From: Kiritimatiellia bacterium
Lineage (GTDB): Bacteria > Verrucomicrobiota > Kiritimatiellia > RFP12 > UBA1067
Length of the DNA stretch: 64,000 nucleotides
NCBI GenBank assembly: GCA_045627925.1
Contig: JAZQOS010000021.1
Location: forward strand, 75,469 to 139,468
Direction of reading: 5' to 3'
Shown here: in pieces, positions 1-64,000 of the stretch
Numbering within the stretch: position 1 is the stretch's first letter
Layout of the letters: every line of letters begins with the position of its first letter
Notes under the pieces: generated by a model
Database searches by the model: none
Seen by the model: only the letters and a program-made list of their open reading frames with translations
Told to the model about the DNA's origin: nothing
Position numbers and translations under genes: made by a program

Positions 1-3000
1 CCGTTCTCCCCTTCACCAGCGAGAATGAGCGTGACGTTAGCTGGGAAGTCCGTGAACTGGCTCATCCAGATTTCCGGCAATGTGTCATTCGGTTTCGTCG
101 CAACAAGACGCACTTCAACTGGCACGGGAACATACGGAACGAGCGACGTGCCATTCGCCGCCGTAAGCGTAATCGCACCTTCGCCGACCGTACCATTACC
201 GACGACTACCTGATCCGCCACCTCCATCGCCGCGACCGTCGCCTTGCGGTCCGCCGTTACGTAAAGTTCGCCCGCCTTATCGCCGATCTTCTGATCGAGA
301 ATCGTGCCCGCCGGAAGCGTCATCTCGACGGGACCCTTCAGCGTCCAACCCGAGACATCGAGCGTTTCCGCCGCCTCGTTGCGGATAACGACGGCCCTAA
401 GCGTCGCATCGTACTTGGCCGTAACCAACCCGCCAAATGCCACGAGTTCGCTCTGCTTGTCGGGGATGCCGGCGGAGAGGCGATTATTGTAACCGACGCC
501 CTTCTCCGTGTTGTGGATGGAGTGTGTCTCGAAAAGATGAACGCGACGCGGTTCGACATAATTGTTCCAAAGATCTTCAATGCCCATCGTCGGCGTCATC
601 GATGCGACATTCGGCCAGCAGTTCATTGAGTCGTTCTGGAAGTTGTAGATACCCGAAAGCGGCCACTTCTTGCGGTCCACTGCTGCGAGTTCAGCCGTCG
701 CGTTGGTAATCGTCGCGATGTAACCCCAAAGCTTCGAGTTCTCACGCGCCGTACCAGGCGCTTCGAGAATCTCATCCATCAGCGTACGGAGACGCCGGAG
801 ATAGAGACGACGGAACTTCGGGCTCTGATAAATGGACTCAAGTCCACCGTTTGACCCATAGCCCTGAACCGATCCGTCAAACGAATAGCTATGCGCCTGC
901 ACGCGACGTCCACCGTAGAACGGATGCGACTTGAAGAAATCCACATCCGCACGGATACCGTTCTTACCATCATGACAGAAGAACGCGCCGAAGGAGAGGT
1001 GGCAGTCGTATGCGAGCGGCATCCAGGTGCCGGTCCCGTTAACGTCATAGTAGAGCGAGATATTGGACCACGTATCGTCCGTCTCGGACGTGATGCGCGT
1101 CATCGCCATATAGTTGAGCCACGCTGGAAGATCGAAAATATTGACGACGTTCTGTGTATACTTCGCGTCTTCATTCTCCGCCGTCATTTGTTCGTCATTT
1201 CTATTCCCAGGAAGAGTATTCTCAAATGCCTTCTCGACTTCAATATCGCTCTCGTTCTCGTCGTCTGGTGTCTTCTTTTCGGTCGTAATGGACGAGTTAT
1301 GGCCGGGCTGGATGGTGCCGCAATTCTTGAACGCATAGCCGAGCGGATCAAGCCCATAAACATCTTCAATGAGTTCATCCGTGAAGCGGTTAGAGTTCCA
1401 AGCGAGCTGATAAAACTCGCCGTTCAGGTTGAGCTTCACCGGATAGTCATACGGCGCTTTTGCTCCCGCCTCACGGAAGAGCCAGAACGAAAGCGACTGA
1501 CGAATGTAGGCGGGGTCCATGTAGTCCGCAACGAACGAGGTCTTGCGGATTTCCTCGAACACCGTTCCTGTTACCGGATCCGTGCACGAAAGCGGCTGCG
1601 CCTTGGAGAACCTGAGACCGTGCGACTTCTTCGGGAAACGCGCCGTCGTGTTGCCTCTCAAATCGATGCGGACGTTGTCGTAGTAGAGTCCCGTCAGTGC
1701 ATCGTAGATGCCGACGCGCGCGTTGTAGGGAACGACCGACTTGTCCTGTTTATCGACATCGACATCCATCTGCTTAAGCGATGCGTCATCCGCGAAGAGA
1801 TAGAACGTCTGCACCTTCGCATCCGTCATACCCTCGGCTGGCTCGACAATCGTACCGTACCACTCGTAGCCGTCATCGGGATTTTGGAAACTTGGCGCAC
1901 GAAACTCGCGACCCGCCTTGTCGGTAATTGCGACGGCGAAGCGGACAAGCTCGCCAGCAGTAGTGAACGCCGCGCCAGGAATCGTTCCCGTATAAACCCA
2001 GCCGTTCATCTTATCCTTCGTCGCGCACTTCGTCATCGCCGTCTCGTTCGTCTGAACCAGCCCGAAGCCAATCTGATAGATAAGCTTGACCTCTGCGATT
2101 TGATCCTCGGCCGCCTCGCTCATATCGGCCGGAAGAATCGGCAGCGTCACCGTATAGTCCTCGCCGATCTTCGCCTGATTGAACGCCTGCCATGGATCGG
2201 GCGCGTCCTTAATGCCATAAAGCGGGCTGATCGTCGGGCGACGATCTGCCGCCGCATCGTAGATGACCTCGTCCGCGAGATCGACCGGCACGAGCACGGT
2301 CTGCTGAACGGCACCGGCCTTGTAGAGCCGAACCATTGGATACTTCTTCTGGTTGATCTTCTTTGCGTAGAGCGGCGTTGCTTCGGCAGGCAACACCTCA
2401 ACTGGCGACTCGCTCGTCCAAACCTTGAATGTTTCACCAACGCCAAGCGTGCCCACCGACAAGGTGAACGCCTCTTCCAGTTTCAGCTTCTTGCCTCGAT
2501 TCACGCAGTAGACCTTGTAATCCGAAAGTTCAAGCGGCTTTCCGCCCACATTCTCAAGGAGAATCCAACCGAGATCTTTCGCCTCGGGAACATTTGGCTG
2601 ACAACGCGCGCAAATCTTGGTGATTACCAGTTCACCCGGCGGCACGTCATCGATGTAAAGATCGTGGAATCCAGTCGCGAACTCTTCGCTCGGCGGCTCC
2701 GTCGTCGCCGTTGGCAGCTTGGCCGGATCAATACCCGGCGTAAAGAAGAAAAGCGATATCTTATCGACGTCCAGCTCAGGAATCTTCGCCCAAACGCGTG
2801 TATTAAACTTGCCCGCCTTGCCGTCCAGCTCAACGAATTTATCGCTCCAATCCGTTGCCAAAACTCCATCCGCCGTATAAGCGAGACCGCCTTCGTAGTG
2901 GAACGACGAATTCGGTCCGCCAATTGCGATTACGTTGCCGCCCTCGACGGTAATCGTGCGGCCAACGTTCACGTCAAGTCCAGTCGAGCCATTGTCATCG

Positions 3001-6000
3001 TCCTCAACCGCCGTCGTATAGGCAAGAATGTTTCCTCCCGTGATGATGATATCGCCATTCGAGTCGATAACATCGTTTCCAAGCGAAACGCCATAGAAGT
3101 TTCCGCCCGTGATAACGACATTGCGCGCCGTATTTACCGACTTAGGGTCGTTAACCGCGTCGTTACCCGCCGACTTCACGCAATCATCACCCGCGAGCAA
3201 GTTGAACGTGCCGCCGTTGATCGTGAGTGTCAAATCCTTCTCGCTGGGATCGTCCGTCGTCGTGAAGATCTGCGAACCCGCACCGGGAACGGAGATATCG
3301 AATGTTCCGCCGTTCACGGTAAGCATCTTTCCAGACTCAAAGACCGTCGCATCAATTGCGTCTTTACCGCCCTCAACGTTGCAGACATAGCCGTCCTCGA
3401 AGACGATTGTGCCGCCATTCAGGACCTTCGCGCCCGTACCCTCAATCGAAACATCCATCGTGCCGCCCGAAAGCGTGACCGCGTCCGAACCCTTAAACTT
3501 GAATGCGCTCGCCTTCTTACCACCAAGCGTCGCCGTAAACGCACCAGCTTCGAAGTCGGCGGACATCTTCTTGTTTATAAGTTCAATGCCGTAGGGCTGA
3601 TTGCCAGCTAAAGTCATATCGAGTTTGCCATCACCTGAAAGGCCGAAATTACCAGAGAGAGAAACCGCAGCAACCTTGTTGGTAGAATCTGGAACCGCGA
3701 CATCAATCGCAAACGTTCCCTTGGTGATATAAAGATCTTTCGCGGTAAAGAGCGGCTCGGTGATGTTCTCACCTGTAAGTTCAAAGCGTCCCTTGCCTAC
3801 AAAGGTAATCGACGCACCTGCACCCGAGACAAACGCAGCCGTATTGACCGAAGTCGATCCATCGTTCTTAATCGTATATTCGCCAGCGGGAAGTTCAAGT
3901 CCACCCAAGAAGTTCGCATTCGCAAAGTTGTAGGTATAGCCCGGCGCGAGCGTAATCTTCTCCGTCACATTCGTGTTCGCCCAATTGAGATCGACCGGCG
4001 GAGGTGGAGGCGGAGGTTCGTAACCCGGTGCTTCGGTAATGAGAATCGCATGCCACTCGTCCGTCTCAAGATTGTGGACGGCCATCTTGCCGCTCCCCTT
4101 CGCGCCGATGATCGCCACCTGATCAAGATTGCTGAAGTGCTCAATCTCGATGCCCTTCGCGTCGGTGAGGACGATTTCCTGGAAGCCGTCCGTAATCTTC
4201 GTCCACGGCACGTCCGCCTGATTAAAGCGCACCCAACCGCCCGCCTCAATAATCGTTCCCGCTGGAAGATCAAAACTGCAACGGCCCTCCGGCGTTGCAC
4301 CATACTTCTCAAACTGAATATGCGCACCGCTCGCATCAAGCGTAGCTTCTTGGTTGAGGTTCGTGAAGACGATGAATTCGTTTGCATCCGTTCCTTCCGC
4401 ACCGTCCGGCGCACCCGCGAAGCCCCAAAGCCGCAGATACTTCTCCTGCTCGCTCTTCTCCACGGCCAGAACATCAGTTCCGTCGGATGCCACCAGCCCA
4501 ATTTCCTCGGCGCCTCCCGCCGTACCGTTGGCAACAATCACCTGATCAAGAAGATTGTCGCCGAATGCCGCTATCGTCGCGCGACGATCCACCGCCACAT
4601 ACACCTCGCCCGGCACGCCGTCAACCGCCATATCAATTACCGTGCCTTCGGGAAGCGTCAGGTTGACCGGACCTGAAAGCTTCCAATTGGAAAGATCAAT
4701 CGCCTCGTCGTTCGCGCTGCGAATAACTACCGCGCCAAGCGTCTCATCGTATTCCGCGGAAAAGCCCGCCTTCAGCTCCTTAACCGCCGTCTGCGCCTCC
4801 GGGATGCCAGCAATCAACTTCTCGCCGTAGCCAATCTGTTCGGCGGCGTGTCCTTCGGCGGCGTGCGTTTCGTAGAGATGGACGCGGCGCGGGACAATGT
4901 AGTTATCCCAAATATCCGCCATCGCCTCCTCAATCGTCTTCGGATAATTATTGCCCCACACGTTGACATTGCTCGCACCGTTGCAATAACCCCACTGCGC
5001 ATGATCCTTTTCGGCCTCAACGCTCATCATTCCCGCCATCTTGCGCATCTGCACGAGGAAGTTGATGGTGCTCGTCTGCCAAGTCTCCTCGCCCGTCGTA
5101 TCGGGCGCGCCAAGCTCCTCATCCATCAGCGTTCTTACGCGCCGGAGGAAGAGGCGGCGGAATTTCTCGCTCTGGAAGATCGCCTCGTAGGCGCGGTTCT
5201 GATTGCCATACGCATCGCCTTTCTCACCCCTATGTGCGCGAACCACATAGCCACCATAAAACGGATGCGACTTAAACCAATCCTGATTGGACATAAGCCC
5301 ATAGAACGAACTATAGTCCGCATGATGCCACTGTCCGAAGGTAAGCTGCATATCGTAGGCGAGCGGACGCCAGGTACCCGTCGATCCCGACCGGATGCCG
5401 TCAATAAGCTGCGGATTGTCGTAGTAGCCCGAGAGGTTCGCCCACACATCATCGCACTCTTGGGTAATCTTGGTGAGCGCCATATAGTTAATCCAAGCGG
5501 GAAGATCCATCTTCTCAACCACGACCTTCGTATATTTCGCTTTATCTGCATCGCTGGTAACTATTGCCGTCGGCAAGGTACTGCAAAATGCGTTCAACAC
5601 CGAAAGGTCGGCCTCATTGCCATCATCCGGCGTCTTCTTCTCGATACCACCAGCCGTAGTACCATTGCCGAACGAGCCGATGTTCTTATAGCCGTAGCCG
5701 AGCGGATCAAGTCTGTAGCAATCCTCGATGAGCTCGTCGGTGAAGCGCTCGGAATGGAAGCCAAGCTGATAGAACTCGCCGTTCAGGTTGAGACGAGCCG
5801 GATAATGGAATGGCGCGGGACTGCCATGCTTGTTGAAAAGCCAAAACGCCGTCATCTGTCTGAGGAAGCTCGGATCGCCAAATTCCGCAATAAAGCTCGA
5901 CTTGCGAATCTCGCGCGTCTCGCCCGATACGCAATCAAACGTTGAAAGCGGATGCGTTTTGCCGAACCTCAAGCCGTGGCTCTTCTTATTGAAGCCCTTC

Positions 6001-9000
6001 GAGCTGTTGCCGCGCAAGTCAATGCGCACATTGTCGTAATACTGGCTCGTGGAGGAATCATAGATTACAATGCGTCCACCATAAGGATGGCGCGTGCGAA
6101 GGTCGTCATAGTTCTTATTGCTCATGAACTCGTCGTAGTCGATGTTCATCACCTTCATGTTGCGGTTTTGCGCATTCTTGTCGTCCGCCGTCTCCGCATC
6201 AGCGAAAAGATGGAAGGTGGTGAGCGTTTCCGAAAGCTGATCTTTCGTCGGCTCGACGATCGTTCCGTACCACTCGTAGCCATCGTCCGGTCCGAGGAAC
6301 TGCGGCGCATACCAAACATTGCCGGCCACATCAATGATCTTCGCCTTCCATTGGATGAGATGACCCGCCTCGGGGAAATCGGTGGAAGGAATCGCTACCG
6401 TCCACTGCTGACCATGTCCCGAAACGACCTCGCCCTTCGTCATCTCGACTTCTTTGCGCGTCGCATCGTCGAGATCCGTGCGATAGACGAGATAGACATC
6501 CTCAATCGCGTCCTTTTCACCTCCTCCATAGATCGGATTCACATCGAACGTCACCACATAATCTTCGCCCGGTATCGCCGGCTGGGCCGCATTGATGTCC
6601 GAGAAGATATGCTCCACGCCATAGAGCGGACCTACCTCTGGGCCAATTGCCGCCAACTTGGAGCCGACCTTAAGATAATGGCGCGTCGCTCCGCCCAGCA
6701 CCGTCTCGTCCAACGGCTCGACGATAATCGTCGCATCGTCCGGAGTATCACAGGGAATAACCACCGAACAAATCGTCTCGCCACCCTTCGCAAGCGTAAC
6801 CATCGGATACTTCTTTGGATTGACCTTCGCCGGATAGACGAGTACGCCTTTAATCTCCGCCGTCGCGTCTGCCGTCATCTTCGGCTCGGTGAACATAAGG
6901 TCATCACCTTCAACGTATCCTTCAGTCGTATAGAAGCGCACCTTGCCGCCAGGTGCCACCACGCGCGCCGGCAACGCAAGCAGCTTCTTAGCTTTCATCT
7001 CCTTGCCACGATTGAATCGTCCGAACGAGTATTCAGAGAGTTCCGCCCAGCCCGTTCCGATGTTGACCAGCTCCACCCAACCGGCTTCAACGCCGTTTGG
7101 ATCCTTCGCCGTCGGTTTAGGACAAATCTCGGCAATGGTCAGCGCTCCGCCTTCCATAAGCCGCGAAACGGTAATCGCGCCATCTTCGCCTTCGGCAAGC
7201 TCGACCGCATATTGCGTGAGATCAACTTCTTCGCTGTCCAAGATCAGCTTACCATTTATGTATGAAAGTCGCGTTGCATCGACAATCTTCAAAACCGCAC
7301 CATCCGCTTGAATATTCGCAAACGCCATTTTGAGCGTCGGATATGCCTTGTCGCCAATGGTGAGAAGCGTGTAAGTGTTGATGGCCTTGACCGAGGTTTC
7401 ATCGATCTGGATTTCCCAGTTTTCGTCCGTGCCGTCGACGAGTGCGAACTTCTCCGCCGTCACTGTAGTCTTTGCATTTAAAAGCGTAATCTCATTAGCT
7501 GCCGACTTTAACGCTTCACTAATGTCAAAGGTAATCTTCCCGCTCTTAATCGCGAAACCAGTCCCGCCGGAAATCGTCTCGCCATTCGGGCCAACTTTAA
7601 CCGTGAGATTGTTCGGGAGCGTTGTCCCGTTCCGAAGAACGATTGCGCCCTCTTGAATGTCGAGCGTACCGCCGCCCGTAAATGTCGCCTCGGCAATAAA
7701 GAACTTGCCCGCGCCGAGCTTGGTGAGCTTATTTCCGCCAAGCTTGAATTCCTGCGAACCATATTTGCTCGCAATCGTACCGAAATCGCTCTGTGCATCG
7801 ATGAACGAATCGGCGGCAACTTCCAGATTCCAAAATTGAGCCTTGCCGTCGCCAACGGCCGTACCATAATTGGCGAGCGTACCACCATTGAGGACAATTG
7901 GATATGTTATGTTCGGGACGCCATTCACGTCAAAGGTGCCGCCCTCATCGATAGAGAGCTCTGTCGTCACATTACCCGCACTGGCAATCTGCAAGACCGC
8001 GCCATTCTTGACGCGCAATGTCCCAACTGCTCGCGCGAGCATAACCGCGCAATCGCCATCAATTATGATCTCATCACCGCTTATGTACTTAACATCGTTA
8101 CCCTCGCCATCTTCAAACACCGTCGCACCATCGATCGTGCCATCCCCGCCCTTCCAATAGATTGTCGTCGGCTCACGCGTTGGTTCAGGCTCAACATATT
8201 TTTCTGCAACAATCTTATAGGCCGCTCTCCACGCCTCCGTTGAGGTATTGAGCGTAACATAACTATACTTTGGATCAGTCGTCTTGAAGAGGCGAATGCG
8301 AAGCGTGTCTCCTGCTCCGCTGCCCTGAACTGTTCCCATCGTCGCTAATTCGCCAACTGTGATGATTGCATCTTCAGAAAAAGTATATTCAATCTTATCA
8401 CCGAGCGACCACGCCTCAAGTTTCTGATTGTTGTTGTTACGACTATTAGATGAAACACTATTAAGTGTCACAAACTCGGCACTCTTGTTCCAAGTATTTC
8501 CTGATTCTTGTGCAAAGGTCACACTCTTGATGCGCAACTTAGTGCCAGCTGGTAAATCGCTCGAAGCTGGAATCGTCATTGACACTGGCTTGTAGTTGCC
8601 CACCCCTTTACTATCAATCGCCGTGCAGTCCGTATTCTCAAAAACATACTCACTTGGTCCCTCCGTGCCATCAACAATCACAATCGCCGCAATACATCCA
8701 CGATATCCTGCGTTGTTATTTCCATATCCCTTGACAGTGAGATTGCCGGAAAGTCCATTCACCCGCAAGGCATTTGTGCCGTAAGCTGCAGTTGACGATT
8801 GCGACGTTCCCCAAGTAGAATCCCCTTCGACCGTTTCGCCACTTGCATAAGTGTAGCGTTTCCCATTGATCTCTGGCGCACCAAACTTCTTATTTCCCGC
8901 GTCCGTCGCCGCGTAGAAGATGACGTCGTACTTGGCGAACGGAATATTGGAAACTGTTACCGCCGCTCCGTCATTGCTATCATCAAGATAACCATTCAAA

Positions 9001-10171
9001 ATCTTCGCCGTCATATCCTTATATGACCAGACATTCGCCGAGGTCCACTTGACGGTCGCCGCGCGAGAGGCATCAACTGTTTGCGATGCAACGTCGTAGA
9101 CATTCGCCGTTTCCGCTCCGTTTTTATCTTCTACCTGAAGCCACGCCGCTACCGGGATCGTATAATCCAATGCGCCAGAATCGCTTCCTGTAATTCGATT
9201 TTTTTCATCACCAGAATAAATAACTTGCCCTTGTTGATTAATCTGCTTTGCAGATGAATTAAAGTTAATCGCAATAATACCTTTAGCCGCAGAAGGGTCT
9301 ACTACTGGATCGCCTCCACCTTGGGCATTGCCCTCGACCCACTTGATGACGATTGCGCTACCACTGTCGGATACGCAATATGTTCCAATTGGATCGCTCG
9401 TACTGACATCAGCATTTGAGTCCTTGTGCGTCATTGCGGTTCCGTTGACATCGGTAGCAACTGTTGCATTCAGATAAAAACTTGCGCTCTTCCCTCCATA
9501 TGAAAGCAAGGTGCGCGAGGATACCTTTCGTGTCGTTGCTTTAGGATTCGACACGGAGACCTTTACACTTGAGAATCTAACGTTTATGGCGTTTCCAACC
9601 GAGCCATTGACTTTTATCGATCCCTTTTCACCCAAGTAGCATGTCCATTGATTATATTTTCCACTAGGCTGATTAAGGCTCGCGAAAACAATACCTTCTG
9701 GAGCGTCAACATGGAATTCCGTCGGACATTCCATTGATCCCGATCCCCATCCATTTACAATCAACTTTGAAGTATCATCAACATAAAATTGACAAACCGA
9801 TGCCTTGTCCTTCTGCAACCTAACCAATGTATCAATCGTGAGTTTTACGTGGTTCGCAATTCCAATTTGGGCATCCAGCCCTTCCATTTGCGAGAGCGAT
9901 ACACTTTTATAGCCATCGTTTCCCGCCGCTAACGCAATATTGTTTCCGTCCAGCAAACACGATTCATACGATGATTCATTCGTATACGGCGTAGCTTGAG
10001 GCGCCTTGGGATTCTTGTAATTCTCCCAATTGGAGTCTAACTCCCAACTTGCGCTGTGCGTACCGACAAATACATTTGTCCAATTGCGACCAAACGCACT
10101 CGCCGCATGCGCGACATTCCCACCGAGCGCCAGCGCGAGCGCGCCGACGAGAAGGTTCCGGAATATATTCA
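1..10171 (-). CDS. Giant secreted protein, C-terminus beyond the window (more than 3380 aa). Signal peptide, then repeated Cthe_2159-like beta-helix modules and two CotH (atypical kinase)-like domains; the distal ~3.6 kb is paralogous to the next gene
   Basis: ATG at 10171 preceded by GAGGAAGAG RBS, and a signal peptide MNIFRNLLVGALALALGG. Spot-translated segments give CotH-like motifs (RPLAYDMQLTFGQW, SHPFYGGYVVRAH) and beta-helix repeats (TINGGTFNLLAGDDCVKSAGND). No minus-strand stop-bounded ORF fragments appear in the six-frame track for 1-10170, consistent with one open frame that runs off the window edge. Plus-strand ORFs 891..3611 and 10966..12420 are mutually paralogous antisense shadows. 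Confidence 0.7.
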
Positions 10172-10182
10172 TCTCTTCCTCC

Positions 10183-13100
10183 TTACCTTACTAAAATCAT
10201 GGGTGCGTGCCGCATAATTGACATTCCACCCACTTTAAGCTCTGGCATTCCCTTACCCGCCGCGCCATTGCCGACGACGACTTGATCCGTTACCGTCATC
10301 GCCTCAATCGTCGCCTTGCGATCAGCCGTTATGTAAAGCTCGCCCTCGACTCCTTCAATCTTCTGGTCGAGAATCGTGCCCGCCGGAAGCGTCATCTCAA
10401 CTGGCCCGGTAAGTACCGCTCCCGAAAGATCGATGGTTTCCTCATTCGCGTTCTTAATAACCACCGCCTGAAGAAGACTATCATACGTAACGGTGATATT
10501 CTTCTTGAGTACCGACATATCACTTTGCTTGTCGGGGATGCCGGCGGAGAGACGATTGTTGTAGCCAACGCCCTTCGCAGTATTGTGAACAGAGTGTGTC
10601 TCGAAAAGATGAACGCGGCGCGGCACGATGTAGTTGTTCCAAAGATCGTCGATACCCATCGTCGGCGTCATCGACGCGACAGTCGGCCAGCAGTTCATCG
10701 ACTCATTTTGGAAGTTGAAACTCTTACCATCAAACGTACCTTCAAACGGCCACTTCGCGCGATCCGCCGCTGCGAGGTCTGCCGTCGCGTCGGTGATGAG
10801 TTTGATATACGCGCCGATCTTCGAGTCTTCCCGTGCCGTGCCGGGCGCTTCGAGAATCTCGTCCATGAGCGTACGGAGACGCCTGAGATATAGACGACGG
10901 AACTTCGGGCTCTGATAGATGGACTCAAGCCCGCTATTGCTCGCCGAGCCGCCGCCCATACCCATGTGTGCACCACCCCAGCCGCCTTCTTCCGTGCCCT
11001 TGTTGTGGGCCGGTACACGCCAACCACCGTAGAACGGATGGGACTTGAAGTAGTCCGCATCGGCTCTCACGCCCTCCTTCGCGTCATGGCAGAAGAATGC
11101 GCCAAACGAAAGGTGGCAGTCATAGGCGAGCGGCATCCACGTGCCCGTATTGTTGATATCGTAATAAAGCGAAATGTTCGCCCACGTATCGTCCGTCTCG
11201 GACGTAATGCGCGTCATCGCCATATAGTTGAGCCACGCCGGAAGATCGAAGGTCTTAACGACGACCTCGTTGTACGTCGCGTTATTCTCACCATCATCGA
11301 TCATCGTCTCATAGTTCGCACGGTCAGGCAGGGAGTTCTCAAACTCATACAACTTGGCGAGCGCAACATCTCCAACTTCGACGCCATCATCCGGCGTCTT
11401 CTTCTCCGTCGTAATCGACGAGCGATGTCCCGGCTGAATCGTGCCGCAATTCTTAAATCCATAGCCGAGCGGATCGAGTCCGTACACGTCTTCGATAAGT
11501 TCATCCGTGAAGCGGTTCGAGTTCCAAGCGAGCTGATAGAACTCGCCGTTCAGATTGAGCTTCACCGGATAGTCATACGGCGCTTTTGCCCCCGCCTCGC
11601 GGAACACCCAGAAGGAGAGCGACTGACGAATGTACGCGGGGTCCATGTAGTCCGCAACGAACGAGGTCTTGCGGATTTCTTCAAACACCGTTCCCGTGAC
11701 CGGATCGGTGCACGAAAGCGGCTGCGCCTTCGAGAACCTGAGCCCGTGCGCCTTCTTCGGGAAGCGTGCCGTCGTGTTGCCGCGAAGGTCGATGCGGACG
11801 TTGTCGTAGTAGAGTCCCGTCAGTGCATCGTAGATGCCGACGCGGGCATTGTAAGGAACGACCGACTTGTTCTGGCTATCGACATCCTTGTCCATCTCGC
11901 CAAGCGACGCGTTATCCGCGAAAAGATAGAACGTCTGCACCTTCGCATCCGTCATGCCCTCGGCTGGCTCGACAATCGTACCGTACCATTCGTAGCCATC
12001 ATCCTTATTTTGGAAGCTTGGCGCACGGAAAGTGCGACCGTCATTGTCGGTAATCGCGACCGCGAAGCGAACAAGCTCGCCAGCAGTAGTGAACGCCGAG
12101 CCGGGGATCGTTCCCGTGTAAACCCAGCCGTTCATCTTATCCTTCTCCGCGCTCTTCGTCATTGCCGTCTCATTCGTCTGAACCAGCCCGAAGCCAATCT
12201 GATAGATAAGATGCGCCTCTGCGATTTGATCCTCGGCCGCCTCGCTCATATCGGCAGGAAGAATCGGCAGCGTCACCGTATAGTTCTCGCCGATCTTCGC
12301 CTGATCAAACGCCTGCCACGGATCGGGCGCGTCCTTTACGCCGTAAAGCGGGCTGATCGTCGGACGACGATCGGTCGCCACATTATGAACAGCTTCATCC
12401 GCGAGATCAACCGGCACTAATACCGTCTGCGTGACCGTACCCCCTTTATAAAGCTGAATCATCGGATACTTCTTCTGATTGATCTTCTTTGCGTAGAGCG
12501 GCGTAGCATCGTCCGGCAGCGCCTCGACGGGCGACTCGCTCGTCCAAACCTTGAACGTTTCTCCAACCTCAAGCGTACCCACCGGCAAAATAAACGCTTC
12601 CGAAACTTTTAGGCTCTTACCGCGATTCGTACAAAGAATCTTGTGCTCCGAAAGTTCAAGTGGGGCGTTTCCGACATTTTCCATCACAATCCAACCAAGA
12701 TCTTTCGCCTCGGGAACATTTGGCTGGCAACGTGCGCAAACCTTGGTGATAACCAATTTTCCCGCCTCAACAGGAATGTCGAGATAGAGATCGTGAAAGT
12801 CCGTGGCATATTCGGAGCTTGGCGCTGTAGAGGAAATCGTCGGAAGAGTAGATTTATCAATCCCGCGAGTATAGGCAAAAAGCGAAATCGTCTCGGCATC
12901 AAGCGCAGGGAGTTTCGCCCAGACATGCGTTTCTATGTCATTCATACTTCCGGTAATACCCAAAAACCGCTCGCTGTAAGTTGCCGCGCTCAGCTTCTCT
13001 GTGGTATAAGCATCGCTTTCACTATAGAAGCTGGAATTAGGTCCGCCGATGGCAATTACGTTGCCGCCGGTAATCGTAATTGCATATCCCTCATTCACAT

Positions 13101-14187
13101 CAAGACCAGTCGAACCATTGCCATCGTCCTCTACCGCCGTCGTATAGGCAAGGATATTGCCGCCCGTGATGATAATATTACCATTCGAGTCGATAACGTC
13201 GTTACCGAGCGAGACACCGTAGAAGTTACCGCCAGAGATGACGACATTGCGCGCCGTATTCTCCGATTCAGGATTGGTAGCCGCGTCATTACCCGCCGAC
13301 TTGACGCAATCGTCACCCGCGAGCAAGTTGAAGGTTCCACCGTTGATCGTCAAGGTCAAATCTTTCTCAGTATGATCGTCCGCAGTCGTGAAGATCTGTG
13401 AACCCGCACCGGGGACGGAAATATCAAACACTCCGCCATTTACGGTAAGCGTCTTACCGGCTTCGAAGACCGTTGCGTCGATTGCGTCTTTATCGCCTTC
13501 GATGTTGCAAACATAGCCATCCTCGAACACGATGGTGCCGCCATTCAGCACTTTCGCGCCCGTCCCTTCAATCGCAACCTCCATCGTGCCACCCGAAAGC
13601 GTGACCGCGTCCGATCCCTTGAACTTGAACGCCGACGCATCCGTGCCGCCCAGCGTCGCCGTGAAGGTTCCGCCCGCGAAGTCTGCTTTCATCTTCTTAT
13701 TAGTCAATTCAATGCCATACGGCTGCGTGCCAGCAAGCGACATCGTGAGCGTGCCCTCGCCCGAAAGCCCGAAGTTGCCTGAAAGCGAAACCGCCGCGGC
13801 CTTCTCAATCGCGCTCGATACATTAATCGCGAAAGTGCCCTTGGTGATATAGAGATCTTGAGCTGTGAAAATCGGTTCGGTTATATCTGCTCCTGTAATC
13901 TCGAACTTACCCTTGCCAATGAAAGTGATGCTTGCGCCAGCCGCCGAGACGAACGCTGCCGTATTAACAGAATCCTTGCCGTCGTTCTTAATTATGTATT
14001 CGCCAGCAGAAAGCTCCAAACCACCCTTGAAGTTCGCATTAGCGAAGTTATTGGTGACGAGCGGGCCTGGCATGAGCGTCTGTTTCTCAGCATAATCACC
14101 AGCCCAATTTATTTCTTCTGCCCAAACAACACTCGCGCCAAGCGTCAGCGCAACTGCGCCCACGAAGAATTTATGTAATGTATTCAT
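10183..14187 (-). CDS. Secreted 1334-aa protein: Cthe_2159-like beta-helix (carbohydrate-binding) domain plus CotH kinase-like domain; C-terminal tail HAPMILVR
   Basis: ATG with AAAGGAAAACA RBS and a signal peptide. Motifs TINGGTFNLLAGDDCVKSAGNDA and ITGGNILAYTTAVEDDGNGSTGLDVN are Cthe_2159-like. PLAYDCHLSFGAFFCHD, NLNGEFYQLAWNSNRFTDELIED and SHPFYGGWRVPAH are CotH-like. 11-nt gap to the downstream gene. Confidence 0.75.
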   Translation of the reverse strand: MNTLHKFFVGAVALTLGASVVWAEEINWAGDYAEKQTLMPGPLVTNNFANANFKGGLELSAGEYIIKNDGKDSVNTAAFVSAAGASITFIGKGKFEITGADITEPIFTAQDLYITKGTFAINVSSAIEKAAAVSLSGNFGLSGEGTLTMSLAGTQPYGIELTNKKMKADFAGGTFTATLGGTDASAFKFKGSDAVTLSGGTMEVAIEGTGAKVLNGGTIVFEDGYVCNIEGDKDAIDATVFEAGKTLTVNGGVFDISVPGAGSQIFTTADDHTEKDLTLTINGGTFNLLAGDDCVKSAGNDAATNPESENTARNVVISGGNFYGVSLGNDVIDSNGNIIITGGNILAYTTAVEDDGNGSTGLDVNEGYAITITGGNVIAIGGPNSSFYSESDAYTTEKLSAATYSERFLGITGSMNDIETHVWAKLPALDAETISLFAYTRGIDKSTLPTISSTAPSSEYATDFHDLYLDIPVEAGKLVITKVCARCQPNVPEAKDLGWIVMENVGNAPLELSEHKILCTNRGKSLKVSEAFILPVGTLEVGETFKVWTSESPVEALPDDATPLYAKKINQKKYPMIQLYKGGTVTQTVLVPVDLADEAVHNVATDRRPTISPLYGVKDAPDPWQAFDQAKIGENYTVTLPILPADMSEAAEDQIAEAHLIYQIGFGLVQTNETAMTKSAEKDKMNGWVYTGTIPGSAFTTAGELVRFAVAITDNDGRTFRAPSFQNKDDGYEWYGTIVEPAEGMTDAKVQTFYLFADNASLGEMDKDVDSQNKSVVPYNARVGIYDALTGLYYDNVRIDLRGNTTARFPKKAHGLRFSKAQPLSCTDPVTGTVFEEIRKTSFVADYMDPAYIRQSLSFWVFREAGAKAPYDYPVKLNLNGEFYQLAWNSNRFTDELIEDVYGLDPLGYGFKNCGTIQPGHRSSITTEKKTPDDGVEVGDVALAKLYEFENSLPDRANYETMIDDGENNATYNEVVVKTFDLPAWLNYMAMTRITSETDDTWANISLYYDINNTGTWMPLAYDCHLSFGAFFCHDAKEGVRADADYFKSHPFYGGWRVPAHNKGTEEGGWGGAHMGMGGGSASNSGLESIYQSPKFRRLYLRRLRTLMDEILEAPGTAREDSKIGAYIKLITDATADLAAADRAKWPFEGTFDGKSFNFQNESMNCWPTVASMTPTMGIDDLWNNYIVPRRVHLFETHSVHNTAKGVGYNNRLSAGIPDKQSDMSVLKKNITVTYDSLLQAVVIKNANEETIDLSGAVLTGPVEMTLPAGTILDQKIEGVEGELYITADRKATIEAMTVTDQVVVGNGAAGKGMPELKVGGMSIMRHAPMILVR

Positions 14188-14209
14188 TGTTTTCCTTTCA
14201 TTTAAATCG

Positions 14210-17200
14210 TTACTGCACGAAGAAGAGGAGCCCTGGTTTGAACACCTTGATCGTCTTCGCGCCGGTATCGAAAAGCACCTTGGTCTTGTACGCCTTGTCG
14301 CCGAGGTAAATCGTGCGCTTCACCTTTCCGTTCGGCGCGGACAATGTTCCGCCACAGAGCTTCCGTCCAGTCTCCCACTCGGTCGCCACAAGCCGCAAAA
14401 TCCCATCATCCGAAGTAACATCAAGCCCGACTGCGCTCGGCAAGCCCGTATCCTTGTTAATCGTCAAATCCTTAGCCACAACCACCCCATTGCCTTCCGA
14501 AGCGACATCTCCCGCCGGACTGTACACGAAATTATCCGCAATAAGTTTCGTATTACTGTTGCCAAAATTAAATGTCGTCCCGAAGAACATCACATTCTTT
14601 GCCGTGGAATCGCCCCCCGCGACATGCAAAGTGTCGGAAATTGCAACCATTTCGTTTCCGACAAGCGTGGCGCTATTAAGATTAACGGTTGCGAGTTCGC
14701 CGTCATACACCAACGTTCCGCCCATCAATTGCCAAGTCGGAATATCCGTAAGCTTGCCATCGCTCGCCTCCAAAATTCCCGCGCCATATTTGGTAACTTG
14801 ATTGCCACTATGATCAGAGCCAAGCGCCGTGTCCAAAATTAAGCGCGAATTGGCACCAACGTAAAAAGACATATTCGGCGTACCTTCGCCATTAACATAC
14901 AATCCTCCCGTTCCAAGCTGCTTAATGATTGCCGGCTTATCTGTCATATCGCTTACATTATCTGGAACATAAAATTGAGCTGTAGCGCCGCTACCAGTTC
15001 CACCATTAACTCGAAAATTCGTTCCATTATCGTTAATCGCCAAAGTCGCCCCCGGCTCCAAATAAATCTGTTGAGCCCAATAACAGGTTCCATTAGTTGG
15101 AATAATCTCCGCTGTCGCACCCTCATCAACTCGAATAATGCCATTGGCATTCGACCCTCCCGAAACCCAACCACACAGGTCTTTTACATTAAAAGTCAAA
15201 TACGCGCCACCAGCAACCCGAATTGTTGGATTATCTGCAGTCGCATTTAATCCAAATTTACCGCCAGAATTATTTGCGTCATGCCAACGAGCTTTTATAG
15301 CATGCTTACCGCCATCAAAAACAATATGTGTGGCAAAAGCAATGTTTAACACGGTGGTATCATAGTCTATCGTAACCCCGTTTTCACCTGCGCCCTTGAA
15401 CACGAAGCGCAACTTGTTTCCGGCACTCTTAATTGCATTCCGCAATTCCTCCGTCGCCGCATAGCCACTCTTGACGTTGAACTCGAGCACTATCGACCCG
15501 GAAAGCTGAACGCCCTTGAACAACGAAATCGCATCGGCGAGCCGTTCCTTGCTACTCGAAACAATCACAACATCGCCTTCGCCCTTAAAATAAATGACAT
15601 CGCATTCCGGAAGCTTGTCCAAGGTCAACGTCGGATTTCCCTCGACATTGATCTGCGCCGAGGTTCCCTCGCCCGGCTCTTCGCGTCCAGCCCAAAGTTG
15701 CGACCAGGTCTTGTCTTCTCGCAATGTAGCTTCGGTTTTGGACGACGAGCGATCAATGATCTGCATCGCCGCAATACCCGAAGTACGGGCCCAATAGTGA
15801 ATCTCGAACGTTCCCGTGCAATTTTCGATCCTAACCGCATTGACGCCATAGGCGGCGGTCGCCTGACAACGTTTACCCCACATGCTTGATAGCGTAATGA
15901 CGTCGCTCGCCTTAACTTCCTCCGACGCGGAAAGACCGGTATCGACGGAAAGCACCCCCGTTTCGTCCGGCTTGTAATAATGCTGGGAATTGTATTTGGA
16001 ATTGCCGCTTGTAACGCGAATCGGATCGAACCCGGTTGGCGTTTGGCCTTCAACGGTAGGCGTACCATAATCGCCGGTCGTCTGCTTGGTTCCGCCTTGA
16101 AAGTAAAGAATTACCTCGTAATTGTCATAGGGAATATTCTCCACTTTGAACGATCCTGGAATGCACGAGCGGTCGCGATTCGAAGCCCAGCAAGTCATAT
16201 ACGCACAGGCCGGGTCCGCCATCGCTGGCGTATCGCCACGATCCCAATACGCCCAATTCAATCCAGCTTGGGAATAAACCGTAATGCTAATCGGATCCCC
16301 CAAAGTAACCGTGGACTCGTCAAGTAAGCTATATGCCGTCGTTGAACTGGCGGTAGCCGTTCCGGAAGAGGGTTGGCCAACGGTTATCCAGCCATCCTCC
16401 GGAATCTGAACCGAATCCGAAGCCAAGGTGGTTTGCGCTTGGGTAATCGCCGTCCCGTCTTGAAAAACATTGATATTGATCACCTGATCGGTACGCTTCG
16501 GTGGTTCGGGAAATTTATAGGACAAAAGTTCATCATCGGTTTCGTTTCCGGCAAATATCGCCACCTTTGAAATTTGCATTCCGTCCATCAACATCGACCC
16601 ATTATGCCAAAACCCGCCAATGTTAATGCGTTTTACGTCCATCGACGCCTTAAGGTCAGAGTCGGCGGTGAAGATTTTCGTTCCATCGACATACATGTAA
16701 ACACCGGAATTCGCCCCAGGCTTAAACCGCACAACCACACGATGTGTTTCCAACAAATCCGGAAATTGCTGCTGTAGCACTGGTTCATTAGCTCTCTTGC
16801 CTCCGTCCCACACACCAAACGGCAAAGATCCATCTAACATTACACCCATCATATCAGAATTTTTATAACCATTGAGTTTTTCAGCCCATCCTGCATCCTC
16901 TGGTCCTTCTTGTCTTCCGAAATCCACTAATACGCCAGTTTCTGATATTCCATTAATCTCTACTATCGCCGAAACATACGTCTCGGTCACTGCCGGAATG
17001 TGGTAAATCGATAATGGTTTACTATCAACCATGACATACGAACCATCGTGCGCAACGTAGCAGCCCTCGGTGTTGAGAGTCCAACCATTTTGAATGACAA
17101 TGTTGGGATCGTCAAAATCTCCGCTCCACACCGCCACCGGATCCGCCGCCGCCAGTGCGATATTGGCGGCAAGCGCCGACACTCCCACAATCGCCACGCT

Positions 17201-17233
17201 GAGCGCAGCGCGAATATAACTGTGCTTTTTCAT
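14210..17233 (-). CDS. Secreted ~1007-aa protein with an N-terminal LamG/concanavalin-like domain followed by beta-helix-like repeats; first gene of the operon
   Basis: ATG at 17233 (the ORF track starts at the TTG at 17236). Signal peptide MKKHSYIRAALSVAIVGVSALAANIALA. LamG-like stretch HRVVVRFKPGANSGVYMYVDGTKIF. 22-nt gap to the next gene. Confidence 0.65.
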   Translation of the reverse strand: MKKHSYIRAALSVAIVGVSALAANIALAAADPVAVWSGDFDDPNIVIQNGWTLNTEGCYVAHDGSYVMVDSKPLSIYHIPAVTETYVSAIVEINGISETGVLVDFGRQEGPEDAGWAEKLNGYKNSDMMGVMLDGSLPFGVWDGGKRANEPVLQQQFPDLLETHRVVVRFKPGANSGVYMYVDGTKIFTADSDLKASMDVKRINIGGFWHNGSMLMDGMQISKVAIFAGNETDDELLSYKFPEPPKRTDQVININVFQDGTAITQAQTTLASDSVQIPEDGWITVGQPSSGTATASSTTAYSLLDESTVTLGDPISITVYSQAGLNWAYWDRGDTPAMADPACAYMTCWASNRDRSCIPGSFKVENIPYDNYEVILYFQGGTKQTTGDYGTPTVEGQTPTGFDPIRVTSGNSKYNSQHYYKPDETGVLSVDTGLSASEEVKASDVITLSSMWGKRCQATAAYGVNAVRIENCTGTFEIHYWARTSGIAAMQIIDRSSSKTEATLREDKTWSQLWAGREEPGEGTSAQINVEGNPTLTLDKLPECDVIYFKGEGDVVIVSSSKERLADAISLFKGVQLSGSIVLEFNVKSGYAATEELRNAIKSAGNKLRFVFKGAGENGVTIDYDTTVLNIAFATHIVFDGGKHAIKARWHDANNSGGKFGLNATADNPTIRVAGGAYLTFNVKDLCGWVSGGSNANGIIRVDEGATAEIIPTNGTCYWAQQIYLEPGATLAINDNGTNFRVNGGTGSGATAQFYVPDNVSDMTDKPAIIKQLGTGGLYVNGEGTPNMSFYVGANSRLILDTALGSDHSGNQVTKYGAGILEASDGKLTDIPTWQLMGGTLVYDGELATVNLNSATLVGNEMVAISDTLHVAGGDSTAKNVMFFGTTFNFGNSNTKLIADNFVYSPAGDVASEGNGVVVAKDLTINKDTGLPSAVGLDVTSDDGILRLVATEWETGRKLCGGTLSAPNGKVKRTIYLGDKAYKTKVLFDTGAKTIKVFKPGLLFFVQ

Positions 17234-17261
17234 CAAAATAACCCTTCCCTAGGTAAACGAA

Positions 17262-17270
17262 ATTATATCA
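17262..17270 (-). promoter_or_regulatory. Extended -10 box (TGATATAAT) for the three-gene giant-protein operon, ~30 nt upstream of the start codon
   Basis: Reverse complement reads GAGTGATATAATTTCG, followed by GGGAAGGG RBS and the ATG. Confidence 0.45.
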
Positions 17271-17321
17271 CTCAATTGTGGAAAAATCAAGCGAGAACGT
17301 CACTGGTGACAAGGGCGAATC

Positions 17322-17467
17322 TCCATACATGGACATGTAAATCTCCAAGTATGGAGATCGCAATGTCCATACATGGACATGGTAGGTGTCCATACATGGA
17401 GATCGGCGTGTCCATACATGGACATGCACCCTCTCCATACATGGAGATTAATGTCTCCATATATGGA
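17322..17467. repeat. Array of seven tandem 22-23-bp repeats with palindromic core TCCAT-NN-ATGGA (copy 1), immediately upstream of the operon promoter
   Basis: Cores at 17322, 17344, 17366, 17389, 17411, 17434 and 17456 (TCCATACATGGA x5, TCCAAGTATGGA, TCCATATATGGA). Period 22/23 bp, about two helical turns. Confidence 0.85.
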
Positions 17468-17578
17468 CATGACCGACTGCTAGGGCGGACGTTTGCAAAC
17501 GCTCGTTGATAGCCCAAAAGCACTATAAGTGCGACAATATGTCACACCTTAGTCGTTCTCACCTTTGAGCGTAACTTA

Positions 17579-17652
17579 TGGTTGCCTCGCAGGGACTCGA
17601 ACCCCAACAAGCAGAATCAGAATCTGCGGTGCTACCATTACACCACGAGGCA
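17579..17652 (-). tRNA. tRNA-Gln (anticodon CTG)
   Basis: Reverse complement folds as a cloverleaf: acceptor TGCCTCG/CGAGGCA, anticodon stem GCAGA/TCTGC with loop TTCTGAT, T-loop GGTTCGAGTCC, CCA encoded. Confidence 0.75.
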
Positions 17653-17673
17653 ATCGCAGCATTCTTTCCGTAC

Positions 17674-17751
17674 TGGCGGGGTCGACGGGGCTCGAACCCG
17701 CAACCCCCGGATCGACAGTCCAGTGCGCTAACCAATTGCGCCACAACCCCG
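17674..17751 (-). tRNA. tRNA-Asp (anticodon GTC)
   Basis: Reverse complement GGGGTTGTGGCGCAATTGGTTAGCGCACTGGACTGTCGATCCGG...GGTTCGAGCCCCGTCGACCCCGCCA; anticodon loop CTGTCGA. Confidence 0.75.
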
Positions 17752-17769
17752 TGTTCCGAAAAGTGACGC

Positions 17770-17780
17770 GTATTATACCA
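17770..17780 (-). promoter_or_regulatory. Extended -10 (TGGTATAATAC) upstream of the tRNA-Asp/tRNA-Gln pair
   Basis: Reverse complement TGGTATAAT sits ~20 nt before the tRNA-Asp 5' end. Confidence 0.45.
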
Positions 17781-17811
17781 CAAATCGCACTCCCCGCGCA
17801 AGTGGGTATTT

Positions 17812-17820
17812 TGGTATAAT
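17812..17820 (+). promoter_or_regulatory. Extended -10 (TGGTATAAT) 7 nt upstream of the SDR start codon; divergent from the tRNA promoter, leaderless-type
   Basis: ttggtataat ttaaagt ATG. Confidence 0.45.
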
Positions 17821-17827
17821 TTAAAGT

Positions 17828-18568
17828 ATGAATACTTTGATTACCGGAGCCAGTTCGGGAATTGGTGAAGCACTCGCCCTCGAATGCGCAAAGCGCGGCG
17901 ATACCTTGTTTATCTGCGGTCGCAATTTAGAGCGTCTCGAGGCGGTCGCCGCCAGCTGCCGCAAGCTCGGCGCAACCGTCCACTCTCGCGTCCTCGACGT
18001 CGCCGACTCCGGCGCCACCGCCGCTTGGATCGCCGAAGCGGACGCGCTCGCGCCGCTCGACCGCGTTTTCGCCAACGCTGGCGTTTCCACCGGCGAAGAA
18101 AACTCCGAAAATACGCGCCGCACCTTTTCTATCAACGTCGGCGGAGTCGTCAATACCGCCTTGCCGACCATCGAATGCTTTAAGGAGCGCAAGCGCGGCC
18201 AGCTTATCCTCACCGCCTCGATTGCGGGCTACGGCCCTTTGAAGTCGTGCCCGAGCTATTCCGCGACTAAAGCTTGCGTAAAAACTTGGGGACTCGCCTT
18301 GCGCGGCGCGCTCGCTCCGCTCGGCATCAAGGTAAGCGTCGTCTGCCCCGGCTTCGTCAGAAGCCGCATAACCGATAAAAACACCTGTCCCATGCCGTTT
18401 TTCATGGAAGCGGACAAGGCGGCGAAAACAATTCTCGCTCGCGCCGAGCGCAATATCGGGCTAATCGCCTTCCCGTGGCCAATGCGTCTCGCCACTTGGA
18501 TACTCTCTATCCTACCCTATCGCTTAAACGAGCTTATCAATCGCCTATTGCCGAAAAAGGTTATCTAA
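17828..18568 (+). CDS. SDR family NAD(P)-dependent oxidoreductase
   Basis: N-terminal TGASSGIG Rossmann motif; YSATK (catalytic Y-x3-K); 246 aa. Confidence 0.8.
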   Translation: MNTLITGASSGIGEALALECAKRGDTLFICGRNLERLEAVAASCRKLGATVHSRVLDVADSGATAAWIAEADALAPLDRVFANAGVSTGEENSENTRRTFSINVGGVVNTALPTIECFKERKRGQLILTASIAGYGPLKSCPSYSATKACVKTWGLALRGALAPLGIKVSVVCPGFVRSRITDKNTCPMPFFMEADKAAKTILARAERNIGLIAFPWPMRLATWILSILPYRLNELINRLLPKKVI

Positions 18569-18620
18569 TACTTAAAATTGCATTCCGACTTTTTGGGGTG
18601 TGCCCCCGAATGAGCAAGCA

Positions 18621-19892
18621 TTACGCTCTCAATGCCGTGATTGGCACAACGTAGACACCATCCTCCTTGCGACGATAGGCGATACCACTCTTGCCGACAA
18701 TGACACCGAGCGATGTTGGAGGATTGTGCTTGAATTTGGATGCAATCCGCACAAGCGACATTGCGGCTTCGTCCACTTGTCCAGGATCAAGCTTAATCTC
18801 AAACGCAGACCACCCGTTGTCTGGCGTCTGGATTACGGCATCAAACTCATCCCCATCATAATCCTGATAATGATAAAGCTCACCCTCCATAGCCTCGGCG
18901 TAGATCTCCAAATCACGCATGACCAGCGACTCAAACAACAATCCAAACGTGCGAAGATCGCGTAACAGATGCTTCGGAGTCGCCTTCAGGAGCGCGGCGG
19001 CAAGCGACGGATCGCAAAACCGCCGCTTTGCCGATTGCTTGATGCGCGTCGGCGAGCGGAGAAAAGTCGAAAATGGCTTCGTATCGCGGAGCAGAAACAG
19101 TCGATTGAACGCGGCAATATAATCTGTAACCGTATTGATACTCAACATCGCATCGTCAAATTCGGCGATGTCATTGCGTATCGTATTCGTACTCGCAGTT
19201 GTCGATTCATTACGGGCGAGTGAGCGTAGACACTTGCGCACCTTCACCGGATCCCTTTCGACCTCGTCCATCTTCACCATATCAATGTCAATAACATTTT
19301 CAATGTAATCCTTTGGTATCAATAAGGCCTGTGCCGAACTTTTTCCGATGCCGCCTGGCCAACCGCCTCGCATAACCAACTCAATAAGCTCCTCAAGTTC
19401 TGGGGACGGAATCGACTCGACGCCGATATCTTTTCCTGCGCACACATCCTTTAACGAAACGACTCCCGCCGAACGTCCATACTCCTGAAGCGACATCGGA
19501 TGCATCGCCAGCCGTGCGATACGACCGGTTCCCGAATGCAACACCCCTTTGCGCTGTGGCGTGGCGGATCCCGTCAGCAAATACCGACCAGATTCAGTTC
19601 GTTCGTCAACCGAAGCACGAACCGCATCCCAAATTGCTGGCACCTCTTGCCACTCGTCGATCAGATGCGGCGTCTCTCCATCCAGCGCACGATTAACATC
19701 CAACCTGGCTAGCTGACGATTCGCAAAATTTCCCGCCGGACTTCCAACAAGAAATTCGCTCTTCGCGTGCATGGTACAAGTCCAAGTCTTTCCGCACCAT
19801 TTAGGTCCTTCGACACAAACGGCACCGAAAGTTGAAAGGTAAAAATCCAGTCTTTTGTCAACGAGCCGATTAAGATATCCTTTTTTAACCAT
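18621..19892 (-). CDS. AAA-family ATP-binding protein with C-terminal DUF4143-like region (paralogue 1)
   Basis: Walker A GPKWCGKTWT; 423 aa; same overall layout as 41359..42702. Confidence 0.7.
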   Translation of the reverse strand: MVKKGYLNRLVDKRLDFYLSTFGAVCVEGPKWCGKTWTCTMHAKSEFLVGSPAGNFANRQLARLDVNRALDGETPHLIDEWQEVPAIWDAVRASVDERTESGRYLLTGSATPQRKGVLHSGTGRIARLAMHPMSLQEYGRSAGVVSLKDVCAGKDIGVESIPSPELEELIELVMRGGWPGGIGKSSAQALLIPKDYIENVIDIDMVKMDEVERDPVKVRKCLRSLARNESTTASTNTIRNDIAEFDDAMLSINTVTDYIAAFNRLFLLRDTKPFSTFLRSPTRIKQSAKRRFCDPSLAAALLKATPKHLLRDLRTFGLLFESLVMRDLEIYAEAMEGELYHYQDYDGDEFDAVIQTPDNGWSAFEIKLDPGQVDEAAMSLVRIASKFKHNPPTSLGVIVGKSGIAYRRKEDGVYVVPITALRA

Positions 19893-20222
19893 AATATCAC
19901 CTCTATTGGTAAATATTATACTAAAACGCAGTTGTCAAAAGCAAGTGACTGATATGGTTTTTGTATTTTTACTGATATGTATTTTCTATTTTCACTGATA
20001 CATTACTTCCCCACGCTCCCCTCACCTTTGCTTTGGTTTTGTGCAAATTTTGCACATAACACTTACTTCTTTGAAATATACTTTGAAAATACATTTCTAA
20101 ATACAATAGCCGTATTCCTCAAGATAATTCGCGCAGCACTCTTACCTTCAAGCGGTTGCCACTCCACTACCTCTCCAACTTTTTATTCTCGCGGGCGCAA
20201 GGGGAGTGAAACCGACCCTAAA

Positions 20223-21347
20223 TCACACCCTACCCGAAAACGAAGCGATTACTTCGCAATCGGAAAAGGGAAGCTTTTCGCCTTTTATCTCTTGCGTCCG
20301 TTCGTGACCCTTGCCGGCGACGATAATGACATCGTCCGCTTGCGCGTTTTTTAGCGCATAATATATTGCCTCTCGCCTATCGGGCAAAACCGTCGCCTTG
20401 CTCTTGTCGGAGACGCCTTCCATTATCGCTTCGATGATCTTAAGCGGATCCTCGCTTCGCGGATTGTCGCTCGTAACAACGAGCCGATCCGCAAGACGTG
20501 CGCACACTTCGCCCATCAGCGGCCGCTTCATCGCGTCGCGATCGCCGCCCGCGCCGAAAACCACCCAAAGCCGACCCTTAGTGAACTCCCGCGCCGCCGT
20601 CAGCACCTTTTCAAGTCCGTCGGGCGTATGCGCGAAATCGACAAAGACACGAGGTCTCCTCCCTTCGCCTTTAATCTTCACCTCTTCGAGCCGTCCCCAC
20701 TTCGGCGTCAATGTCGGAATTATCCGCTCGATGGTTTCGTGCGGGACTCCGGCGGCTTCGGCAAGCGTCGCGGCGACGAGCACGTTCGAGCGATTGTACG
20801 CACCAACAAGTTTTAGAGCATCCAGATTGAAACGCGGCCGCTTTTCCGTAATCGGCAAAGCATTCAGCGCCAGCTTCCCGACCGCCTCCAGCATCTCCTT
20901 GCCGTAGCCGCCGTCGAGACAGACGACGAACGGCGGAAAGTCCTTGCGGCCCATATCCGGCGAGGGCGAAGGCCGCGCCATGCGCTCGGCGAACGAGAGC
21001 TTGACGCGGAAGTATTCTTCCATCGTCTTGTGGTAATCGAGATGGTCCTCGGAAAGATTGGTGAACGCACCGCCCGCGAAAACCGTGTCTCCCGTGCGCT
21101 GCTGGTGGATCGCGTGGGAGGAAACTTCCATTACGCAATCTTCGCAGCCGTTTTTCTCCATCGCCGCGAAAATCTTCTTCAGCTCCGCGAGCGGCGGGGT
21201 CGTATAGCCCGTCGAAAAGCGCTTCTCGCCGTCAAAGACCTCGACCGTCGTAATATAGCCACACTTCCTTACCGCGCCGATGAACTCGGCGGCGATCCAA
21301 ACGGAAGTCGTCTTGCCGTTGGTGCCGGTTATGCCCCAAACGCGCAC
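20223..21347 (-). CDS. Mur ligase family protein (MurE-like central and C-terminal domains; no N-terminal domain in this ORF)
   Basis: GITGTNGKTT P-loop, DCVMEVSSHAI, LSEDHLDYH, C-terminal VAGKGHE. The start abuts the queF stop, leaving no room for an N-terminal domain. Confidence 0.65.
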   Translation of the reverse strand: MRVWGITGTNGKTTSVWIAAEFIGAVRKCGYITTVEVFDGEKRFSTGYTTPPLAELKKIFAAMEKNGCEDCVMEVSSHAIHQQRTGDTVFAGGAFTNLSEDHLDYHKTMEEYFRVKLSFAERMARPSPSPDMGRKDFPPFVVCLDGGYGKEMLEAVGKLALNALPITEKRPRFNLDALKLVGAYNRSNVLVAATLAEAAGVPHETIERIIPTLTPKWGRLEEVKIKGEGRRPRVFVDFAHTPDGLEKVLTAAREFTKGRLWVVFGAGGDRDAMKRPLMGEVCARLADRLVVTSDNPRSEDPLKIIEAIMEGVSDKSKATVLPDRREAIYYALKNAQADDVIIVAGKGHERTQEIKGEKLPFSDCEVIASFSGRV

Positions 21348-21791
21348 TTAATCTCTAACGCCTTTCCACTCCGCGAACCGCTTCGCGGCAAGAGCTTTCA
21401 TTTTCGCATTCGCGCCGCCGTTCACGAACGGATCAATCGAGATTCCTCCGCGCGGAGCGAACTTGCCGTAGACTTCGAGATATTTTGGCTTCAGGAGTTT
21501 CCAAATGTCGTTGTAAATAATGTTCACGACATCCTCGTGGAAATCTCCGTGATTACGAAAGCCGAAGAGGTAGAGCTTCAGCGACTTCGATTCGACGAGC
21601 TTCTTCGCCGGAATATAGCGTATCGTCAGCGTCGCGAAATCGGGCTGGCCCGTCTTCGGGCAAAGCGTCGTGAATTCCGGCGCGGTAAAGGTAACCCAGT
21701 AGTCGCGCGAAGGATGCTTGTTCGCGAACGCATCCAAAACCGATGGATCGTAAGACATGGGAACGCTTACCGTCTTTCCAAGTACTTTCAT
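21348..21791 (-). CDS. queF: NADPH-dependent 7-cyano-7-deazaguanine reductase QueF (type I)
   Basis: [37 protein letters not shown] at 21791 (MKVLGK) overlaps the rsmD stop by 4 nt. Confidence 0.85.
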
Positions 21792-22342
21792 TTCTTTCTC
21801 CTCCAAATCACAATACGGGTCTTGCCGTAGACGCGGTCGCGCAACATTTCCCAACCGTCCGCGCTTTCGGCTTCTTGCGCCGAAGTCATCTCGGCGATAA
21901 AGAGACCCTCTTTCCTCGTAACTCCTCGCTCGGCCAGTGTCGAGAGCATCTTCGCGTAGCCCGCCTTTTCGCCGAGCGCATACGGCGGATCGGCGAAAAC
22001 CATCGTCCAGCCTTCGCCCGAATAGCTCTCAATCCACCGATAGGCGTCGCGCACGACGACCTCGGCGCGAGCGGTTTCGCCCAAGGTTTCGAGATTGCGC
22101 TTCAGCGTGTCCGCGTGGCGGCGATCGGACTCGACGAACGTCGCGCGCTTCGCGCCGCGCGAGAGCGCCTCGATCCCGACCGAGCCCGAGCCGGCGAAAA
22201 GATCGAGAAACTCAGCGTCCGCGATTTCCGGCGCGAGAATGTTGAAAAGCGCCTCGCGCACGCGATCTTGGGTGGGGCGAAGCTCTCCGTCCTTCGGAAC
22301 GAGCAATGTTCTGCCTCCCGCCTCGCCTCCGGTTATCCGCAT
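21788..22342 (-). CDS. rsmD: 16S rRNA (guanine966-N2)-methyltransferase RsmD
   Basis: [19 protein letters not shown] and FADPPY motifs. ATG at 22342 (MRITGG). ~185 aa. Confidence 0.8.
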
Positions 22343-22343
22343 C

Positions 22344-23186
22344 TCACATCTCCGATACGAGCACCGCCGTCCCGACGGGAAGCAAAATTTCCAGCTCTTC
22401 GCGATCACTCGGCGCAAAGCCGAACTCGTTGGCCAAAAACGCGCGTTTCGATTCCGGAAGTTCGTACGCGCCGGAAACCTTGACCGGCTCCACCTTGAGA
22501 TCATAGCGACGGAAGAACTTGCCGTTCAAATGAAGATCGGCCGTGCGCGCACGGCGATGGACGATAAGCCGAAAACGCGGATGGTTCATAACGTCCAACT
22601 TCTGCCCGACGAGAATGCGATCAATCTTACCGCCATTCAACTTCGCAAGCGAGGCGAGGGTCGAGCCGTGTTCGGCGGCGATGCGCGAAGCGGAATCGCC
22701 CGACTTGACGACAACCGTCTCCACCCATTGCCGACTCTTAAGTTCATAAAGCCGCTTGAGGTTGAGCGAGCCGAGCCGTCGCGCGAGCGCATCGTCGAGA
22801 TCCGCCGCCGGCGAGCCCGGCAACGAACGAAGCTGCTCGATCGTCGTCACCGCCATTTCCACGTCGCGCTGCTTCTCGGCTTCTTCGAGCCGCAAAAGAA
22901 GATTGCGAACTTTGGCGGGGCGCTTTGACAGCGTCGAACGCCCGGCTACCGGCGGAGGCGGCGGTTCGGCGGAAACGACCGTACTTACGGCATTGGTCGC
23001 GTCAACACCTTCCCCGACAATCTCGTTCCCCGCGTCCTCGGGCGCGTCGGGTCGCCGTAAAAGCGACCAGGTAAGCCACGCGAGCGCGACGACCAGAACG
23101 ACGACGATTACCCAACCAAGACCGCGCGACTCCTCGTCCGCCGTCCTCGGATTGTATTCGACGCCGTACTTGCCGCGCTCGAACAC
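22344..23186 (-). CDS. Membrane-anchored LysM domain protein
   Basis: TM helix WVIVVVLVVALAWLTWSLL. LysM-like segment VVKSGDSASRIAAEHGSTLASLAKLNG. Confidence 0.55.
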   Translation of the reverse strand: MFERGKYGVEYNPRTADEESRGLGWVIVVVLVVALAWLTWSLLRRPDAPEDAGNEIVGEGVDATNAVSTVVSAEPPPPPVAGRSTLSKRPAKVRNLLLRLEEAEKQRDVEMAVTTIEQLRSLPGSPAADLDDALARRLGSLNLKRLYELKSRQWVETVVVKSGDSASRIAAEHGSTLASLAKLNGGKIDRILVGQKLDVMNHPRFRLIVHRRARTADLHLNGKFFRRYDLKVEPVKVSGAYELPESKRAFLANEFGFAPSDREELEILLPVGTAVLVSEM

Positions 23187-23192
23187 TTGCTT

Positions 23193-24687
<1,495 letters not shown>

Positions 24688-24725
24688 TCATTCTCCACAG
24701 TAAGTCGAAAGGTGTTTAAAAAACC

Positions 24726-25850
24726 ATGAATAAAGCTCTGCACGTTCTCGTTTACGTGTTTTTGGTGCTCGCCGGCGCCGCACTGTTTTTCGAAATCCAG
24801 CTCAACTCCAAGCGGGCCGAGCTAACCGACCGCAATCGCCTGCAGGAAGACTACTTGGTTAAGATCGCGAAGACAATCGAATCCGCCGATCCCGGAAAGG
24901 ATTCGATGAGCGTTAATCGCGATGCCTCGCCCGTCGAAGCGAAGATCGTCGATTCGCCGGAGATGGAGAACGTCCTCGACGACTATCAGGCCGCGCTCGA
25001 AAAGGCGAACCTCGATACCTTCAACTGGGAAGGCCAGCGCGACAAGCTCCGCCGGGTCTACGTCCTCGACGCCGAGGGCAAACCCTATATGGACGGCAAC
25101 CAACCCCAGGTTCGCGGTAGCGACGAGTACAATATGCTCGAAAACCTCTTCAACGGCGCCAAAAACCAGCAAGCGCGCCTTAATTCGACCCGCGCCGCGC
25201 TTACCGAACTTCGCGGCAAGCTTGAAACGCTGGTCGGCGAAATCAACCAGCTCAAGCCCGATGGTCGCCAGGACAAGGTGACGATCGAGGAGCAGAAGGC
25301 CAAGATTGCCGCGCTCGAAAGCGAAAAGGCCGAGCTTGAAGACCAGCTTACCCGCGCCAAGGCCCAGATCGACGAACTCAATACCGAGATTACCTCGCTT
25401 AAGGACGAGGTCGCCGTCGCCAAGGACGAGACCGAGGCCGCGAAGGAGGAGATCGCCAAGCAGCAGAAGCTCGTCGAACAGCTCAAGGAAATGGTGAAGA
25501 AGTGGGCGGTTAAGACGCGCGGCGACGAGGCCGTGGTCGCGGGCATGACCGCTTCGCTCCCCGCCGGCGACAAGGGTCGTATCGTCGAAGCCGACAACGA
25601 GAACATGTTCGCGGTCGTCGAATTCACCGAAGAGGCGATGAAGGAGCTTAAGGGCGAAGAGCTCAACCAGCCGCTCCCGATGATCGAACTCGGGGTAAAG
25701 CGTCCCGGTTACAACGGCGAGGCCGGCGAGTTCGTCGGTCGCATCCGTCTGCGTCAGGAAGTCAAGGGCAAGCGCTTTGTCGTTTGCGACATCCTCGGCG
25801 CTTGGGAACAGGACAAGCTCGCGCCCAATGACGTCCTCTTCGCCGACTAA
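24726..25850 (+). CDS. Hypothetical membrane-anchored coiled-coil protein
   Basis: N-terminal TM helix, followed by a long heptad-rich and charged region (KAKIAALESEKAELEDQLTRAKAQIDELNTEI). Confidence 0.5.
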   Translation: MNKALHVLVYVFLVLAGAALFFEIQLNSKRAELTDRNRLQEDYLVKIAKTIESADPGKDSMSVNRDASPVEAKIVDSPEMENVLDDYQAALEKANLDTFNWEGQRDKLRRVYVLDAEGKPYMDGNQPQVRGSDEYNMLENLFNGAKNQQARLNSTRAALTELRGKLETLVGEINQLKPDGRQDKVTIEEQKAKIAALESEKAELEDQLTRAKAQIDELNTEITSLKDEVAVAKDETEAAKEEIAKQQKLVEQLKEMVKKWAVKTRGDEAVVAGMTASLPAGDKGRIVEADNENMFAVVEFTEEAMKELKGEELNQPLPMIELGVKRPGYNGEAGEFVGRIRLRQEVKGKRFVVCDILGAWEQDKLAPNDVLFAD

Positions 25851-25995
25851 GCTTTTGTTGCTGACGCTCGGTTTGCTGGCGCTCGGCGGTTGTATTGCGG
25901 ACACCGCCGAGGATACGGATTTGCCGTGGGCGTCGAATCAGGGATGGGAGGGCATCGCCCCGATCGCGCCATCGATGATGAATCAATATGATTGA
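25828..25995 (+). CDS. Possible small lipoprotein (56 aa)
   Basis: ATG at 25828; LLLLTLGLLALGGC lipobox-like signal; overlaps the tail of the preceding gene. Confidence 0.3.
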   Translation: MTSSSPTKLLLLTLGLLALGGCIADTAEDTDLPWASNQGWEGIAPIAPSMMNQYD

Positions 25996-26935
25996 GCGTA
26001 AATCCATTACGGCGAGCGAGGGCGGCGTCCGGCTGGATGCCGCCCTTCTTGACGCATTCAAAACCACCACCCGCTCGTTCGTGAAGCTGGCGATCGAGGA
26101 AGGTTCGGTGTTGGTGAACGGTCGTAGAGCGGCAAAAGGCCTGAAGCTCAAGGGCGGCGAAGCGATCGAGATCGCCTCCCTGCTCGAAGCGAAGGACAAT
26201 CTCGTCGCGCCGGAATCGGGTGCGCTCGAGTGCGTGTTCGAAGACGGCTCCATCCTCGCTTTCAACAAACCCGCCGCCTTGCCGGTGCAGCCGCTCGACT
26301 GCCGCGAAACGGGAACGCTGATGAACCGCGTGGTCGCGAAATATCCCGAATGCCGACCGCTCGGCGACCAACCGCTGATGGCCGGTGCGCTCCACCGCAT
26401 CGACGCCGACACCTCGGGGCTCGTGCTCGTCGCTCGCTCGACCGAGACGTTCGCCGCTTTGCGCGCGCAATTCGCGGCGCAGACCGTGAAGAAAACCTAC
26501 CTCGCGCTCGTCGAAGGTTCGGTAGCCGTAGGCGGCACGCTCGAAAACGATCTCGTCCACGATCCGACGCTGCCTTTCTGTCGAATGATCGACTTTCGCC
26601 GCAATCGGCTTACGCAATCGCAAACGGCGAAGCTAAAGCCGCTCCACGCCGTCACCGCTTTCGAACCGATCGCACACACCACGGTCGAAAACGAGGAACG
26701 CACGTTATTGGAAGTTACGATCTTCACCGGCGTTACCCACCAAATCCGCGCCCAGCTCGCGCTCGCCGGAATGCACATTGTGAACGACCGACTTTACGGC
26801 GCGTTCGCCATCGAAAACCAAACCGGCCACTGTCTGCACGCGCTCGCGGCGGCGTTCAAGCACCCTCGGTCGAGCGACCCAGTGGAAATTCGAACGCCGT
26901 ATCCCAAGTGGGCGCTAATCCAAAACGCCCTTTGA
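25988..26935 (+). CDS. RluA family pseudouridine synthase
   Basis: HRIDADTSGLVLVARS catalytic motif; 315 aa. Confidence 0.8.
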   Translation: MIERKSITASEGGVRLDAALLDAFKTTTRSFVKLAIEEGSVLVNGRRAAKGLKLKGGEAIEIASLLEAKDNLVAPESGALECVFEDGSILAFNKPAALPVQPLDCRETGTLMNRVVAKYPECRPLGDQPLMAGALHRIDADTSGLVLVARSTETFAALRAQFAAQTVKKTYLALVEGSVAVGGTLENDLVHDPTLPFCRMIDFRRNRLTQSQTAKLKPLHAVTAFEPIAHTTVENEERTLLEVTIFTGVTHQIRAQLALAGMHIVNDRLYGAFAIENQTGHCLHALAAAFKHPRSSDPVEIRTPYPKWALIQNAL

Positions 26936-29098
26936 GGGCGGCTCGGACTCGTCCCACCATGCGCCCTTCGCCGAAGCGACGCGCGCAATCGGTTTCGTCG
27001 AAAGCTGCTTGCCCTTCGTGCCCGCGCCGCGGATTTCCACGACTTCGCGCTTTTCGGGTTTGCCGGTTTCGAGATTGGTGCGGTCGACCTTCTCCAACGG
27101 CAGAAAGTGCTGTTGGTGAATCTTCTGGCCCTTGGCGGGTTTGTAGCGAACGTACAGCGTCTCGGGGCAACCTTCCTGCAAAAACAGGATCTTCGTCTTG
27201 CCTTTCGCGGGCGCGAGGTGGTATTCCTTGTTGCGGATGAGGCCGCCGAAGGTGAAGCGCTTGATGTAACTGAAGCCGTAGGAACCCTCTTCGTAAACGA
27301 GCGTGAACGAGCGGGTGTCGCGCTCCTTCTCCTGATCGTAGCGGAGCACCGTCATCAAATCCTTGTCGACGAATATTTTTTCGTCGGGCTGCATCTTCTT
27401 GAAGCGGCCGTCCTTCCAGATGAAGATAAGCTCGTCGAGCGAAGAGCATTTGAAAAGCTCGTCGCCGCCGCGAAGACCCGAACCGACGAAGCCGTTTTCC
27501 TTGTCCCACTTGATGGTGAGCTCGCTCGCGGTAATCGCCTTGACGTCGACCTCCTTGAAGGCGCTCTTGGCGATTGTCGTCATGCGCGGATACTTCTTCG
27601 CGTATTCCTTCACCAGCCCCTTCAGATACTTCACGACGAAAGCGCGAAGGTGGACGAGATTGTCGCCGACCTCCTTCTCCTCCGCCTTGATCGCCTTGAT
27701 CTCTTCGCGGTTCTTGTCGATGTCGAATTGCGAAATGCGCCGAATCTGCAATTTCAAAAGCCGTTCCACGTCGTCGTTCGTGACGTCTCGGCGGAGTTCC
27801 TTGCGGAAGGGCTTGAAGCCGTCCTTCACCGTCGATTGGATCCCCTCCATCGTCTTTTCCTTCTCGATGCGCTTGTAGATCCGCTCCTCGATGAAGATGC
27901 GATCGAGCGTACGCGCGTGAAAGAGGTCGTCGAGCTCCTCAAGACGAATTTCCAACTCGCGCTTGGTGAGCGCGGTCAGCCGTTCCGCGTTCTTCTTCAG
28001 AATCTCGCTAACTCTCATCAGCTTCGGCCGACCGCCGTCCAACACCACCGGCCGCGACGCGATCGACTTCTCGCAATTGGTGAAGGCGTAGAGCGCGGTC
28101 ATCGTCTTCTCGGCGCTCGCTCCCGCCTGCAATTCGAGCTCGATCCGCACCTGATCGCTCGTTAGGTCGTGAATCTTCCGAACCTGCACTTTTTTCTTCT
28201 TGATCGCATCCTCGATGGACTCGGCGAGCGAATCGGTGGTCTCGCCCCAGGGGAGTTCGGTGATGACGAGCTTGCCCTTCTCGCTCGCGTCGATCTTCGC
28301 CCGAATCTTCACCTTCCCGAGGCCGTCCTCGTATTCGCTCGCGTCCATAATGCCGCCGAGCTGGAAGTCGGGGTAAAGGGTAAAGGGCTTCTTTTGGATG
28401 GCGTCGATCTCCGCCTCCAGAAGCTCGATGAAGTTGTGCGGCAGAATCGAAGTCGAAAGCCCCACCGCGATTCCGTCCGCGCCCAGCATCAGCAAAAGCG
28501 GAATCTTCGCCGGCAGGTAGACCGGCTCCTCCTTGCGCCCGTCGTAGTTCGGCACAAACTCGGTCGTCTTCGCGTTAAAAACTTCCTTCCGCGCCAGCTC
28601 CGTGAGCCGACACTCGATATAGCGCGTCGCGGCGTGCTTCATTCCGGTGTAGAGCGAACCGTAGTTACCCTGCCCGTCGATGAGATAGCCCTTGCCCTCG
28701 CCCCAAAGCTTGTTCGCCAAAACGCAAAGCGCGTCGCCGATCGAGGCGTCGCCGTGGGGATGGTACTGCATCGCGTGGCCGACGATGTTCGCGACCTTGG
28801 TGTAACGGCCATCGTCCTTTTCCCAAAGGGAATGCATGATGCGGCGTTGCACCGGCTTAAGCCCGTCCTCCACCGCCGGAATCGCGCGATCGCAAATTAC
28901 GTACGCCGAGTACTGACGAAAGTTGTAATCGTACAGTTCGCGCATCGGACCCGAGCCGGTCAGCCCCTTGGTCGGGGCGCTCGCCGCTTTCGGCGCTTCG
29001 CCTTTTTTCTCCGCCTTCGTTCCCTTTTCAACCGCTTTCGGCGCAAACAAATCGAGATTGTCGAAAAGACTCGGCGGTTGGTTTTCTTTCTTGGCCAT
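26915..29098 (-). CDS. parC: Type IIA topoisomerase subunit A (ParC-like; a GyrA assignment is not excluded)
   Basis: AYVICDRAIP, GLKPVQRRI, HPHGD, active-site region GNYGS; 727 aa. Confidence 0.8.
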   Translation of the reverse strand: MAKKENQPPSLFDNLDLFAPKAVEKGTKAEKKGEAPKAASAPTKGLTGSGPMRELYDYNFRQYSAYVICDRAIPAVEDGLKPVQRRIMHSLWEKDDGRYTKVANIVGHAMQYHPHGDASIGDALCVLANKLWGEGKGYLIDGQGNYGSLYTGMKHAATRYIECRLTELARKEVFNAKTTEFVPNYDGRKEEPVYLPAKIPLLLMLGADGIAVGLSTSILPHNFIELLEAEIDAIQKKPFTLYPDFQLGGIMDASEYEDGLGKVKIRAKIDASEKGKLVITELPWGETTDSLAESIEDAIKKKKVQVRKIHDLTSDQVRIELELQAGASAEKTMTALYAFTNCEKSIASRPVVLDGGRPKLMRVSEILKKNAERLTALTKRELEIRLEELDDLFHARTLDRIFIEERIYKRIEKEKTMEGIQSTVKDGFKPFRKELRRDVTNDDVERLLKLQIRRISQFDIDKNREEIKAIKAEEKEVGDNLVHLRAFVVKYLKGLVKEYAKKYPRMTTIAKSAFKEVDVKAITASELTIKWDKENGFVGSGLRGGDELFKCSSLDELIFIWKDGRFKKMQPDEKIFVDKDLMTVLRYDQEKERDTRSFTLVYEEGSYGFSYIKRFTFGGLIRNKEYHLAPAKGKTKILFLQEGCPETLYVRYKPAKGQKIHQQHFLPLEKVDRTNLETGKPEKREVVEIRGAGTKGKQLSTKPIARVASAKGAWWDESEPPSKGVLD

Positions 29099-29114
29099 GG
29101 CTCAAAAAAATCCT

Positions 29115-30962
29115 TTAGAAGTCGCTGGAGTCGCAGACAAGCGAATCCATGATGTAGTCCTTGCGCTCCGGCGTGTTCGCGCCCATGTAGAACTTGATCG
29201 TCTTCTCGACGTCCACGTCGTCGGTGCAGGTAACTGGCGTAAGGCGCATGTCCTTGCCGATGAAATCCTTGAACTCCTTCGCGTTCAATTCGCCGAGACC
29301 CTTGAAGCGGGTGATTTCGCAGCCGCGCCCGCACGCCTTGATCGCCGCCTCACGTTCCGCTTCCGAAAAACAGTAATGCTGCTCCTTCTTGTTGCGAACG
29401 CGAAATAGCGGCGTCTCCAGAATGTAGATGCGCCCGTCGGCGACGAGTTGGCGATAAAAGCGCATGAAGAACGTCGTCAGGAGCATTCGAATGTGAAGTC
29501 CGTCGACATCGGCATCGGTCGCGAAGACGATTTTGCCGTAGCGCAAGTTGTCCACGGTGTCTTCGATATCGAGCGACTTGATGAGGTTGAAGAATTCCTC
29601 GTTCTTGTAGAGGACGTCCTTGTTGAGCCCGCAGGTGTTGAGACACTTGCCGCGCAAAAAGAAGACCGCCTGGTTCATCGCGTCGCGCGCATTACCCAAG
29701 GTACCGCCCGCCGACTGGCCTTCGGTAAGGAAGATCATCGTCTCCTCGCCTTCGGCCTTGCCGGTTTTCTTGTTCACCTTGTCGAGCCGCAGATGGTTCT
29801 TGCAGTCCTTCAGCTGCGGCACGCGCACGCTCGTCGCCTGCGTGCGCTCGCGCGCCTGCTTCTTGATGGTGTTGAGCTGACTGCGAATCTTGCCGGTTTC
29901 CTCGATCTTCGCGATGAGCTTGTCGGTTTCCGAGGGCGAGCGGTGGAGAACGGAAAGAATCTCCTTCTTCATCTCGCTCACGAGATCGGCCTTGATGTCG
30001 TTCATCACGAACTTGATCTTGGTCTGACCCTCGAAGACGGGGTTCATAATTCGAAGACTGACCGCACCGATGAGCCCGTCGCGAATGTCGTCGCCGTCTA
30101 ACTTCTTCTTCGAATCGTACTCGTTGAGCGCCTTGGTGAGCGCTTCCTTGAACGCGGTCAGGTGCGTGCCGCCGTCGGTGGTGTACTGGCCGTTGACGAA
30201 CGAGTGGTACTCTTCGCCGAAGCGGTTGGTGTGGGTGAAGATGATTTCGAGGTTCTTGGTCTTGATGTGGAACGGCGCGTAGAGCTTCTCGAATTGCGCT
30301 TCGTCGGCGATGAGATCGGCGAGCCCGTGCTCGGAGCAGATTTCCTGTCCGTTCAAGTCGATCGTCAGCCCCGCGTTCACGTAGCAGTACATCTTCATTC
30401 GCCGAACGACGTGTTCTTCGCGAACCTTGAACTTCTTCAAGACCTTGGCGTCGGGCTTGTAGCGAATGAACGTTCCCGAACGCTCGGCGCTCTTTTGCTT
30501 GCCGCGCTTCTTGGATTTAAGCCGCCCTTCCTCGAAGTACGCTTCCGAAAACTCGCCTTCGCGGAACGACCTTACCTCGAAAAACTCCGAGAGCGCGTTC
30601 ACCGCCTTGGTGCCGACGCCGTTCATACCCGCCGAGAACTGGAAGGCGGCGGTGTCGAACTTGCCGCCGGTGTTCATCTGGCTTACGCAGTCGACGACCT
30701 TGCCGAGCGGAATTCCGCGGCCGTAGTCGCGTACGCTCGTCTCTCCGGTGTCGTAGTTGACCTTCACCTCGATGCGCTTGCCCTCGCCCATCACGAACTC
30801 GTCCACCGAGTTGTCGATCACTTCCTTCATCAGGATGTAAACGCAATCGTGGTACATCGCGCCCGTGCCCGGCTCGCCGACGTACATGCCGGGACGCGTG
30901 CGGATATGCGTCACCGGATCGAGCGTCTTGATGCTCGCGTCTCCGTAATTTTCCCTCGCCAT
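29115..30962 (-). CDS. parE: Type IIA topoisomerase subunit B (ParE-like)
   Basis: GHKL ATPase motifs (EVIDNSVDE, RDYGRGIP); Toprim region; 615 aa. Confidence 0.8.
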   Translation of the reverse strand: MARENYGDASIKTLDPVTHIRTRPGMYVGEPGTGAMYHDCVYILMKEVIDNSVDEFVMGEGKRIEVKVNYDTGETSVRDYGRGIPLGKVVDCVSQMNTGGKFDTAAFQFSAGMNGVGTKAVNALSEFFEVRSFREGEFSEAYFEEGRLKSKKRGKQKSAERSGTFIRYKPDAKVLKKFKVREEHVVRRMKMYCYVNAGLTIDLNGQEICSEHGLADLIADEAQFEKLYAPFHIKTKNLEIIFTHTNRFGEEYHSFVNGQYTTDGGTHLTAFKEALTKALNEYDSKKKLDGDDIRDGLIGAVSLRIMNPVFEGQTKIKFVMNDIKADLVSEMKKEILSVLHRSPSETDKLIAKIEETGKIRSQLNTIKKQARERTQATSVRVPQLKDCKNHLRLDKVNKKTGKAEGEETMIFLTEGQSAGGTLGNARDAMNQAVFFLRGKCLNTCGLNKDVLYKNEEFFNLIKSLDIEDTVDNLRYGKIVFATDADVDGLHIRMLLTTFFMRFYRQLVADGRIYILETPLFRVRNKKEQHYCFSEAEREAAIKACGRGCEITRFKGLGELNAKEFKDFIGKDMRLTPVTCTDDVDVEKTIKFYMGANTPERKDYIMDSLVCDSSDF

Positions 30963-30971
30963 ATTCAGAGG

Positions 30972-30982
30972 GTATTATACCA
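30972..30982 (-). promoter_or_regulatory. Extended -10 (TGGTATAATAC) 12 nt upstream of the parE ATG; near-leaderless transcript
   Basis: Reverse complement TTGGTATAATACCCTCTGAATATG. Confidence 0.45.
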
Positions 30983-31596
30983 AATAGACGATATCTGCGG
31001 GGACTTCGGCGGTAAATTCCATGCGCTTTCCCGTAATCGGATGCGGCAAGGCGAGCGAGACCGCGTGCAAGAGCAAGCGCTTGGCGCGACGCTTCGTCGC
31101 CGCGTCGCCGTAGAGTCGATCGCCGACGATCGGATGGCCGAGACGCTTGGCGTGAATGCGAATTTGATGGGTGCGACCGGTCTCGATCTTGAATTCCACG
31201 AGCGCGGTGTCGCCGCTTCTGCCCAGCACTTCCCATCGGGTAATCGCGCGCCTGCCGTCGATTAGCTCGTCGATAACTCCTTTTTTGGGTTTCGGCGCGC
31301 CATGCGTCACGGCGAGATAGGTCTTTTCCACGCGGTCGTGCCGCTCGAAAAACTCGCGCAATTTAAGATACGCCGCCTGCGTCCGCGCGAGCACCATAAT
31401 GCCGCTCGTCTCCGCGTCCAGCCGATGAACGACGCCCGGGCGTTCCGCCGAACCGACGGCGGCGATTTCGGGAAAGAGCTTTTTCACCTCGTCGGTCAGC
31501 GTCCCCGACTCGTGACCGGGCGAGGGATGGGTCGCCATTCCCGCCGGCTTCACGACCGCGATCAAATCCGCGTCGCGATAGACGACCTCGATCAAG
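30975..31596 (-). CDS. RluA family pseudouridine synthase (second copy); start uncertain
   Basis: IAVVKPAGMATHP and VVHRLDAETSGIMVLART. The track ORF continues upstream into the RND gene; the probable start is the TTG that overlaps the RND stop by 1 nt. Confidence 0.6.
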
Positions 31597-34500
31597 TCGA
31601 CGAACGGCGCTTGCCGACGAAGCGCCGAAAAAGTACGTAAAGCGGCGGCACGAAGAGCATGCCGATCAATGTCGCCGTAAGCATGCCGTAGAAAGTAGCG
31701 ACGCCCACCGCATGGCGCGCGTTTGCGCCCGCGCCAGTTGCGGTGAGAAGCGGCAACACGCCGATTACGAACGAAATCGCCGTCATTTGCACCGAACGAA
31801 AGCGTTGCTTCATCCCGTCGACCGCCGCGTCTACAAGCCCCACTCCCTGCTCTTCCTTCTGCATCGCGTATTCGGCGATGAGAATTGCGGATTTGGCGGT
31901 TATACCAATTAGCATCAAGACTCCAAGCTGGCAATAGATGTTCATCGCAACGCCCGAAAGCTTGATTCCGAGAAGCCCGCCGAAGAGCGAAACAATTACG
32001 CACAGCATCACCGGCACCGGCACCGTCCAGCTTTCGTATTGGCCGACCAGAAAGAGATAGGCCATCAACACCGATAAGATCAACATCCAGGCGATCTCGC
32101 CCTCGTTTTGGCGCTCTTGGAAAGAGAGGTCGGTGAACGCGACCTGCCACTCGGGGCCCATCTCCTTGACCTGACGCTCGATTTCGCGCATCAGTTCGCC
32201 CGAGCTCGTTCCCCGCGCGGGTTGCGACTGGAAGAACGCGGAGGTGAAAAGATTGAAGCGCTCCACCTGACGCGGGCCGACCGTCCAGTCGAAATTGCCA
32301 ATCGAAAGAATCGGTACTTGCGCCCCTTTCGCACCGGTGACGTGAAGATTCGCGAGCTGGTTGACGGTGGCGCGATTCTCGAGGTCGGCCTGAATGTTGA
32401 CCTGGTAGTTCTTGCCGTCCAAGTTGAAGTCGTTGACGTAATAGGAGCCGAGCTGTCCCTGCAAGGCGGTGAAAACGTCGGAGACCTTTACGCCCATCTG
32501 CTCGGCGAGCTGACGATCGAGCCTAAACTTGATAAGCGGCGTCGACGCTTCGAAGGTAGGGAAGGCGTAAAGCACCTTGCCCGAATTCACAAGCCGTCCC
32601 GCAAGTTCTTGCGAAGCGCGCGCCAGTTCGGCGTAGGACTGGCCGTTCGCCGCCTGCAAGAGGAAACTGACGCCGCCCGCATTCCCCAGACCGGCAATTG
32701 GCGGCGGCACAAGCACCATTACCTTCGCCTCGGCGATTCCCGCTGCGAGCGCCATTATCCGCTTCTGGACGGCGAAGACGCTGTGCTCCTCGCCCGGGCG
32801 TTCGTTCCACGGCTTCAGCATCGTCGGCAAAAAGCCGAGATTCTCGCCCGCGCCCGAGGTCATCGACCGCCCGCAAACCGCGCCCACGCTCTTCACCTCG
32901 TCCATCGCGGAAATCCGTCGCGCGAGTTCGTCGATGACTTCGCTGGTGCGGGAGATTACCGTGCCTGGCGGCAGTGTTACCTCGACGAACATAAGTCCCT
33001 TGTCTTCGTTCGCGATAAACTCGGTCGGTATCGACTTGAAAAGCCACACCGCCGCCGCGACAATGGCGACGAACACCGCCACCGTTATCGGCATCGCCTT
33101 GATCATCGCCTTCGAGCAACCGGTCGCAAAATCGCGGAAGCGATCGAATACGAGGTTAAAGACCTTGAAAAATCCTTTGGGCGTCGGCGGCTTCGCGAGC
33201 ACCCTCGCCCCCATCGCGCAAGAAAGCGTGAGCGCGCAAACCGTCGAAAGGCAGAGCGCAACGCACATCGTAATCGAGAACTGCAGATAAATCGTGCCGA
33301 CCATTCCCTGTGCGAAGCCGATTGGCGCGTACACCGCCACGACGACGAGCGTGGTTGCGACAAGCGCGCCCGAAATCTCCTTCATCGTCGATATCGCCGC
33401 GTCCATCGCCGTCAGGCCTTGATCAAGCTTGGCCATACACGATTCGGTAACGCAAATCGCATCGTCGACCACCGAACCGATGACCAGAATAAGCGCGAAC
33501 ATCGAAAGCGTGTTGATCGAAATTCCGCAAAGCGAAAGAAAGAGGAAGGTTCCCATGAGCGAAACCGGTATCGCCACCATCGGCACCAGCGTCGCGCGCC
33601 AACTCTGCAAAAAGATCCAGGTGATGAGTACGACCAGCAAGAACGTCTCCAGTAGCGTCTCGACGATTTCCTCCATCGAAGCGCGTACGAACGCCGTCGT
33701 GTCGAAGGCGACCGCCCATTGCATACCCTCGTCCATCGCCGGTTCGACGCTCTTCATAACTTCCATCGCCTGATCGAAGATGTTAAGCGCGTTGCCGTGG
33801 TTGAGCATGAAAATCGCCACCATGACCCCGGTGTGGCCGTTGAACTTGAAGGTGTTGTTGTAGTGCTCGGAGCCGAGTTCGATGCGTGCGATGTCATGCA
33901 GGCGCACTTGTCGCATGCCGTCGGCGGAATTGCGCACGACGATATTGCCGAATTCCTCCGCGGTCTTGAGCCGCCCATCGGCGAGAATCTTGTATTGCAA
34001 CATCTCGCCCGCGCCCTCGGTGCCGACCGCGCCGGCGGCGGCTTGCAGATTCTGGCTCGCAATCGCCCGCTTGACCTCGTCGATCGAAATGCCCATCGCC
34101 CGCATCATCTCCGGATCGAGCCAGCAGCGCATCGAGCGCTTGGCTTCGCCGAAGATTCCCACCGAACCGACGCCGTCGATGCGCGTCAAGGTGTCCTTGA
34201 TGCGAAGGTCGGCGAAGGTCGAAAGCTCCACCGCCGAATGCTTGGTGTTCGTCGAATAAAGCGCGATCGCGCAAAGCATGTCGGGCGACTTCTTCGCTAC
34301 CGTAACTCCGTTCGCCTTGACCTCGGCCGGTAACTTCGGCTCGACGAGTTTCACGGCGTTATTGACGTTCACCAGCGCCATATTTTCGTCGGCGCCCGGC
34401 TTGAAGGTCACGGTCAGCGTGTAGTTTCCGGAATTATCGGACTTGGAATCGAAGTAGATAAGATCTTCGACCGAATTGATTTGCGACTCGATCGGCGCGG

Positions 34501-34687
34501 CCACGGTATTCGCGATTTCGTCCGCGGAAGCACCGGCGTAAAACGTCGAAACTTCGATTTGGGGCGGCGCCACCGTCGGATATTCCGAAAGCGGCAACCT
34601 GAACGCGCAAAGAACTCCCGCTAAAAAGAGCGCAATTGAAATCACCGCCGCCGTTTTCGGCCGACGAATAAAAAGCAGCGAAAGCAT
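31592..34687 (-). CDS. Efflux RND transporter permease (AcrB/MexB family)
   Basis: 1031 aa; 12-TM architecture with two large periplasmic loops; N-terminus MLSLLFIRRPKTAAVISIALFLAG. Confidence 0.9.
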   Translation of the reverse strand: MLSLLFIRRPKTAAVISIALFLAGVLCAFRLPLSEYPTVAPPQIEVSTFYAGASADEIANTVAAPIESQINSVEDLIYFDSKSDNSGNYTLTVTFKPGADENMALVNVNNAVKLVEPKLPAEVKANGVTVAKKSPDMLCAIALYSTNTKHSAVELSTFADLRIKDTLTRIDGVGSVGIFGEAKRSMRCWLDPEMMRAMGISIDEVKRAIASQNLQAAAGAVGTEGAGEMLQYKILADGRLKTAEEFGNIVVRNSADGMRQVRLHDIARIELGSEHYNNTFKFNGHTGVMVAIFMLNHGNALNIFDQAMEVMKSVEPAMDEGMQWAVAFDTTAFVRASMEEIVETLLETFLLVVLITWIFLQSWRATLVPMVAIPVSLMGTFLFLSLCGISINTLSMFALILVIGSVVDDAICVTESCMAKLDQGLTAMDAAISTMKEISGALVATTLVVVAVYAPIGFAQGMVGTIYLQFSITMCVALCLSTVCALTLSCAMGARVLAKPPTPKGFFKVFNLVFDRFRDFATGCSKAMIKAMPITVAVFVAIVAAAVWLFKSIPTEFIANEDKGLMFVEVTLPPGTVISRTSEVIDELARRISAMDEVKSVGAVCGRSMTSGAGENLGFLPTMLKPWNERPGEEHSVFAVQKRIMALAAGIAEAKVMVLVPPPIAGLGNAGGVSFLLQAANGQSYAELARASQELAGRLVNSGKVLYAFPTFEASTPLIKFRLDRQLAEQMGVKVSDVFTALQGQLGSYYVNDFNLDGKNYQVNIQADLENRATVNQLANLHVTGAKGAQVPILSIGNFDWTVGPRQVERFNLFTSAFFQSQPARGTSSGELMREIERQVKEMGPEWQVAFTDLSFQERQNEGEIAWMLILSVLMAYLFLVGQYESWTVPVPVMLCVIVSLFGGLLGIKLSGVAMNIYCQLGVLMLIGITAKSAILIAEYAMQKEEQGVGLVDAAVDGMKQRFRSVQMTAISFVIGVLPLLTATGAGANARHAVGVATFYGMLTATLIGMLFVPPLYVLFRRFVGKRRSST

Positions 34688-34688
34688 T

Positions 34689-35768
34689 TTACTCGATCTC
34701 CTTCACCGACGCTCCATCGCGCAGCTTGTGGACGCCGGCGACGACGAACGAATCCTCGGCCGAGAGCCCCGACTCAACCATCAACCGGTCGCCGACCTGT
34801 TCGCCGAGCGTCACCTTGCGCTTCGCGGCCTTGCCGCCATCGACGACGTAGACGTAACGCGCATCGCCCTCGAACACCACCGCCGAAAGCGGCACGAACA
34901 GCCGCGGCTCGTCGTAATACGCGGTCATCAGCAATTTCACATAGGCGCCGGGGTTGAGCGATCCGTCGTGGTTGTCGCAGCGGAAGCGCACCGTCATCGT
35001 TCCGGTCGCGGAGTCGATCTTGTTGTCCTTCGCGTGAAGCTTCAGCTCGACATCGCACTCGCGCCCGTCCGAACGAAGCATTCGAACGTGCGCGTTCTTC
35101 CTGACATTGCGCTTCTCGAACGCCCAAAAAAGGCGCGGCTCGGGAATCGCGACGACTACGTCGATCGGGTCGTTGCAAATAACGTCGCGCAAGGTTCCGC
35201 TCTCCGGCCCCACATTGTTGCCGACGTCGTACTCGTACTTGCCGAGAACGCCGTCGATGGGACTCGTAATCGTACAATAGGAAAGATCGTTCTCACAAAG
35301 CGCGACCTTCGCCTGCGCCGCTTCGAGTTCCGCCCGCGCAACATCGCGCGCAAGGATTACCTTGTCGCGCTCGCTTTTGGAAACGCCGCCCTTCGCCTCG
35401 CCGACGGAATAACGCTCCGCCTCGATCTCGGCGAGCCGCAACTTGGCGGCAAGCTCTGCCTCCGCAGCCTTCGCCGTCTTCAGATTGGCCTTGTAGATCG
35501 TGTCCTCGATGCGATAGAGAACGTCGCCCTTCTTGACGCTTTTGCCCTCTTCGCCGTTGCGCTCCCACAAGGTACCGACGACTCGCGCCGAAATCCGCAC
35601 TTCATGCGAGCCAACGAGCCGCCCAACGGCGACGAAGGGCTCGCTTTCGTTCACCACTTCCGCTTTCGCGGTTTTTACGGCAGCCGGTCCCTGCGGTCCG
35701 ACGGGTCCGGCGGCGAAAGTCGAAAGCGCTCCCATAAGCACTATGCTTGCAGTCATGAGTTTCTTCAT
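34689..35768 (-). CDS. Efflux RND periplasmic adaptor (membrane fusion protein)
   Basis: 359 aa; signal peptide; coiled-coil hairpin (AELAAKLRLAEIEAERY) plus beta-barrel domains; sits immediately upstream of the permease. Confidence 0.85.
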   Translation of the reverse strand: MKKLMTASIVLMGALSTFAAGPVGPQGPAAVKTAKAEVVNESEPFVAVGRLVGSHEVRISARVVGTLWERNGEEGKSVKKGDVLYRIEDTIYKANLKTAKAAEAELAAKLRLAEIEAERYSVGEAKGGVSKSERDKVILARDVARAELEAAQAKVALCENDLSYCTITSPIDGVLGKYEYDVGNNVGPESGTLRDVICNDPIDVVVAIPEPRLFWAFEKRNVRKNAHVRMLRSDGRECDVELKLHAKDNKIDSATGTMTVRFRCDNHDGSLNPGAYVKLLMTAYYDEPRLFVPLSAVVFEGDARYVYVVDGGKAAKRKVTLGEQVGDRLMVESGLSAEDSFVVAGVHKLRDGASVKEIE

Positions 35769-35787
35769 CGCGTTACCTTCCTTAATC

Positions 35788-36537
35788 TTATATCTTCGCG
35801 AAATCCGGCTCGCACCATTCCTCGGCGCGGGCGAAGCGGTCGAAAGCGACGTCCAGACCGCTGACGGAGTGGGCGTCGGAGGAAAGGACGAACTTCGCTC
35901 CCGCCTCGCGCAGGCGATCGCGAAACGCCCGCGAAGGATAGGCGTCGTCGATCCAACCGCGCGCGATGGCGCCGGTGTTGACCTCGACGAGCTTCCCGCT
36001 CGCCGCCTCGGCCGTACGGTCGAGCTCCTTCAGATACCAAGCGGCGTTTTCGTCGAAATAAGGCGCGGCGCGATTGAACTTGCGAACGAGGTCGAGGTGG
36101 CCCGCGATATCGAAATCGAACGCCGAAAGCATCTCGCGCTCCCGCTCGAAGTAGCGCTCGACAAACGAGCGGGCGTTACCGCCGAAATGCTTCGCGATTC
36201 CCTCCGCCAGCTCCTCCGGCGAAGCGTCCACCGAAACGCGCGCGCCGTCGGCCGCTTCGACGTAATGCACCGAGCCGATGACGTAGTCGTAGCCCGCGCG
36301 GTCGAAGTCCTTCGCGTACTCCGCCTCAACGCCGCAAAAGACCTTGATTGCGTTCGCGTACTTCCCGGAACAAGCGCGCACTTCCTCGCGATACGCCGCC
36401 GGATCCTTCAGCATGTCCGAGTGCGAGGAAAACCCGAGCTTCGAGAAGCCGCGCGCAATCGCGCCCTCGATCATCGCCGCTACCGAGGCGTCGCCGTCGC
36501 ACCAGACGGTATGGGTGTGGTAATTGGTTTTCGCCAT
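35788..36537 (-). CDS. PHP-family (histidinol-phosphatase-like) metal-dependent phosphoesterase
   Basis: N-terminal NYHTHTVWCDG and SSHSD motifs; 249 aa. Confidence 0.7.
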   Translation of the reverse strand: MAKTNYHTHTVWCDGDASVAAMIEGAIARGFSKLGFSSHSDMLKDPAAYREEVRACSGKYANAIKVFCGVEAEYAKDFDRAGYDYVIGSVHYVEAADGARVSVDASPEELAEGIAKHFGGNARSFVERYFEREREMLSAFDFDIAGHLDLVRKFNRAAPYFDENAAWYLKELDRTAEAASGKLVEVNTGAIARGWIDDAYPSRAFRDRLREAGAKFVLSSDAHSVSGLDVAFDRFARAEEWCEPDFAKI

Positions 36538-36542
36538 CCGCC

Positions 36543-36553
36543 GTATTATACCA
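36543..36553 (-). promoter_or_regulatory. Extended -10 (TGGTATAATAC) 7 nt upstream of the PHP phosphatase ATG (leaderless)
   Basis: Reverse complement TTTGGTATAATACGGCGGATG. Confidence 0.45.
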
Positions 36554-36586
36554 AAAAAGCAAGGAGCCGACGAAACCGTCGACTCC
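36553..36586 (-). terminator. Intrinsic terminator downstream of rplL
   Basis: Minus-strand GGAGTCGACG-GTTT-CGTCGGCTCC hairpin followed by TTGCTTTTTTGG, 27 nt after the rplL stop. Confidence 0.6.
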
Positions 36587-36612
36587 CGCTTTGAAGTAAT
36601 CTCGAGAGGAAA

Positions 36613-36978
36613 TTACTTGATTTCGACCTTGGCGCCGGCCTTTTCGAGCTGCTCCTTGATCTTCTGAGCGTCTTCCTTGGAAGCGCCTTCTTTGACCTTC
36701 TTGGGAGCGCCATCGACCATGTCCTTGGCATCCTTGAGGCCGAGACCCGTGATTGCGCGGACTTCCTTGATGACCGCGATCTTGTTCGCACCCGCATCCG
36801 CGAGGATGACGTCGAACTGGGTCTTTTCCTCGGCGGCACCGCCACCGGCGGCAGGACCCGCGACGGCGACGGCAGCGGCGGGGGAAACGCCCCACGCTTC
36901 CTCGAGCGCCTTGACGAGTTCGTTGATCTCGAGAACGGTCTTGCCCGAGAGTTCCTTGATGATTTCTTCGTTAGTCAT
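36613..36978 (-). CDS. rplL: 50S ribosomal protein L7/L12
   Basis: 121 aa; [27 protein letters not shown]...[10 protein letters not shown]. Confidence 0.95.
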
Positions 36979-37034
36979 TTTCTTGTTTCCTTTTTAGTTC
37001 AACCAACGTCGTGTTTCATACGTTGGAAATTTGT

Positions 37035-37595
37035 TTACGCTTGCGCGGGAGCGGGAGCTTCCGCTGCGGGGGCCGCGTCGCTGCCTGCGGCTGTCTCGCC
37101 TGCCGGCTCGGCGGTTCCCTTCTTCGCCTTCTCGGAGAGGACGCGCGCGAGACGAGTCGCCGGCTCCTTGAGGAGCATAAGCAACGTCGCCCGGAGCTCG
37201 TTCTTGCCGGGAATCTTCGAGAGTGCCTCGACCATGCTCGCGTCCACGATCTTGTTGTCGTAGTCCGCGCCCTTGACCGAAGCCCGTCCGGCGGAGGCCT
37301 TGACGAATTCCATCACGGCCTTCGCGACCGCAGTGGGCTCACCCCTGCCGGTGACGACCGCAGTCGGACCGGAGAACATCGCGTTCACCTCGTCGCTCCA
37401 ACCCTTCTCCTTCGCGACCTTCGCGAGGTAGGAGTTCTTCACGACGAGCAAACGGCTCTCGCACGCACGGAGATCCGCGCGAAGCTTCGCCATCTGCGCG
37501 ACGCCGACGCCGCCGTAGTTGACGATGAAGCAGTAGTCCGAGTCCTTGACGCGGGCGATGACTTCATCAAGAATGGCAATCTTTTCAATTCTCAT
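37035..37595 (-). CDS. rplJ: 50S ribosomal protein L10
   Basis: ATG at 37595 with GAAAGAGGTG RBS; MRIEKIAILDEV... Confidence 0.9.
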   Translation of the reverse strand: MRIEKIAILDEVIARVKDSDYCFIVNYGGVGVAQMAKLRADLRACESRLLVVKNSYLAKVAKEKGWSDEVNAMFSGPTAVVTGRGEPTAVAKAVMEFVKASAGRASVKGADYDNKIVDASMVEALSKIPGKNELRATLLMLLKEPATRLARVLSEKAKKGTAEPAGETAAGSDAAPAAEAPAPAQA

Positions 37596-37611
37596 GATAT
37601 CACCTCTTTCC

Positions 37612-38307
37612 TTATTCCGCGCTGTCGGACACGACCACCGGGACGCCGACGCCCATAGTGGAGGCAATCGTCATCGACTTGATGAAAACGCCCTTGACCG
37701 AAGCGGGCTTCGCCGCCTGAACGGCCGAGAGTACCGCCTTGATGTTCTGGGCGAGCGCCGCTTCCTCGAAACTGCGCTTGCCGGCGACGACCGCCATATT
37801 GCCGGTCTTGTCCATGCGGAACTCGACCTTGCCGCCCTTCGCCTCCTTGACCGCAGTCGCCGTATCGTCGGTAACCGTTCCGGTCTTGGGGTTGGGCATG
37901 AGGCCGCGCGGACCGAGAACGCGAGCGCACTTGCGGACTTCCTTCATCGCTTCGACCGTCGCGATGGCGGCGTCGAAATCGCACCAGCCCTCCTTGACGA
38001 CCTTCTCGATGAGATCCGCCATACCCACGTAGTCGGCTCCCGCCGCCTTCGCCGCCTCCGCCTGCTCGCCGCCCGCGAACACCGCGACGCGAACCTTCTT
38101 GCCCGAGCCGTTGGGGAGCTTGACGATGCCGCGCACCGCCGTATCTCCCTTGGTAAGCTCGCTGCCGAGATGGAAATAGACATCGACCGTCTCGTCGAAC
38201 TTGGCGCCGGGGTTCGCCTTGTCGAACTTCACCGCCGACTCGATCGAAACCCCCTTCTGGGGCGCCTTCTTCAGCGCGTTGAAATACTTCTTGCCGTGAC
38301 GACTCAT
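37612..38307 (-). CDS. rplA: 50S ribosomal protein L1
   Basis: 231 aa; MSRHGKKY..., [15 protein letters not shown]. Confidence 0.95.
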
Positions 38308-38729
38308 TCGACCACCTCGATTCCCATATTGCGCGCCGTGCCCGCGATCATCTTGACCGCCTGCTCGGGATCGCTGGTATTGAGATCGGCCTTCTTCATC
38401 TCCACAATCTTGAGGAGCTGGGCCTTGGTGACCTTGCCGACCTTGTTCTTGTTGGGAACGCCGCTGCCCTTGGCGAGACCCGCCTCCTTCTTGAGGAGCG
38501 TGGACGCCGGCGGCGACTTGAACTGCAGCGAGAAGCTGCGGTCCTGGTAGACCGTGATGATCACGGGGATGACGAGGCCCGCGTCCTTCGCGGTCTTCGC
38601 ATTGAACTCCTTGCAGAACTGCATGATGTTCACGCCAGCGCTGCCGAGAGCCGGTCCCACCGGTGGCGCGGGATTCGCCGCCCCCGCCGGGATCTGGAGT
38701 TTCACAACTCCGGTTACCTTCTTGGCCAT
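38304..38729 (-). CDS. rplK: 50S ribosomal protein L11
   Basis: 141 aa; [29 protein letters not shown]. Confidence 0.95.
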
Positions 38730-38804
38730 TTTGACCTTCTTTCCTTTTCGTGCGGCTCCTCCCGGGGATCCTTCCCGGTGTTAACGGACCGCAAAACCTG
38801 CCGA

Positions 38805-39413
38805 CTACCGCTTAAGACTTTCGAAAGTCTCCTCGATGGCGACCTTCTCGACCTGCCAGTATTCGACGTCGACCGGGACCTTGCGACCGAAGACTTGAAC
38901 TTCGACCTTGAGTTTGCCCTTGTCGGGATCCACCATGCTGACCTGGCCCGTCAAACCCATGAACGCGCCGTCAACAATCTTCACCGTCTCCTCGACGGAG
39001 AAATTCACCTTGGGTCTCGCGACGTCCGGGGCGCCCGCGGGCTTGTCCAGGAGAATCGCGTCGATTTCCGCCTTCTTGAGCGGCTGGGGCCGATCGCCCC
39101 CCACAAATCCAATGACTCCCGGCGTTTCCCGAAGGAACTGCCAGGTGCGCTCGTAAATCGCGCGCCGTCCGTTATCGTCAACTCCGCGCGCTTCATCGTA
39201 GAGCGCAAGCTCGCAAAGAACGTAACCGGGGAAGAACTTCTTCACGAGCGTGCGCTTCTTGCCGTTCTTCTTCTCGGTCACGCGCTCGGTCGGGATGATG
39301 CACTTGCCGACGTAGTCTTCCATCCGCTCGAGTTTGACTCGAGCTTCAATCGACTTCTGGGCCTTCTGTTCCTGACCCGTCAGCGTGTGCAAAACAAACC
39401 ACTGCTTGTCCAT
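38805..39413 (-). CDS. nusG: Transcription termination/antitermination factor NusG
   Basis: ATG at 39413 (MDKQWFVLHTLTGQE); KOW motif region. Confidence 0.9.
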   Translation of the reverse strand: MDKQWFVLHTLTGQEQKAQKSIEARVKLERMEDYVGKCIIPTERVTEKKNGKKRTLVKKFFPGYVLCELALYDEARGVDDNGRRAIYERTWQFLRETPGVIGFVGGDRPQPLKKAEIDAILLDKPAGAPDVARPKVNFSVEETVKIVDGAFMGLTGQVSMVDPDKGKLKVEVQVFGRKVPVDVEYWQVEKVAIEETFESLKR

Positions 39414-39430
39414 CTTCCGCTCCTGAAAAA

Positions 39431-39628
39431 TCAAGCGCCCGTGTGCACCAGTTTAATGAAGCCCTCGATGACCTTGTCGCACACGAGCGTAGTCACCGCC
39501 AGGATGAAAATGAACGAGATAACGACCAAGGTCGATTCCCACAGTTCCCGCTTCGCCGGCCAGGTAACCCGCTTCGCCTCCGCGCCGACTCCGGTCAGAT
39601 AATCCTTGGTTTTCTTTACGATGTCCAT
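39431..39628 (-). CDS. secE: Preprotein translocase subunit SecE
   Basis: 65 aa; single TM; KRVTWPAKRELWESTLVVISFIFILA. Confidence 0.85.
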   Translation of the reverse strand: MDIVKKTKDYLTGVGAEAKRVTWPAKRELWESTLVVISFIFILAVTTLVCDKVIEGFIKLVHTGA

Positions 39629-39663
39629 CTTCCTAATTCTCCGATTTCGCTTCGCTTCTCTCT

Positions 39664-39737
39664 TGGCAGGGTAGGAGGGAATCGAACCCCCATAGGCGGT
39701 TTTGGAGACCGCTGCACTGCCATTGTGCTACTACCCT
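39664..39737 (-). tRNA. tRNA-Trp (anticodon CCA)
   Basis: Reverse complement AGGGTAGTAGCACAATGGCAGTGCAGCGGTCTCCAAAACCGC...GGTTCGATTCCCTCCTACCCTGCCA forms a cloverleaf. Confidence 0.8.
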
Positions 39738-39757
39738 AATGAAAGGGTCGAAGGAAC

Positions 39758-39907
39758 TTACTTGGTTTCCTTGTGGGCAGTGCGTTTGCGGCAAGCCGGG
39801 CAGTATTTCACCTTCTCCAAACGCTCCGTAGTCGTCTTCTTGTTACGGGTCGTGGTGTAATTCCTGCGCTTGCACTCTCCGCACGCCAAAATCGCGAGTT
39901 CTCGCAT
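39758..39907 (-). CDS. rpmG: 50S ribosomal protein L33
   Basis: 49 aa; [49 protein letters not shown] with a C4 zinc ribbon. Confidence 0.85.
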
Positions 39908-39993
39908 TTTCTCTTTTCCCTTCGAACCTTGCTTGGGAGATATAGCCCGGCCGGCCCTATCCGGCCGGGCATCTCACAGAAGGTTCTACCTTT

Positions 39994-41205
<1,212 letters not shown>

Positions 41206-41256
41206 TGCTAATGTACTCCTGTGAGTTGTTGTTCTTGTTTTGTCCACGCCCCGACC

Positions 41257-41333
<77 letters not shown>

Positions 41334-41355
41334 TCATATCGAGACGAAAACTCGC

Positions 41356-41368
41356 GTATTATATCACA
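41356..41368 (-). promoter_or_regulatory. Extended -10 (TGTGATATAATAC) for the tRNA-Thr/tuf transcript, overlapping the last codons of the upstream ATPase gene
   Basis: Reverse complement CACAAGTTTGTGATATAATACGCGAG. Confidence 0.4.
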
Positions 41369-42702
41369 AACTTGTGAATTTGCGCAAGGGGGTAATTAAA
41401 ACGGGAGGCGAGATACAACGGGATGTTCACAAACGCACCATCCTGTTTCAAATTACGTTCCGAAAAGCGAATCGCATAACGCGGATGCCGCGTGTTGACG
41501 AATGTCTTGAACGAGGCCGACTTTTTATCCTTCCCCGCCTTGACTTCCACCGGTACTGCAACGGAATCGTGCTGCAAAACAAAATCAATCTCCCTGTTCG
41601 CCCGTTTCGCGTAATAGTGAACCGCGCCTTCCACTTGCCCGGATAGCTGTTGTAGCACATAGTTCTCGACGAACCGACCCTTGAACGGAAAATCCCTGTC
41701 CAGCGCCAGCGACTCGGTGCTCACGCCAGCCACCGATCGCAGCATACCGATGTCGTTCAGATAAAGTTTGAAGGCGTTGCGCACCTCGTAGGCGGCCAAA
41801 GGATAGGCTATCTCCCCGACGTTGTAGATCCGCCGCACCATCCGAGCGGACACCAGCCACTCAATCGCCTCTTCGTATCCGCGGCCACGCGCCCCTTCCC
41901 GCAACGCCCCGTAGATGAACTTGCTGTTTTCCTTCGCCAGTTGCGGCACCACCGATCTGAGAACGACAAGAATCTTGGCGGCGTCGATTTCTCCATTGTA
42001 CTTCACGATGTCGTTCTCGTACAATGCGACAAGATCCTCCTGCAACTTCGCCACGCGCGACGGATCCTCGTTGGCAATGTAATTCGCGACAACCTCCGGC
42101 ATGCCGCCAACCATCAGATAAAGACGATATTCATCCGTCAGCTTGCGGTGAAACACATCCGGTATCGGCTCGACACCACGAATGGACAAGAAATACTCCC
42201 AAAGCGACTCGTTTCTCGCTCGCAGAAATTCCGAGAAGGAAATCGGTTCGACATTCATAAGCTCGACCTTGCCGACCGGATAGGTCTGCGGCAGCTCATG
42301 CGAACCGCGCGTTCGACGCAACTTAACCCCCAGCAAACTTCCCGCCGCAAGAATCGCCAGTTGCGGGCATTTCTCGCAAAAGTACTTCAGGCAGTTCAAT
42401 GCATTCCCGCATTCCTGAATCTCATCGAAGATAACCACATCCCGTGCAATGTCAATCTTCGCGCCACTAATGGCCGAAAGTCGGGTCAAAATGGATGATG
42501 GATCCTTGGTTCCCTCGAAAACCGATGCCAAATCCGGCGTATCGTCAAAGTTAAATTCATGAACACGGGCAAAGTGCTTCCGACCAAAATCACGCATCAG
42601 CCATGTCTTGCCAACCTGCCGCGCTCCCATTAAAACCAACGGCTTACGATCTAAACGATCTTTCCAAGCCAAAATATCTTCTTCAACAAGCCTTTTCATC
42701 AT
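41359..42702 (-). CDS. AAA-family ATP-binding protein with DUF4143-like C-terminus (paralogue 2)
   Basis: Walker A GARQVGKTW; Walker B VVIFDEIQ; 447 aa. Confidence 0.7.
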   Translation of the reverse strand: MMKRLVEEDILAWKDRLDRKPLVLMGARQVGKTWLMRDFGRKHFARVHEFNFDDTPDLASVFEGTKDPSSILTRLSAISGAKIDIARDVVIFDEIQECGNALNCLKYFCEKCPQLAILAAGSLLGVKLRRTRGSHELPQTYPVGKVELMNVEPISFSEFLRARNESLWEYFLSIRGVEPIPDVFHRKLTDEYRLYLMVGGMPEVVANYIANEDPSRVAKLQEDLVALYENDIVKYNGEIDAAKILVVLRSVVPQLAKENSKFIYGALREGARGRGYEEAIEWLVSARMVRRIYNVGEIAYPLAAYEVRNAFKLYLNDIGMLRSVAGVSTESLALDRDFPFKGRFVENYVLQQLSGQVEGAVHYYAKRANREIDFVLQHDSVAVPVEVKAGKDKKSASFKTFVNTRHPRYAIRFSERNLKQDGAFVNIPLYLASRFNYPLAQIHKFVI

Positions 42703-42771
42703 ATATCTCCCTTACGAGAGATATTATAGCACATTTTTGTCAGAAATTAAGCGCGACTTTGCACACTTTTG

Positions 42772-44172
42772 TCACTTTACCGTAATAACCGGTGCCTTGC
42801 GGGACTTTCCAAGCTGGATAAGCGGATCGCCGAAAAGCATTTCCTCGACGATGGCAGACTGGATATACGGGAGATCTTCTTCGACGTTGCAGCCGCGCTT
42901 TTCAATCTCCGCCTGCTGATTGGCACCGTAGATGATTCCCACATAAGTCGAGATCGCGTACTTCCACGCTTCTCCAGCCGTCTTGCCATCCCGAACATAC
43001 GCATCAAGCGTATAATCCAACATTTCGTCCGAGATTCCGCAATAACGCTTGGCAAAGCTTGTCTCCGCACTTTGTCCATACGAAGCATTGCCAATTGCCA
43101 CCAATGCCCCACCATTGGGATTGGAAATCGCGGTTTCAGCAACCGATGAATAATCAAAATTATTTACCGAACCGCCAAAGCATGGTGCATTGCAAGCAAA
43201 AAACTTAATAAGCCCAACATTATTGCCAAAAAATCCGGTTGAAAGAAAACTTATGCCTTCTAATGTTCCATGATCATACGGCATGAACATTTCCCAGTCC
43301 TCGCCCAAGATGCACTCTTTCATTGGAATAGTGTCATCTTCCTTATAGTCCTTCTTAAGGTTGGCAAGATAGGTTATTGAAGAAGGCCGCGCCGCCTTGA
43401 TAGCCGTATTAAGCCGAAGATTCATCGTATAATAGGTATCGGGATTGCCGTCCTTATCATACATCGAGCCTGTCATCTTCGCCTGTCCCGAAAGCCCCGC
43501 AAAGCGATTGTTGCCATCAAAACTTGCGCTCTCGCCACGTACCAATTTATTTACGTATGCCCGAACAAGCTCTTCGTATGTAGGAATGCTGCCATCGGAC
43601 TTTTGGACATATTCGCTTGGACGAAAATCCATTCGCGAAACAATGCACTTGGGCATCAGCGAATCCTTAGTTGAAAGCTCCCCCACTCCGCAATATTCAC
43701 CATCGCTATTGGGATCCCAATTGGCAGGACACGCAAAATAAAGATCAGATGGATACTGATCAAAATACTTAGCACTACTTTTTGCTTTAACTGGATAAGC
43801 GGTAATTCCCGGAATTGCATTATCGACCGTCAGCGTTACTCCCTGTACTGTCGCAGCCGTTGCTTGTACATCAAACCACATCCCACCCAAGACAAAATAT
43901 TTTGTTCCCGTTTGAGTCGCGGCGTTAATATACGCCTTAATCGACTCGGCCGCGTTGCGATAGTCCTTCCCTTCGCCATATTGATACGTTGCGTAGATCT
44001 CTTCCGCACTCTTCACCGCGAAGGTAACATTCGGGTGCGCTTTTTGGCGCTCGCCAATGTACCACGTCCAAAGCTCGACATAGTTCTTCGGCGCGATGAC
44101 GACATAGTCGGCGGCGGCGAACGCGAGATAAGCGAAAACAATTCCAAGCGAAGCAATTAAGATCTTTTTCAT
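42772..44172 (-). CDS. Secreted C25 (gingipain-like) cysteine peptidase homologue, short form (~466 aa); C-terminal tail KAPVITVK
   Basis: ATG at 44172 (the track starts at the TTG at 44181). Signal peptide. YFVLGGMWFDV (compare gingipain YVLLIGD); putative dyad PYDHGTLEG (His) and FACNAPCFGG (Cys); LFGDPLIQL end motif. Alignable to residues ~230-720 of the 3099-aa protein. Confidence 0.6.
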   Translation of the reverse strand: MKKILIASLGIVFAYLAFAAADYVVIAPKNYVELWTWYIGERQKAHPNVTFAVKSAEEIYATYQYGEGKDYRNAAESIKAYINAATQTGTKYFVLGGMWFDVQATAATVQGVTLTVDNAIPGITAYPVKAKSSAKYFDQYPSDLYFACPANWDPNSDGEYCGVGELSTKDSLMPKCIVSRMDFRPSEYVQKSDGSIPTYEELVRAYVNKLVRGESASFDGNNRFAGLSGQAKMTGSMYDKDGNPDTYYTMNLRLNTAIKAARPSSITYLANLKKDYKEDDTIPMKECILGEDWEMFMPYDHGTLEGISFLSTGFFGNNVGLIKFFACNAPCFGGSVNNFDYSSVAETAISNPNGGALVAIGNASYGQSAETSFAKRYCGISDEMLDYTLDAYVRDGKTAGEAWKYAISTYVGIIYGANQQAEIEKRGCNVEEDLPYIQSAIVEEMLFGDPLIQLGKSRKAPVITVK

Positions 44173-44182
44173 GGTAATCAAT

Positions 44183-44191
44183 ATTATATCA
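44183..44191 (-). promoter_or_regulatory. Extended -10 (TGATATAAT) 10 nt upstream of the C25-homologue ATG (leaderless)
   Basis: Reverse complement GGGTAAAAATGATATAATATTGATTACCATG. Confidence 0.4.
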
Positions 44192-44533
44192 TTTTTACCC
44201 GACTATGATGCGCTCTTAATCCCACCCGACAGAAACGCGGCAGAAATTACTCCGACTTTCGGGGTGTGTCCCCGCCCCCAGCCTATCGCCTCAATGGGGT
44301 CGCACCCCACTGTGGCCCCTCCTTTTTTGCCGGGACACACCCTCATTTTCGACTCTTCCGGGAGATGAATAAAATCGAAGGGTGTCTGGTCCGCTTTGCT
44401 ATCCCGGCTGCACGATCCTCTTGCGAGGAAGGGCTCCAGCTACTTCTCCGTGCCTCAGCTGTGTACTTCCGGAGGGTTGCCTTCGACGCCCATTATTCTA
44501 CCACACCAAACTTCTAAAAGGCAATAGCGCGCC

Positions 44534-45697
44534 TTACTTATTTCCCTTTGCGCGATTGTGGGTCTTGCAAAGCATTTGGCAGTTGCCGATGTCGGTCGCT
44601 CCGCCCTTCGACCATGCGGTTACATGGTCTGCATCCATCTCATTAAAGCTATAGATTCTCGATTTGTTCGCCGCATGACCAATCGCGCAAAGCGGACAAT
44701 TCGATATTCCCTTGGCTTTGGCATCTTCGGTTTGCTTCGCATAAACTATCTTCGCCTCTTTGGGATCAAATACCCGAATCTCAAGTAGTTTTACGTCTTT
44801 TTCGCCTCCGAGAACATACTCAAAGACGCCTCGCCGATTTTTCACGCACTCGTCCGCATACAACGCTTTAACGCGCTCTATAACTTTCTTTGGGTTATAT
44901 GATGTTTTATGATATGTCTCGTAAAGCCGTCCCCACTCAAGTCCGCACATTTCATCTTCGGCGCACTCGAACACGCCGTCTATCCAATCGATTACCGTAT
45001 TGAAGTAGGTTTTAAGCTCCCTGATGTCCTTATCCCTGCGATGCTTGGCCATATAGCCATCGATATCGCCCTTCGACACCCAATTAAGCGCCTCGCGCAA
45101 AATCTCCTGGCGCTTCTCGTTCCCTTTTACATACGCCTTCCACTTTTGGAGATTGGAGTTATTGGAATTACTGAACTCTTCTTTTGCCGCAGTCACAAAC
45201 GGACCCGAGTAAATCGCGTTCAGAAGCTCTTGCTCATTTAGTGGAACGCCGACGATATTAATCGTCTTGAACCATTCCTTGATTTCCGGCTCTTCGCCTT
45301 CGCATACGTAAATCGTGAGCTTTGCGGCGAGAATGCGCTTTTGCAGCACCTTATCAAGCCCGTCAAAGTTTTGCTGCATCCCGTTCCTGTCGACAACCGC
45401 AAACTTATTCGTCACAAATCGTCCAATACTCGTAATTCGCTGTTGTCCATCCAATACCTCATACTTACCTTCCTTCGTTTTCACGAAGTAGATAAGCCCA
45501 AGCGGATATTCCTTGAGCAAGGAGTCGATTACCGCAACATCTTTCTTGCCGTCAGCATAAATATAGTTGCGCTGATACTCGGGCTGAATAACGAGCTTAC
45601 CACCCCACCCAAAAAGGCCCTTGCCTTCAAGCTCGTTATACACAAACCCATCGCAAATATCCGCAACTGTCAAATCAGTTATTAATGTCGTTTTCAT
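44534..45697 (-). CDS. DUF262 (ParB/GmrS-like NTP-binding) domain fused to a C-terminal HNH endonuclease
   Basis: DGQQR motif (LDGQQRITSIGRF); C-terminal CPLC...ADHVTAWSKGG...NCQMLCKTHNRAKGN (HNH with zinc ribbon); 387 aa; ATG overlaps the MTase stop (ATGA). Confidence 0.8.
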   Translation of the reverse strand: MKTTLITDLTVADICDGFVYNELEGKGLFGWGGKLVIQPEYQRNYIYADGKKDVAVIDSLLKEYPLGLIYFVKTKEGKYEVLDGQQRITSIGRFVTNKFAVVDRNGMQQNFDGLDKVLQKRILAAKLTIYVCEGEEPEIKEWFKTINIVGVPLNEQELLNAIYSGPFVTAAKEEFSNSNNSNLQKWKAYVKGNEKRQEILREALNWVSKGDIDGYMAKHRRDKDIRELKTYFNTVIDWIDGVFECAEDEMCGLEWGRLYETYHKTSYNPKKVIERVKALYADECVKNRRGVFEYVLGGEKDVKLLEIRVFDPKEAKIVYAKQTEDAKAKGISNCPLCAIGHAANKSRIYSFNEMDADHVTAWSKGGATDIGNCQMLCKTHNRAKGNK

Positions 45698-46890
45698 TTG
45701 CCCTTTCCTTTCCTCGCCTGCTTCCGATTCCTAATTAATATTCGCTGATAAACCTTCTCCTGTGTTTCACCAATTGTAATGACTCCACTAGCATTCAAGT
45801 CGTACGTCCCCTTCTTGCCAAACTTCTTGAAATACGCCGCCTTACACTCAGCCGAGGTGTAGACCCGAGTTTTCATGCCATATAAATCCTCATTCTCACA
45901 CATTCCCAATATCTCAAACTGCTCCGGACAATACTTATCAAGAAACGAGATTGGCACGCCCATTACGCCCTTGTAATCACTTGGGATTGCATCGGTATAT
46001 GGAATCTCAATTGCATCATAATTATCATACTTTTGATAACCGATATTTCGCACTTCCTTGTGCTTCGAATACTTGATGTTGTCAGCCTCGCTCATCAATT
46101 GAAGAGGTTGATGTCGCCGCCCATGCTCAAGATTGGTAAACCATCTAACACCTTTTACGCGAATAAATTTACTTCCTTTTTCATCAACTCGCGTTCCTGC
46201 TGCATAAAGCGGATACTCATCTGGAACGCCAAACTCACGATCTCCGCTATGAATACTTTCGCCTAGCCATAACTTATTTTCCTTAATCAAGGGAAATACC
46301 TCTTTATAAGTTATAGCGTTCATATTCCCGATAATTAAGAATTCCTTCTTTGCTTCCACAATCCAAGCCAAAAACTCACGGAAAAGCGAAAACGGCGGAT
46401 TAGTTACGATAATATCGGCTTCGTCGCGAAGCTTCCTTACCTCATTACTACGAAAATCACCGTCGCCTTTTAGATACTTCCACTCCAAGTCCTCAATATC
46501 AATCCGCCCATTCTTGTTGGTGTCGTGATCAAGAACGAATATCTTGCCCTTTACGCGCGTTTTCTTCTTATCAAAATGCGGAGACTTCGTTTCAAATAGG
46601 GTTGGTTGGTAAATCTGCTTTATATTCTTTGATTCGATTGCATAGCTGGTCGAGATCAGTTTTTTAAGCCCAAAGTGTTCAAAGTTTTGGGCGAAGAACT
46701 TGGTAAAGTTGCTCCACTCGGGATCGTCGCACGGCAAAAGAACTGTCTTGCCACGAAAAACATTCGGGTCATATTCCAAGTACGCATTGACCTCTTTTTG
46801 GATGTCAGCATATTGCGTATAGAACTCGTCGTTCTTCGCACTCTTCGCCTTCGATAGATTCGTGTTCGCCATGTCTTTCCGTTCGCGCAT
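45694..46890 (-). CDS. N6-adenine DNA methyltransferase, EcoRI-methylase-like family
   Basis: N-terminal NDEFYTQ motif; motif IV DIIVTNPPFS; ~398 aa (an alternative ATG lies at 46872). Confidence 0.75.
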   Translation of the reverse strand: MRERKDMANTNLSKAKSAKNDEFYTQYADIQKEVNAYLEYDPNVFRGKTVLLPCDDPEWSNFTKFFAQNFEHFGLKKLISTSYAIESKNIKQIYQPTLFETKSPHFDKKKTRVKGKIFVLDHDTNKNGRIDIEDLEWKYLKGDGDFRSNEVRKLRDEADIIVTNPPFSLFREFLAWIVEAKKEFLIIGNMNAITYKEVFPLIKENKLWLGESIHSGDREFGVPDEYPLYAAGTRVDEKGSKFIRVKGVRWFTNLEHGRRHQPLQLMSEADNIKYSKHKEVRNIGYQKYDNYDAIEIPYTDAIPSDYKGVMGVPISFLDKYCPEQFEILGMCENEDLYGMKTRVYTSAECKAAYFKKFGKKGTYDLNASGVITIGETQEKVYQRILIRNRKQARKGKGK

Positions 46891-47270
46891 ATCGCAAAAC
46901 AGTCAGACATGAAAAGCGGCACGCCTCTCCACGTCGCTCCGTGGCTCTGGAAAGCCCATAAGAAACGTGAAGAGGCGGCCAGATTGCTGGCACACCTCTG
47001 CAAACACGTCGTCTTATTTGAAATTTTCCAGATTTCGGAGCCGACTTGTCTTGCAGTGATGCAAGTAAATTATTGTGCAGCCAAGGGTGGGCTTTTCGCG
47101 GGACTTTTGCGAACCCGTAGGCTCGACTCCCATCTACTTCGCCAGTTCTATGACCTATGTGGTTCCCCTCGCGGAGAACATGAAATATTATAGCAAAAAT
47201 TTCTTATACTTAGTACATACAGATGTGTTGTTGTTTTTTATGTTTTCTTTTTTTGTCTTGTTTATGTTAG

Positions 47271-47350
47271 TGTCTCTATTGGAGACTCCGGAGTCTCTAT
47301 TGGAGACTTCAAAGTCTCTATTGGAGACTATCGAGTCTCCATTGGAGACT
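47271..47350. repeat. Four tandem ~21-bp units, each a perfect palindrome AGTCTC-N5-GAGACT
   Basis: GTCTCTATTGGAGACT at 47272, 47293 and 47315; GTCTCCATTGGAGACT at 47335. Confidence 0.85.
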
Positions 47351-47527
47351 GCCATTAACGCTCGTTAACGCCTTTTGTTGATAACTTCTGGCAAACTGAG
47401 GACTTGACCCTCCTTTTCGCATGGATAACGAGGTTTATCAGTATATTTTGATTGCAGTAACACCCCTCCCCCACCCAGAAAAAAGGCCAAAAAAACGTTG
47501 TGAGGGGGGGTAACTGCTATTAAAAGT

Positions 47528-47575
47528 GATAATTAATAATAATATATATATTTATTATTATTTTACTTAAATAAC
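47528..47575. repeat. ~45-bp pure A/T tract (possible DNA-unwinding element), preceded by a C-run/G-run inverted repeat at 47461-47510
   Basis: AATTAATAATAATATATATATTTATTATTATTTTACTTAAATAA; CCCCTCCCCCACCC ... GAGGGGGGG. Confidence 0.7.
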
Positions 47576-47584
47576 CCCTATTTT

Positions 47585-47668
47585 GATAGCAGTTTGATAG
47601 CAGTTGATAGCAGTTTTCAACTGCAATCAAGCCCTATTTTGACCCCAGATTGCAGTTTTCAACTGCAA
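47585..47668. repeat. Three tandem GATAGCAGTT repeats plus two copies of the palindrome (TT)GCAGTT-TTC-AACTGC(AA)
   Basis: GATAGCAGTT at 47585, 47596 and 47606; palindromes at 47612-47626 and 47650-47668. Confidence 0.85.
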
Positions 47669-47724
47669 CCAAACTGCAGTCAAACCGCAACCATTCTCTC
47701 CCGCTGGCGGGTAGCGATATGGTC

Positions 47725-47806
47725 GTTGGGGGTTTGAGGTTTGACTGTTGGGGGTTTTGACTTTGAGCGTTGGGGGTTTTGACTTTGAGCGTTGGGGGTT
47801 TTGAGC
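47725..47806. repeat. Four tandem 22-bp iteron-like direct repeats GTTGGGGGTTTTGACTTTGAGC
   Basis: Copies start at 47725, 47747, 47769 and 47791 (the last is truncated). Confidence 0.85.
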
Positions 47807-47999
47807 ATCTCTGCTGGTAGAAAGCTCGACCCGTTATCCCCTTTTGATCGACCTCGCCGACGGGTAAGACAAAATCGGTTAACGGGCAAGACCAAAAGTG
47901 GTATACCACTTTACCCCTTACCCGTTAACGGGTTTTCGAAAAAGGGTATACCCTTTTTCAAAAAAGGGTATACCACTTTTGGCTTTTACCAGCAGAGAT
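47807..47999. repeat. Inverted repeat TCTCTGCTGGTA / TACCAGCAGAGA bracketing three perfect 18-bp palindromes (AAAGTGGTATACCACTTT, AAAGGGTATACCCTTT, AAAAGGGTATACCACTTTT) and a CCGTTAACGG palindrome
   Basis: Sequence read directly; coordinates 47808-47819 and 47988-47999 for the flanking inverted repeat. Confidence 0.8.
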
Positions 48000-48093
48000 C
48001 GTAAAATAGCCCGCCTACGCAGTTTCCAAGTCGTAGTTGTAGAAAGGAGGCTTAAAATTCCACTCTACCACTACAACTTGATACTACAACTAT

Positions 48094-51000
48094 TTACCTG
48101 ACTATGATGCGGGGAGCGCGATGAATCACCGGCGTCTTCGGGAATAGTTCCGTATAGGCCTTGATTTCCGAAGTGTTCAACACGCGTGAGTAAAGCCGAC
48201 CATCTTGTAAATAAACTTTTTCATTTGACGTTTGTGCATGCGTATAAGAGCAAGCTGTATTATTGAAAAGGAATGCAAGTTCTTTTTCACCCGACTCACC
48301 AGCTTTAACGCCATCCACATATAACGTCCATTTTCCATATGATCCGCTCAAACTGTCAAATGTAATAATGTAAGTATGGGTTTGCTTATTAGCAAATGGG
48401 ACGGTAACTCCTTCCGATGGATAATACGAAGTTGCACCGTTGCCACTGATAAAGAATTTAATCTTATTGGCAGTATCACCCGTCATAAGTCCAACCTTAA
48501 CTTTGGTAGCTCCCCATGCCAAGTTTTCCGCCCAAAGCTCCTCTTTTGCATTCGCCGTCTTAAGCGAGCAGGCAATGGTCATTGACGAGGGCGAAGTTGC
48601 AAGTTTCGTCGCATCGTAGTTCGGCGTCTCCGTGCTGAACTGATAAAAGATAGTGTCAAGATCTACCGGCTGTTCGACGACATAAAGTCCATCGTCACGC
48701 TTTTCGAGAGTAAGGCCAGCGGCATTGAGCGAAGCGCTGGTGAAAGTTTTCTCATAGGGCGTGCTCCACGTAATCAGCCGCGTTCCGACCGCGATCGAAG
48801 TCGGAACGATGAGCTCAATCGTGTCTTGAGCGAGCGTAACTCCACTTAAAGTAATCGGCGCTACGCCAGCCGCAAGCGAAATGGTCGCACAGTCAATCGA
48901 CCCTGAACCCGTGAAGGTATAGGACGATAAAGTTGAATTAAAGTTCATCTGCGAGCAAGCAACATCTTCATTGACGGTAACTGTTACTGCATTGACCAGT
49001 CCGCCACTCGTCGTTGAAACTGCGTCTTCAAAGCTCACCGCATTGCCGCTCGTCGTGCCAGTTCCATTATTAAAGCCACTCGCCGTCCATTCGCCGCTCT
49101 CCGTCGACCACGCCGTACCGCCTACACTTGCATTGGCCGCTGCACAAAGCCATCCATCAGAAACTGCAAGTTCCTTATCGAGCAACGCGCCAGCAACACG
49201 GAAAGTCGCCTTCGAAAACTCAAAGTCGTCTACTACGTGAATGAGCTTCAAGACTCCCGTTGCACCCTCCGTTCCGCTTGCATCAATAATACCAACCGGA
49301 TTGGAGTCGAGCGTAAAGCTACTATTGAGCTTAATTACGAGCGTGCCATTACCATTAAGTGCAACCTTGCTGGTGCTTGGCGACTTAAAGCTAAAGCTAC
49401 TCAAATAAATTGATTGATTTGAAGGTGGTGCAAAAACAACCAGTCCATTGTCAACAATCTCCGCTCCATACTCTCCACCAACTGCATTGCTCCGATCAAA
49501 ACCAACACACCCCTTCTCGTCTACTACCACTTCAACTAATCCATTCGCATTACTTATTGCGAGCATAAGCGACTGCTTGTGATTAGCCGTCTCTTCCAAC
49601 GAGGTAACAGTGAGGGTAAAGTGGCCTGGCTGATTTCCACTCGCCCTTGGGAAGGATCCCGTAAACAAAGTATACTCCGTCTGCGTCACTTCAATCCACC
49701 GATTGCCGGAGTTTGTCGTATCGTAACGGAACACACCACTACCACTCAAATTGGTAATCTTAAATGGCGTTTGTGCCGTATTATAACTCGGTCCAATAAA
49801 GATAGTTGAATTATTGCAAAACGAGAGTGTGGATGCAAACGAATTGGTAGGCGGATAAATATAGTTTCCACTTGCCGTCGAGAAAAACTCAACCGTGCCT
49901 TCGCCGGTAATATTACTTAGGTCGCACTCTTCAAGCGCAGTCACATTGTCCGCATGCTCAAAGACGAGTCGTCCACCATGCTCCACGATAACTTCATGAC
50001 CGTTAAGTGGCGCTGGATTGTTGTTGCTCATGCCAACGCGCACAGTAACCCCATCACTAATCACCAACTTCGCCGCATCTTTGATGAGGCAAAGCCGCGC
50101 CTCGCCAATGCCAACCAAGCGAAGCGTGCCATCGCCCGAAAGATAAATATCGTTGCCAAGCTCTTCCGTACCGAAACTATTGACGTTGCGCTCAACAACT
50201 TCATTGTCCTTGACCTCAATCGCATCTGGCCAAGCGGGGAATTCGTCTGCGAGCGCTTGAATCGCCGCTGGTGGAAGCGCGTAATCATACGCCCGCACAT
50301 CGTCCAAAATACCATCCACAGATTTAGAACCTACCCCACCACCGCAGACACTAAAGAATTGCCACTTCACAAGATCAGGTAGCGGCTGAGCGCCGGTAAG
50401 TTCAGTAGCTTCGCCAATCTTCTTACCATCTACATAAAAGGTATAGACACCTTTATGATACGTAAGTGCATAAGAATAGAAGCGCGCTGTCGCCGCCATT
50501 ACATCGCCTTGGATGAGATACGTAAAGCTGTTGCCGCCACCCCAACGACTAATTGCTGCATGATTCGCATCAACTGTCGTGAGCGCAAGGCCAGCCGAAT
50601 TGTCGCCTAATGAAAAATGCATAGCATTCTGATTCGTCCCTAAACGTGCACACCACGCAAAGGTCCAATCATTGGGACCAATGTAGAAGCGCCGCTCGTC
50701 ATTGGCATTATTATTGGCCTTTTCGGCCTTTACACCGTAACCATTGCGTGTCTTGGTATAAGCGTCGAGGTTTAAGCTCCCAAGATTGGTAATCCCGTGG
50801 CTTCCCCAGCTATTGACATGCTGATCAAACTTAAGCCCAGTTGTGACATCGTTAAGGTTGGCAATCTTGTAGATGAGCTTATTGCCGCTTTGAGTCCATA
50901 CGCCCATCGGATTCGTCTCGCCATTAGGGCCTACGACCTCGACTAAGAATTTATCCGCCTCATAGGTGAAACCATCCGCAATTTGAATGAGATCACAACC

Positions 51001-54000
51001 AACGGACACATCGCCCAAAGCGAAGATAAGTTTACCGACAGGATTCGAGGCAAGGGTCGCAATTGATGGTGCAAGCCCCGACAACGTAACACCGCCCGTA
51101 ATAATAAGCGATCCCGTAAACTGACGGAACTGATCGGTAATCACAACCGACGAGTCACCACTCGCATTGCCGTTAAAGGTAATTGCCGAAACGCCACCTA
51201 AGTAAGCATCCCCAACGAGCGTAGTAAAGTTGCTCGATCCCGCTTCGAGATCGAAAACGAGTGGCTGCGCGTCTGCGCCCTCCGTCTTCCAGACGAGTTT
51301 CCCGTTTTCAATGTCGTCCATCGTTACCGCTTTCCAACGACGATCACCATTGGGAGCAACCGCAACCATAGTCAAAGGTTCTTCACCCAACATAAAGCCG
51401 CTTTGTACTGGAATTATTTCCGTCTTAGCATCAAAGGCACTTACATTAAACCGAATTGAGCCAGTCGTGCCCGAATAAAGCTTATACTTGCTGGCCACAT
51501 CTGAATAGGTCGTAAGATCAATCACATCACCATTAGTGGTAATATATCCATTGCCCTTTAAGTTTTCGCTGCTATTGACCCGAGCATTACGGCCCATGAT
51601 TAGAAGTCCACTGTTGTTAATATCTCCATTCCAATAGCCATTGAGTTCTAAGCAGCCACTCGTTTCAATATCAAGTGGCTGACTACTATCAGAATGAGCT
51701 CCAGAAGCGCTTGACGAGGTGCCAGAATAAATTAGTCGCCGATTAACCGATGGCGTTGATTCACTACCTGCTACCACCAACTTAACCCCGATTGTCGCAC
51801 CAAGTAATTTAAATGCAGGACACAATGCGCCATTCCACTCGCTCGCCCGCGATTGGATAGTACGAAGTGCACGCAATCCAGCCATTGCAGTTACACGCGA
51901 AAAATCATTACCCACAATGCTTATGATATTGTTCGCATTGATGTTACCAATGCCAATCATACCCGCACCGCTAAGATTTGAGACTTCCATAGGATTTGTC
52001 CTATGATCAAGCTGCATCTCAAGCTCGGTGTGCAAGACGAGTGAAAGTGTAGAGGCAAACATCTTCGCCTTAACTGGCACCATAAATCTAAAGTTTCCAT
52101 CCTGAACGATTTCCACTTCGCCATCTCCCGTAAGTCCACTCCAGTTAGCAGTCGTGGACGAGAAATATTGCGTATGGTGAATGACAAGGCGTGAGCCCAA
52201 CTTAACTTCAACATGTCCCGTTTCAACTGGCGAGACATTACTATTCAAGGTAATGGTCGTATTTGCGCCAGTATCCAGCGACAAAACGCCCGATCCCGTA
52301 ACATAGTCAAAGACCGGAAGAATGTCGCCTTGAATAGTTGCAGGACCATTCATCGTGAACTCAGATGGCAATTTAACCGATACCCCATCATTTGCCTTCA
52401 AAATGAGTTTCTCGGTAGCCAAGCCGCTAACTGGCCCAATAGTCAGTTTCGTCGTCGGACAAGCACCCACAATAACTGTCGCCCCATCAGTTGCCGCTTC
52501 CAGTCGCGCAGCATAAACGTCATTCCAGTTTTCAATCTCAACTTCGCTCTCGTCGTAAGCACGCCAAGAAAGCTGCGTCCAATCGGTTTCACCCGCTGGC
52601 ACCGTTGCGTGGATTTCTGGTGGAACGAGATAGACAAAAGTTCCCTCGCGTGAAAGGAAGAACCCTTCGGTCCTACCGCCTTCAATTGGTTGAAACGCTT
52701 GCGCATCAAGTCCTCCGATTGGCCAAAGCGAATCCTCGTCAATTGTGAGCACTTTCTGGCGAGAGGCCTTAACGTTTTCGGTGATGGCAATATAAAGAGC
52801 GCCTTGGGCTCCTTCGCCAAGCGCCCACTTCTCCGACGGCTCATAGATATAGACACTGTCGTTACCACCACTTACGAGCACTCCGCTCGAAGGTCCTTTA
52901 ATATTAGTTTCAGTTGCAGAATAAAGAATGCCCTCCTCAATTTCCACATTATTCAAAGTGACATTCTCAAATCCTTCCAGATGAAGTTCGCCCACTTTCA
53001 ATTCGCCGCCCTCAGCAATCGTGAAAGTAAAGCTCTTGACCGTATCATCCGCAGGAACGAACTTAAGCGTATTAAAGCGAGCTGGTTTATCTAAGGTGAG
53101 GGTCGCGTTATTCACAGCAACGGTAATTACACCGTCCGCCGTCCAGTCAAGATAACTTTCGCTCCACTTCTTCGTAAACGCCGTGCCATTGCCCGACCAT
53201 GCGGCGTCGTCCCAGTTAAGATTCGCCGAATTGACAGTCATTGTATAGGGCGAGGCGATATCGTCGCGCTTAACAAGGCAAAGCGCACCATCTTGAACCG
53301 CGAGCGAACAAGTGTCGCCTTCGACTTCTAACTTGCGCAAATCTTGCATATTCCAATGATGACCCGTGCCACCAATAATCACTTGTGGAGTTGCTGATGG
53401 GGTAAAGTCGCTGACATCAATCTTCACCTTCGAGCCGTCCTCCGGCCAAACGATTGAGGTAGTTGAATTCCACTCAAGATACTTTTCGTTTTCCGCTTTA
53501 AGGTAAGCGCCCTTATTGAGGACAAGATTCATCTTGTGGGAACCTTGCAAGGTCAACTTGCCGCCCTCATTTATCGTAATTTCAGTCCAATTATCGCCAT
53601 CTCCGCGCAATGTTGTCGCCTCGAAAATGCCGCCAGCTGCTACTTCTACGATAGGCGATATGATTTCCGTACCTTCTGCATCGCCACCCGAAACATAAAG
53701 TCGCGTATTGAAAATGAGCGGAAGCTCAAAGTGCGTCCAACCACCGATGACGAGCGAGTCGAAAGTAAGGGTTGCGTCTACTGCCGTTTGCGCTCGCTTA
53801 AAGGTGTACTTAGTAGTTGAGTTCGCAAAGCAAGTAAACGGACTTACAATGGAAGTCGCAAGTTGCACCGTAGCTACACTACCCGCAATATCGGGGAAGT
53901 AGACGCGCTCAGTTGGATCAAAAGCGGCCTCTTTACCATTCTTGCGCCACGGCTTAAAGGTCTTCTCCGAAGTCCACACTTCGTCTTCGCTCACCCATTC

Positions 54001-57000
54001 AAGAAGTGTACCCGACTGGAAGATAGTACCAGTTTGGGTATATTCAGCAATGATCTCGCCTTCGTCTTGAGCTTTGACCTTAACGGCAAACTCACCCTCC
54101 ACCACCATTGCGCTTGCAATCGGGACAACTTGATAGAAGTTACCCTCCTCGTATGGCAGGACAATCGTCGTTCCACTTGCAAATTCGAGGCGCTCAAGAT
54201 TGGAAAGCGGTAGCTTCTCCATTTCCATAGTTACGCCTTCACCAATGCGAATCGTACCATCAAGTCCATCCGCATTACCTACAATGACGCGACCTAAACC
54301 CGTAAAGACGAGCTTATCATCACTTCCCGCATTAAAGTCCGCATCAAGCCGGCAAACCGCACCCTCGTTGAGATAGATGGTTGTCGTGCCAATTAAGTTG
54401 AACCTACCACCATTCGTAGTTAAAAATCTGCAATTTCCGCTCATCTCCAAGGTAGCTTTATCGAGATAGAAGTCTTCCGTCGCATCAACTGCGAGCGTCG
54501 AGTTAGTCATCACGAGCTTCTTCTCGCTCACACGCTCTGAATAATTATTGCCGCTACTATCTTTTGCACCACGCCAACGATTTTGGCGGAAAGTCAAAAC
54601 TGAATTATTAAGTGTCGCCAAAGTATCACCCTCGTAGCCATCAAATGCTTCGTATGTTTCGAGGGTAAGGGCAATATTCTTAAGCGTGAGCGGCAAGAAG
54701 CGAACGAGTTCGCCTTTTATCTTCTGCTGATTGGTTCGTAAAACGTTGTTGCTTGAGACAATTGGAGATTGCCCTTCAAAACTAAGTGTTTGAAGAGTAT
54801 TATCGATTCCGCCTAAATCAAGAATCGCACCACCGCCTTGAAAAGCAATACTCCGTGCATTTGAAACTCCATTAATGAAATAGTACTTCTGGCCTTCGTT
54901 ATTGTTGTTAAGGACAAGATTGCCAGTGTTAGTAAAGTTAATCTTGCCCAAGCCTACACCTCCAGAGACCCCAATCTTAAGTGTGCCGCTCGAGACATTG
55001 AGGTCTTTCATGAGACGAAGTGAACTTGTACCTTTAAGTTCAAAGGTGCTTCCCGCATTCTGCGTCACGTTCATCGTCATGCCACCGTATGGTAGCTCCG
55101 TCTTCCCAAGTTCCTCTTCAATCGTATTAGGCACCATCGTAATTGTGGCTCCGCCCGAAACATTGAAGTTGATGTTATTCGCGTGATAGAAGGTGGAAGC
55201 GCTACCATTCTTCGTCCAATTCTGACTCGTCATATCCCATGTGCCATCGCTTCCACCAGCCCATGTGTAATCAAACTTATCTGAAATCTTGATTAAGGGA
55301 TCTCCATAGAGCATTTCGATCATCATACAGTAAAGACCGCCCTCGTTGATGTTCTTCTGTCCCACGGGCAAGTTGGAATTACCATTGCTAAGGTAAGTTC
55401 TAACCGAGTTTAACCACGCCTCGCCTGCGCAGTAACCTTGCGCAACGTTATCGCACATGTGATAGTGCATACGGTTGGAGAGTCCCTTACCATTAAGCTC
55501 CTCGGTTTCGAAGTAGCTTAAGCCCACGCGCGTATTATTCATAGACGCGATAAAACCACCAGTTTCGGTGATATTCGCAAGTCCTGCTTCACCCAAGCAA
55601 AGATTGAGTACGAGTTTACCATTGTTCCGCCCATAAAGATCGGGGAAACCAGTTTCGCACGAAATACCTACAACGTTAATCTTGGTAAGACCTGGCTGAG
55701 TTAAAAACATCGTCGAATTAAACATGGACGATCCACCCGCCCAACCGTGTCCATTGTTGGAGCCAGTTTCCTTATCGTAATTATAAAAGTCATTATAGAA
55801 AGAACTCTTCGTTGAATTGTGCGAAACAATATCGGGCTCATGGAAACCCATTGCGTCAATAATCGGATGACGCGGCGCCATAATCTCTTTCGCATGACGA
55901 CGTGTAAGCGGACCATCATCACGGAAACCAAATCCATGGACTGGATCATACATATTGGGAACATTATCAAAAAACTCACGCTCATCGCGAAGGACTAAGC
56001 GTGGATCGGTCATATCGCGTGGCGTATAATTTAAAGGTGAGGAAGTAAGACCCATCTTGAAGTTACCTCTAAACTTAGGATCTTCTGCACGATTCACTTT
56101 CTTAACGAAGTTGGTGATAATCTCATGCTGGTTCATCGTCACGCCATTGACCATTACTGGCTTCATCGTCATACGCGAAACCGCAAAGTCTGGCCTTAAG
56201 TTGCAGTGCTCAGATTCGTGATCGATAATTTTTCCGTTAGCGTCAAGAATTCGAGTCATATAACGTCCATCGCCATTATAGTCCCACGGATGACCTTTGT
56301 TGTCCGCTCCCCGCGTAACGCACGCATAAAACAAATCGGTTGGGGCGCGTGCGCCATGACACTCCATACAAATGGAAGGAACTGCGTTATTGAGCGTAAT
56401 TTCCGTGCCATCTTGCAAATAGTGTGCTTCACTATTATCTGCTGTTACATCATACCACGATCCACCAAGAACCACATACTTAAGTGCGTGACTTTTGGAA
56501 TACTGAGTTAAATAAGCATGAAGCGATTCTGCAGGGTTTGCGTAGGTAGTAGAGGTTTCGCCGTTCCAACCATTAAACGGATAAGCGTTGTAAGCATCAA
56601 TCGTGTTGATGATGTCAAAAGTAAGCGTGGGATGGTTTTTCTTGCGCTCGCCAATATACCACGACCAAGTATCATACAAATCTGGCGGCGAGATCATAAG
56701 GTAATCAACTGCCGTACCTTGAGCGGCGGCCATCAATTGCTCGGCCTTGGGCGCGGCATCTTCGGGGTTAACGAGCGTGGAGAGAGTGGCGGCAATATAG
56801 TCGGGGTGAGCGAGAGGCGTGGAGGTTGATGGAGAGGAGGTTGAGGCGGAGGGAGAGACGGAAAGGGTTGACATCAAGCGCGGCTTTTCGGTAAAGACCA
56901 CCGACAGCTTGAGGTTTTTCGCTTTTTCCAAGCGTTCATTCTCGTACCTAAATGGCGTGACGCCGACGATAACTACATCAAGAGCGGTAATCTTCTCGAC

Positions 57001-57393
57001 TTTGGCAGTGACGAGTTTCGTTACCGTATCTATTGCTTCGACATATTCTGGCTTTTCGGGATTATCCGAAACTGGTATCGGCTTTTGAATAGGAAGTATC
57101 TTCACCTTCTCGGACAGGACTTCCCACTCAACTCCATCTCCAACTACAACTTCCTTGAAGTCATAGCCCGAAGGGATTGCGAAAGTGAGTGTCTTATAAG
57201 GAAGCATAGGTGCGCCAAGTGGTTCAATCGGCTGTAAAAGCCCCTCGGCGTTAATCATATACTTGCCTGGCCAAGCGGTACTTTCGACCAGTTCCGCCTT
57301 GACATTCGGCAAGGTGTATTCCGCAACCTTCTCTCCGGCGAAGGCGCTAAGGCCCAGCGCAATTACCGACAAGGCAAGAATTGTCTTTTTCAT
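48094..57393 (-). CDS. Giant secreted protein (3099 aa): signal peptide, C25 gingipain-like peptidase domain with His/Cys dyad retained, long beta-helix-like repeat region, two LamG/concanavalin-like domains; C-terminal tail RAPRIIVR
   Basis: ATG at 57393 with AGGAGAG RBS. Signal peptide MKKTILALSVIALGLSAFAG. NGHGWAGG (His), GISCETGF (Cys) and LYGDPLIKI are C25-like. LamG-like YALTYHKGVYTFYVDGKKIG and WTLYVDGVKAGE. Noticeably more AT-rich than its paralogue at 57906 onward. Confidence 0.8.
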   Translation of the reverse strand: MKKTILALSVIALGLSAFAGEKVAEYTLPNVKAELVESTAWPGKYMINAEGLLQPIEPLGAPMLPYKTLTFAIPSGYDFKEVVVGDGVEWEVLSEKVKILPIQKPIPVSDNPEKPEYVEAIDTVTKLVTAKVEKITALDVVIVGVTPFRYENERLEKAKNLKLSVVFTEKPRLMSTLSVSPSASTSSPSTSTPLAHPDYIAATLSTLVNPEDAAPKAEQLMAAAQGTAVDYLMISPPDLYDTWSWYIGERKKNHPTLTFDIINTIDAYNAYPFNGWNGETSTTYANPAESLHAYLTQYSKSHALKYVVLGGSWYDVTADNSEAHYLQDGTEITLNNAVPSICMECHGARAPTDLFYACVTRGADNKGHPWDYNGDGRYMTRILDANGKIIDHESEHCNLRPDFAVSRMTMKPVMVNGVTMNQHEIITNFVKKVNRAEDPKFRGNFKMGLTSSPLNYTPRDMTDPRLVLRDEREFFDNVPNMYDPVHGFGFRDDGPLTRRHAKEIMAPRHPIIDAMGFHEPDIVSHNSTKSSFYNDFYNYDKETGSNNGHGWAGGSSMFNSTMFLTQPGLTKINVVGISCETGFPDLYGRNNGKLVLNLCLGEAGLANITETGGFIASMNNTRVGLSYFETEELNGKGLSNRMHYHMCDNVAQGYCAGEAWLNSVRTYLSNGNSNLPVGQKNINEGGLYCMMIEMLYGDPLIKISDKFDYTWAGGSDGTWDMTSQNWTKNGSASTFYHANNINFNVSGGATITMVPNTIEEELGKTELPYGGMTMNVTQNAGSTFELKGTSSLRLMKDLNVSSGTLKIGVSGGVGLGKINFTNTGNLVLNNNNEGQKYYFINGVSNARSIAFQGGGAILDLGGIDNTLQTLSFEGQSPIVSSNNVLRTNQQKIKGELVRFLPLTLKNIALTLETYEAFDGYEGDTLATLNNSVLTFRQNRWRGAKDSSGNNYSERVSEKKLVMTNSTLAVDATEDFYLDKATLEMSGNCRFLTTNGGRFNLIGTTTIYLNEGAVCRLDADFNAGSDDKLVFTGLGRVIVGNADGLDGTIRIGEGVTMEMEKLPLSNLERLEFASGTTIVLPYEEGNFYQVVPIASAMVVEGEFAVKVKAQDEGEIIAEYTQTGTIFQSGTLLEWVSEDEVWTSEKTFKPWRKNGKEAAFDPTERVYFPDIAGSVATVQLATSIVSPFTCFANSTTKYTFKRAQTAVDATLTFDSLVIGGWTHFELPLIFNTRLYVSGGDAEGTEIISPIVEVAAGGIFEATTLRGDGDNWTEITINEGGKLTLQGSHKMNLVLNKGAYLKAENEKYLEWNSTTSIVWPEDGSKVKIDVSDFTPSATPQVIIGGTGHHWNMQDLRKLEVEGDTCSLAVQDGALCLVKRDDIASPYTMTVNSANLNWDDAAWSGNGTAFTKKWSESYLDWTADGVITVAVNNATLTLDKPARFNTLKFVPADDTVKSFTFTIAEGGELKVGELHLEGFENVTLNNVEIEEGILYSATETNIKGPSSGVLVSGGNDSVYIYEPSEKWALGEGAQGALYIAITENVKASRQKVLTIDEDSLWPIGGLDAQAFQPIEGGRTEGFFLSREGTFVYLVPPEIHATVPAGETDWTQLSWRAYDESEVEIENWNDVYAARLEAATDGATVIVGACPTTKLTIGPVSGLATEKLILKANDGVSVKLPSEFTMNGPATIQGDILPVFDYVTGSGVLSLDTGANTTITLNSNVSPVETGHVEVKLGSRLVIHHTQYFSSTTANWSGLTGDGEVEIVQDGNFRFMVPVKAKMFASTLSLVLHTELEMQLDHRTNPMEVSNLSGAGMIGIGNINANNIISIVGNDFSRVTAMAGLRALRTIQSRASEWNGALCPAFKLLGATIGVKLVVAGSESTPSVNRRLIYSGTSSSASGAHSDSSQPLDIETSGCLELNGYWNGDINNSGLLIMGRNARVNSSENLKGNGYITTNGDVIDLTTYSDVASKYKLYSGTTGSIRFNVSAFDAKTEIIPVQSGFMLGEEPLTMVAVAPNGDRRWKAVTMDDIENGKLVWKTEGADAQPLVFDLEAGSSNFTTLVGDAYLGGVSAITFNGNASGDSSVVITDQFRQFTGSLIITGGVTLSGLAPSIATLASNPVGKLIFALGDVSVGCDLIQIADGFTYEADKFLVEVVGPNGETNPMGVWTQSGNKLIYKIANLNDVTTGLKFDQHVNSWGSHGITNLGSLNLDAYTKTRNGYGVKAEKANNNANDERRFYIGPNDWTFAWCARLGTNQNAMHFSLGDNSAGLALTTVDANHAAISRWGGGNSFTYLIQGDVMAATARFYSYALTYHKGVYTFYVDGKKIGEATELTGAQPLPDLVKWQFFSVCGGGVGSKSVDGILDDVRAYDYALPPAAIQALADEFPAWPDAIEVKDNEVVERNVNSFGTEELGNDIYLSGDGTLRLVGIGEARLCLIKDAAKLVISDGVTVRVGMSNNNPAPLNGHEVIVEHGGRLVFEHADNVTALEECDLSNITGEGTVEFFSTASGNYIYPPTNSFASTLSFCNNSTIFIGPSYNTAQTPFKITNLSGSGVFRYDTTNSGNRWIEVTQTEYTLFTGSFPRASGNQPGHFTLTVTSLEETANHKQSLMLAISNANGLVEVVVDEKGCVGFDRSNAVGGEYGAEIVDNGLVVFAPPSNQSIYLSSFSFKSPSTSKVALNGNGTLVIKLNSSFTLDSNPVGIIDASGTEGATGVLKLIHVVDDFEFSKATFRVAGALLDKELAVSDGWLCAAANASVGGTAWSTESGEWTASGFNNGTGTTSGNAVSFEDAVSTTSGGLVNAVTVTVNEDVACSQMNFNSTLSSYTFTGSGSIDCATISLAAGVAPITLSGVTLAQDTIELIVPTSIAVGTRLITWSTPYEKTFTSASLNAAGLTLEKRDDGLYVVEQPVDLDTIFYQFSTETPNYDATKLATSPSSMTIACSLKTANAKEELWAENLAWGATKVKVGLMTGDTANKIKFFISGNGATSYYPSEGVTVPFANKQTHTYIITFDSLSGSYGKWTLYVDGVKAGESGEKELAFLFNNTACSYTHAQTSNEKVYLQDGRLYSRVLNTSEIKAYTELFPKTPVIHRAPRIIVR

Positions 57394-57445
57394 AGTCTCT
57401 CCTATAAAGCAACACGAATGCTATGCGTCTTCCACAAGCATATGA

Positions 57446-57456
57446 GTATTATACCA
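57446..57456 (-). promoter_or_regulatory. Extended -10 (TGGTATAATAC) ~45 nt upstream of the 3099-aa gene start
   Basis: Reverse complement GAAAAGTGGTATAATACTCATATG. Confidence 0.45.
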
Positions 57457-57633
57457 CTTTTCGCCGTCTCGTGGCCAAAATTTCCCACTACGCCTTTGCC
57501 GGGGACACCCTACTTTTTGCCTAACGGAAGTTTCTGGTGGTAGTAACGCCTTTTTCTGGTGTACCAAATTGACCAAAAAGTGATAGGTACGACTTTTCGC
57601 CTAAACAAACGTCCGCCCGAGCAGTCGGCCATG

Positions 57634-57779
57634 TCCATATATGGAGACATCAATCTCCAAGCATGGACCCCCTCCATGTCCATGTATGGACACGGCGATC
57701 TCCATGTATGGACACCTACCATGTCCTAGTATGGAGATTGCGATCTCCATACTAGGAGATTGACCTGTCCATATATGGA
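57634..57779. repeat. Array of seven tandem 22-23-bp repeats with core TCCAT-NN-ATGGA (copy 2), in inverted orientation relative to copy 1; lies between the two giant paralogues
   Basis: Cores at 57634, 57656, 57679, 57701, 57724, 57746 and 57768. Flanks (CAAACGTCCGCCC...GCAGTCGG) are the reverse complement of the copy-1 flanks (CCGACTGC...GGGCGGACGTTTG). Confidence 0.85.
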
Positions 57780-57905
57780 CATTTGCCCTTTCCAGAGGCG
57801 ATTCAAGTCGTCCGCCACGAGTGTGCGACATCGAAAGCACGGTCACGTTGAAGCTCGTCAAGGCTGACGGCACTTCCGCCGAGCGTCGCGTACCCCTCCA
57901 ACTTT

Positions 57906-60900
57906 TTATCGCACTAAAATCGTTATTGGCTTGGAGAGCTGTATACGCACCTTCAAGTATCCGTCTTCCGGAAGTAGACCAATCTTCTTGTCTGTATTGG
58001 GCACACTGACATGGAACAAGGTCTGAGAGTAGGTGAAATTGGCCGGAATCATGATCACGGACTGCGCCACACTGCTCAACATCAAGCCATTGATCTGCAA
58101 AGTGCCCATTGGATTGGACTTAAGCTCAAAGCCCTGCGTTCCGGCCGCTACACTAAGAACTCCGCCGCCCGAAAGCGCGATCTTGTTCGGCGACTCGCTT
58201 CCGCCAAAAACAAGGTCATTTAGATTGATCGTCGTTTCCGCATCCGGCTCGAAGACGACAAGCCCCTCATTGACAATCGTCGCCTGTTTTAGATTGGCGG
58301 CGTCGGCAATCGCCAAAACGCCGTTCGCCGCCGTTCGAATCTCCACATTTTGCGGCAAGGCGGCGCTGGGATTCAAGACGAGCGCCGCGCTACCGTCGAG
58401 CTCGTCGCCATTGCCGACGATCCGCACCCTCGCCTGAGCCGGGAAGCTTCCCGCAAAGACGCTGCGCTTACTTTGAACGATATTCACGAACGCCGCGCCC
58501 GAACCCGAGAAAGTGAAAGTTCCCGCTCCGCTCAAGTTATTAACGACGAGCGGGGCGCTTTCCGTGTATCCGTTATCCAGCACCACCTTGGTGTTTACGC
58601 AAAGCGACAACGCGGAAACGGACGAGCCGACCTTAAGCGAATACTTGAGATTGTCGGACTTAAGCTCCAACGTGCCCGCGCCGGTAATGTTCGAAAGATC
58701 CACCCCTCTCAGCGACTGATCGTCCGCCGTCATATCGCTCGTCTGCCGCAAAATCAAACGCGCGTTCTCGCCGACGACCACCGAATGGCCCGCGAGCGGC
58801 GCGCGATTGTCCGCCGACATGTCGACCGTAAGCTCGAGGTCGTCCTCGAGAATAATCGTCGCGTCTCCGGCAATGCCCGATATTTTCGCGATATTCGGCT
58901 CGCCCTTGCGATGAGTGAGATGGATAATCCCGCTGCCTTCAACGAGCAAATTCACATACGCATCGTTCACATCCACCCAAATCTCTTTGCCCTCGGCATT
59001 AATCGCATCCGGCCAAGGCGGAAATTCGGCGGCAATCGCCCGAATGGTATTTTCCGACAAGGCGACATTGTAAAGCCGCCAATCATCAATCGCCCCGTTT
59101 GACCCAGACGCAGTATTACCAACATTACCACCATGAACAGTAAAGAACTGCCAATTGACCTTTGCAGGATATGCGGGCGCATTTTCGACATCCATAGATT
59201 CACCCACTTTTACGCCATTGATATAGAAAGTGTATAGTCCCTTACGATAGGTAAGTGCATACGCATTAAACCGCGTCGTAGCGAGACGAACCTCTCCCTC
59301 AATGAGACGAGTCGCTCTCCCACCATTAATCCATCGTGAAATCGCTGCGTGGTTAGCATCTACCGTTGTCAGCGAAAATCCACCACTATTCTTCTGATTA
59401 TCTCCAAGCGTAAAGTGAAGTCCATTCTCCGTTGGCGAAAGCCGTGCGCTCCACGTAACCGACCAATCATTCCCGCCAATTTCAAAATCCCCTCCCCAAG
59501 GATTATGATCGGTAATTGCATTGCCGTCGCGCGACTCGACGAACTTGTCCTCGGTCGGCGTTCCGAGATTGGTGGAATTCGTGCCCCAGCCCGCCAAGTT
59601 TTTATCAAACTTAAAGCCGCGCGGCATATGATTATTCTTGGTCGGATCCACAATAACATACTTCAGCTCGCCGTCTTGCGTCGTCCAAGTCCAGTATGCG
59701 TCCGTGGGCTCTCCGTCCGCGCCAACCACTTCCACCGTGAAGTTCTCCGGATCGTAGGTAAAGCCCGCGCCGAGTTTCATCAATACCTGCTCTTGGTTCT
59801 TCATGACCTCGTCCACGACAAAGACGAGCTTGCCCGTGGGATTGGCGCCCAAAGTCGATTTAAGCGGCGAAACGCACTTTACCGTCGCATTATTAAGAAC
59901 TAATGTTCCGCCGAAAAGACCGATTTGCGAGGTTGCGTCGAGATAGGACGTTCCGTCGGCATTGCCGTTGATGATAAGTTGCGGCGCGCCACCCAAGAAC
60001 CGTCCGCCGATAAGCGCGTTAAAGTCGTTGTCATTCCCCGATTTGAGATCGAAGGTAATTGCGTCTGCGTCCTGCCCTGCGTCCGCAAGCCAAACAAGCT
60101 TTCCGTCTTGGATATTCTCGCTCGTAACCGTCTGCCATTTGCAATCGTCACCATTTTTGGCGGCGAGGATGAGGTCGTGGCCAGTTGGAAGCGCAAAGCC
60201 CTCCTCGACGCGCATAATCTCCGTGTTCTCGTCAAACGAAGATATGTTAAAGTCAATTTCGCCATACGTTCCCGACGCGAGCGAGTACTGAGTGCCCAAA
60301 ACGGGATTCGCGATAAGATCAATCTTCTCGCCCATAACCGCGACTCTGCCCGACCCCTGGAAAGAAGTGTTGCCTCTAATATCCCGATGCCGCCCGAGAA
60401 TCAAAATACCGTTATTAATGATATTCCCGTTCCAGTAGCCGTTAAGTTCCAGACATCCCGTACTTTCAATTTCAATGTCGTGATCGCATCCTCGATTATT
60501 GACCACCGCTTCATTCAGCGAAACACCCGAATAGATCAGGCGATGATCAAACGACGCAGAATCGACACCCGTCACCACGATTTTGAGATCGGCCGCATCC
60601 GTCCCGTAATTTCTAAATCCCATCCACTTCGGCAAAACGCCGGACCATTCCGTCGCTTTGGTCTGACAAGTCCGCAAAGTGCGAAGCGCATAATTACTCT
60701 TATCGGCCGCGTTATTATTCCCGAAATCAAAGGTCCCCGAACCCGAGAAGTTATGGACATTTATCGTCGCGTCCTTGTGAGCGTCTTGAAGCTCGAGAAT
60801 CGTATTAAGCGCAAGCGAAAGCTCCGAGCTAAAGGTCTTCGCCGGCGCTGGCATAACGAAGTGGCGCGAAGAGCCCGTAATGTCTTTAATCTCCAAAGTC

Positions 60901-63900
60901 CCTGCGCCCGTAAACCCGCTGAGATTCGTCGTCTTGCTCGTGAAGTTGACGCTTTGGGCAAGCCGCAAAGTCGAATTCGCCTTAATTTCAACCGCTACGC
61001 TCTCGTCAATCGGAAACACATTGCTCGTAATCGGAAGCTCCGTAATGTCTCCCGTATCCAAGACGAGCTTGCCCGCGCCATGAACATAGTCAAGCGTCGG
61101 CAACATCGCCCCTTGAACCGTAAGCTCGCCGGCAAGTTCCAACTTGCGCGGAAGTTGAATGGCGTTATTCGCCTTCAAGACGAGCTTGCTGCCTTCGCCC
61201 ACCATCAATCTCTCCGTCGGCGCCGCGTCCATTACGACCACCGCCTCGTCGCTATCGGAAATAATCTTCGCCCAATAGACTTCGTTCCAATCGAAAATCG
61301 TTACTGCAGAGCCGTTAAACGCAACCCAAGTAAGTTCCGACCAATTCGTCTCGCCCGCCGGAGCGTGCGCGGTCGGCGGCGGCGGAACGAGATATATCCA
61401 CTCGCCTCCGCCCGTAATTTCACAATCGTCAATCACCTCGCCGGTAGTGGGATCAATCGGCACGATCGTGACTTTCGAAAGCGGCCAAGTAGCGCCGCCC
61501 GCAATCTGAATGATCTTTTTCCGTTCTGGCGGCAAGTTTCCGGAGACCCCGAAATAAATCGTCCCCTGGAAGCCCGCATCAAGTTTAAATATCTCGTCCG
61601 GGTCGTAAATGTAAACGCTGCTGTTGCTCGTAGCTCCCAACACCCCGGACCACTTGCCGCGAATGCGCGTATCGGTCGCCGCATAAAGAACGCCGTTGCC
61701 AAGCTCAAGGTTGGTAATCTCCGCTTTGGCAAACGCATCAAAATGGACTTCTCTCGCCATAAGCGAACCGGTATCGCTCAAAACCAACTTCACCCCGGCG
61801 TCTTGCAAGGACGTTTTAAAGGTAAGCGTATCAAAGCTCGCGCCTACCCCGAGGTCCAACTCGGCGTTATCTTGCGCCACGGTAATTTCGCCCGTGGCAA
61901 GCCAATTCGGATAGCTCTCGCTCCACTTCTTCGCAAACTTCGTTCCATTGGCATACCAGTTGCCCGTATCCCAATCGGTCGTCACGCTCGTCAACTCCAA
62001 GGTAAACGGCGAATCGTAGGTATCGCACCGTACGAGGCAAACATCGCCATCCACAACCGCCAGCGAAATCGTATGCTCCGACGGTTCAAGGTGCGAAATC
62101 CAGTCCATATCCGCACCGATGCCTTGGATAATCACGACGGGCTCGTTCGTCGCCTCCCACTCGCTCACATCGACGATGACCTTGCCGCTGGGCCAGTTGA
62201 TATTAATCGTATCGCTCCACACGAGCGGATTCTCCGCGTCCGGCTTTAACTTCGCGCCCGTTCGAAGCGTAAGATTCATGGAGTGATTCTCGCCCGTCAG
62301 CACCAAGGTGCCGCCCTTTTCAACGTTCACTGCGGTCGGCGTCGTAGTGGTAGTCCCAATCGTGCCCGCCGCCAAAACGCCGTCCTTGTCGACTTCAATA
62401 AGCGGCGTCGTTACTTCCGTTCCCGTAAAGCGTCCGCCTGCGGAAACGTAAAGCCGCGTCCCGTAAATGGTCGGCAAACTGAACCGCGCTACCGCGCCAA
62501 TCACGAGCGAGTCGAAGGTGATGGTCGCGTCCTGCGCCGATTCCATCGACGAGCGATTGAAGGTATAGGCGGTTGCCTTGTTGGCAAAGCAGGTAAAGGG
62601 ACTTTCAATCTTCTCGGCGACGCTTACCGTCGCCTCTCCAATCAAGTTGCCCGACGAATCCTTCACATCGGGGAAGTAAGCGCGCTCGCTCATGTTAAAC
62701 GCAGTTCTCACCCCATTCTTAATCCACGGCTTCGCACTCTGATCTCGCGACCAGACGCCTTCCGCGTCCACCCACTCCAATAATGTGCCCGACTCGAAAA
62801 TACTACCCGTTTGCGTAAGCTCCGCGGAAATTAAAGTCTCTTCGTCACCGCTTTTGGAATAAACCTTTACATCGGCACCCTCCGCAACCTTCAACGCGCT
62901 CGACAAAGGAAGGATCTGGTAGAAATTACCCTTTTCATGCGGGAGAACGACCTTCGTATTCGTCACCAAGGTAAGTTCCGTAACGTCCGTAAGCGGAAGC
63001 TCGCCAAGCTCCAGCGTCACGCCATTATCAACATAAACTCGCCCCGCCAATCCCTTCGGGTTGGCGATGATCGCCCGACCGTTGCCTTTGATCCAAAACG
63101 ATCCATTCTCCGAAAGATCGAACTCGGCGTCGATAGTTACCGTCGCATTGTCCTTAAGCTCAATTGCGGTTGTGCCGAAGAGCCTAAACGCGCCGCCATT
63201 GGTAGTTTCAATGGACGAATTGCCTGTAACTTCAATCGTTGGCGTGGTTAAATACACACTGCACGGATAATCCACGGCAAGGGTCGAGTCGTTAAGATAA
63301 AGTTTGCCCTTTACTCTTTCGTAATCTAGATCGGCAAGCCCTCGCCAACGATTGATGCGGTATTTAAGAATGGAGTTATTAAGCATCATAAAATCAGTGC
63401 CACTGTATCCATTAAACGCATCGTAGGTCTCTAAAGTAAGCGCAGAATTGGTAAGGGTAAGTGGCATAAAGTCCTTGAGCGCACCCTTCGCCTTGGAGGT
63501 GTTCGCGCGAATGACGTTCGCGGGCGCCGTGCGCGGGTCGAAACCCTCGGGTCCTTGGAAGGTAAGCTTGCTCGCGTCAAGTTGGTCGGTATTCAAAATG
63601 GCGCCCGCACCCGCAAAAACAATCTCCGAGGCGTTCTTAATCCCGTTTACGAAGAAGTTCGCGTCCGCGCTAAGGTCGTTGAAAATAACCTTGCCCGGAT
63701 TGGTGAATTTAAGATAATTCTCGCGCTTCGCGGTATTCGCCTCGCTATTTTCATCGTAAGTGACTACGCCGCCAATACCGCCCGAAATTCCGATTTCCAA
63801 GTTGCCGCCCGAAACCGTCACCCCGCGCATTACCTTAAGTCCGCCATCGCCCGTGAACTTAAAGGTGTCGCCCGCGTTCTGGTTGATTACGAGCGACATC

Positions 63901-64000
63901 GCCCCGTAGGGAACGTCCTCGTCATACTTGTCGACGTTAACGGTTGCGGCCGCATTAAAGGTAACCGCATCCGCATCATTGTAAGTCCAATCCCCGCTCG
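57906..64000 (-). CDS. Giant secreted protein, N-terminus beyond the window (over 2030 aa); paralogue of the 3099-aa protein (beta-helix repeats, LamG domains); C-terminal tail KPITILVR
   Basis: The frame stays open from 63899 to the window end (SGDWTYNDADAVTFNAAATVNVDKYDEDVPYGAMSLV...) and aligns with residues ~750-3099 of the 3099-aa protein. Confidence 0.75.
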   Translation of the reverse strand, partial: SGDWTYNDADAVTFNAAATVNVDKYDEDVPYGAMSLVINQNAGDTFKFTGDGGLKVMRGVTVSGGNLEIGISGGIGGVVTYDENSEANTAKRENYLKFTNPGKVIFNDLSADANFFVNGIKNASEIVFAGAGAILNTDQLDASKLTFQGPEGFDPRTAPANVIRANTSKAKGALKDFMPLTLTNSALTLETYDAFNGYSGTDFMMLNNSILKYRINRWRGLADLDYERVKGKLYLNDSTLAVDYPCSVYLTTPTIEVTGNSSIETTNGGAFRLFGTTAIELKDNATVTIDAEFDLSENGSFWIKGNGRAIIANPKGLAGRVYVDNGVTLELGELPLTDVTELTLVTNTKVVLPHEKGNFYQILPLSSALKVAEGADVKVYSKSGDEETLISAELTQTGSIFESGTLLEWVDAEGVWSRDQSAKPWIKNGVRTAFNMSERAYFPDVKDSSGNLIGEATVSVAEKIESPFTCFANKATAYTFNRSSMESAQDATITFDSLVIGAVARFSLPTIYGTRLYVSAGGRFTGTEVTTPLIEVDKDGVLAAGTIGTTTTTPTAVNVEKGGTLVLTGENHSMNLTLRTGAKLKPDAENPLVWSDTININWPSGKVIVDVSEWEATNEPVVIIQGIGADMDWISHLEPSEHTISLAVVDGDVCLVRCDTYDSPFTLELTSVTTDWDTGNWYANGTKFAKKWSESYPNWLATGEITVAQDNAELDLGVGASFDTLTFKTSLQDAGVKLVLSDTGSLMAREVHFDAFAKAEITNLELGNGVLYAATDTRIRGKWSGVLGATSNSSVYIYDPDEIFKLDAGFQGTIYFGVSGNLPPERKKIIQIAGGATWPLSKVTIVPIDPTTGEVIDDCEITGGGEWIYLVPPPPTAHAPAGETNWSELTWVAFNGSAVTIFDWNEVYWAKIISDSDEAVVVMDAAPTERLMVGEGSKLVLKANNAIQLPRKLELAGELTVQGAMLPTLDYVHGAGKLVLDTGDITELPITSNVFPIDESVAVEIKANSTLRLAQSVNFTSKTTNLSGFTGAGTLEIKDITGSSRHFVMPAPAKTFSSELSLALNTILELQDAHKDATINVHNFSGSGTFDFGNNNAADKSNYALRTLRTCQTKATEWSGVLPKWMGFRNYGTDAADLKIVVTGVDSASFDHRLIYSGVSLNEAVVNNRGCDHDIEIESTGCLELNGYWNGNIINNGILILGRHRDIRGNTSFQGSGRVAVMGEKIDLIANPVLGTQYSLASGTYGEIDFNISSFDENTEIMRVEEGFALPTGHDLILAAKNGDDCKWQTVTSENIQDGKLVWLADAGQDADAITFDLKSGNDNDFNALIGGRFLGGAPQLIINGNADGTSYLDATSQIGLFGGTLVLNNATVKCVSPLKSTLGANPTGKLVFVVDEVMKNQEQVLMKLGAGFTYDPENFTVEVVGADGEPTDAYWTWTTQDGELKYVIVDPTKNNHMPRGFKFDKNLAGWGTNSTNLGTPTEDKFVESRDGNAITDHNPWGGDFEIGGNDWSVTWSARLSPTENGLHFTLGDNQKNSGGFSLTTVDANHAAISRWINGGRATRLIEGEVRLATTRFNAYALTYRKGLYTFYINGVKVGESMDVENAPAYPAKVNWQFFTVHGGNVGNTASGSNGAIDDWRLYNVALSENTIRAIAAEFPPWPDAINAEGKEIWVDVNDAYVNLLVEGSGIIHLTHRKGEPNIAKISGIAGDATIILEDDLELTVDMSADNRAPLAGHSVVVGENARLILRQTSDMTADDQSLRGVDLSNITGAGTLELKSDNLKYSLKVGSSVSALSLCVNTKVVLDNGYTESAPLVVNNLSGAGTFTFSGSGAAFVNIVQSKRSVFAGSFPAQARVRIVGNGDELDGSAALVLNPSAALPQNVEIRTAANGVLAIADAANLKQATIVNEGLVVFEPDAETTINLNDLVFGGSESPNKIALSGGGVLSVAAGTQGFELKSNPMGTLQINGLMLSSVAQSVIMIPANFTYSQTLFHVSVPNTDKKIGLLPEDGYLKVRIQLSKPITILVR

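What the first reader, a model, noticed from the sequence alone, without database searches (positions are those of the whole stretch)
1..17233. Operon of three giant secreted proteins combining Cthe_2159-like beta-helix and CotH kinase-like modules, with an internal module duplication
Genes C (LamG plus beta-helix), B (Cthe_2159-like plus CotH) and A (over 3380 aa) are co-oriented with 22- and 11-nt gaps. Gene A contains two B-like modules; its distal 3.6 kb even reproduces the antisense ORF seen opposite gene B. CotH domains are atypical protein kinases, best known from Bacillus spore coats. Here the CotH-like domain is fused to carbohydrate-binding beta-helix modules on exported proteins exceeding 1300 aa, which suggests extracellular kinase or adhesin functions. 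The WDxDxSFG-like motif (PLAYDCHLSFG, PLAYDMQLTFG) is retained in all three CotH copies.
Basis: partly seen in the sequence, partly recalled or inferred. Interest (0 to 1): 0.6.

Follow-up and report, generated by a model that had tools for sequence, protein, structure and literature searches.

The report
Giant secreted CotH-kinase protein operon
A gut bacterium of the class Kiritimatiellia carries a three-gene operon for very large exported proteins that join sugar-binding modules to three intact copies of a CotH-type kinase domain, a kind of extracellular protein seen before (for example in cellulosomes) whose function is still unknown.

Summary
Three co-oriented minus-strand genes lie 22 and 10 nt apart: C (1007 aa), B (1334 aa) and A (at least 3390 aa, open, running off the window start). 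B residues 25-1313 recur in A 2061-3332 at 77% identity, and B 473-1311 recur in A 1006-1886 at 40%.

- **CotH:** confirmed by Pfam, by an AlphaFold model that matches B. cereus CotH, and by a conserved Asp/Asn/Asp catalytic set in all three copies.
- **Cthe_2159 beta-helix:** supported only by remote homology.
- **LamG in C:** supported only at fold level.
the lamin-tail domains that flank every CotH.
- **Antisense ORFs:** a codon-usage by-product.

Both duplicates are under purifying selection (dN/dS 0.17). Relatives are all animal-gut Kiritimatiellia. One has 93% identical flanks, a strongly diverged C N-terminus and a B/A fusion gene; another lacks B.

The proteins belong to a known but uncharacterised kind, exported CotH/LTD proteins. 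This is an unusual giant variant with several CotH domains and beta-helices. Kinase versus adhesin cannot be settled here.

New extras:
- A 163-bp inserted array of seven palindromic operators sits upstream of the operon and recurs upstream of another giant gene.
- All four complete giant proteins share a C-terminal motif.

The parts
14210..17233 (-). Gene C, 1007 aa: signal peptide, variable lectin-like N-terminus, variable middle domain, conserved beta-rich module, conserved tail ending KPGLLFFVQ
   Evidence: ORF. The identical protein P0008 starts at the ATG. No Pfam, NCBIfam, PHROGs or PADLOC hit.
16514..17146 (-). C residues ~30-240: ConA-like lectin / LamG-like jelly roll, hypervariable between relatives
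   Evidence: Laminin_G_3 E 0.041, 14.5 bits. AF2 pLDDT 50-70. Foldseek top hits are lectin domains of T. rangeli sialidase, BoNT Hc and Emp46/47, E ~1e-5. Identity to relatives is 20-50% here against 70-95% at the C-terminus.
14534..15736 (-). C residues ~500-900: conserved beta-rich solenoid-like module of unknown family, with invariant His/His/Arg/Arg/Gln/Lys columns
   Evidence: AF2 pLDDT mostly 75-95 with short repeated strands. This is the only part shared with most of the 73 related clusters. Invariant columns. No PDB relative by profile. The module is also embedded in giant P0117 at 2692-3012.
10183..14187 (-). Gene B, 1334 aa: signal peptide, Cthe_2159-like beta-helix, LTD, beta-sandwich, CotH, LTD; ends HAPMILVR
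   Evidence: Identical to NCBI protein P0001, whose precomputed Pfam list is PF14262, PF08757 and PF00932.
12778..14115 (-). B residues 25-470: Cthe_2159-related beta-helix module
   Evidence: BLASTP to PF14262-bearing proteins P0004-P0007. Profile A2 hits PDB 4peu/4phb at E 5.6e-7. 5 of 7 alignment members hit Pfam Cthe_2159, but the two window copies do not.
10588..11940 (-). B residues ~750-1200: CotH kinase-like domain. D999, N1004 and D1023 are the catalytic set; F911 and Y1022 are the adenine-sandwich aromatics.
   Evidence: Pfam CotH 70.5 bits. AF2 pLDDT 84, pTM 0.86. Foldseek 5jd9/5jda E 4e-14, TMt 0.68. Residue mapping and PMC12189002.
1..10172 (-). Gene A, at least 3390 aa, truncated by the window edge: signal peptide, ~980-aa N-terminal region, LTD-CotH1-LTD-LTD, poly-Pro linker, then a complete B-like module
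   Evidence: Open frame of 3390 codons. CotH x2 and LTD x6. The 4325-aa orthologue P0117 shows what probably follows.
4515..7157 (-). A residues 1006-1886: LTD-sandwich-CotH1-LTD module, 40% identical to B 473-1311
177..3992 (-). A residues 2061-3332: beta-helix-LTD-CotH2-LTD module, 77% identical to B 25-1313, preceded by PPPPPPP (A 2053-2059)
   Evidence: dN/dS 0.17 and dS 0.88. The LTD-CotH2-LTD part (A 2508-3346) is absent at this place in orthologue P0117.
17262..17290 (-). Sigma-70-like promoter TTGATT-17-(TG)TATAAT, 29 nt upstream of the C start codon; conserved in two relatives
   Evidence: Best site in the scan, 10 of 12 with an extended -10. The same boxes occur in L026 and L025.
17311..17473 (.). 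163-bp array of seven 12-bp palindromes TCCATRYATGGA spaced 22-23 bp apart, directly upstream of the -35 box; an insertion relative to the closest relative
   Evidence: 11 sites in the window against 0.21 expected. Absent from L026, which is otherwise 91-94% identical on both sides; flanked by GTC on both sides.
17579..17750 (-). tRNA-Gln(CTG) and tRNA-Asp(GTC) immediately upstream; they mark the conserved chromosomal site of the operon
   Evidence: The same arrangement is present in L026.

Best explanation
This is a chromosomal three-gene operon of an animal-gut Kiritimatiellia bacterium. It is driven by one sigma-70-type promoter and encodes Sec-exported, surface-attached or released mosaic proteins.

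Proposed mechanism:
- Glycan-binding modules hold the proteins on a polysaccharide. These modules are a variable ConA-like lectin domain at the tip of C and Cthe_2159-type beta-helices in B and A. The target is most likely plant cell-wall pectin or cellulose, or a surface glycan.
- LTD-flanked CotH domains with an intact catalytic Asp/Asn/Asp set bind nucleotide. They phosphorylate a nearby protein or glycan substrate.

Evolution: the three CotH modules arose by module duplication and shuffling. B is a separately expressed paralogue of the distal module of A.

Shown: gene structure, export signals, domain identities, conservation of the catalytic residues, purifying selection, lineage restriction and mosaic evolution.

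Inferred: surface location, glycan target, actual phosphotransfer and co-transcription.
For: Operon layout: gaps of 22 and 10 nt, a Shine-Dalgarno sequence (AAGGAGG) before A, and a single strong promoter-like site upstream of C that is conserved in relatives.

Export: all three products start with n-h-c type signal peptides ending AHA/A, VWA/E and ALA/A.

CotH identity:
- Pfam 156.6 and 70.5 bits.
- Profile hit to 5jd9.
- The AF2 model (pLDDT 84) matches 5jd9/5jda at E 4e-14, TMt 0.68.
- The residues equivalent to PKA D166/N171/D184 (B D999, N1004, D1023) are present in all three copies and in 39-42 of 43 homologues. The adenine-sandwich positions stay aromatic (PMC12189002).

Glycan-binding modules: the beta-helix module is linked to Cthe_2159, which binds cellulose and polygalacturonate (10.1101/401869). 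C has a lectin-like N-terminus.

Selection: dN/dS between B and distal A is 0.17.

Distribution: the 24 related loci found in species-representative genomes are nearly all labelled Kiritimatiellae or Verrucomicrobia, plus one Lentisphaeraceae and four unclassified MAGs; many come from rumen, colon, caecum or faeces.

Surface-protein signature: C's N-terminal two thirds are far more diverged than the 93% identical flanks, as expected for an exposed ligand-binding tip.

Precedent: extracellular CotH proteins exist in bacterial and fungal cellulosomes (PMC6083626, PMC12484212, PMC12774918).
Against: - No activity, location or expression data exist.
- ATP is scarce outside the cytoplasm, so a kinase role for an exported protein is unexpected (also noted for cellulosomal CotH in PMC12774918).
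- This subfamily replaces the second Asp of the WDxD motif with His, Gln or Asn. It also lacks the Lys or His that precedes the catalytic-loop Asn in other CotH proteins, so metal binding or chemistry may differ.
- The window copies of the beta-helix and the lectin-like domain fall below Pfam thresholds.
- The C model is poor overall (pLDDT 56).
- No dockerin, anchor domain or known sorting signal was found.
Confidence: 0.5

Rival explanations
1. The proteins are non-catalytic adhesins or structural scaffolds. The CotH and LTD modules act only as binding or spacer domains, as Mucorales CotH invasins bind host GRP78 and as cellulosomal CseP is thought to be structural. The giant proteins mediate attachment to plant particles, mucus or other cells.
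For: Giant size, repeated beta-sandwich and beta-helix modules, and a hypervariable N-terminal lectin-like tip in C. Weak matches to the Pectate_lyase_5 'adhesive domain'. Lack of ATP outside the cell. The WDxD second Asp is substituted. A structural role has been proposed for cellulosomal CotH (PMC12484212).
Against: The catalytic Asp/Asn/Asp set and the adenine-contacting aromatic positions are kept in all three copies and in nearly all of 43 homologues, at only 21-51% overall identity. That conservation is hard to explain without a nucleotide-dependent function. dN/dS of 0.17 includes the CotH core, where identity reaches 97%.
Confidence: 0.3
2. The CotH modules are glycan kinases rather than protein kinases, analogous to the xylose kinase Fam20B among the Fam20 relatives of CotH. 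They phosphorylate the polysaccharide to which the beta-helix and lectin modules bind.
For: CotH is distantly related to Fam20 secretory-pathway kinases (PMC7821199, PMC12189002). Here it is obligatorily fused to carbohydrate-binding-type modules. The catalytic loop and metal site are altered in a subfamily-specific way. No Ser/Lys/Arg-rich repeat substrate like CotB or CotG is encoded in the operon.
Against: No CotH-family member is known to phosphorylate sugars. There is no direct evidence here. The same ATP-supply problem applies.
Confidence: 0.12
3. The beta-helix modules (Cthe_2159-like in B and A, and the conserved module in C) are the active parts, acting as polysaccharide lyases or hydrolases. 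CotH and LTD are accessory.
For: Cthe_2159 resembles PL9 pectate lyases structurally (10.1101/401869). The C module has invariant His, Arg, Gln and Lys columns across relatives only 26-37% identical.
Against: No CAZy-type or lyase Pfam family is hit. From my own knowledge, Cthe_2159 itself was reported to bind but not cleave polysaccharide. The C module has no PDB relative.
Confidence: 0.08

Closest known systems
Cellulosomal CotH proteins of Clostridium thermocellum and relatives (CseP/Cthe_0044; Cthe_0239 = LTD-LTD-Fn3-CotH-dockerin; Ccel_1101) and of anaerobic gut fungi
   Same: Exported CotH domain combined with LTD and other beta-sandwich modules. Found in plant-fibre-degrading gut or anaerobic organisms. 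Function undefined, with structural or kinase roles proposed (PMC6083626, PMC12484212, PMC12774918).
   Different: No dockerin. The host is a diderm PVC-group bacterium. The proteins carry two or more CotH domains per polypeptide and reach at least 3390 aa. They are fused to Cthe_2159-like beta-helices. The subfamily motif is YDx[HQN] instead of WDxD.
Bacillus spore-coat kinase CotH (PDB 5jd9/5jda)
   Same: Same fold (Foldseek E 4e-14, TMt 0.68). The Asp/Asn/Asp catalytic set and the aromatic adenine sandwich are conserved (PMC12189002).
   Different: Only 16% identity. The Bacillus enzyme is a ~360-aa single-domain protein that acts in the mother cell on CotB and CotG (PMC7821199). Here the domain sits in exported giant multidomain proteins of a lineage with no sporulation context or CotB/CotG-like substrates in the operon.
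Cthe_2159 beta-helix carbohydrate-binding family (PF14262; PDB 4peu/4phb)
   Same: The profile of the B/A module and its homologues hits 4peu/4phb at E 5.6e-7. Five of seven homologues hit PF14262. The family binds cellulose and polygalacturonate (10.1101/401869).
   Different: The two window copies themselves are below detection by the Pfam model. Here the module is fused to LTD-CotH. Among the proteins retrieved, that combination was seen only in P0001-P0003.
Mucorales CotH invasins (CotH3)
   Same: CotH-family proteins exposed on a cell surface and used for host interaction (PMC9973265).
   Different: Eukaryotic, small and single-domain, acting as ligands for host GRP78. No LTD or beta-helix.

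Membership tests
CotH kinase family (PF08757) | Match to the family HMM above the gathering score | tested here: met
   A 156.6 bits (two stretches) and B 70.5 bits, cut-off 23.8.
CotH kinase family (PF08757) | Atypical kinase fold as in B. cereus CotH | tested here: met
   AF2 model of B 471-1334 has pLDDT 84. Its top PDB matches are 5jd9/5jda at E 4e-14, TMt 0.68-0.69.
CotH kinase family (PF08757) | Catalytic residues equivalent to PKA D166, N171 and D184, plus the aromatic adenine sandwich | tested here: met
   B D999, N1004 and D1023 and their equivalents occur in both A copies. F/Y and Y replace Tyr142 and Trp245. The second Asp of WDxD is His or Gln (residue roles from PMC12189002).
CotH kinase family (PF08757) | ATP-dependent phosphorylation of a substrate | not testable with these tools
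   Needs biochemistry.
Spore-coat CotH system (CotH with CotB/CotG substrates) | Sporulation context and Ser/Lys/Arg-repeat substrates encoded nearby | tested here: not met
   Neighbours are housekeeping, tRNA and defence genes. No SKR-repeat protein is present. All relatives are Kiritimatiellia.
Cthe_2159 (PF14262) | Match to the family HMM | tested here: inconclusive
   No hit for the window copies at E<=10. However, the precomputed Pfam list for the identical protein includes PF14262, and homologues reach E 3.8e-15.
Cthe_2159 (PF14262) | Homology to the solved Cthe_2159 beta-helix | tested here: met
   Profile A2 against PDB hits 4peu/4phb at E 5.6e-7, 32 bits, two stretches.
Cthe_2159 (PF14262) | Binding of cellulose or polygalacturonate | not testable with these tools
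   Needs binding assays.
Lamin tail domain (PF00932) | Match to the family HMM | tested here: met
   A scores 87.9 bits (cut-off 34.3) with six stretches. B scores 31.0 bits, just below the cut-off, but is 40% identical to the A module.
LamG / ConA-like lectin (PF13385) in gene C | Match to the family HMM | tested here: not met
   14.5 bits, E 0.041, cut-off 27.6.
LamG / ConA-like lectin (PF13385) in gene C | Jelly-roll lectin fold | tested here: inconclusive
   Foldseek top 50 hits are ConA-like lectin domains at E ~1e-5, TMt ~0.5. The model has only pLDDT 50-70 in that region.
Operon | Co-orientation, short gaps and a single upstream promoter | tested here: met
   Gaps of 22 and 10 nt. The best promoter-like site is upstream of C. 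Some weaker promoter- and terminator-like consensus matches lie inside the genes, at about the rate expected from shuffles.
Operon | Co-transcription | not testable with these tools
   Needs RNA data.

The most novel reading that the evidence does not exclude
The operon encodes extracellular multi-kinase machines. Each polypeptide carries several CotH domains, with an altered metal site (YDx[H/Q/N]), tethered by beta-helix and lectin modules. They phosphorylate a polysaccharide or glycoprotein in the gut lumen or on the cell surface, which would be a glycan-directed activity new for the CotH family. They would be exported or anchored through a so-far undescribed short C-terminal signal ([KA]P-x-hydrophobic-V-[RQ]-COOH). 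They would be co-regulated with other giant LamG proteins by a recently inserted array of seven operators.
Probability: 0.1. Interest if true: 0.8.

Novelty: new variant of a known kind. Interest (0 to 1): 0.4.

Why it matters
Exported CotH proteins are abundant in cellulosomes of bacteria and anaerobic fungi, and they occur widely in genomes, yet no function is known for any of them. A kinase outside the cell is a standing puzzle.

This locus offers a useful natural experiment. It has three diverged but catalytically intact CotH copies, each bracketed by LTDs and tied to glycan-binding modules. One copy is a stand-alone 1334-aa gene (B) that is tractable for expression.

The mosaic evolution and the inserted operator array also show how gut Kiritimatiellia diversify and rewire their giant surface proteins.

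The finding does not by itself reveal a new mechanism.

Tried and rejected
- Direct phmmer of B and C against PDB sequences found nothing. Profiles were needed.
- NCBIfam, PADLOC and PHROGs gave nothing for A, B or C. There is therefore no known sorting domain, defence role or phage origin.
- Pseudogene or decaying duplicate was rejected: the reading frames are open and dN/dS is 0.17.
- A functional antisense gene was rejected. The ORFs lie in the codon-aligned antisense frame and are of the length expected from codon usage.
- Exact-protein look-ups of the window's own B and C returned no contig record, and cluster look-up gave no names. The organism is therefore inferred from relatives only.
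- A local HMM built from three LTD copies did not recover the C-terminal LTDs.
- A profile of the conserved C module found no PDB relative. It does not detect A 670-935.
- The palindrome is absent from the first 25 related loci. A metagenome scan for two palindromes 22 bp apart gave only six unrelated contigs.
- The primary CotH structure paper (Nguyen et al. 2016) is not held. Residue roles were taken from PMC12189002 and PMC7821199.
Full report
**1. Gene structure**

All three genes lie on the minus strand.
- Gene C is 14210..17236. The ATG at 17233 gives the 1007-aa product that NCBI also holds (P0008).
- Gene B is 10183..14187 (1334 aa, identical to P0001).
- Gene A starts at 10172 and stays open for 3390 codons until the window ends.
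- The gaps are 22 nt (C-B) and 10 nt (B-A). A strong Shine-Dalgarno sequence (AAGGAGG) precedes A.
- Each product begins with a typical Sec signal peptide.
- The best promoter-like site in 9900-18700 is TTGATT-17-TGnTATAAT at 17290-17262, just upstream of C. Its boxes are conserved in two relatives.
- Co-transcription is inferred, not shown.

**2. Duplication**

B 25-1313 matches A 2061-3332 at 77% identity. B 473-1311 matches A 1006-1886 at 40%.

A codon alignment of B with distal A gives dS 0.88, dN 0.15 and dN/dS 0.17. The duplication is therefore old and both copies are constrained. A stretch at B 628-928 has much lower synonymous divergence (pS 0.19-0.41), which suggests gene conversion.

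They sit in the codon-aligned antisense frame, where stops arise only from rare TTA, CTA and TCA codons. Shuffling codon order gives mean longest open runs of 413-489 codons. They are a by-product and not an independent signal.

**3. CotH domains**

- Pfam: CotH scores 156.6 bits in A (two stretches) and 70.5 bits in B. LTD is found in six stretches in A and two in B.
- Sequence profile: a profile of the CotH modules hits B. cereus CotH 5jd9.
- Structure: an AlphaFold model of B 471-1334, built on 43 sequences, has pLDDT 84 and pTM 0.86. It resolves LTD, a second beta-sandwich, CotH and a C-terminal LTD. Its top PDB matches are 5jd9/5jda at E 4e-14, TMt 0.68.
- Active site: according to PMC12189002, CotH keeps equivalents of PKA D166, N171 and D184 and sandwiches adenine between Tyr142 and Trp245. 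In the alignments these correspond to B D999, N1004, D1023, F911 and Y1022. The three catalytic residues are present in all three window copies and in 39-42 of 43 homologues. The two sandwich positions stay aromatic.
- Subfamily differences: the Kiritimatiellia subfamily has YDx[H/Q/N] where other CotH proteins have WDxD, and Ala or Ser where many have Lys or His before the catalytic-loop Asn.

**4. The other domains**

Cthe_2159 beta-helix (B 25-470 and A 2061-2505):
- hmmscan does not hit PF14262 for these copies, even at E<=10.
- The precomputed Pfam list for the identical protein does contain PF14262.
- BLAST-level homologues P0004-P0007 carry it.
- The profile of the module hits the solved Cthe_2159 structures 4peu/4phb at E 5.6e-7.
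- The call is right as remote homology.

Gene C:
- It has no Pfam hit. Laminin_G_3 reaches only 14.5 bits.
- Its model is weak overall (pLDDT 56).
- The N-terminal ~210 residues give ConA-like lectin domains as top PDB matches.
- Residues ~500-870 are predicted with high confidence as a beta-rich solenoid-like module.
- That module is the only part shared with most relatives. There are 73 clusters among 1.84 billion representatives.
- It has invariant His, His, Arg, Arg, Gln and Lys columns and no PDB relative.

**5. Relatives and evolution**

A scan of species-representative genomes with the CotH profile found 24 loci at 42-52% identity. Nearly all are labelled Kiritimatiellae or Verrucomicrobia (one Lentisphaeraceae, four unclassified). 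Many come from rumen, colon, caecum or faeces. NCBI names such proteins 'CotH kinase family protein' or 'lamin tail domain-containing protein'.

Contig JAZRWB010000054 (L018/L026):
- It is syntenic and 93.3% identical over 8.9 kb of housekeeping flank.
- Its C homologue is only 49% identical. The N-terminal two thirds are not alignable at the DNA level, while the C-terminal third is about 80% identical at the DNA level.
- Its next gene fuses a B-like signal peptide to A ~508-1952. This is most simply a deletion from a C-B-A ancestor.

Contig JAZRVL010000017 (L025):
- C (66% identical) is followed after 22 nt by a 4325-aa giant, P0117, and there is no B.
- P0117 matches A 1-2507. It then skips A 2508-3346 and continues with an A 3347-3390-like linker, a C-like module and another LTD-CotH block.
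- A therefore probably extends about 1500 residues beyond the window.
- The LTD-CotH2-LTD block shared by B and distal A was added in the window's lineage.

Beta-helix identities are 79.6% for distal A against P0117, 75.2% for B against distal A, and 72.9% for B against P0117. These fit an old duplication. The whole family evolves by module shuffling (L017, L003, P0002, P0003).

**6. Function**

Known extracellular CotH proteins are cellulosome components of C. thermocellum (CseP; Cthe_0239 = LTD-LTD-Fn3-CotH), R. cellulolyticum and anaerobic fungi. Their function is undefined, and structural or kinase roles have been proposed (PMC6083626, PMC12484212, PMC12774918). Cthe_2159 binds cellulose and polygalacturonate (10.1101/401869).

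The best reading is glycan-tethered, exported CotH phosphotransferases, with a protein or glycan substrate. I put my confidence at about 0.5. The main rival is a purely adhesive or structural role (0.3). Conservation of the catalytic set argues for catalysis. The extracellular ATP problem and the altered metal-site residue argue for caution.

**7. Other things seen**

Operator array:
- A 163-bp array of seven TCCATRYATGGA palindromes at 22-23 bp spacing (17311-17473) lies directly upstream of the -35 box.
- It is an insertion relative to L026 and is flanked by GTC on both sides.
- A similar seven-unit array lies at about 57630-57790, upstream of the 3099-aa LamG gene.
- There are 11 sites within one mismatch in the window against 0.21 expected.

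C-terminal motif:
- B, C and the two other giant proteins all end in [KA]P-x(1-2)-hydrophobic run-V-[RQ].
- Upstream partner genes in relatives end in TM[IL][LF][VI]W.

Defence-gene insertion:
- An AAA_14/DUF4143 gene (18621-19892; PADLOC PDC-S01, E 1e-58) lies in a second insertion (18565-20250) relative to L026.

**8. Verdict**

This is an unusual giant variant, with several CotH domains and beta-helices, of the known but uncharacterised class of exported CotH/LTD proteins. Interest is moderate.

Noticed in passing
window 17311-17473 and ~57630-57790: There are two arrays of seven 12-bp palindromes TCCATRYATGGA (core of ATGTCCATATATGGACAT) at 22-23 bp spacing. One is directly upstream of the C promoter. 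The other is ~240 bp upstream of the 3099-aa LamG gene. The window holds 11 sites within one mismatch against 0.21 expected. The first array is a 163-bp insertion, flanked by GTC on both sides, relative to a relative that is 91-94% identical on both sides. This is probably a cooperative operator array that defines a small regulon; the regulator is unknown.
   Followed up: partly
window 10183-10209, 14210-14239, 48094-48120, 57906-57932 (C-termini of B, C and the two other giant proteins): All four complete giant exported proteins end with a short motif: HAPMILVR, KPGLLFFVQ, APRIIVR and KPITILVR. Only one of the other 264 six-frame ORFs of at least 80 aa ends in the loose hydrophobic-V-[RKQ] pattern, and none matches the strict motif. 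The last ~40 residues of the C family are almost invariant. No NCBIfam sorting-domain model matches. This may be an undescribed export or anchoring signal.
   Followed up: partly
window 18565-20250 (gene 18621..19892) and 41359..42702: Two AAA_14/DUF4143 ATPase genes are present. The first matches the PADLOC candidate defence family PDC-S01 (E 1.4e-58) and is an insertion relative to the syntenic relative L026.
   Followed up: partly
window 15247-17144 versus L026 10090-11765: The N-terminal two thirds of gene C have no DNA-level similarity to the orthologous gene of a relative whose flanks are 93% identical. Protein identity by 100-residue block is 20-40% at the N-terminus and 80-95% at the C-terminus. 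This is cassette-like hypervariability of the lectin-like tip.
   Followed up: partly
L026 12824-17212 (= L018 7523-11932): In the closest relative, the gene after C is a chimera: a B-type signal peptide (88% identical over 26 residues) joined to A ~508-1952. This implies a deletion between B and A in that lineage.
   Followed up: partly
window 14534-15736 (C residues ~500-900); P0117 2692-3012: This is a conserved ~350-residue beta-rich module with motifs THxVFxGGxH, NPT, GW, IRVxDG, YWxQxxYLEPGA, FRxNGG and QIYVP. It has no Pfam or PDB relative. It is found in only 73 clusters of 1.84 billion, always in proteins of roughly 1000-4300 aa. In P0117 and L017 it sits directly before an LTD-CotH block.
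   Followed up: partly
window 48094..57393 and 57906..63899 (minus strand): Two further giant genes (3099 and 1997 aa) are 40% identical paralogues over ~2000 residues. They carry Laminin_G_3 domains and show no similarity to A, B or C.
   Followed up: partly
window ~42000-58000: A lower-GC stretch (43-49% against 55-61%) holds a GmrSD/HNH endonuclease, an EcoRI-type adenine methylase, a peptidase C25 homologue and one giant gene. It is possibly an acquired island.
   Followed up: no
window 11400-12300 versus 1400-2300 (B 628-928 / A 2665-2965): Synonymous divergence between B and distal A drops to pS 0.19-0.41 here, against 0.5-0.7 elsewhere. This suggests gene conversion between the paralogues across the sandwich and N-terminal CotH region.
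   Followed up: no
L028 99-132, L030 10523-10556: In unrelated metagenome contigs, a pair of TCCATRYATGGA palindromes 22 bp apart sits between a TTGAC box and a start codon. The motif may be the operator of a widespread repressor family.
   Followed up: no

What the first reader, a model, noticed from the sequence alone, without database searches (positions are those of the whole stretch)
10183..10215. Conserved C-terminal tail motif shared by secreted proteins of unrelated domain architecture
Four proteins end in near-identical tails. Gene B ends ...RHAPMILVR. The 469-aa C25 homologue ends ...RKAPVITVK. The 3099-aa protein ends ...HRAPRIIVR. The partial giant ends ...SKPITILVR. The consensus is [RK]-x-[AP]-P-x-I-[ITL]-[LIV]-V-[RK]-COOH. 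At nucleotide level the ends are also similar (atgattttagtaaggtaa, atcatagtcaggtaa). A degraded copy (cgcatcatagtcgggtaa, preceded by an in-frame stop) lies at ~44200. The tail occurs on a CotH protein and on C25/LamG proteins alike. It therefore behaves like an independent C-terminal targeting or secretion signal. It resembles none that I know: no TM helix follows, it is not LPXTG, and it is not a PEP-CTERM or T9SS CTD.
Basis: seen in the sequence. Interest (0 to 1): 0.62.

Follow-up and report, generated by a model that had tools for sequence, protein, structure and literature searches.

The report
Short C-terminal tail on secreted proteins
A group of gut-type Kiritimatiellia bacteria end many large exported enzymes and adhesins, whatever their domains, with the same flexible nine-residue tail (basic-basic-Ala/Pro-Pro-Lys/Arg-Ile-Leu-Val-Arg-COOH); it looks like an undescribed address tag for the cell surface, but its function has not been tested.

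Summary
Four minus-strand genes end in I-[ILT]-V-[RK]-stop, the only 4 of 3906 six-frame segments that do (P about 3e-12).

The tail is modular:
- It follows five or more unrelated domain types: gingipain-like C25, CotH+LTD, LamG, S8 subtilase and sulfatase.
- Paralogues that share the preceding domain either stop with the tail or continue into more domains.
- AlphaFold2 models of two families leave it as low-confidence coil.
- The 5-residue core sits at the exact C-terminus in 34 of 37 occurrences.

Fifty non-redundant examples give [RH]-[RHK]-[AP]-P-[KR]-[IV]-[LI]-[VF]-[RK]-COOH. In about 190 kb of lineage DNA, the tail is on 16 of 40 proteins with an N-terminal signal or anchor segment and on 1 of 42 others. 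Distant S8 homologues outside the lineage lack it. No Pfam or NCBIfam sorting-domain model matches, and I found no literature on it.

The closest resemblance is the last strand of type IX secretion C-terminal domains ('KLIKK'), but the folded domain is absent. There is also no transmembrane helix as in PEP-CTERM or LPXTG.

Best reading is a new short linear C-terminal sorting or surface-retention signal, probably bound as an added beta-strand. This function is inferred, not shown.

The 'degraded copy' at about 44200 is a 19-nt target duplication of an inserted restriction-modification island, not a decayed gene.

The parts
10183..10215 (-). The finding itself: stop codon (10183-10185) plus the last 10 codons MRHAPMILVR of gene B. 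The core tail RHAPMILVR is 10186-10212.
10183..14187 (-). Gene B: 1334 aa with a signal peptide and CotH kinase-like and Lamin-tail (LTD) domains. The tail follows 24 residues after the last LTD-like domain.
   Evidence: P0017 is identical and lies on a 200,708-nt NCBI contig.
3..10172 (-). ORF C: more than 3390 aa with a signal peptide and CotH+LTD domains. It is 77% identical to gene B over about 1290 aa. Where B has its tail, C continues into further domains. Its own C-terminus lies outside the window.
14210..17233 (-). Gene A: 1007 aa with a signal peptide and no Pfam hit. It ends ..KPGLLFFVQ, a loose variant of the tail (14213-14239).
42772..44172 (-). Stand-alone gingipain-like C25 peptidase: 466 aa with a signal peptide. 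The tail RKAPVITVK is at 42775-42801. Conserved His301/Cys331 is the candidate catalytic pair, inferred from spacing.
48094..57393 (-). 3099-aa surface protein with a signal peptide, an N-terminal C25-like domain, a long repetitive region and LamG domains. The tail HRAPRIIVR is at 48097-48123, 21 residues after the end of the last LamG match.
57906..64000 (-). Giant protein cut at its N-terminus by the window end (more than 2030 aa). It is 39% identical to residues 734-2749 of the 3099-aa protein. The tail SKPITILVR is at 57909-57935.
44194..44212 (.). It is the distal arm of a target duplication.
48093..48111 (.). The proximal arm of the same direct repeat. It overlaps the stop codon and the last five codons of the 3099-aa gene.

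Best explanation
The tail is a lineage-specific short linear motif at the extreme C-terminus. It marks a subset of Sec-exported proteins for delivery to, or retention at, the cell surface. These are mostly 465 to more than 3000 aa long: proteases, sulfatases, CotH/LamG proteins and adhesin-like giants.

Proposed mechanism:
1. The protein is exported by a normal cleavable signal peptide.
2. The flexible tail stays exposed. It carries a basic patch, an Ala/Pro-Pro kink, Lys/Arg, three beta-branched or aliphatic residues, and a terminal Arg/Lys with a free carboxylate.
3. An unidentified periplasmic or outer-membrane partner binds the tail as an added beta-strand (beta-augmentation plus recognition of the terminal Arg-COOH).
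4. That partner hands the protein to an outer-membrane translocon or anchors it. Cleavage at the conserved P-[KR] site by one of the many co-encoded gingipain-like C25 peptidases may follow, by analogy with the PorU sortase.

Shown: the motif, its modularity, its terminal position, its link with exported proteins, its restriction to the lineage, its disorder in models, and protein-level selection.

Inferred: the sorting function, strand-type recognition, the existence of a partner, and any cleavage.
For: Statistics: 4 of 4 matches fall on long signal-peptide ORFs, P about 3e-12.

Conservation:
- All 16 C25 homologues (38-100% identity) keep the tail behind a linker of variable length.
- 20 of 36 near S8 homologues keep it, against 3 loose chance matches in 84 distant ones.
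- Two of the S8 homologues, P0061 and P0070, lie on the window's own 200,708-nt contig. The source genome therefore has at least 6 tail proteins.

Modularity:
- The last 150 aa of the four window proteins share nothing but the tail.
- Gene B stops with a tail where paralogue C reads on.
- The giant stops with a tail where the 3099-aa protein continues for 350 aa and then carries its own tail.
- The tail follows C25, LTD, LamG, S8, S8+C10 and sulfatase+LamG ends.
- The Pfam LamG match ends 18-21 residues before the C-terminus.

Structure: in the AF2 models of C25 (mean pLDDT 80) and S8 (mean pLDDT 86), the tail is coil with pLDDT about 49-55 after the last structured element.

Position: the 5-mer core occurs 37 times in 92,109 residues, 34 of them at the exact C-terminus.

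Export link:
- 16 of 40 proteins with an N-terminal hydrophobic segment carry the tail, against 1 of 42 without (Fisher 1.8e-5).
- Excluding the genes used to fetch loci, the counts are 8 of 32 against 0 of 41 (8e-4).
- Signal peptides have AxA-type cleavage sites and no lipobox.

Selection: codons differ synonymously between related genes.

Criteria: the tail meets the published criteria for C-terminal sorting signals on terminal location, several per genome, signal peptides and diverse architectures (10.1101/2023.06.07.544157).
Against: - No partner, sorting enzyme or processing event was identified. Gene neighbourhoods show only clusters of tail proteins or housekeeping genes.
- The tail lacks the transmembrane helix of all sortase, exosortase and rhombosortase-type signals. 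It also lacks the folded domain of T9SS signals, so no precedent machinery can be invoked.
- Some S8 members with the tail begin with what looks like an uncleaved signal-anchor. This fits less well with release to the surface.
- Only about 40% of exported proteins in the sample carry it.
- The sample is about 190 kb, partly chosen through tail proteins. It is not a whole proteome.
- Similar proteins in the same clusters end instead in ..GFYRV.. strands.
Confidence: 0.5

Rival explanations
1. Passive surface anchor. The cationic, hydrophobic tail (net charge +3 to +4, with three aliphatic residues) sticks non-covalently to anionic lipopolysaccharide or the outer leaflet after export by some other route. 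No dedicated receptor or sorting enzyme is involved.
For: - Basic residues dominate positions -9, -8, -5 and -1, and hydrophobic residues dominate -4 to -2.
- The tail is flexible and exposed in the models.
- No partner gene was found near the tail genes.
Against: - A charge and hydrophobicity anchor should tolerate shuffling and internal positions. The motif is instead ordered (P at -6, K/R at -5, V/F at -2) and sits at the exact C-terminus in 34 of 37 cases.
- Three hydrophobic residues make a weak membrane anchor.
- The preference for beta-branched Ile and Val points to strand pairing.
Confidence: 0.17
2. Processing or latency peptide. The tail is a recognition site for the co-encoded Arg/Lys-specific C25 peptidases or S8 subtilases. 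Cleavage at P-[KR] would activate the proteins, trigger their turnover or release them, rather than address them.
For: - K/R is conserved at -5 after Pro.
- Tail genes cluster with C25 and S8 peptidase genes.
- The C25 fold matches the Arg- and Lys-gingipains and PorU.
- His and Cys residues at gingipain-like spacing are invariant.
Against: - A four-residue peptide removed from the end of a 3000-aa adhesin, a sulfatase or a LamG protein has no obvious latency role.
- The strict need for the terminal position and for the terminal Arg/Lys is not explained by an internal cleavage site.
- Cleavage is compatible with, and is part of, the sortase-like version of the main explanation.
Confidence: 0.13
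3. Ordinary terminal beta-strand of a shared C-terminal domain. This is the reader's own refuting scenario: the proteins are paralogues that inherited the same domain end.
For: - Some bearers are paralogues: the 3099-aa protein and the giant are 39% identical, and C25 resembles the N-terminus of the 3099-aa protein.
- LamG domains precede several tails.
Against: - There is no similarity in the last 150 aa apart from the tail.
- Paralogue pairs place the tail at non-homologous positions.
- The tail follows five or more unrelated Pfam domains.
- Domain models end 18-21 residues upstream.
- The tail is unstructured in two confident models.
- Linker length varies among close homologues within a family.
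Confidence: 0.04
4. DNA-level element. The conserved 3' ends would be a terminator, an attachment site or a recombination signal, with the peptide incidental.
For:
- A mobile island did insert exactly at the tail-coding end of the 3099-aa gene, duplicating 19 nt.
Against: - Codons for the same residues differ freely: Arg is AGG, CGA or AGA, Ile is ATC, ATT or ATA, and Val is GTC, GTA, GTG or GTT. Stop codons are TAA or TGA.
- Closely related genes differ mostly at synonymous sites.
- The conservation is in amino-acid space across 38-100% identical families.
Confidence: 0.02

Closest known systems
C-terminal motif ('motif C-t.', e.g. K-L-I-K-K) of type IX secretion C-terminal domains in Bacteroidota
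   Same: - Both sit on Sec-exported proteases and adhesins of unrelated architecture.
- Both have a terminal strand with a basic residue, two or three aliphatic residues and a terminal basic residue. Compare KLIKK with KIIVR, RIIVR and KLLVK.
- In T9SS the last residues matter for export (PMC11285876).
- The T9SS sortase PorU is a C25-family peptidase that carries the signal itself. Here a conserved stand-alone C25 peptidase also carries the tail.
   Different: - The T9SS signal is a folded 7-stranded Ig-like domain of about 60-100 aa. Here only about 9 residues are conserved, and they are predicted to be disordered behind unrelated domains.
- There is no Por_Secre_tail hit even at E<=10.
- T9SS tolerates C-terminal extension, whereas this motif is almost always exactly terminal.
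- The lineage is PVC (Kiritimatiellia), while T9SS is described only from Bacteroidota and allies (PMC5445135 abstract).
- Presence of T9SS genes could not be tested.
Tripartite C-terminal sorting signals: LPXTG/sortase, PEP-CTERM/exosortase, GlyGly-CTERM/rhombosortase and MYXO-CTERM/myxosortase
   Same: All are terminal, occur several times per genome, sit on signal-peptide proteins of diverse architecture, start with a proline-containing signature and end basic. These match Haft criteria 1, 2, 6 and 7.
   Different: - There is no transmembrane helix. The tail has 3-5 hydrophobic residues instead of about 20.
- A single terminal Arg/Lys replaces the Arg cluster.
- No NCBIfam model matches.
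- An intramembrane or membrane-bound sorting enzyme therefore cannot act in the known way.
Outer-membrane protein beta-signal and autotransporter C-terminus
   Same: A short C-terminal beta-strand motif read by an outer-membrane machine through strand pairing.
   Different: - The beta-signal ends in an aromatic residue and belongs to a beta-barrel. Here the last residue is Arg or Lys in 50 of 50 tails and no barrel precedes it.
- A genuine outer-membrane protein of the lineage ends in the canonical ..GLGYKW.
C-terminal peptide ligands of PDZ or tail-specific protease domains
   Same: A 4-6 residue extended peptide that needs a free carboxylate, bound by beta-augmentation. This is the physical model I favour.
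   Different: Known periplasmic PDZ ligands end in hydrophobic residues (from general knowledge). This tail ends in Arg or Lys. No PDZ partner was identified.
C-terminal Lys of Braun lipoprotein (Lpp) cross-linked to peptidoglycan
   Same: A terminal basic residue on an exported protein.
   Different: Here 70% of the tails end in Arg, which lacks the primary amine used by L,D-transpeptidases (from general knowledge). The proteins are not lipoproteins.

Membership tests
T9SS C-terminal domain (Por_Secre_tail, TIGR04183 / PF18962) | A folded Ig-like beta-sandwich of about 60-100 aa at the C-terminus | tested here: not met
   - AF2 model of C25: coil after residue 448 of 466.
- AF2 model of S8: coil after residue 505 of 519.
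- The homologous upstream regions are internal in paralogues.
T9SS C-terminal domain (Por_Secre_tail, TIGR04183 / PF18962) | A match to the family HMM | tested here: not met
   No hit in Pfam or NCBIfam, either on the full proteins or on the last 110 aa at E<=10.
T9SS C-terminal domain (Por_Secre_tail, TIGR04183 / PF18962) | A conserved basic/aliphatic motif in the last strand (KLIKK-type) | tested here: inconclusive
   The logo [KR]-[IV]-[LI]-[VF]-[RK] resembles K-L-I-K-K. Five residues cannot establish homology.
T9SS C-terminal domain (Por_Secre_tail, TIGR04183 / PF18962) | The genome encodes T9SS machinery (SprA/Sov, PorV, PorU/Z, GldKLMN) | not testable with these tools
   Only about 190 kb of lineage DNA is held. 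None of these genes is in the window.
Tripartite sorting signals (LPXTG, PEP-CTERM, GlyGly-CTERM, MYXO-CTERM ...) | At the C-terminus, several per genome, with N-terminal signal peptides and varied architectures | tested here: met
   At least 6 bearers lie on the one 200,708-nt source contig.
Tripartite sorting signals (LPXTG, PEP-CTERM, GlyGly-CTERM, MYXO-CTERM ...) | A hydrophobic segment long enough for a transmembrane helix after the signature motif | tested here: not met
   Only 3-5 hydrophobic residues lie between the K/R at -5 and the terminal R/K.
Tripartite sorting signals (LPXTG, PEP-CTERM, GlyGly-CTERM, MYXO-CTERM ...) | A terminal cluster of 2-5 basic residues, and a match to an NCBIfam sorting-domain model | tested here: not met
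   A single terminal R/K and no model hit at E<=10.
Tripartite sorting signals (LPXTG, PEP-CTERM, GlyGly-CTERM, MYXO-CTERM ...) | A co-occurring cognate sorting enzyme | not testable with these tools
   This needs phylogenetic profiling over complete genomes.
Outer-membrane protein beta-signal / autotransporter | A terminal aromatic residue closing a beta-barrel | tested here: not met
   The terminal residue is R (35) or K (15) in 50 tails. No barrel domain is present. A DUF481 outer-membrane protein of the lineage ends ..GYKW.
Type I secretion C-terminal signal | No N-terminal signal peptide, with a C-terminal signal of about 50 aa, often with RTX repeats | tested here: not met
   All complete bearers have N-terminal signal or anchor segments. 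There are no RTX hits.

The most novel reading that the evidence does not exclude
A minimal protein-sorting signal of about nine residues with no transmembrane segment, read at the free C-terminus. Kiritimatiellia (PVC bacteria) would use it to route large Sec-exported enzymes and adhesins across or onto the outer membrane through machinery not yet described. A gingipain-family C25 peptidase may act as a PorU-like sortase. This would be a new class of bacterial C-terminal sorting system, distinct from sortase and exosortase-type signals and from the T9SS domain.
Probability: 0.35. Interest if true: 0.8.

Novelty: new variant of a known kind. Interest (0 to 1): 0.64.

Why it matters
C-terminal sorting signals such as LPXTG, PEP-CTERM and the T9SS C-terminal domain have each led to the discovery of a secretion or anchoring machine. 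They are also used every day to predict surface proteomes.

Kiritimatiellia are abundant polysaccharide and mucin degraders in guts and sediments. How their huge surface enzymes and adhesins reach the cell surface is unknown.

A nine-residue terminal tag would do three things:
- It would give a simple rule for listing the surface and exoproteome of this lineage from sequence alone.
- It would give a handle for finding the responsible machine by co-occurrence.
- It might provide a very small portable tag for surface display.

If the resemblance to the T9SS terminal strand is more than convergence, it would also bear on how that system's signal evolved.

Tried and rejected
- **Exact look-up of window proteins.** Looking up B and the C25 protein in the contig index found nothing. 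The rest of the source genome could therefore not be read, and no whole-proteome census was possible.
- **Metagenome scan.** I scanned for the DNA pattern of A-P-R-I-I-V-[RK]-TAA. Of 40 hits, 39 lay in ORFs under 80 aa. The one 169-aa ORF (L036) overlaps other genes. All are therefore chance matches. This is useful only as a control: by chance the string does not sit at the ends of long ORFs.
- **Homologues of gene B.** Only 10 were found, and few are informative.
- **Literature.** Searches on Kiritimatiellia with secretion or C-terminal terms, on T9SS with Kiritimatiellia, and on the peptide strings themselves found nothing relevant.
- **Partner search by neighbourhood.** The C25 gene sits among housekeeping genes in three genomes. 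Other tail genes cluster with each other. A secretin and a DUF481 outer-membrane protein lie 2 kb from one tail gene, but this is a single case.
- **Rejected: membership of the T9SS C-terminal domain, PEP-CTERM/LPXTG, OMP beta-signal or T1SS families.** See the membership tests.
- **Rejected: Lpp-like peptidoglycan linkage.** Arg dominates the terminal position.
- **Rejected: a DNA-level element.** Codons vary synonymously.
- **Rejected: the ~44200 copy as a decayed gene.** It is a direct repeat flanking an island.
- **TonB-box likeness.** The I/V-rich strand is similar, but I judged this too generic to count as evidence.
Full report
**What is there.**

The window has 53.6% G+C. Its centre is housekeeping: Mur ligase, tRNA-guanine transglycosylase, topoisomerase subunits, an AcrB-type pump, L10/L1/NusG/EF-Tu and four tRNAs. 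Both ends hold very large minus-strand genes for signal-peptide proteins.

The finding's coordinates, 10183-10215, are the stop codon and last ten codons of a 1334-aa CotH+LTD protein ending MRHAPMILVR. Three more proteins end the same way:
- a 466-aa gingipain-like C25 peptidase (42772-44172) ends RKAPVITVK;
- a 3099-aa protein with an N-terminal C25-like domain and LamG domains (48094-57393) ends HRAPRIIVR;
- an N-truncated giant (57906 to the window end) ends SKPITILVR.

**More than chance.**

Across all six frames, I[ILTV]V[RK] before a stop occurs in 4 of 3906 stop-to-stop segments, and these are exactly the four genes. From the composition of the window's own proteins, 0.003 such ends are expected among 25 genes, giving P(>=4) about 3e-12.

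As an external control, I scanned public metagenome contigs for the DNA pattern of A-P-R-I-I-V-[RK]-TAA. It gave 40 hits. Thirty-nine lie in ORFs shorter than 80 aa, and the remaining one is a spurious overlapping ORF. By chance, then, the string does not sit at the ends of long genes.

**Organism.**

The closest genomic relatives are metagenome-assembled genomes labelled 'uncultured Verrucomicrobia bacterium' and 'Kiritimatiellia bacterium'. An S8 homologue is labelled Kiritimatiellae. The window's proteins match NCBI entries on a 200,708-nt contig.

**The tail is conserved by selection on the protein.**

- All 16 homologues of the C25 protein (38-100% identity) keep the tail. The linker between the last conserved element (..FGDPLI..) and the tail varies in length.
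- An exhaustive search with the last 1199 residues of the 3099-aa protein found giants and LamG-repeat proteins ending SPRIIVR, PPRIIIR, ARLFVR, IKLLVK, GKLLVR, GFVVVVR, LRIILR and GFVMVVR. Looser variants include GLIIILQ and GMFVIVN.
- Codons for the same residues differ freely. The tails of the 3099-aa gene and its L003 counterpart differ at five synonymous and two conservative codons out of eleven.
- Fifty non-redundant tails give [RH]-[RHK]-[AP]-P-[KR]-[IV]-[LI]-[VF]-[RK]-COOH, with Arg last in 35 and Lys in 15.

**It is a module, not the end of a domain.**

- The last 150 residues of the four window proteins show no similarity except the tail.
- Gene B is 77% identical to an internal stretch of the neighbouring ORF C (more than 3390 aa). 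After the shared LTD-like domain (..DQVVVGNG), B has 24 residues and the tail, while C reads on into further domains.
- The giant aligns with residues 734-2749 of the 3099-aa protein and then ends ..DGYLKVRIQLSKPITILVR. The 3099-aa protein continues for 350 residues, including a LamG domain, before its own tail.
- In related genomes the tail also closes S8 subtilases, an S8+C10 protease, a sulfatase+LamG protein and LamG-repeat proteins.
- The Pfam LamG match ends 18-21 residues before the C-terminus.
- In AlphaFold2 models of the C25 protein (mean pLDDT 80) and of an S8 protein from the source contig (mean pLDDT 86), the tail is coil with pLDDT about 49-55 after the last structured element.
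- The five-residue core occurs 37 times in 92,109 residues of lineage proteins, 34 of them at the exact C-terminus.

**Which proteins carry it.**

I compiled 82 complete genes from the window and nine related loci, about 190 kb in all.
- The tail is on 16 of 40 proteins with an N-terminal hydrophobic (signal or anchor) segment.
- It is on 1 of 42 without such a segment (Fisher 1.8e-5). That one has a doubtful start codon.
- Leaving out the genes through which loci were fetched gives 8 of 32 against 0 of 41 (8e-4).
- All bearers are at least 465 aa long.
- Small periplasmic proteins, an LpoB lipoprotein, a secretin and a DUF481 outer-membrane protein lack it. The DUF481 protein ends in the canonical ..GLGYKW.
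- The signal peptides have AxA-type cleavage sites and no lipobox.
- Caveat: the sample is small and partly chosen through tail proteins.

**Lineage restriction.**

In the S8 family, 20 of 36 near homologues (39% identity or more) end in the tail, behind a conserved ..GGAAALYxKGAFD and a variable linker of 10-20 residues. Of 84 distant homologues from Bdellovibrionota, Chloroflexota, Bacillota and other groups, 3 match a loose pattern by chance, and none of those has the preceding P-[KR]. Some lineage homologues end instead in a ..GFYRV.. strand followed by a few residues.

**Comparison with known systems.**

- **Database models.** No Pfam or NCBIfam model for any sorting domain matches, whether PEP-CTERM, LPXTG, GlyGly-CTERM, Por_Secre_tail or others. 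This holds on the full proteins and on the last 110 residues at E<=10.
- **Tripartite sorting signals.** Measured against the published criteria, the tail meets terminal location, several copies per genome, signal peptides and diverse architectures. It fails on the transmembrane helix and the Arg cluster.
- **T9SS C-terminal domain.** The nearest resemblance is the conserved terminal motif of these domains, K-L-I-K-K in Tannerella 'KLIKK peptidases', where replacing the last residues blocks export (PMC11285876). However, that signal is a folded seven-stranded domain, it tolerates C-terminal extension, and it is described from Bacteroidota. Here the conserved part is nine disordered residues in a PVC lineage.
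- **A parallel with PorU.** The T9SS sortase PorU is a C25-family peptidase that itself carries the signal. This lineage has a conserved stand-alone C25 peptidase that bears the tail. It has invariant His301 and Cys331 at gingipain-like spacing, and its fold is closest to RgpB, Kgp and PorU. It sits among housekeeping genes in three genomes. I treat this as a lead, not as evidence.

**Most likely mechanism.**

I favour a short linear C-terminal signal. After Sec export, a periplasmic or outer-membrane partner would bind it as an added beta-strand with its terminal Arg/Lys carboxylate. That would lead to surface delivery or retention, possibly with cleavage at the conserved P-[KR] site (confidence about 0.5 for the sorting or retention function).

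The enrichment in beta-branched Ile and Val, the ordered motif and the strict terminal position favour specific strand recognition over a passive cationic anchor (about 0.17). A pure processing or latency peptide (about 0.13), a shared domain strand (about 0.04) and a DNA element (about 0.02) are less likely, for the reasons given under each rival explanation. No step of the mechanism is demonstrated.

**The 'degraded copy'.**

At 44194-44212 lies a 19-nt repeat (18/19) of the 3' end of the 3099-aa gene (48093-48111). The two copies bracket 3.9 kb of low-GC DNA. That segment carries a GmrSD/DUF262-HNH gene, an EcoRI-type adenine methylase and iteron-like tandem repeats. The same gene pair occurs on plasmids of many phyla at about 65% nucleotide identity. 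This is a target duplication left by an inserted island, not a decayed tail-bearing gene.

**Verdict.**

That it is a targeting signal remains a well-founded inference. I found no description of it in the databases or literature available here.

Noticed in passing
window 44194-48111: A 3.9-kb low-GC island is bracketed by a 19-nt direct repeat (18/19) that overlaps the stop and last five codons of the 3099-aa gene. It carries a GmrSD/DUF262-HNH nuclease gene and an EcoRI-type adenine methylase gene, and I saw no integrase. The same gene pair is on plasmids of Phocaeicola, Moraxella, Rhodococcus and others at about 65% nucleotide identity.
   Followed up: partly
window 47251-47350, 47702-47804, 47894-47979: The non-coding part of the island holds iteron-like tandem repeats: four 21-nt units (GTCTCTATTGGAGACT core, itself palindromic), four 22-nt units (CGTTGGGGGTTTTGA..), and three copies of the palindrome AAAAGTGGTATACCACTTT. 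This could be a replication origin or a regulator-binding array.
   Followed up: no
window 3-14187 (minus strand): Gene B (1334 aa) is 77% identical over about 1290 aa to the C-terminal part of the adjacent ORF C (more than 3390 aa). A second, 40%-identical copy of the same CotH+LTD unit lies further upstream in C. This is recent tandem duplication of a CotH module, with a new stop plus tail in B.
   Followed up: partly
L049 genes 1 and 4; P0018, P0020, P0037, P0040, P0041, P0052, P0081, P0084-P0086, P0088, P0090, P0091: The same protein families and gene clusters show a second recurrent ending: ..G-F-[FY]-[RK]-[VM].. followed by 3-10 residues (for example GFYRMLYAP, RFYRVRILE and MFYRVLITDKDPTIK). 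It seems to alternate with the tail. It may be the last strand of a C-terminal beta-sandwich or a second signal.
   Followed up: no
window 42772-44172 and 48094-57393; P0031-P0042, P0053: Gingipain-like C25 domains with conserved His and Cys head many of the 2000-4000-aa adhesin-like giants. They also occur as a conserved stand-alone 466-aa protein next to housekeeping genes in three genomes. The C25 fold matches RgpB, Kgp and PorU.
   Followed up: partly
L002, L003, L049, L050: There is a conserved gene order in related genomes: one or two S8 subtilases, some with an N-terminal signal-anchor instead of a cleavable signal peptide, lie directly upstream of C25-headed giants. All of them carry the tail.
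   Followed up: partly
window 18621-19892 and 41359-42702 (minus strand): Two paralogous AAA_14 + DUF4143 ATPase genes lie in the housekeeping block. One is directly downstream of the C25 gene.
   Followed up: no
L053 10349-12960: In a more distant tail-bearing relative, a secretin gene (Secretin_N + Secretin, 531 aa) and a DUF481 outer-membrane protein gene lie 2 kb downstream of the tail-bearing S8 gene. This is a single observation, and it is the only secretion-type gene seen near any tail gene.
   Followed up: no

What the first reader, a model, noticed from the sequence alone, without database searches (positions are those of the whole stretch)
44534..46890. Overlapping adenine-MTase / DUF262-HNH nuclease gene pair: an atypical restriction-modification-like module
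An EcoRI-methylase-like N6-adenine MTase (NPPF motif) is translationally coupled to a downstream nuclease by an ATGA overlap. The nuclease fuses a ParB/GmrS-like DUF262 domain (DGQQR) to an HNH nuclease. DUF262-HNH proteins are normally stand-alone Type IV, modification-dependent enzymes. A cognate MTase partner would be paradoxical for a Type IV enzyme. The pairing therefore points to a Type II-like system with an NTP-sensing nuclease, or to a methylation-sensing defence variant. The module is visibly AT-rich relative to the surrounding genome.
Basis: partly seen in the sequence, partly recalled or inferred. Interest (0 to 1): 0.6.

Follow-up and report, generated by a model that had tools for sequence, protein, structure and literature searches.

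The report
Methylase paired with ParB-like HNH nuclease
This is a real, horizontally mobile two-gene restriction-modification module, common in bacteria and phages but apparently never studied in the lab, whose nuclease stays nearly constant while the partner methylase swaps its likely DNA-recognition cassettes, which suggests the methylase alone decides which DNA is attacked.

Summary
On the minus strand, a 398-aa EcoRI-family N6-adenine methylase (45694-46890, NPPF intact) overlaps by ATGA a 387-aa protein (44534-45697). That protein has a GmrS/ParB-like DUF262 domain (DGQQR) and a C-terminal HNH nuclease with all catalytic and zinc ligands.

The pair is not an oddity. Where context was readable, 82 of 84 genome, plasmid and metagenome loci and 72 of 75 viral contigs carry an EcoRI-family methylase next to the nuclease, across many phyla. 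The link persists at 35-45% nuclease identity. PADLOC scores both genes as Type II R-M components.

The new point is comparative. The nuclease has no variable block (mean pairwise identity 0.72). The methylase has two hypervariable blocks that shuffle as cassettes, with 22 central types in 140 pairs. Nucleases that are 99% identical sit beside methylases with unrelated cassettes.

My best reading (confidence 0.5) is that the methylase sets specificity and the DUF262-HNH protein is a generic NTP-dependent effector, as in Type III or Type I systems. A classical Type II system remains a rival (0.28). No methylome, biochemistry or REBASE look-up was possible.

The parts
46891..47064 (-). Conserved leader or promoter region upstream of the methylase gene. 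This is the outer limit of DNA homology with related modules.
   Evidence: In blastn against relatives, homology ends at 46905 (L087), 47026 (L007) or 47064 (L089). Nothing beyond that point is shared.
45694..46890 (-). EcoRI-family N6-adenine DNA methyltransferase. The ORF is 398 aa from the first ATG. The probable true start is the ATG at 46872, giving 392 aa.
   Evidence: PF13651 E 3.6e-135 over the full length. PADLOC MTase_II PDLC03297 E 8.6e-96. About 44% identical to the methylase that sits next to R.EcoRI. Homologues align from residue 7. AF2 model pLDDT 85.9, pTM 0.81.
46390..46401 (-). NPPF catalytic motif (motif IV) of the methylase.
   Evidence: Read directly as AAT CCG CCG TTT. 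Invariant in alignments.
46141..46260 (-). Central hypervariable cassette of the methylase (about residues 211-250 of the 398-aa ORF). Probable target-recognition element.
   Evidence: Per-block conservation is 0.34-0.42, against 0.7-0.9 in the flanks. 13 cassette types in 83 pairs and 22 in 140 pairs. It ends 6-10 residues before the equivalent of M.EcoRI H235, whose H235N mutant alters intercalation and specificity (PMC2396439).
45751..45900 (-). C-terminal hypervariable block of the methylase (about residues 331-380).
   Evidence: Conservation 0.17-0.22. It comes as unrelated cassettes that assort independently of the central cassette. DNA homology with the closest relative L087 is interrupted across about 45741-45904.
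45694..45697 (-). ATGA overlap of the methylase stop and the nuclease start (translational coupling).
   Evidence: Read directly. The same 4-nt overlap occurs in 35 of 82 related pairs (33 ATGA, 2 GTGA).
44534..45697 (-). DUF262 (ParB/GmrS-like NTPase)-HNH nuclease, 387 aa. The presumed restriction subunit.
   Evidence: PF03235 and PF01844. PADLOC REase_II PDLC03418 over the full length, E 6.6e-88. 8000 or more homologues, 60-96% identical across phyla.
45209..45592 (-). DUF262/GmrS_N domain (residues 36-163), with the QPEYQR motif and DGQQR at 45437-45451.
   Evidence: PF03235 E 1.9e-21. Q38, P39, E40, Q42, R43 and D83-R87 are invariant. D83, G84 and R87 are invariant even at 34-67% identity. 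A profile hit to BrxU 7P9K covers this motif.
44537..44698 (-). HNH nuclease domain (residues 334-387). The catalytic D357-H358 lie at 44624-44629.
   Evidence: PF01844 E 8.8e-8. C334, C337, D357, H358, N372, C377, H380 and N381 are invariant. A family profile hits HNH structures 4H9D (E 8e-6), McrA 6GHC and Cas9 HNH.

Best explanation
This is a two-gene restriction-modification system that spreads as a compact mobile cassette.

Shown:
- The upstream gene is an EcoRI-family m6A methylase with intact catalytic motifs.
- The downstream, translationally coupled gene is a DUF262 (ParB-like NTPase fold)-HNH nuclease with intact catalytic residues.
- The two genes are inherited together in about 97% of loci.
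- The nuclease is uniformly conserved. The methylase carries two hypervariable cassettes that are exchanged by recombination without any matching change in the nuclease.

Inferred:
- The cassettes are the target-recognition elements, so sequence specificity lies in the methylase alone.
- The methylase marks host DNA with m6A at its site.
- The nuclease has no sequence specificity of its own. It is a generic, NTP-gated effector that cuts DNA lacking the mark.
- The favoured route is recruitment or licensing by the methylase when it is bound at an unmodified site, as Res depends on Mod in Type III systems or HsdR on HsdM/S in Type I. Here a ParB-type NTP switch would take the place of the helicase motor.
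- The alternative route is direct reading of m6A status, as SspE reads phosphorothioate.

Either way, a cassette swap in one gene would retarget the whole system. That would explain the pattern of variation.
For: Linkage:
- 82 of 84 readable genome, plasmid and metagenome loci have a same-strand upstream PF13651 methylase; 35 of them show the 4-nt overlap.
- 72 of 75 readable viral loci have the methylase adjacent.
- The link persists in nuclease relatives only 35-45% identical.
- DNA homology with relatives is confined to the two genes plus at most about 170 nt upstream.

Asymmetric variation:
- Nuclease conservation is 0.61-1.0 in every 10-residue block. The methylase blocks 211-250 and 331-380 fall to 0.34-0.42 and 0.17-0.22.
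- There are 22 central cassette types in 140 pairs.
- Nuclease identity is 0.724 within a cassette type and 0.720 between types.
- Mutual information between nuclease columns and cassette type is 79.4, against a null of 74.2 +/- 2.4 with a maximum of 80.95.
- 54 pairs of loci have nucleases at least 85% identical but different cassette types.
- In L009 and L010 the nucleases are 384/387 identical. The methylases are near-identical except for both variable blocks, which are unrelated.
- The window nuclease and the L087 nuclease are 96% identical, yet their methylases carry different cassette types.

Cassette at the DNA interface:
- M.EcoRI H235, whose H235N mutant changes intercalation and specificity (PMC2396439), lies 6-10 residues beyond the cassette end.
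- The methylase next to R.EcoRI shares the 'type 8' cassette with several DUF262-HNH-linked methylases.

Nuclease tolerated without an active adjacent methylase:
- L031 and L055.
- Prophage loci L123, L134 and L139.
- The deletion fusion P0092.
- The in-frame fusion P0383 with a degenerate NPPF.

Established knowledge: characterised DUF262 nucleases (GmrSD, BrxU, SspE) have little or no sequence specificity and are gated by NTPs and DNA modification (PMC12707154, PMC12065111).
Against: - There is no direct evidence that the cassettes determine specificity. No methylome or REBASE data could be consulted.
- There is no evidence of a physical methylase-nuclease complex, and M.EcoRI itself works as an independent monomer.
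- PADLOC labels the nuclease a Type II REase over its full length. If that model was seeded from a characterised enzyme, a member with its own defined site may exist.
- The nuclease has a helical middle region of about 170 aa with no assigned function, which could bind DNA specifically.
- The nuclease structure model was too poor to interpret (pLDDT 57).
- I could not map the cassettes onto the methylase's DNA cleft, because no solved relative was found.
- No conserved methylase feature specific to nuclease-linked methylases was found.
Confidence: 0.5

Rival explanations
1. Classical Type II R-M. The DUF262-HNH protein is an autonomous restriction endonuclease that recognises its own fixed sequence. 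All partner methylases protect that same sequence despite their divergent cassettes. The variable blocks would then be tolerant surface loops or targets of anti-restriction proteins.
For: - PADLOC scores the two genes as MTase_II and REase_II over their full lengths.
- The organisation is separate M and R genes on small plasmids and phages, typical of selfish Type II modules.
- Several HNH enzymes are known Type II REases (general knowledge).
- Cassette types 4 and 8 are the same length and share an F-x-VP-x-EY-x-LY framework, so some types could be divergent homologues with the same specificity.
Against: - It requires 22 cassette types of different length and motif, plus independently assorting C-terminal blocks, all to give one specificity.
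- The sharp mosaic boundaries (97% identity, then unrelated, then 88% in L009 vs L010) look like selected cassette exchange, not drift.
- Intact nucleases occur without an adjacent methylase.
- A conserved NTPase-type domain is not a feature of classical Type IIP enzymes.
Confidence: 0.28
2. The nuclease is a modification-dependent (Type IV-like) enzyme aimed at modified phage DNA, as GmrSD and BrxU are. The methylase would be a functionally independent passenger, for example giving anti-restriction self-protection to the mobile element, or it would act on a different target.
For: - The DUF262 domain is shared with Type IV enzymes (weak PADLOC hits to HEC-05/06, NsnA and PD-T4-2_A).
- A few solitary nucleases sit in prophage lysogeny modules.
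- In L098 the pair lies next to a full GmrSD gene in what looks like a defence cluster.
Against: - About 97% linkage to one methylase family, fixed M-then-R order and frequent 4-nt translational coupling are hard to explain without functional dependence.
- The C-terminal domain is PF01844 HNH, not the DUF1524 that defines GmrSD.
- Phages carry the pair, so a nuclease triggered by the linked methylase's own mark would be suicidal.
Confidence: 0.1
3. A mainly selfish addiction module (post-segregational killing) with no significant defence role, or, in this particular genome, a decaying remnant that is no longer expressed.
For: - It is frequent on small plasmids.
- It is a compact two-gene unit with sharp homology borders.
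- It lies in a low-GC region of the window next to other probably acquired genes.
Against: - Both ORFs are intact with all catalytic residues.
- Addiction and defence are not mutually exclusive, and this reading says nothing about how the nuclease recognises its targets.
- No consensus promoter stands out upstream, but the scan is uninformative for this phylum.
Confidence: 0.07

Closest known systems
EcoRI Type II R-M system (M.EcoRI with R.EcoRI)
   Same: The methylase belongs to the same Pfam family (PF13651, full length, NPPF). It is about 44% identical to the methylase that sits next to R.EcoRI on E. coli plasmids. Both are two-gene mobile modules.
   Different: The partner nuclease is unrelated: DUF262-HNH rather than the PD-(D/E)XK enzyme R.EcoRI. 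The gene order is M then R, not R then M. The window methylase carries a different central cassette ('type 4', against M.EcoRI's 'type 8') and a longer C-terminal block. Its specificity is unknown.
GmrSD / BrxU family of Type IV restriction enzymes (DUF262 + DUF1524)
   Same: An N-terminal DUF262 ParB/Srx-like domain with the DGQQR motif, fused to a His-Me-finger nuclease (weak profile hit to BrxU 7P9K).
   Different: The C-terminal domain is PF01844 HNH, not DUF1524 (PF07510). The protein is about 200 aa shorter. It is almost always coupled to a methylase, whereas GmrSD and BrxU are stand-alone and modification-dependent (PMC4619093, PMC12707154).
SspE of the SspABCD-SspE phosphorothioate system
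   Same: A DUF262 NTPase-nuclease encoded beside the genes that write a DNA mark on the host genome, and depending on that mark to discriminate (abstract of PMC9646914, seen; PMC12065111).
   Different: The mark would be m6A, not phosphorothioate. The nuclease domain is HNH, not DUF1524. The system has two genes, not five. Direct reading of m6A by the DUF262 domain is untested.
Type III R-M systems (Mod/Res, e.g. EcoP15I)
   Same: The order is mod then res, with adjacent or overlapping genes. The methylase has a hypervariable recognition cassette between conserved flanks. The restriction subunit is conserved, NTP-dependent and has no specificity of its own. These are resemblances of logic and of evolutionary pattern (PMC11142916 for the Type III mechanism).
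   Different: There is no SF2 helicase and no PD-(D/E)XK domain in the nuclease. The methylase belongs to a different family. No complex has been shown. It is not a member.
PADLOC-DB models MTase_II PDLC03297 and REase_II PDLC03418
   Same: Both window proteins match these models over essentially their full lengths (E 8.6e-96 and 6.6e-88). Current defence-annotation pipelines would therefore call the pair 'RM type II'.
   Different: The label is a database category. I could not establish which sequences seeded the model, or whether any was characterised. No paper in the searchable library describes this pair.

Membership tests
EcoRI_methylase family (PF13651) N6-adenine DNA methyltransferases | Full-length match to the family profile above the curated cut-off | tested here: met
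   451 bits against a cut-off of 26.4; profile positions 1-344 of 345.
EcoRI_methylase family (PF13651) N6-adenine DNA methyltransferases | Catalytic (D/N)PP(F/Y) motif | tested here: met
   NPPF at 46390-46401; invariant in alignments.
EcoRI_methylase family (PF13651) N6-adenine DNA methyltransferases | GAATTC specificity (M.EcoRI proper) | not testable with these tools
   Only about 44% identical to the methylase next to R.EcoRI, and the central cassette differs. No methylome is available.
HNH (His-Me finger) endonucleases, PF01844 | Profile match plus the catalytic His, the structural and metal-binding Asn residues, and the zinc-binding Cys/His | tested here: met
   PF01844 at 32.6 bits against a cut-off of 21.4. 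D357, H358, N372, N381, C334, C337, C377 and H380 are invariant. Profile hit to 4H9D, E 8e-6.
GmrSD-family Type IV restriction enzymes | N-terminal DUF262 domain with the DGQQR motif | tested here: met
   PF03235 E 1.9e-21; DGQQR at residues 83-87.
GmrSD-family Type IV restriction enzymes | C-terminal DUF1524 (PF07510, GmrD) nuclease domain | tested here: not met
   No PF07510 hit. The C-terminus is PF01844 HNH.
GmrSD-family Type IV restriction enzymes | Stand-alone gene with no cognate methyltransferase | tested here: not met
   A methylase is adjacent in 82 of 84 and 72 of 75 readable loci.
GmrSD-family Type IV restriction enzymes | Cleavage depends on modified bases | not testable with these tools
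   Needs biochemistry.
Classical Type II (IIP-like) R-M system | Separate, adjacent methyltransferase and endonuclease genes | tested here: met
Classical Type II (IIP-like) R-M system | The endonuclease recognises the same sequence as the methylase independently, so R and M specificities must change together | tested here: inconclusive
   The nuclease shows no covariation with the methylase cassettes. This argues against the feature if the cassettes set specificity, which is unproven.
Classical Type II (IIP-like) R-M system | No NTP requirement | tested here: inconclusive
   The nuclease carries a conserved ParB/DUF262 NTPase-type domain with invariant motifs. NTP use itself was not tested.
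Type III R-M systems | Res subunit with SF2 helicase-like ATPase motifs and a PD-(D/E)XK nuclease | tested here: not met
   Only PF03235 and PF01844 were detected.
Type III R-M systems | The Mod subunit carries the only recognition domain, variable between conserved flanks, and Res is conserved | tested here: inconclusive
   The pattern of variation matches, but the role of the cassettes in recognition is inferred, not shown.
Type III R-M systems | Mod-Res complex needed for cleavage | not testable with these tools
   No multimer prediction or biochemistry was available.

The most novel reading that the evidence does not exclude
A widespread and so far uncharacterised class of R-M system. An EcoRI-family methylase with exchangeable recognition cassettes would be the sole specificity determinant. 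A specificity-less ParB-like NTPase-HNH protein would be the restriction subunit. This is Type III/Type I logic built from unrelated parts, with a ParB-type nucleotide switch in place of a helicase motor. Swapping one cassette in one gene would retarget both modification and restriction.
Probability: 0.4. Interest if true: 0.8.

Novelty: new variant of a known kind. Interest (0 to 1): 0.6.

Why it matters
If the methylase alone sets specificity, this family would be a new architectural solution to programmable restriction, alongside Types I, III and IIG. It would assign the ParB/DUF262 NTPase fold a role in classical, modification-blocked restriction rather than only in modification-dependent (Type IV) defence.

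The family is abundant. A close relative was found in 415 of about 186,000 species-representative genomes and in 322 viral contigs. There are 426 clusters at 50% identity with E below 1e-30. It occurs in gut, rumen, aquatic and candidate-phyla-radiation bacteria, on enterococcal resistance plasmids and in phages. It therefore probably shapes gene flow and methylomes in many microbiomes.

It matters in practice for three reasons.
- Pipelines now label it plain 'RM type II', which may mispredict how it behaves.
- Natural cassette-swap pairs such as L009 and L010 give a ready-made experiment on how methylase specificity evolves.
- A compact two-gene system with swappable specificity could be of biotechnological use.

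If it turns out to be a classical Type II enzyme, it is still the first indication of a DUF262-containing Type II REase family worth characterising.

Tried and rejected
- Sequence search of both proteins against PDB chains: no hits.
- NCBIfam: no family for either protein.
- AF2 model of the nuclease from 32 close homologues: pLDDT 57, unusable, so no fold search was run on it.
- Literature searches (DUF262 + HNH + methyltransferase; PF13651; GmrSD + ParB-like + Type III; DUF262 + EcoRI; DUF262 + 'type II restriction'; 'tyrosine 204' + EcoRI methyltransferase) found no description of this pair. My recollection that M.EcoRI Tyr204, which lies inside the cassette, photo-crosslinks to target DNA could not be verified, so I do not use it as evidence.
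- The PADLOC paper did not reveal how the REase_II model was seeded.
- I tested whether nuclease-linked methylases share a diagnostic insertion (MxMADNxKFSKHKE). Rejected: it is absent from the divergent linked methylases L093, L094, L098 and L102.
- Natural M-R fusions as evidence for a complex:
  - P0092 is an internal deletion that removes the catalytic half of the methylase.
  - P0383 is a genuine in-frame fusion in a TGA=Trp organism, but its NPPF is degenerate (FPSF) and no active methylase lies nearby. It is suggestive only.
- Rfam scan of 44000-48300: only sub-threshold hairpin artefacts.
- Promoter and terminator scan: counts no higher than in shuffled sequence.
- Looking up the source contig through the exact methylase sequence failed. 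The nearest named relatives are Kiritimatiellia MAGs.
Full report
**1. The observation**

The minus strand of the window carries two overlapping ORFs exactly where stated: 45694-46890 (398 aa) and 44534-45697 (387 aa). The first matches Pfam PF13651 EcoRI_methylase end to end (E 3.6e-135) and has NPPF at 46390-46401. The second matches PF03235 (GmrSD_N/DUF262, residues 36-163, E 1.9e-21) and PF01844 (HNH, residues 349-387, E 8.8e-8), with DGQQR at 45437-45451. The methylase stop and the nuclease start share ATGA at 45694-45697.

Two details need correcting. Homologues align only from residue 7, so the real methylase start is probably the ATG at 46872. The low GC is also not special to the pair. 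The pair is 44.8% GC against 53.6% for the window, but the whole 42-58 kb stretch is 47.3%.

**2. Is the pair a unit?**

Yes, very clearly. The nuclease has thousands of homologues that are 60-96% identical across unrelated phyla, which is a signature of horizontal transfer.

- In annotated records the same order, methylase then DUF262 protein, appears on an Enterococcus faecium resistance plasmid, an Arthrobacter conjugative plasmid, a 9-kb Pediococcus plasmid and in Flavobacterium phage laban6-1.
- I pooled 87 non-redundant loci: 80 species-representative genomes plus plasmids, the phage, metagenome contigs and the window. Of these, 82 have a same-strand upstream PF13651 methylase. The spacing was a 4-nt overlap in 35, another overlap in 7, 0-20 nt in 18, 21-400 nt in 12, and an inserted gene in 10. 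Three loci lack the sequence needed to tell, and 2 have room but no methylase.
- Of the 80 best viral contigs (out of 322 that encode a relative), 71 have the methylase upstream, 1 has it downstream, 5 are too short and 3 lack it.
- The link persists for nuclease relatives only 35-45% identical: Variovorax, Ligilactobacillus and three metagenome or phage-like contigs.
- DNA similarity between the window and its relatives begins at most about 170 nt upstream of the methylase and ends 2 nt after the nuclease stop. The mobile unit is therefore just these two genes.

D357, H358, N372, N381 and the zinc ligands C334, C337, C377 and H380 are invariant.

**3. What is already catalogued**

PADLOC scores the methylase as MTase_II (PDLC03297, E 8.6e-96) and the nuclease, over its full length, as REase_II (PDLC03418, E 6.6e-88). 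Only weak, N-terminal-only hits go to the DUF262 defence proteins NsnA, PD-T4-2_A and HEC-05/06. Standard pipelines would therefore call this 'RM type II'.

It fits GmrSD, BrxU and SspE, which have DUF1524 rather than PF01844 and are stand-alone (PMC4619093, PMC12707154).

I found no paper describing the EcoRI-methylase/DUF262-HNH pair, and I could not establish what seeded the PADLOC model. There is no solved structure of a close relative of either protein. A family profile reaches only generic HNH domains (4H9D, McrA, Cas9) and the N-terminal motif of BrxU.

**4. The unexpected pattern**

In classical Type II systems the endonuclease and the methylase read the same sequence independently. 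Endonucleases with different specificities are therefore essentially unrelated. Here the reverse holds.

- Across 83 pairs the nuclease is evenly conserved: mean pairwise identity 0.72, and every 10-residue block between 0.61 and 1.0.
- The methylase has two blocks, residues about 211-250 and 331-380, where conservation collapses to 0.34-0.42 and 0.17-0.22. These lie between flanks at 0.7-0.93.
- The central block comes as discrete, mutually unalignable cassettes bounded by NKxWxG and WxTN(L/I)(E/D)H. I counted 13 types in 83 pairs and 22 types in 140 pairs.
- The C-terminal block also comes as unrelated cassettes, and these assort independently of the central one.
- The nuclease does not track the cassette type. 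Identity is 0.724 within a type and 0.720 between types. Total mutual information between nuclease columns and type is 79.4, against a shuffled null of 74.2 +/- 2.4 with a maximum of 80.95.
- 54 pairs of loci have nucleases at least 85% identical but different cassette types.

The cleanest example is two rumen MAG loci, L009 and L010. Their nucleases are 384/387 identical. Their methylases are nearly identical over the first 230 residues, unrelated in the central cassette, about 88% identical over the next 110 residues, and unrelated again in the C-terminal block. The window's own nuclease is 96% identical to that of L087, yet the two methylases carry cassette types 4 and 8.

**5. Are the cassettes recognition elements?**

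This is inferred, not shown. Three observations support it.

- The mosaic pattern is the one seen for target-recognition domains in Type I HsdS and Type III Mod.
- The cassette ends 6-10 residues before the residue equivalent to M.EcoRI H235. The H235N mutant changes DNA intercalation and sequence discrimination (PMC2396439).
- The methylase next to R.EcoRI shares the type-8 cassette with DUF262-HNH-linked methylases, more closely than it shares the rest of the protein.

The methylase AF2 model is confident (pLDDT 85.9), with lower confidence in the central cassette (67-75). No DNA-bound structural relative was found on which to place the cassettes.

**6. Mechanism**

My best-supported reading is that specificity sits in the methylase. 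The DUF262-HNH protein would be a specificity-agnostic, NTP-gated nuclease that attacks DNA lacking the mark. It could be recruited or licensed by the methylase at unmodified sites, as in Type III or Type I systems; I favour this route. Or it could read m6A status directly, as SspE reads phosphorothioate.

Three further observations are consistent with this reading.

- Characterised DUF262 nucleases lack sequence specificity.
- Intact nucleases are tolerated without an adjacent active methylase: L031 and L055; prophage loci L123, L134 and L139; the deletion fusion P0092.
- A genuine in-frame fusion of a degenerate methylase domain (NPPF changed to FPSF) to the nuclease exists in a TGA=Trp organism.

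I give this reading 0.5. The classical Type II reading, with one fixed site and cassettes irrelevant to specificity, gets 0.28. It needs 22 cassette types to converge on one motif, but it cannot be excluded without methylomes or REBASE. An independent Type IV reading gets 0.1, because the fixed linkage, gene order and translational coupling argue against it. A purely selfish or decaying module gets 0.07.

**7. Context in the window**

The pair lies in a low-GC stretch (42-58 kb) downstream of tRNA-Thr and EF-Tu. It is flanked by an AAA_14/DUF4143 ATPase (PADLOC PDC-S01), a C25-like protein and a 3099-aa ORF. The closest named relatives are Kiritimatiellia MAGs. No integrase or repeat boundary marks the insertion. 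Homology to relatives simply ends at the gene borders.

**8. Verdict**

The finding is real and the two genes are a functional unit. It is not atypical for its family, and databases already bin it as Type II R-M. The family appears uncharacterised, however, and its evolutionary pattern of a constant nuclease with cassette-swapping methylases points to a non-classical, methylase-directed mode of restriction. I rate it a new variant of a known kind, with interest 0.6.

Noticed in passing
window 46891-48093: The 1.2-kb ORF-poor spacer between the methylase start and the stop of the 3099-aa ORF is packed with short repeat arrays. There are four palindromic AGTCTCTATTGGAGACT units at 21-bp spacing (47272-47350), four units of about 22 bp, CGTTGGGGGTTTTGACTTTGAG (47702-47804), GATAGCAGTT direct and inverted copies (47579-47684), three AAAAGGGTATACCACTTTT palindromes (47894-47979) and an AT-only palindrome (47531-47563). 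It looks like iteron or operator arrays, or an origin-like remnant. It is not shared with related modules, and Rfam gives only sub-threshold hairpin artefacts.
   Followed up: partly
window 41359-42702 (-): An AAA_14 + DUF4143 ATPase that matches the PADLOC candidate defence protein PDC-S01 over its full length (E 4.5e-148). It lies immediately next to tRNA-Thr (41257-41332) and two genes from the R-M pair, so this may be a small defence or acquired-gene cluster.
   Followed up: no
window 42772-44181 (-) and 48094-57393 (-): A 469-aa protein and a 3099-aa giant protein flank the module. Both start with a similar peptidase-C25-like N-terminal region (e.g. WTWYIGERQKAHPNVTF vs WSWYIGERKKNHPTLTF) and share the low GC (about 47-48%) of the 42-58 kb stretch.
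   Followed up: no
L027, L034, L037, L134, L137, L055 (related loci): Bro-N, RhuM-family, HTH and DUF4209 genes are repeatedly inserted between the methylase and the nuclease, or just upstream of the nuclease. In L098 the inserted gene is a NUMOD4/HNH_3 homing-endonuclease-like gene, and a full-length GmrSD gene lies just downstream of the nuclease.
   Followed up: partly
L097:6001-8067 (protein P0383): In an organism that reads TGA as Trp (33% GC), an EcoRI-family methylase-like domain is fused in frame to the DUF262-HNH nuclease (688 aa, seen on two contigs). NPPF has become FPSF and the CDDP motif is altered. No other methylase lies within the 9 kb read. It may be a nuclease that keeps a dead methylase as its DNA reader.
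   Followed up: partly
plasmid hits H79-H91 (Lactococcus): 21 Lactococcus plasmids carry only a 62-aa fragment (residues 32-93, 72.6% identical) of this methylase family with no annotated gene. These are probably relics of decayed modules.
   Followed up: no
L093 (Variovorax sp. SRS16 plasmid 2): Two EcoRI-family methylase genes in tandem precede one DUF262-HNH gene, followed by a tyrosine recombinase. This could be a two-methylase variant of the module.
   Followed up: no
L123, L134, L139 (IMG/VR prophage contigs): Intact nuclease genes without the methylase sit in prophage lysogeny modules, next to CI-like S24 repressors, a Bro-N gene, an integrase or a KAP NTPase. The close relative L137 still has the methylase.
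   Followed up: partly

What the first reader, a model, noticed from the sequence alone, without database searches (positions are those of the whole stretch)
46891..48093. 1.2-kb non-coding region with origin-like architecture: iterons, an AT tract and stacked perfect palindromes
Between the 3099-aa gene and the MTase lies 1.2 kb with no convincing ORF but dense ordered repeats. Reading in order, it holds 4x AGTCTC-N5-GAGACT palindromic units, a C-run/G-run hairpin, a ~45-bp pure A/T tract, 3x GATAGCAGTT, 2x GCAGTT-TTC-AACTGC palindromes and 4x 22-bp iterons GTTGGGGGTTTTGACTTTGAGC. It ends with a 12-bp inverted repeat bracketing three perfect 18-bp palindromes built on GGTATACC. Iterons plus an AT-rich unwinding element plus palindromes is the classic layout of a plasmid or phage oriV, or of an oriT. 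There is no rep, relaxase or integrase gene in the window. It could be a relic of an integrated replicon that delivered the AT-rich segment, or an unusually elaborate regulatory region for the downstream R-M-like operon.
Basis: seen in the sequence. Interest (0 to 1): 0.65.

Follow-up and report, generated by a model that had tools for sequence, protein, structure and literature searches.

The report
Orphan phage-type origin repeats, mosaic spacer
A 1.2-kb gene-free stretch in a Kiritimatiellia chromosome is a patchwork of separate DNA-repeat modules; one module matches the replication-origin repeats that a family of phage and integrative-element initiator genes carry inside themselves, so it is most likely a stranded mobile-element origin and not one working origin.

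Summary
The span is not one unit.

- **46891-47195** is the extended -10 promoter and a conserved, structured 5' leader of the mobile MTase-GmrSD operon.
- **47226-47350** (minus strand) holds four 17-bp dyad repeats, AGTCTC-N5-GAGACT, at an exact 21-bp period, followed by an A-rich tract. This is the layout of lambda ori.
  - The same array occurs in 16 prokaryotic-looking loci (plus 3 satellite-like) of 19 metagenome loci and in 2 temperate-phage contigs.
  - In at least 10 it lies in-frame inside winged-helix "O-like" initiator genes next to integrases. In others it lies beside Rep_trans, Rep_1 or primase-helicase genes.
  - The window copy is not in a gene, and no cognate initiator, Rep or integrase lies in the 64 kb.
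- **47448-47700** has about 10 GCAGTT boxes around the least stable 50 bp of the window.
- **47700-48006** (22-bp iterons plus a closed hairpin cluster) is conserved on its own in another Kiritimatiellia MAG, downstream of an unrelated gene.

There is no GC-skew switch and no DnaA-box cluster, so it is not oriC. Best reading: a mosaic junction with at least one orphan mobile-element origin that is silent unless an initiator comes in trans. Operator arrays are the main rival.

The parts
46873..47180 (-). Structured 5' leader of the MTase-GmrSD operon. About 200 nt are conserved in other MTase-GmrSD modules.
   Evidence: Homology with L032-L038 runs from window 47090 to 45723 at 72%. RNA fold z-score is -4.8. 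In a 4-sequence consensus, 10 of 22 predicted pairs keep pairing through changes on both sides.
47187..47195 (-). Extended -10 promoter TGCTATAAT for the leader and MTase operon.
   Evidence: TGNTATAAT occurs 10 times in the window against 1.2 expected, and the other 9 lie just upstream of gene or tRNA starts on the matching strand. L032 and L042 carry TGaTATAAT / TGgTATAAT in the same position relative to the MTase.
47226..47270 (-). A-rich tract (78% A+T; 66% A over the first 50 nt on the minus strand) directly after the last dyad repeat. Candidate unwinding element. It is also in the UP-element position of the promoter at 47187-47195.
   Evidence: The in-gene arrays of the related loci are likewise followed by 50 nt that are AT-richer than the contig.
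47271..47350 (-). Four 17-bp dyad-symmetric iterons AGTCTC-N5-GAGACT at an exact 21-bp period. An orphan origin-type array of the O-like initiator family.
   Evidence: The same array type is found in L007-L027. The minus-strand frame reads QSPMETR*SPIETLKSPIETPESPIET with in-frame stops, so it is not coding here.
47351..47447 (.). Unique spacer holding the only DnaA-box-like site (TTATCAACA at 47376, minus strand, one mismatch).
47448..47525 (.). GATTGCAGT box, C-run/G-run hairpin (47463-47510) and inverted AACTGCTATT box, on the left of the A/T tract.
   Evidence: (D5, I20).
47520..47574 (.). A/T tract, the least stable duplex in the 64-kb window.
   Evidence: -44.7 kcal/mol per 50 bp; the next lowest is -53.1; mean -73.4, sd 5.5.
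47583..47693 (.). About 8 GCAGTT/AACTGC boxes at 10-11-bp spacing (3 direct, then inverted, with two 15-bp palindromes), on the right of the A/T tract.
47700..47830 (+). Block A: four 22-bp iterons (47724-47804) with conserved flanks. The minus strand is C-rich and G-poor (35 C, 6 G in 81 nt).
   Evidence: 90% identity over 101 nt to L001, a different Kiritimatiellia MAG with otherwise unrelated context. Base composition.
47800..48006 (.). Hairpin cluster closed by an inverted repeat. It holds three GGTATACC palindromes and CCCGTTAACGGG, and includes a terminator-like stem (47974-47945, minus strand) followed by a T-run.
   Evidence: RNA fold z-score -6.7. L001 has a different-sequence closed hairpin in the same position next to the iterons, z -5.0.
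48026..48081 (-). Long hairpin (GTAGTTGTAG arms) immediately 3' of the 3099-aa gene's stop codon.

Best explanation
The span is a mosaic junction of independent non-coding modules, not one origin.

(1) 46891-47195 is the extended -10 promoter and the conserved structured leader of the horizontally mobile MTase-GmrSD operon.

(2) 47226-47350, read on the minus strand, is an orphan lambda/SPP1-type origin core: four dyad-symmetric 17-bp iterons two helical turns apart, then an A-rich unwinding tract. It belongs to a repeat family (AGTCTC-N5-GAGACT) that in temperate phages and integrative elements is embedded, as a heptad-coding stretch, just after the winged-helix domain of an O-like initiator.

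Inferred mechanism: initiator dimers bind each dyad on one face of the helix, wrap the DNA, melt the adjacent A-rich tract and load a helicase. No cognate initiator is encoded within 64 kb and the array is no longer inside a gene. The core would therefore be silent unless an initiator is supplied in trans by a related resident or incoming element. The exact 21-bp (7-codon) period suggests it is what remains of an initiator gene. On the downstream side that gene would have been truncated near the boundary of the MTase module.

(3) 47448-47700 (GCAGTT boxes flanking the window's most meltable 50 bp) and (4) 47700-48006 (22-bp iterons plus a closed hairpin cluster) are further origin- or centromere-style protein-binding modules of unknown partners. 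Module (4) moves independently between genomes.

Shown: the anatomy, the mosaic boundaries, the association of module (2)'s repeat type with initiator and replication genes elsewhere, and the absence of an initiator here. Inferred: the binding and melting mechanism, the relic origin of the array, and trans-activation.
For: - A metagenome scan for two adjacent units gave 19 loci. By my own estimate, about 0.004 would be expected for a 24-base self-complementary pattern in roughly 10^12 bases. The viral scan gave 2 more loci.
- In L008, L009, L014, L019/L026, L020, L021, L022, L023, L024 and L027 the array lies in-frame in 170-350-aa ORFs, directly after an N-terminal wHTH domain.
- HTH_36 hits are near threshold. 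PHROG hits are 'replication initiation O-like', 'DnaD-like helicase loader' and 'replication initiation protein', with E from 3e-3 to 8e-7.
- The subfamilies share the helix motif S(R/K)ATFF(R)xK.
- Neighbouring genes are tyrosine integrases, an excisionase-like HTH protein, ParB_N and a primase-helicase (BT4734_N + DUF3987). Arrays also flank a Rep_trans gene and precede a Rep_1 gene.
- L026 and L027 are tailed temperate phages with major head protein, portal, TerL and integrase.
- In the in-gene loci the arrays are followed on the sense strand by 50 nt that are AT-richer than both the upstream 50 nt and the contig. The window copy has 4 units, spacing 21/21/21, downstream AT 0.76 and A 0.66.
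- The layout equals oriλ: four 18-bp iterons plus a 38-bp AT-rich stretch inside gene O (PMC3349717). SPP1 has one origin inside its initiator gene and a second in an intergenic region, both bound by gp38 (PMC6316719).
- Mosaic nature: MTase-GmrSD homologues share the window only from 44532 to 46905 (L003-L006) or to 47090 (L032-L038). Block A is shared with L001 only.
- The A/T tract is the window's stability minimum.
Against: - No initiator, Rep, relaxase or integrase was found in the 64 kb by Pfam on the island genes, by tblastn, or by a motif search.
- The array is non-coding here, with no detectable flanking remnant of an O-like gene.
- The 'O-like' assignment of the carrier proteins rests on weak profile hits plus context. 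NCBIfam and PDB sequence searches gave nothing.
- The array and A-tract sit at about -30 to -160 of a good promoter, where operators and an UP element would also sit.
- Tandem palindrome arrays occur at ordinary promoters in this lineage: the TCCATACATGGA arrays upstream of two large genes and AAACGCGCGCGTTT four times around the L003 promoter.
- Modules (3) and (4) have no comparative link to replication genes.
- No plasmid or phage database match.
- Replication activity is untested.
Confidence: 0.5

Rival explanations
1. The arrays are transcription-factor operator arrays and insulating elements. The AGTCTC dyads plus the A-rich tract would regulate the TGCTATAAT promoter of the MTase-GmrSD operon. 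The GGTATACC hairpins and the C-rich 22-nt repeats would terminate and insulate the upstream 3099-aa gene. On this view none of it replicates DNA.
For: - The promoter lies 30 nt downstream of the A-tract, and the lineage uses TGNTATAAT promoters.
- Seven TCCATACATGGA dyads sit upstream of the 1008-aa gene, and the same array sits upstream of the 3099-aa gene.
- The L003 promoter is embedded in 21-22-bp-period palindrome arrays and shares the GTTAAsGGGyAAG motif with window 47860-47935.
- In both the window and L001, Block A lies directly 3' of a gene in the same orientation: hairpin domain, then an unstructured C-rich G-poor stretch (35 C, 6 G), which is a rut-like composition.
- A terminator-like stem with a T-run lies at 47974-47945.
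Against: - The MTase-GmrSD module elsewhere carries its own promoter and leader without any AGTCTC array.
- The AGTCTC array type is tied to initiator and replication genes in more than 12 unrelated loci, not to promoters of cargo genes.
- A 55-nt nearly pure A/T tract flanked by about 10 boxes is not a usual operator layout.
- No regulator gene is adjacent.
Confidence: 0.25
2. This is the first reader's model: one coherent, functional oriV (or oriT) of an integrated plasmid-like replicon. All blocks would cooperate as iterons, unwinding element and auxiliary palindromes, with the Rep or relaxase encoded outside the window.
For: - Ordered helical-phase arrays with periods of 10-11, 21 and 22 bp.
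- An extreme A/T tract.
- GC content is lower from 42 kb onward than in the adjacent tuf-rpo cluster.
- The source contig (200.7 kb) extends beyond the 64-kb window.
Against: - The blocks have different histories. The left 300 bp belongs to the MTase module. Block A occurs in L001 without the other blocks. The AGTCTC arrays elsewhere occur without the other blocks.
- No Rep, relaxase or integrase in 64 kb.
- One weak DnaA box.
- No match in 72,556 plasmids or 50,697 phages.
- The island is 5' of tRNA-Thr, not at its 3' end, and no att-like repeat was seen.
Confidence: 0.1
3. The span is a stack of lineage-specific dispersed intergenic repeat elements (BIME/MITE-like mosaic modules) that accumulate at junctions between accessory gene cassettes. 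The arrays would mark recombination junctions and have no sequence-specific function of their own.
For: - The window and L001 share two short blocks, A (about 100 nt at 90%) and B (97 nt at 97%), in the same order and orientation but 0.75 kb versus 9.7 kb apart, flanking different genes.
- The 185-nt TCCATACATGGA array is present twice, in inverted orientation.
- In L032 a ~490-nt stack of short tandem arrays is repeated at least twice, with further partial copies in both orientations, around the AbiE and MTase-GmrSD cassettes.
- L001 shows nested inverted and direct repeats around the blocks.
Against: - All motifs of the 1.2-kb span are single-locus within the 64 kb.
- The iteron pair hit only one locus in one genome among 185,579 species representatives, and none in the JGI metagenomes or IMG/VR.
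- The AGTCTC array type is conserved across phyla in a defined functional context.
Confidence: 0.1

Closest known systems
Bacteriophage lambda ori / O protein (oriλ inside gene O)
   Same: - Four dyad-symmetric iterons of 17-18 bp (6-bp arms, 5-bp spacer, CTC...GAG core), about two helical turns apart.
- An AT-rich stretch of about 40 bp directly adjoining them, for a total of about 120-127 bp (PMC3349717; window).
- In the related loci the array is embedded in the initiator gene, after the DNA-binding domain.
   Different: - The half-site differs: AGTCTC against TCCCTC (the lambda sequence is quoted from my own knowledge).
- The window copy is outside any gene, and no initiator is nearby.
- The carrier proteins match O-like PHROGs only weakly.
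- The host is a PVC-group bacterium.
Bacillus phage SPP1 oriL / oriR with gp38
   Same: One origin lies inside the initiator gene and a second, non-coding copy lies in an intergenic region. Both are made of direct repeats plus an AT-rich unwinding element and are bound by the same initiator (PMC6316719). This is a precedent for a gene-free copy of an in-gene origin.
   Different: In SPP1 both copies are on the same phage genome as gp38. Here the orphan copy is chromosomal, with no phage genes around it.
Phage-origin interference: PER elements of dairy phages and oriλ-plasmid inhibition
   Same: A non-coding phage origin fragment, present in the host without the initiator gene, interferes with infecting phages that carry the cognate initiator (PMC6356513; PMC3349717). 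The window copy sits among defence-type genes: MTase, GmrSD/HNH and AAA_14-DUF4143.
   Different: The known cases are copy-number dependent and plasmid-borne or engineered. The window copy is single-copy and chromosomal, and no interference has been shown.
Iteron plasmid origins (R6K, pPS10 and RK2 oriV types)
   Same: Direct repeats at a 22-bp period (47724-47804) and an AT-rich region nearby. From memory only, the repeat unit TGAC-N3-TGAG...GGGGG loosely resembles the RK2 17-mer TGACAnnTGAGGGGC. This is a lead, not a test.
   Different: - No adjacent rep gene and no inverted half-iteron operator.
- One weak DnaA box.
- The AT tract is separated from the iterons by 150 bp of other repeats.
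- No sequence match in PLSDB.
SaPI / phage-satellite origins (iterons flanking an AT-rich region)
   Same: GCAGTT boxes on both sides of a 55-bp A/T tract (47448-47693) resemble, from my own knowledge of the SaPI ori, short iterons flanking an AT-rich core.
   Different: No Pri/Rep helicase gene is adjacent and no satellite genes are in the window. The resemblance was not testable here.

Membership tests
Lambda/SPP1-type initiator-bound origin (iterons + DUE) | At least 3-4 tandem dyad-symmetric initiator sites spaced about two helical turns apart | tested here: met
   Four units at spacings of 21/21/21 bp; 7 matches against 0.03 expected.
Lambda/SPP1-type initiator-bound origin (iterons + DUE) | An AT-rich unwinding stretch directly adjoining the last iteron | tested here: met
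   47226-47270 is 78% A+T with a strand-asymmetric A excess. The same polarity is seen in the in-gene arrays.
Lambda/SPP1-type initiator-bound origin (iterons + DUE) | The same iteron type is associated with initiator or replication genes in other replicons | tested here: met
   L007-L027: the array is inside wHTH O-like ORFs, beside Rep_trans, Rep_1 or primase-helicase genes, next to integrases, and in two tailed-phage contigs.
Lambda/SPP1-type initiator-bound origin (iterons + DUE) | A cognate initiator encoded in cis (origin inside or next to its gene) | tested here: not met
   The array is not in an ORF: there are in-frame TAG and TAA codons. No O-like, Rep or S(R/K)ATFF-motif protein is found in any frame of the 64 kb.
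Lambda/SPP1-type initiator-bound origin (iterons + DUE) | Initiator-dependent replication or unwinding activity | not testable with these tools
   Needs a plasmid replication assay or marker-frequency assay with the initiator supplied.
Iteron plasmid oriV (Rep_3/TrfA-type) | Direct 17-22-bp repeats at a period of about 22 bp | tested here: met
   47724-47804, period 22, 3.7 copies.
Iteron plasmid oriV (Rep_3/TrfA-type) | An adjacent rep gene, usually with half-iteron operators | tested here: not met
   No rep gene in the window. In L001 the flanking gene fragment has no detectable homologue or family.
Iteron plasmid oriV (Rep_3/TrfA-type) | DnaA boxes in the origin | tested here: not met
   Only TTATCAACA at 47376 (one mismatch). 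The window-wide density is 0.2 per kb.
Chromosomal oriC | A GC-skew switch and a DnaA-box cluster, usually near dnaA or dnaN | tested here: not met
   Cumulative GC skew falls almost monotonically across the window, with only small upticks (25-26 kb, 40-41 kb, 47-48 kb, 56-57 kb) and no polarity switch at the region. One weak DnaA box. The neighbouring genes are an MTase and a giant LamG protein.
oriT | A relaxase or mobilisation gene nearby and a nic-site consensus next to an inverted repeat | tested here: inconclusive
   No relaxase among the island genes. Nic-site families cannot be scored with these tools.
Dispersed intergenic repeat family (REP/BIME/MITE) | Many copies of the same unit across the genome | tested here: inconclusive
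   The span's motifs are single-locus within 64 kb. The iteron pair gave one locus among the GTDB species representatives. The rest of this genome could not be read. Neighbouring arrays (TCCATACATGGA) do occur twice.
R-M controller (C-protein) operator / C-box | An adjacent C gene, with operators that co-travel with the R-M module | tested here: not met
   No C-like ORF. MTase-GmrSD modules in L003-L006, L032-L042 lack the AGTCTC array.
Known non-coding RNA family (Rfam 15) | A covariance-model match at the gathering score | tested here: not met
   Only miRNA/snoRNA models far below threshold, on the palindromes. The 46873-47180 leader is structured and conserved but matches no family.

The most novel reading that the evidence does not exclude
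The region is a chromosomal trap of orphan origins kept in a defence island. Stacked binding arrays for several foreign initiators (O-like and others) would sit next to the MTase-GmrSD and AAA_14-DUF4143 genes. When a phage or integrative element expressing a cognate initiator enters, the arrays would do one of three things:
- sequester the initiator, as in PER or oriλ-plasmid interference;
- fire locally and amplify the adjacent defence genes;
- fire locally and cause lethal unscheduled chromosomal replication, which amounts to abortive infection.

This would be a sequence-only, protein-free defence or sensor element.
Probability: 0.07. Interest if true: 0.8.

Novelty: new variant of a known kind. 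Interest (0 to 1): 0.45.

Why it matters
- It gives a sequence signature for a widespread, apparently undescribed family of phage and integrative-element replication modules spanning low-GC to high-GC hosts. The signature is AGTCTC-N5-GAGACT at a 21-bp period, read as xS[PQH]xET heptads directly after a winged-helix domain with an S(R/K)ATFF helix. That could help annotate origins and initiators in metagenomes.
- It shows that a striking "origin-like" intergenic region can be a patchwork. Here the pieces are an operon leader, an orphan origin core and independently mobile repeat modules. This is a caution for origin prediction from repeat architecture alone.
- If the orphan origin is kept and not merely decaying, it would be a natural counterpart of the engineered phage-origin interference systems.

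Tried and rejected
- **Chromosomal oriC.** Rejected: no skew switch and no DnaA-box cluster.
- **Known ncRNA.** Rejected for the repeat blocks: Rfam gave only artefacts.
- **Small protein genes.** Rejected: no Pfam or PHROG hits for the 8 window ORFs tested, and no protein in 5.8 billion clusters shares words with the pseudo-ORF that runs through the iterons.
- **C-box or methylation target of the adjacent MTase.** Rejected: the MTase-GmrSD module occurs elsewhere without the arrays.
- **Decayed O-like gene around the array.** No residual similarity by tblastn or by reading the frames.
- **Integration at tRNA-Thr.** The island lies 5' of the tRNA, and no att-like repeat was found.
- **Tn7/Mu-like transposon ends for Blocks A and B.** Rejected: the two repeat sets are unrelated in sequence.
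- **Searches that led nowhere.**
  - blastn of the span against plasmids and phages.
  - tblastn of O-like proteins against phages and plasmids.
  - Iteron-pair scans of the JGI metagenomes and IMG/VR.
  - Viral scans for the TCCATACATGGA, Block B and GCAGTT palindrome motifs.
  - Looser viral scans, which gave only chance-level or unrelated hits.
  - A homologue search for the gene fragment next to the L001 iterons.
  - Exact look-up of the source contig.
  - NCBIfam and PDB sequence searches for the O-like proteins.
Full report
**Setting**

The window has a tuf-rpo type housekeeping cluster ending at tRNA-Thr (41257-41332, minus strand). After it comes a lower-GC stretch in which all genes are on the minus strand:
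- AAA_14/DUF4143 ATPase (41359-42702)
- C25-like peptidase (42772-44181)
- GmrSD-HNH (44534-45697)
- EcoRI-family MTase (45694-46890)
- the 1.2-kb gene-free span
- a 3099-aa LamG protein (48094-57393)
- a 1997-aa LamG protein (57906-63899)

Cumulative GC skew falls almost monotonically across the window and shows no polarity switch at the region. The only other genome carrying the 22-bp iterons is a Kiritimatiellia MAG, so the source is probably a related PVC bacterium.

**Observation**

- The A/T tract at 47520-47574 is the least stable 50-bp duplex in the 64 kb, about 5 sd below the mean.
- None of the 8 ORFs scanned in the span has family support.
- Rfam gives only sub-threshold hits on the palindromes.

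**The span is a mosaic**

Three comparisons cut it into pieces with different histories.

(a) The MTase-GmrSD pair is a mobile two-gene module.
- In ENA contigs L003-L006, homology at 82-89% nt runs from window 44532 to 46905 only. Upstream of the module in L003-L005 (L006 starts inside the MTase gene) lies an unrelated 251-aa gene with its own promoter.
- In a second set, L032-L038, homology extends to window 47090.
- The window, L032 and L042 all have a TGNTATAAT box about 230-340 nt upstream of the MTase start, and these three plus L039 have a leader with a hairpin that is conserved in position but not in sequence. In a four-sequence consensus, 10 of 22 predicted pairs keep pairing through changes on both sides.
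- The window leader folds better than all 100 shuffles, z = -4.8.
- TGNTATAAT occurs 10 times in the window against 1.2 expected. The other nine copies lie 2-63 nt upstream of gene or tRNA starts on the correct strand.
- So 46891-47195 is the promoter and conserved 5' leader of the MTase operon.

(b) The 22-bp iteron block is shared with L001.
- The block with its flanks (about 47700-47830) is 90% identical over 101 nt to one locus in MAG JAZRWB01, where nothing else of the span is present.
- In both genomes the block lies directly 3' of a gene: the 3099-aa gene in the window, a truncated DUF4143 gene in L001.
- In both it is preceded by a hairpin cluster closed by an inverted repeat. The hairpin sequences differ but the position is the same.
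- A second short block (window 57522-57617, 97% identical) lies upstream of the same two genes.

(c) The AGTCTC array has its own relatives, described next.

**The AGTCTC-N5-GAGACT array**

A scan of JGI metagenome contigs for two adjacent units returned 19 loci, and IMG/VR returned 2. By my estimate, well under one would be expected by chance. Three loci look like eukaryotic satellites.

In the prokaryotic loci the arrays have 2-6 units, almost always at 21 bp.
- In at least ten loci they lie in-frame inside ORFs of 170-350 aa, immediately after an N-terminal winged-helix domain. They are read there as heptads such as ESPVETG, ESQIETx or MQSQNET.
- These proteins hit HTH_36 near threshold, and PHROGs named "replication initiation O-like", "DnaD-like helicase loader" and "replication initiation protein".
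- The subfamilies, from contigs of 36% to 54% GC, share the helix motif S(R/K)ATFF(R)xK.
- Their neighbours are tyrosine integrases, excisionase-like HTH genes, ParB_N and a primase-helicase. In two loci the arrays flank a Rep_trans gene or precede a Rep_1 gene.
- L026 and L027 are tailed temperate phages.
- In the in-gene loci the 50 nt after the array on the sense strand are AT-richer than the 50 nt before it and than the contig, and in several loci they carry short 12-15-bp repeats.

This is the architecture of oriλ: four 18-bp dyad iterons joined to a 38-bp AT-rich stretch inside gene O (PMC3349717). It is also the architecture of SPP1 oriL inside gene 38 (PMC6316719).

The window copy, read on the minus strand, has four units at 21/21/21 bp, followed at once by 45 nt of A-rich DNA. 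Its spacer (CAATA) is closest to that of the marine L009/L020/L022/L024 group (CAGTA).

It differs in one defining respect: it is not in a gene.
- The matching frame reads QSPMETR*SPIETLKSPIETPESPIET, with a TAA just upstream.
- No flanking similarity to the carrier proteins remains.
- Neither those proteins, their helix motif, nor any Rep or integrase query finds anything in the 64 kb.
- The exact 7-codon period suggests descent from an in-gene origin. This is inference. The A-rich tract ends about 30 nt from the promoter that starts the MTase module, so that module's arrival may have removed the downstream half of the gene.
- SPP1 oriR shows that a gene-free copy of such an origin can be a real initiator target.

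**The remaining blocks**

- 47448-47693 holds about ten (G)AT(A/T)GCAGTT boxes in both orientations, at one-turn spacing, on both sides of the A/T tract, plus a C-run/G-run hairpin. The layout is origin-like, but I found no informative relative. One viral contig carries 2-3 such boxes between a repressor gene and a TerS gene, which is a near-chance hit.
- Block A (22-bp iterons plus hairpins) could be a plasmid-type iteron set. On the transcribed strand it could equally be a 3' module: a strongly structured domain followed by an unstructured stretch with 35 C and 6 G, together with a terminator-like stem and T-run at 47974-47945.

**Why the operator reading stays alive**

- The AGTCTC array and the A-tract occupy about -30 to -160 of the TGCTATAAT promoter.
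- Seven TCCATACATGGA dyads at a 22-23-bp period sit upstream of the 1008-aa gene. An inverted 185-nt copy, 88.6% identical, sits upstream of the 3099-aa gene.
- A related contig has four AAACGCGCGCGTTT palindromes wrapped around a consensus promoter.
- L032 shows stacks of short tandem arrays repeated around defence cassettes.

Repeat arrays at promoters and at cassette junctions are therefore common in these genomes.

**Verdict**

The "one origin" interpretation is only partly supported.

Best-supported account: a junction region composed of the MTase operon's promoter and leader, an orphan lambda-type origin core of a newly recognised AGTCTC/O-like-initiator family, and two further protein-binding repeat modules of unknown partners, one of which moves independently. 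The origin core would work only with an initiator supplied in trans. Whether it is a relic, a trans-acting origin or a retained decoy cannot be decided without the rest of the genome or an experiment.

It is a new variant of a known kind, of moderate interest.

Noticed in passing
window 46873-47195; L032 3360-3703; L042 about 200-430; L039 about 3760-4003: EcoRI-family MTase + GmrSD/HNH operons in several lineages share a TGNTATAAT promoter followed by a 230-340-nt structured leader. The leader has a hairpin conserved in position but not in sequence. This is a candidate new cis-regulatory RNA with no Rfam match.
   Followed up: partly
window 17311-17495 and 57606-57790: A 185-nt array of 6-7 TCCATACATGGA dyads (period 22-23 bp) is present twice in inverted orientation, 88.6% identical and 40 kb apart. 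Each copy lies upstream of a large secreted-protein gene.
   Followed up: partly
window 57522-57617; L001 5439-5535: A 97-nt block with TTTCTGGTG repeats at 22-bp spacing is 97% identical between two otherwise unrelated loci. In both it sits just upstream of the promoter of the gene whose 3' end carries the 22-bp iteron block. The result is a conserved 5' block, variable gene, conserved 3' block arrangement.
   Followed up: partly
L032 234-720, 2783-3250, 6246-6340; inverted at 6560-6620 and 6920-6990: A ~490-nt stack of short tandem arrays (AATGTTNG about 5 times, GGTTTAGAA about 4, AGTTTAG about 6, CTACTAA about 6) plus a terminator hairpin is repeated around the AbiE and MTase-GmrSD cassettes. 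Array stacks at defence-cassette junctions may be general in these gut genomes.
   Followed up: no
window, 10 sites (for example 17262, 41358, 42723, 44183, 57448): TGNTATAAT extended -10 boxes are about 8-fold over-represented. Most lie 2-63 nt upstream of start codons or tRNA 5' ends, which suggests short-leader or leaderless transcripts in this lineage.
   Followed up: partly
window 18621-19892 and 41359-42702; L001 5654-6121: There are two full AAA_14/DUF4143 ATPase genes, each near tRNA genes. The one at 18621-19892 has 23-bp and 12-bp tandem arrays upstream (19948-20104). A truncated DUF4143 gene lies between the two conserved blocks in L001.
   Followed up: no
window 178-3935 versus 10251-14055: A 3.8-kb direct duplication at 77% identity covers large secreted-protein genes, including a CotH/LTD domain protein.
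   Followed up: no
L007-L027 (for example L021 4260-4380, L009 2092-2168, L019 9657-9778): Origin iterons are read in-frame as 7-residue repeats (xS[PQH]xET) in a family of winged-helix initiator-like proteins spanning 36-54% GC contigs. In L007 the same dyads bracket a Rep_trans gene on both sides.
   Followed up: partly
L001 4515-4559 / 6405-6440, and 5371-5408 / 6641-6678: A 45-nt direct repeat and a 38-nt inverted repeat bracket the HepT/MntA toxin-antitoxin pair, the DUF4143 fragment and both conserved blocks. This hints at cassette-type rearrangement.
   Followed up: no
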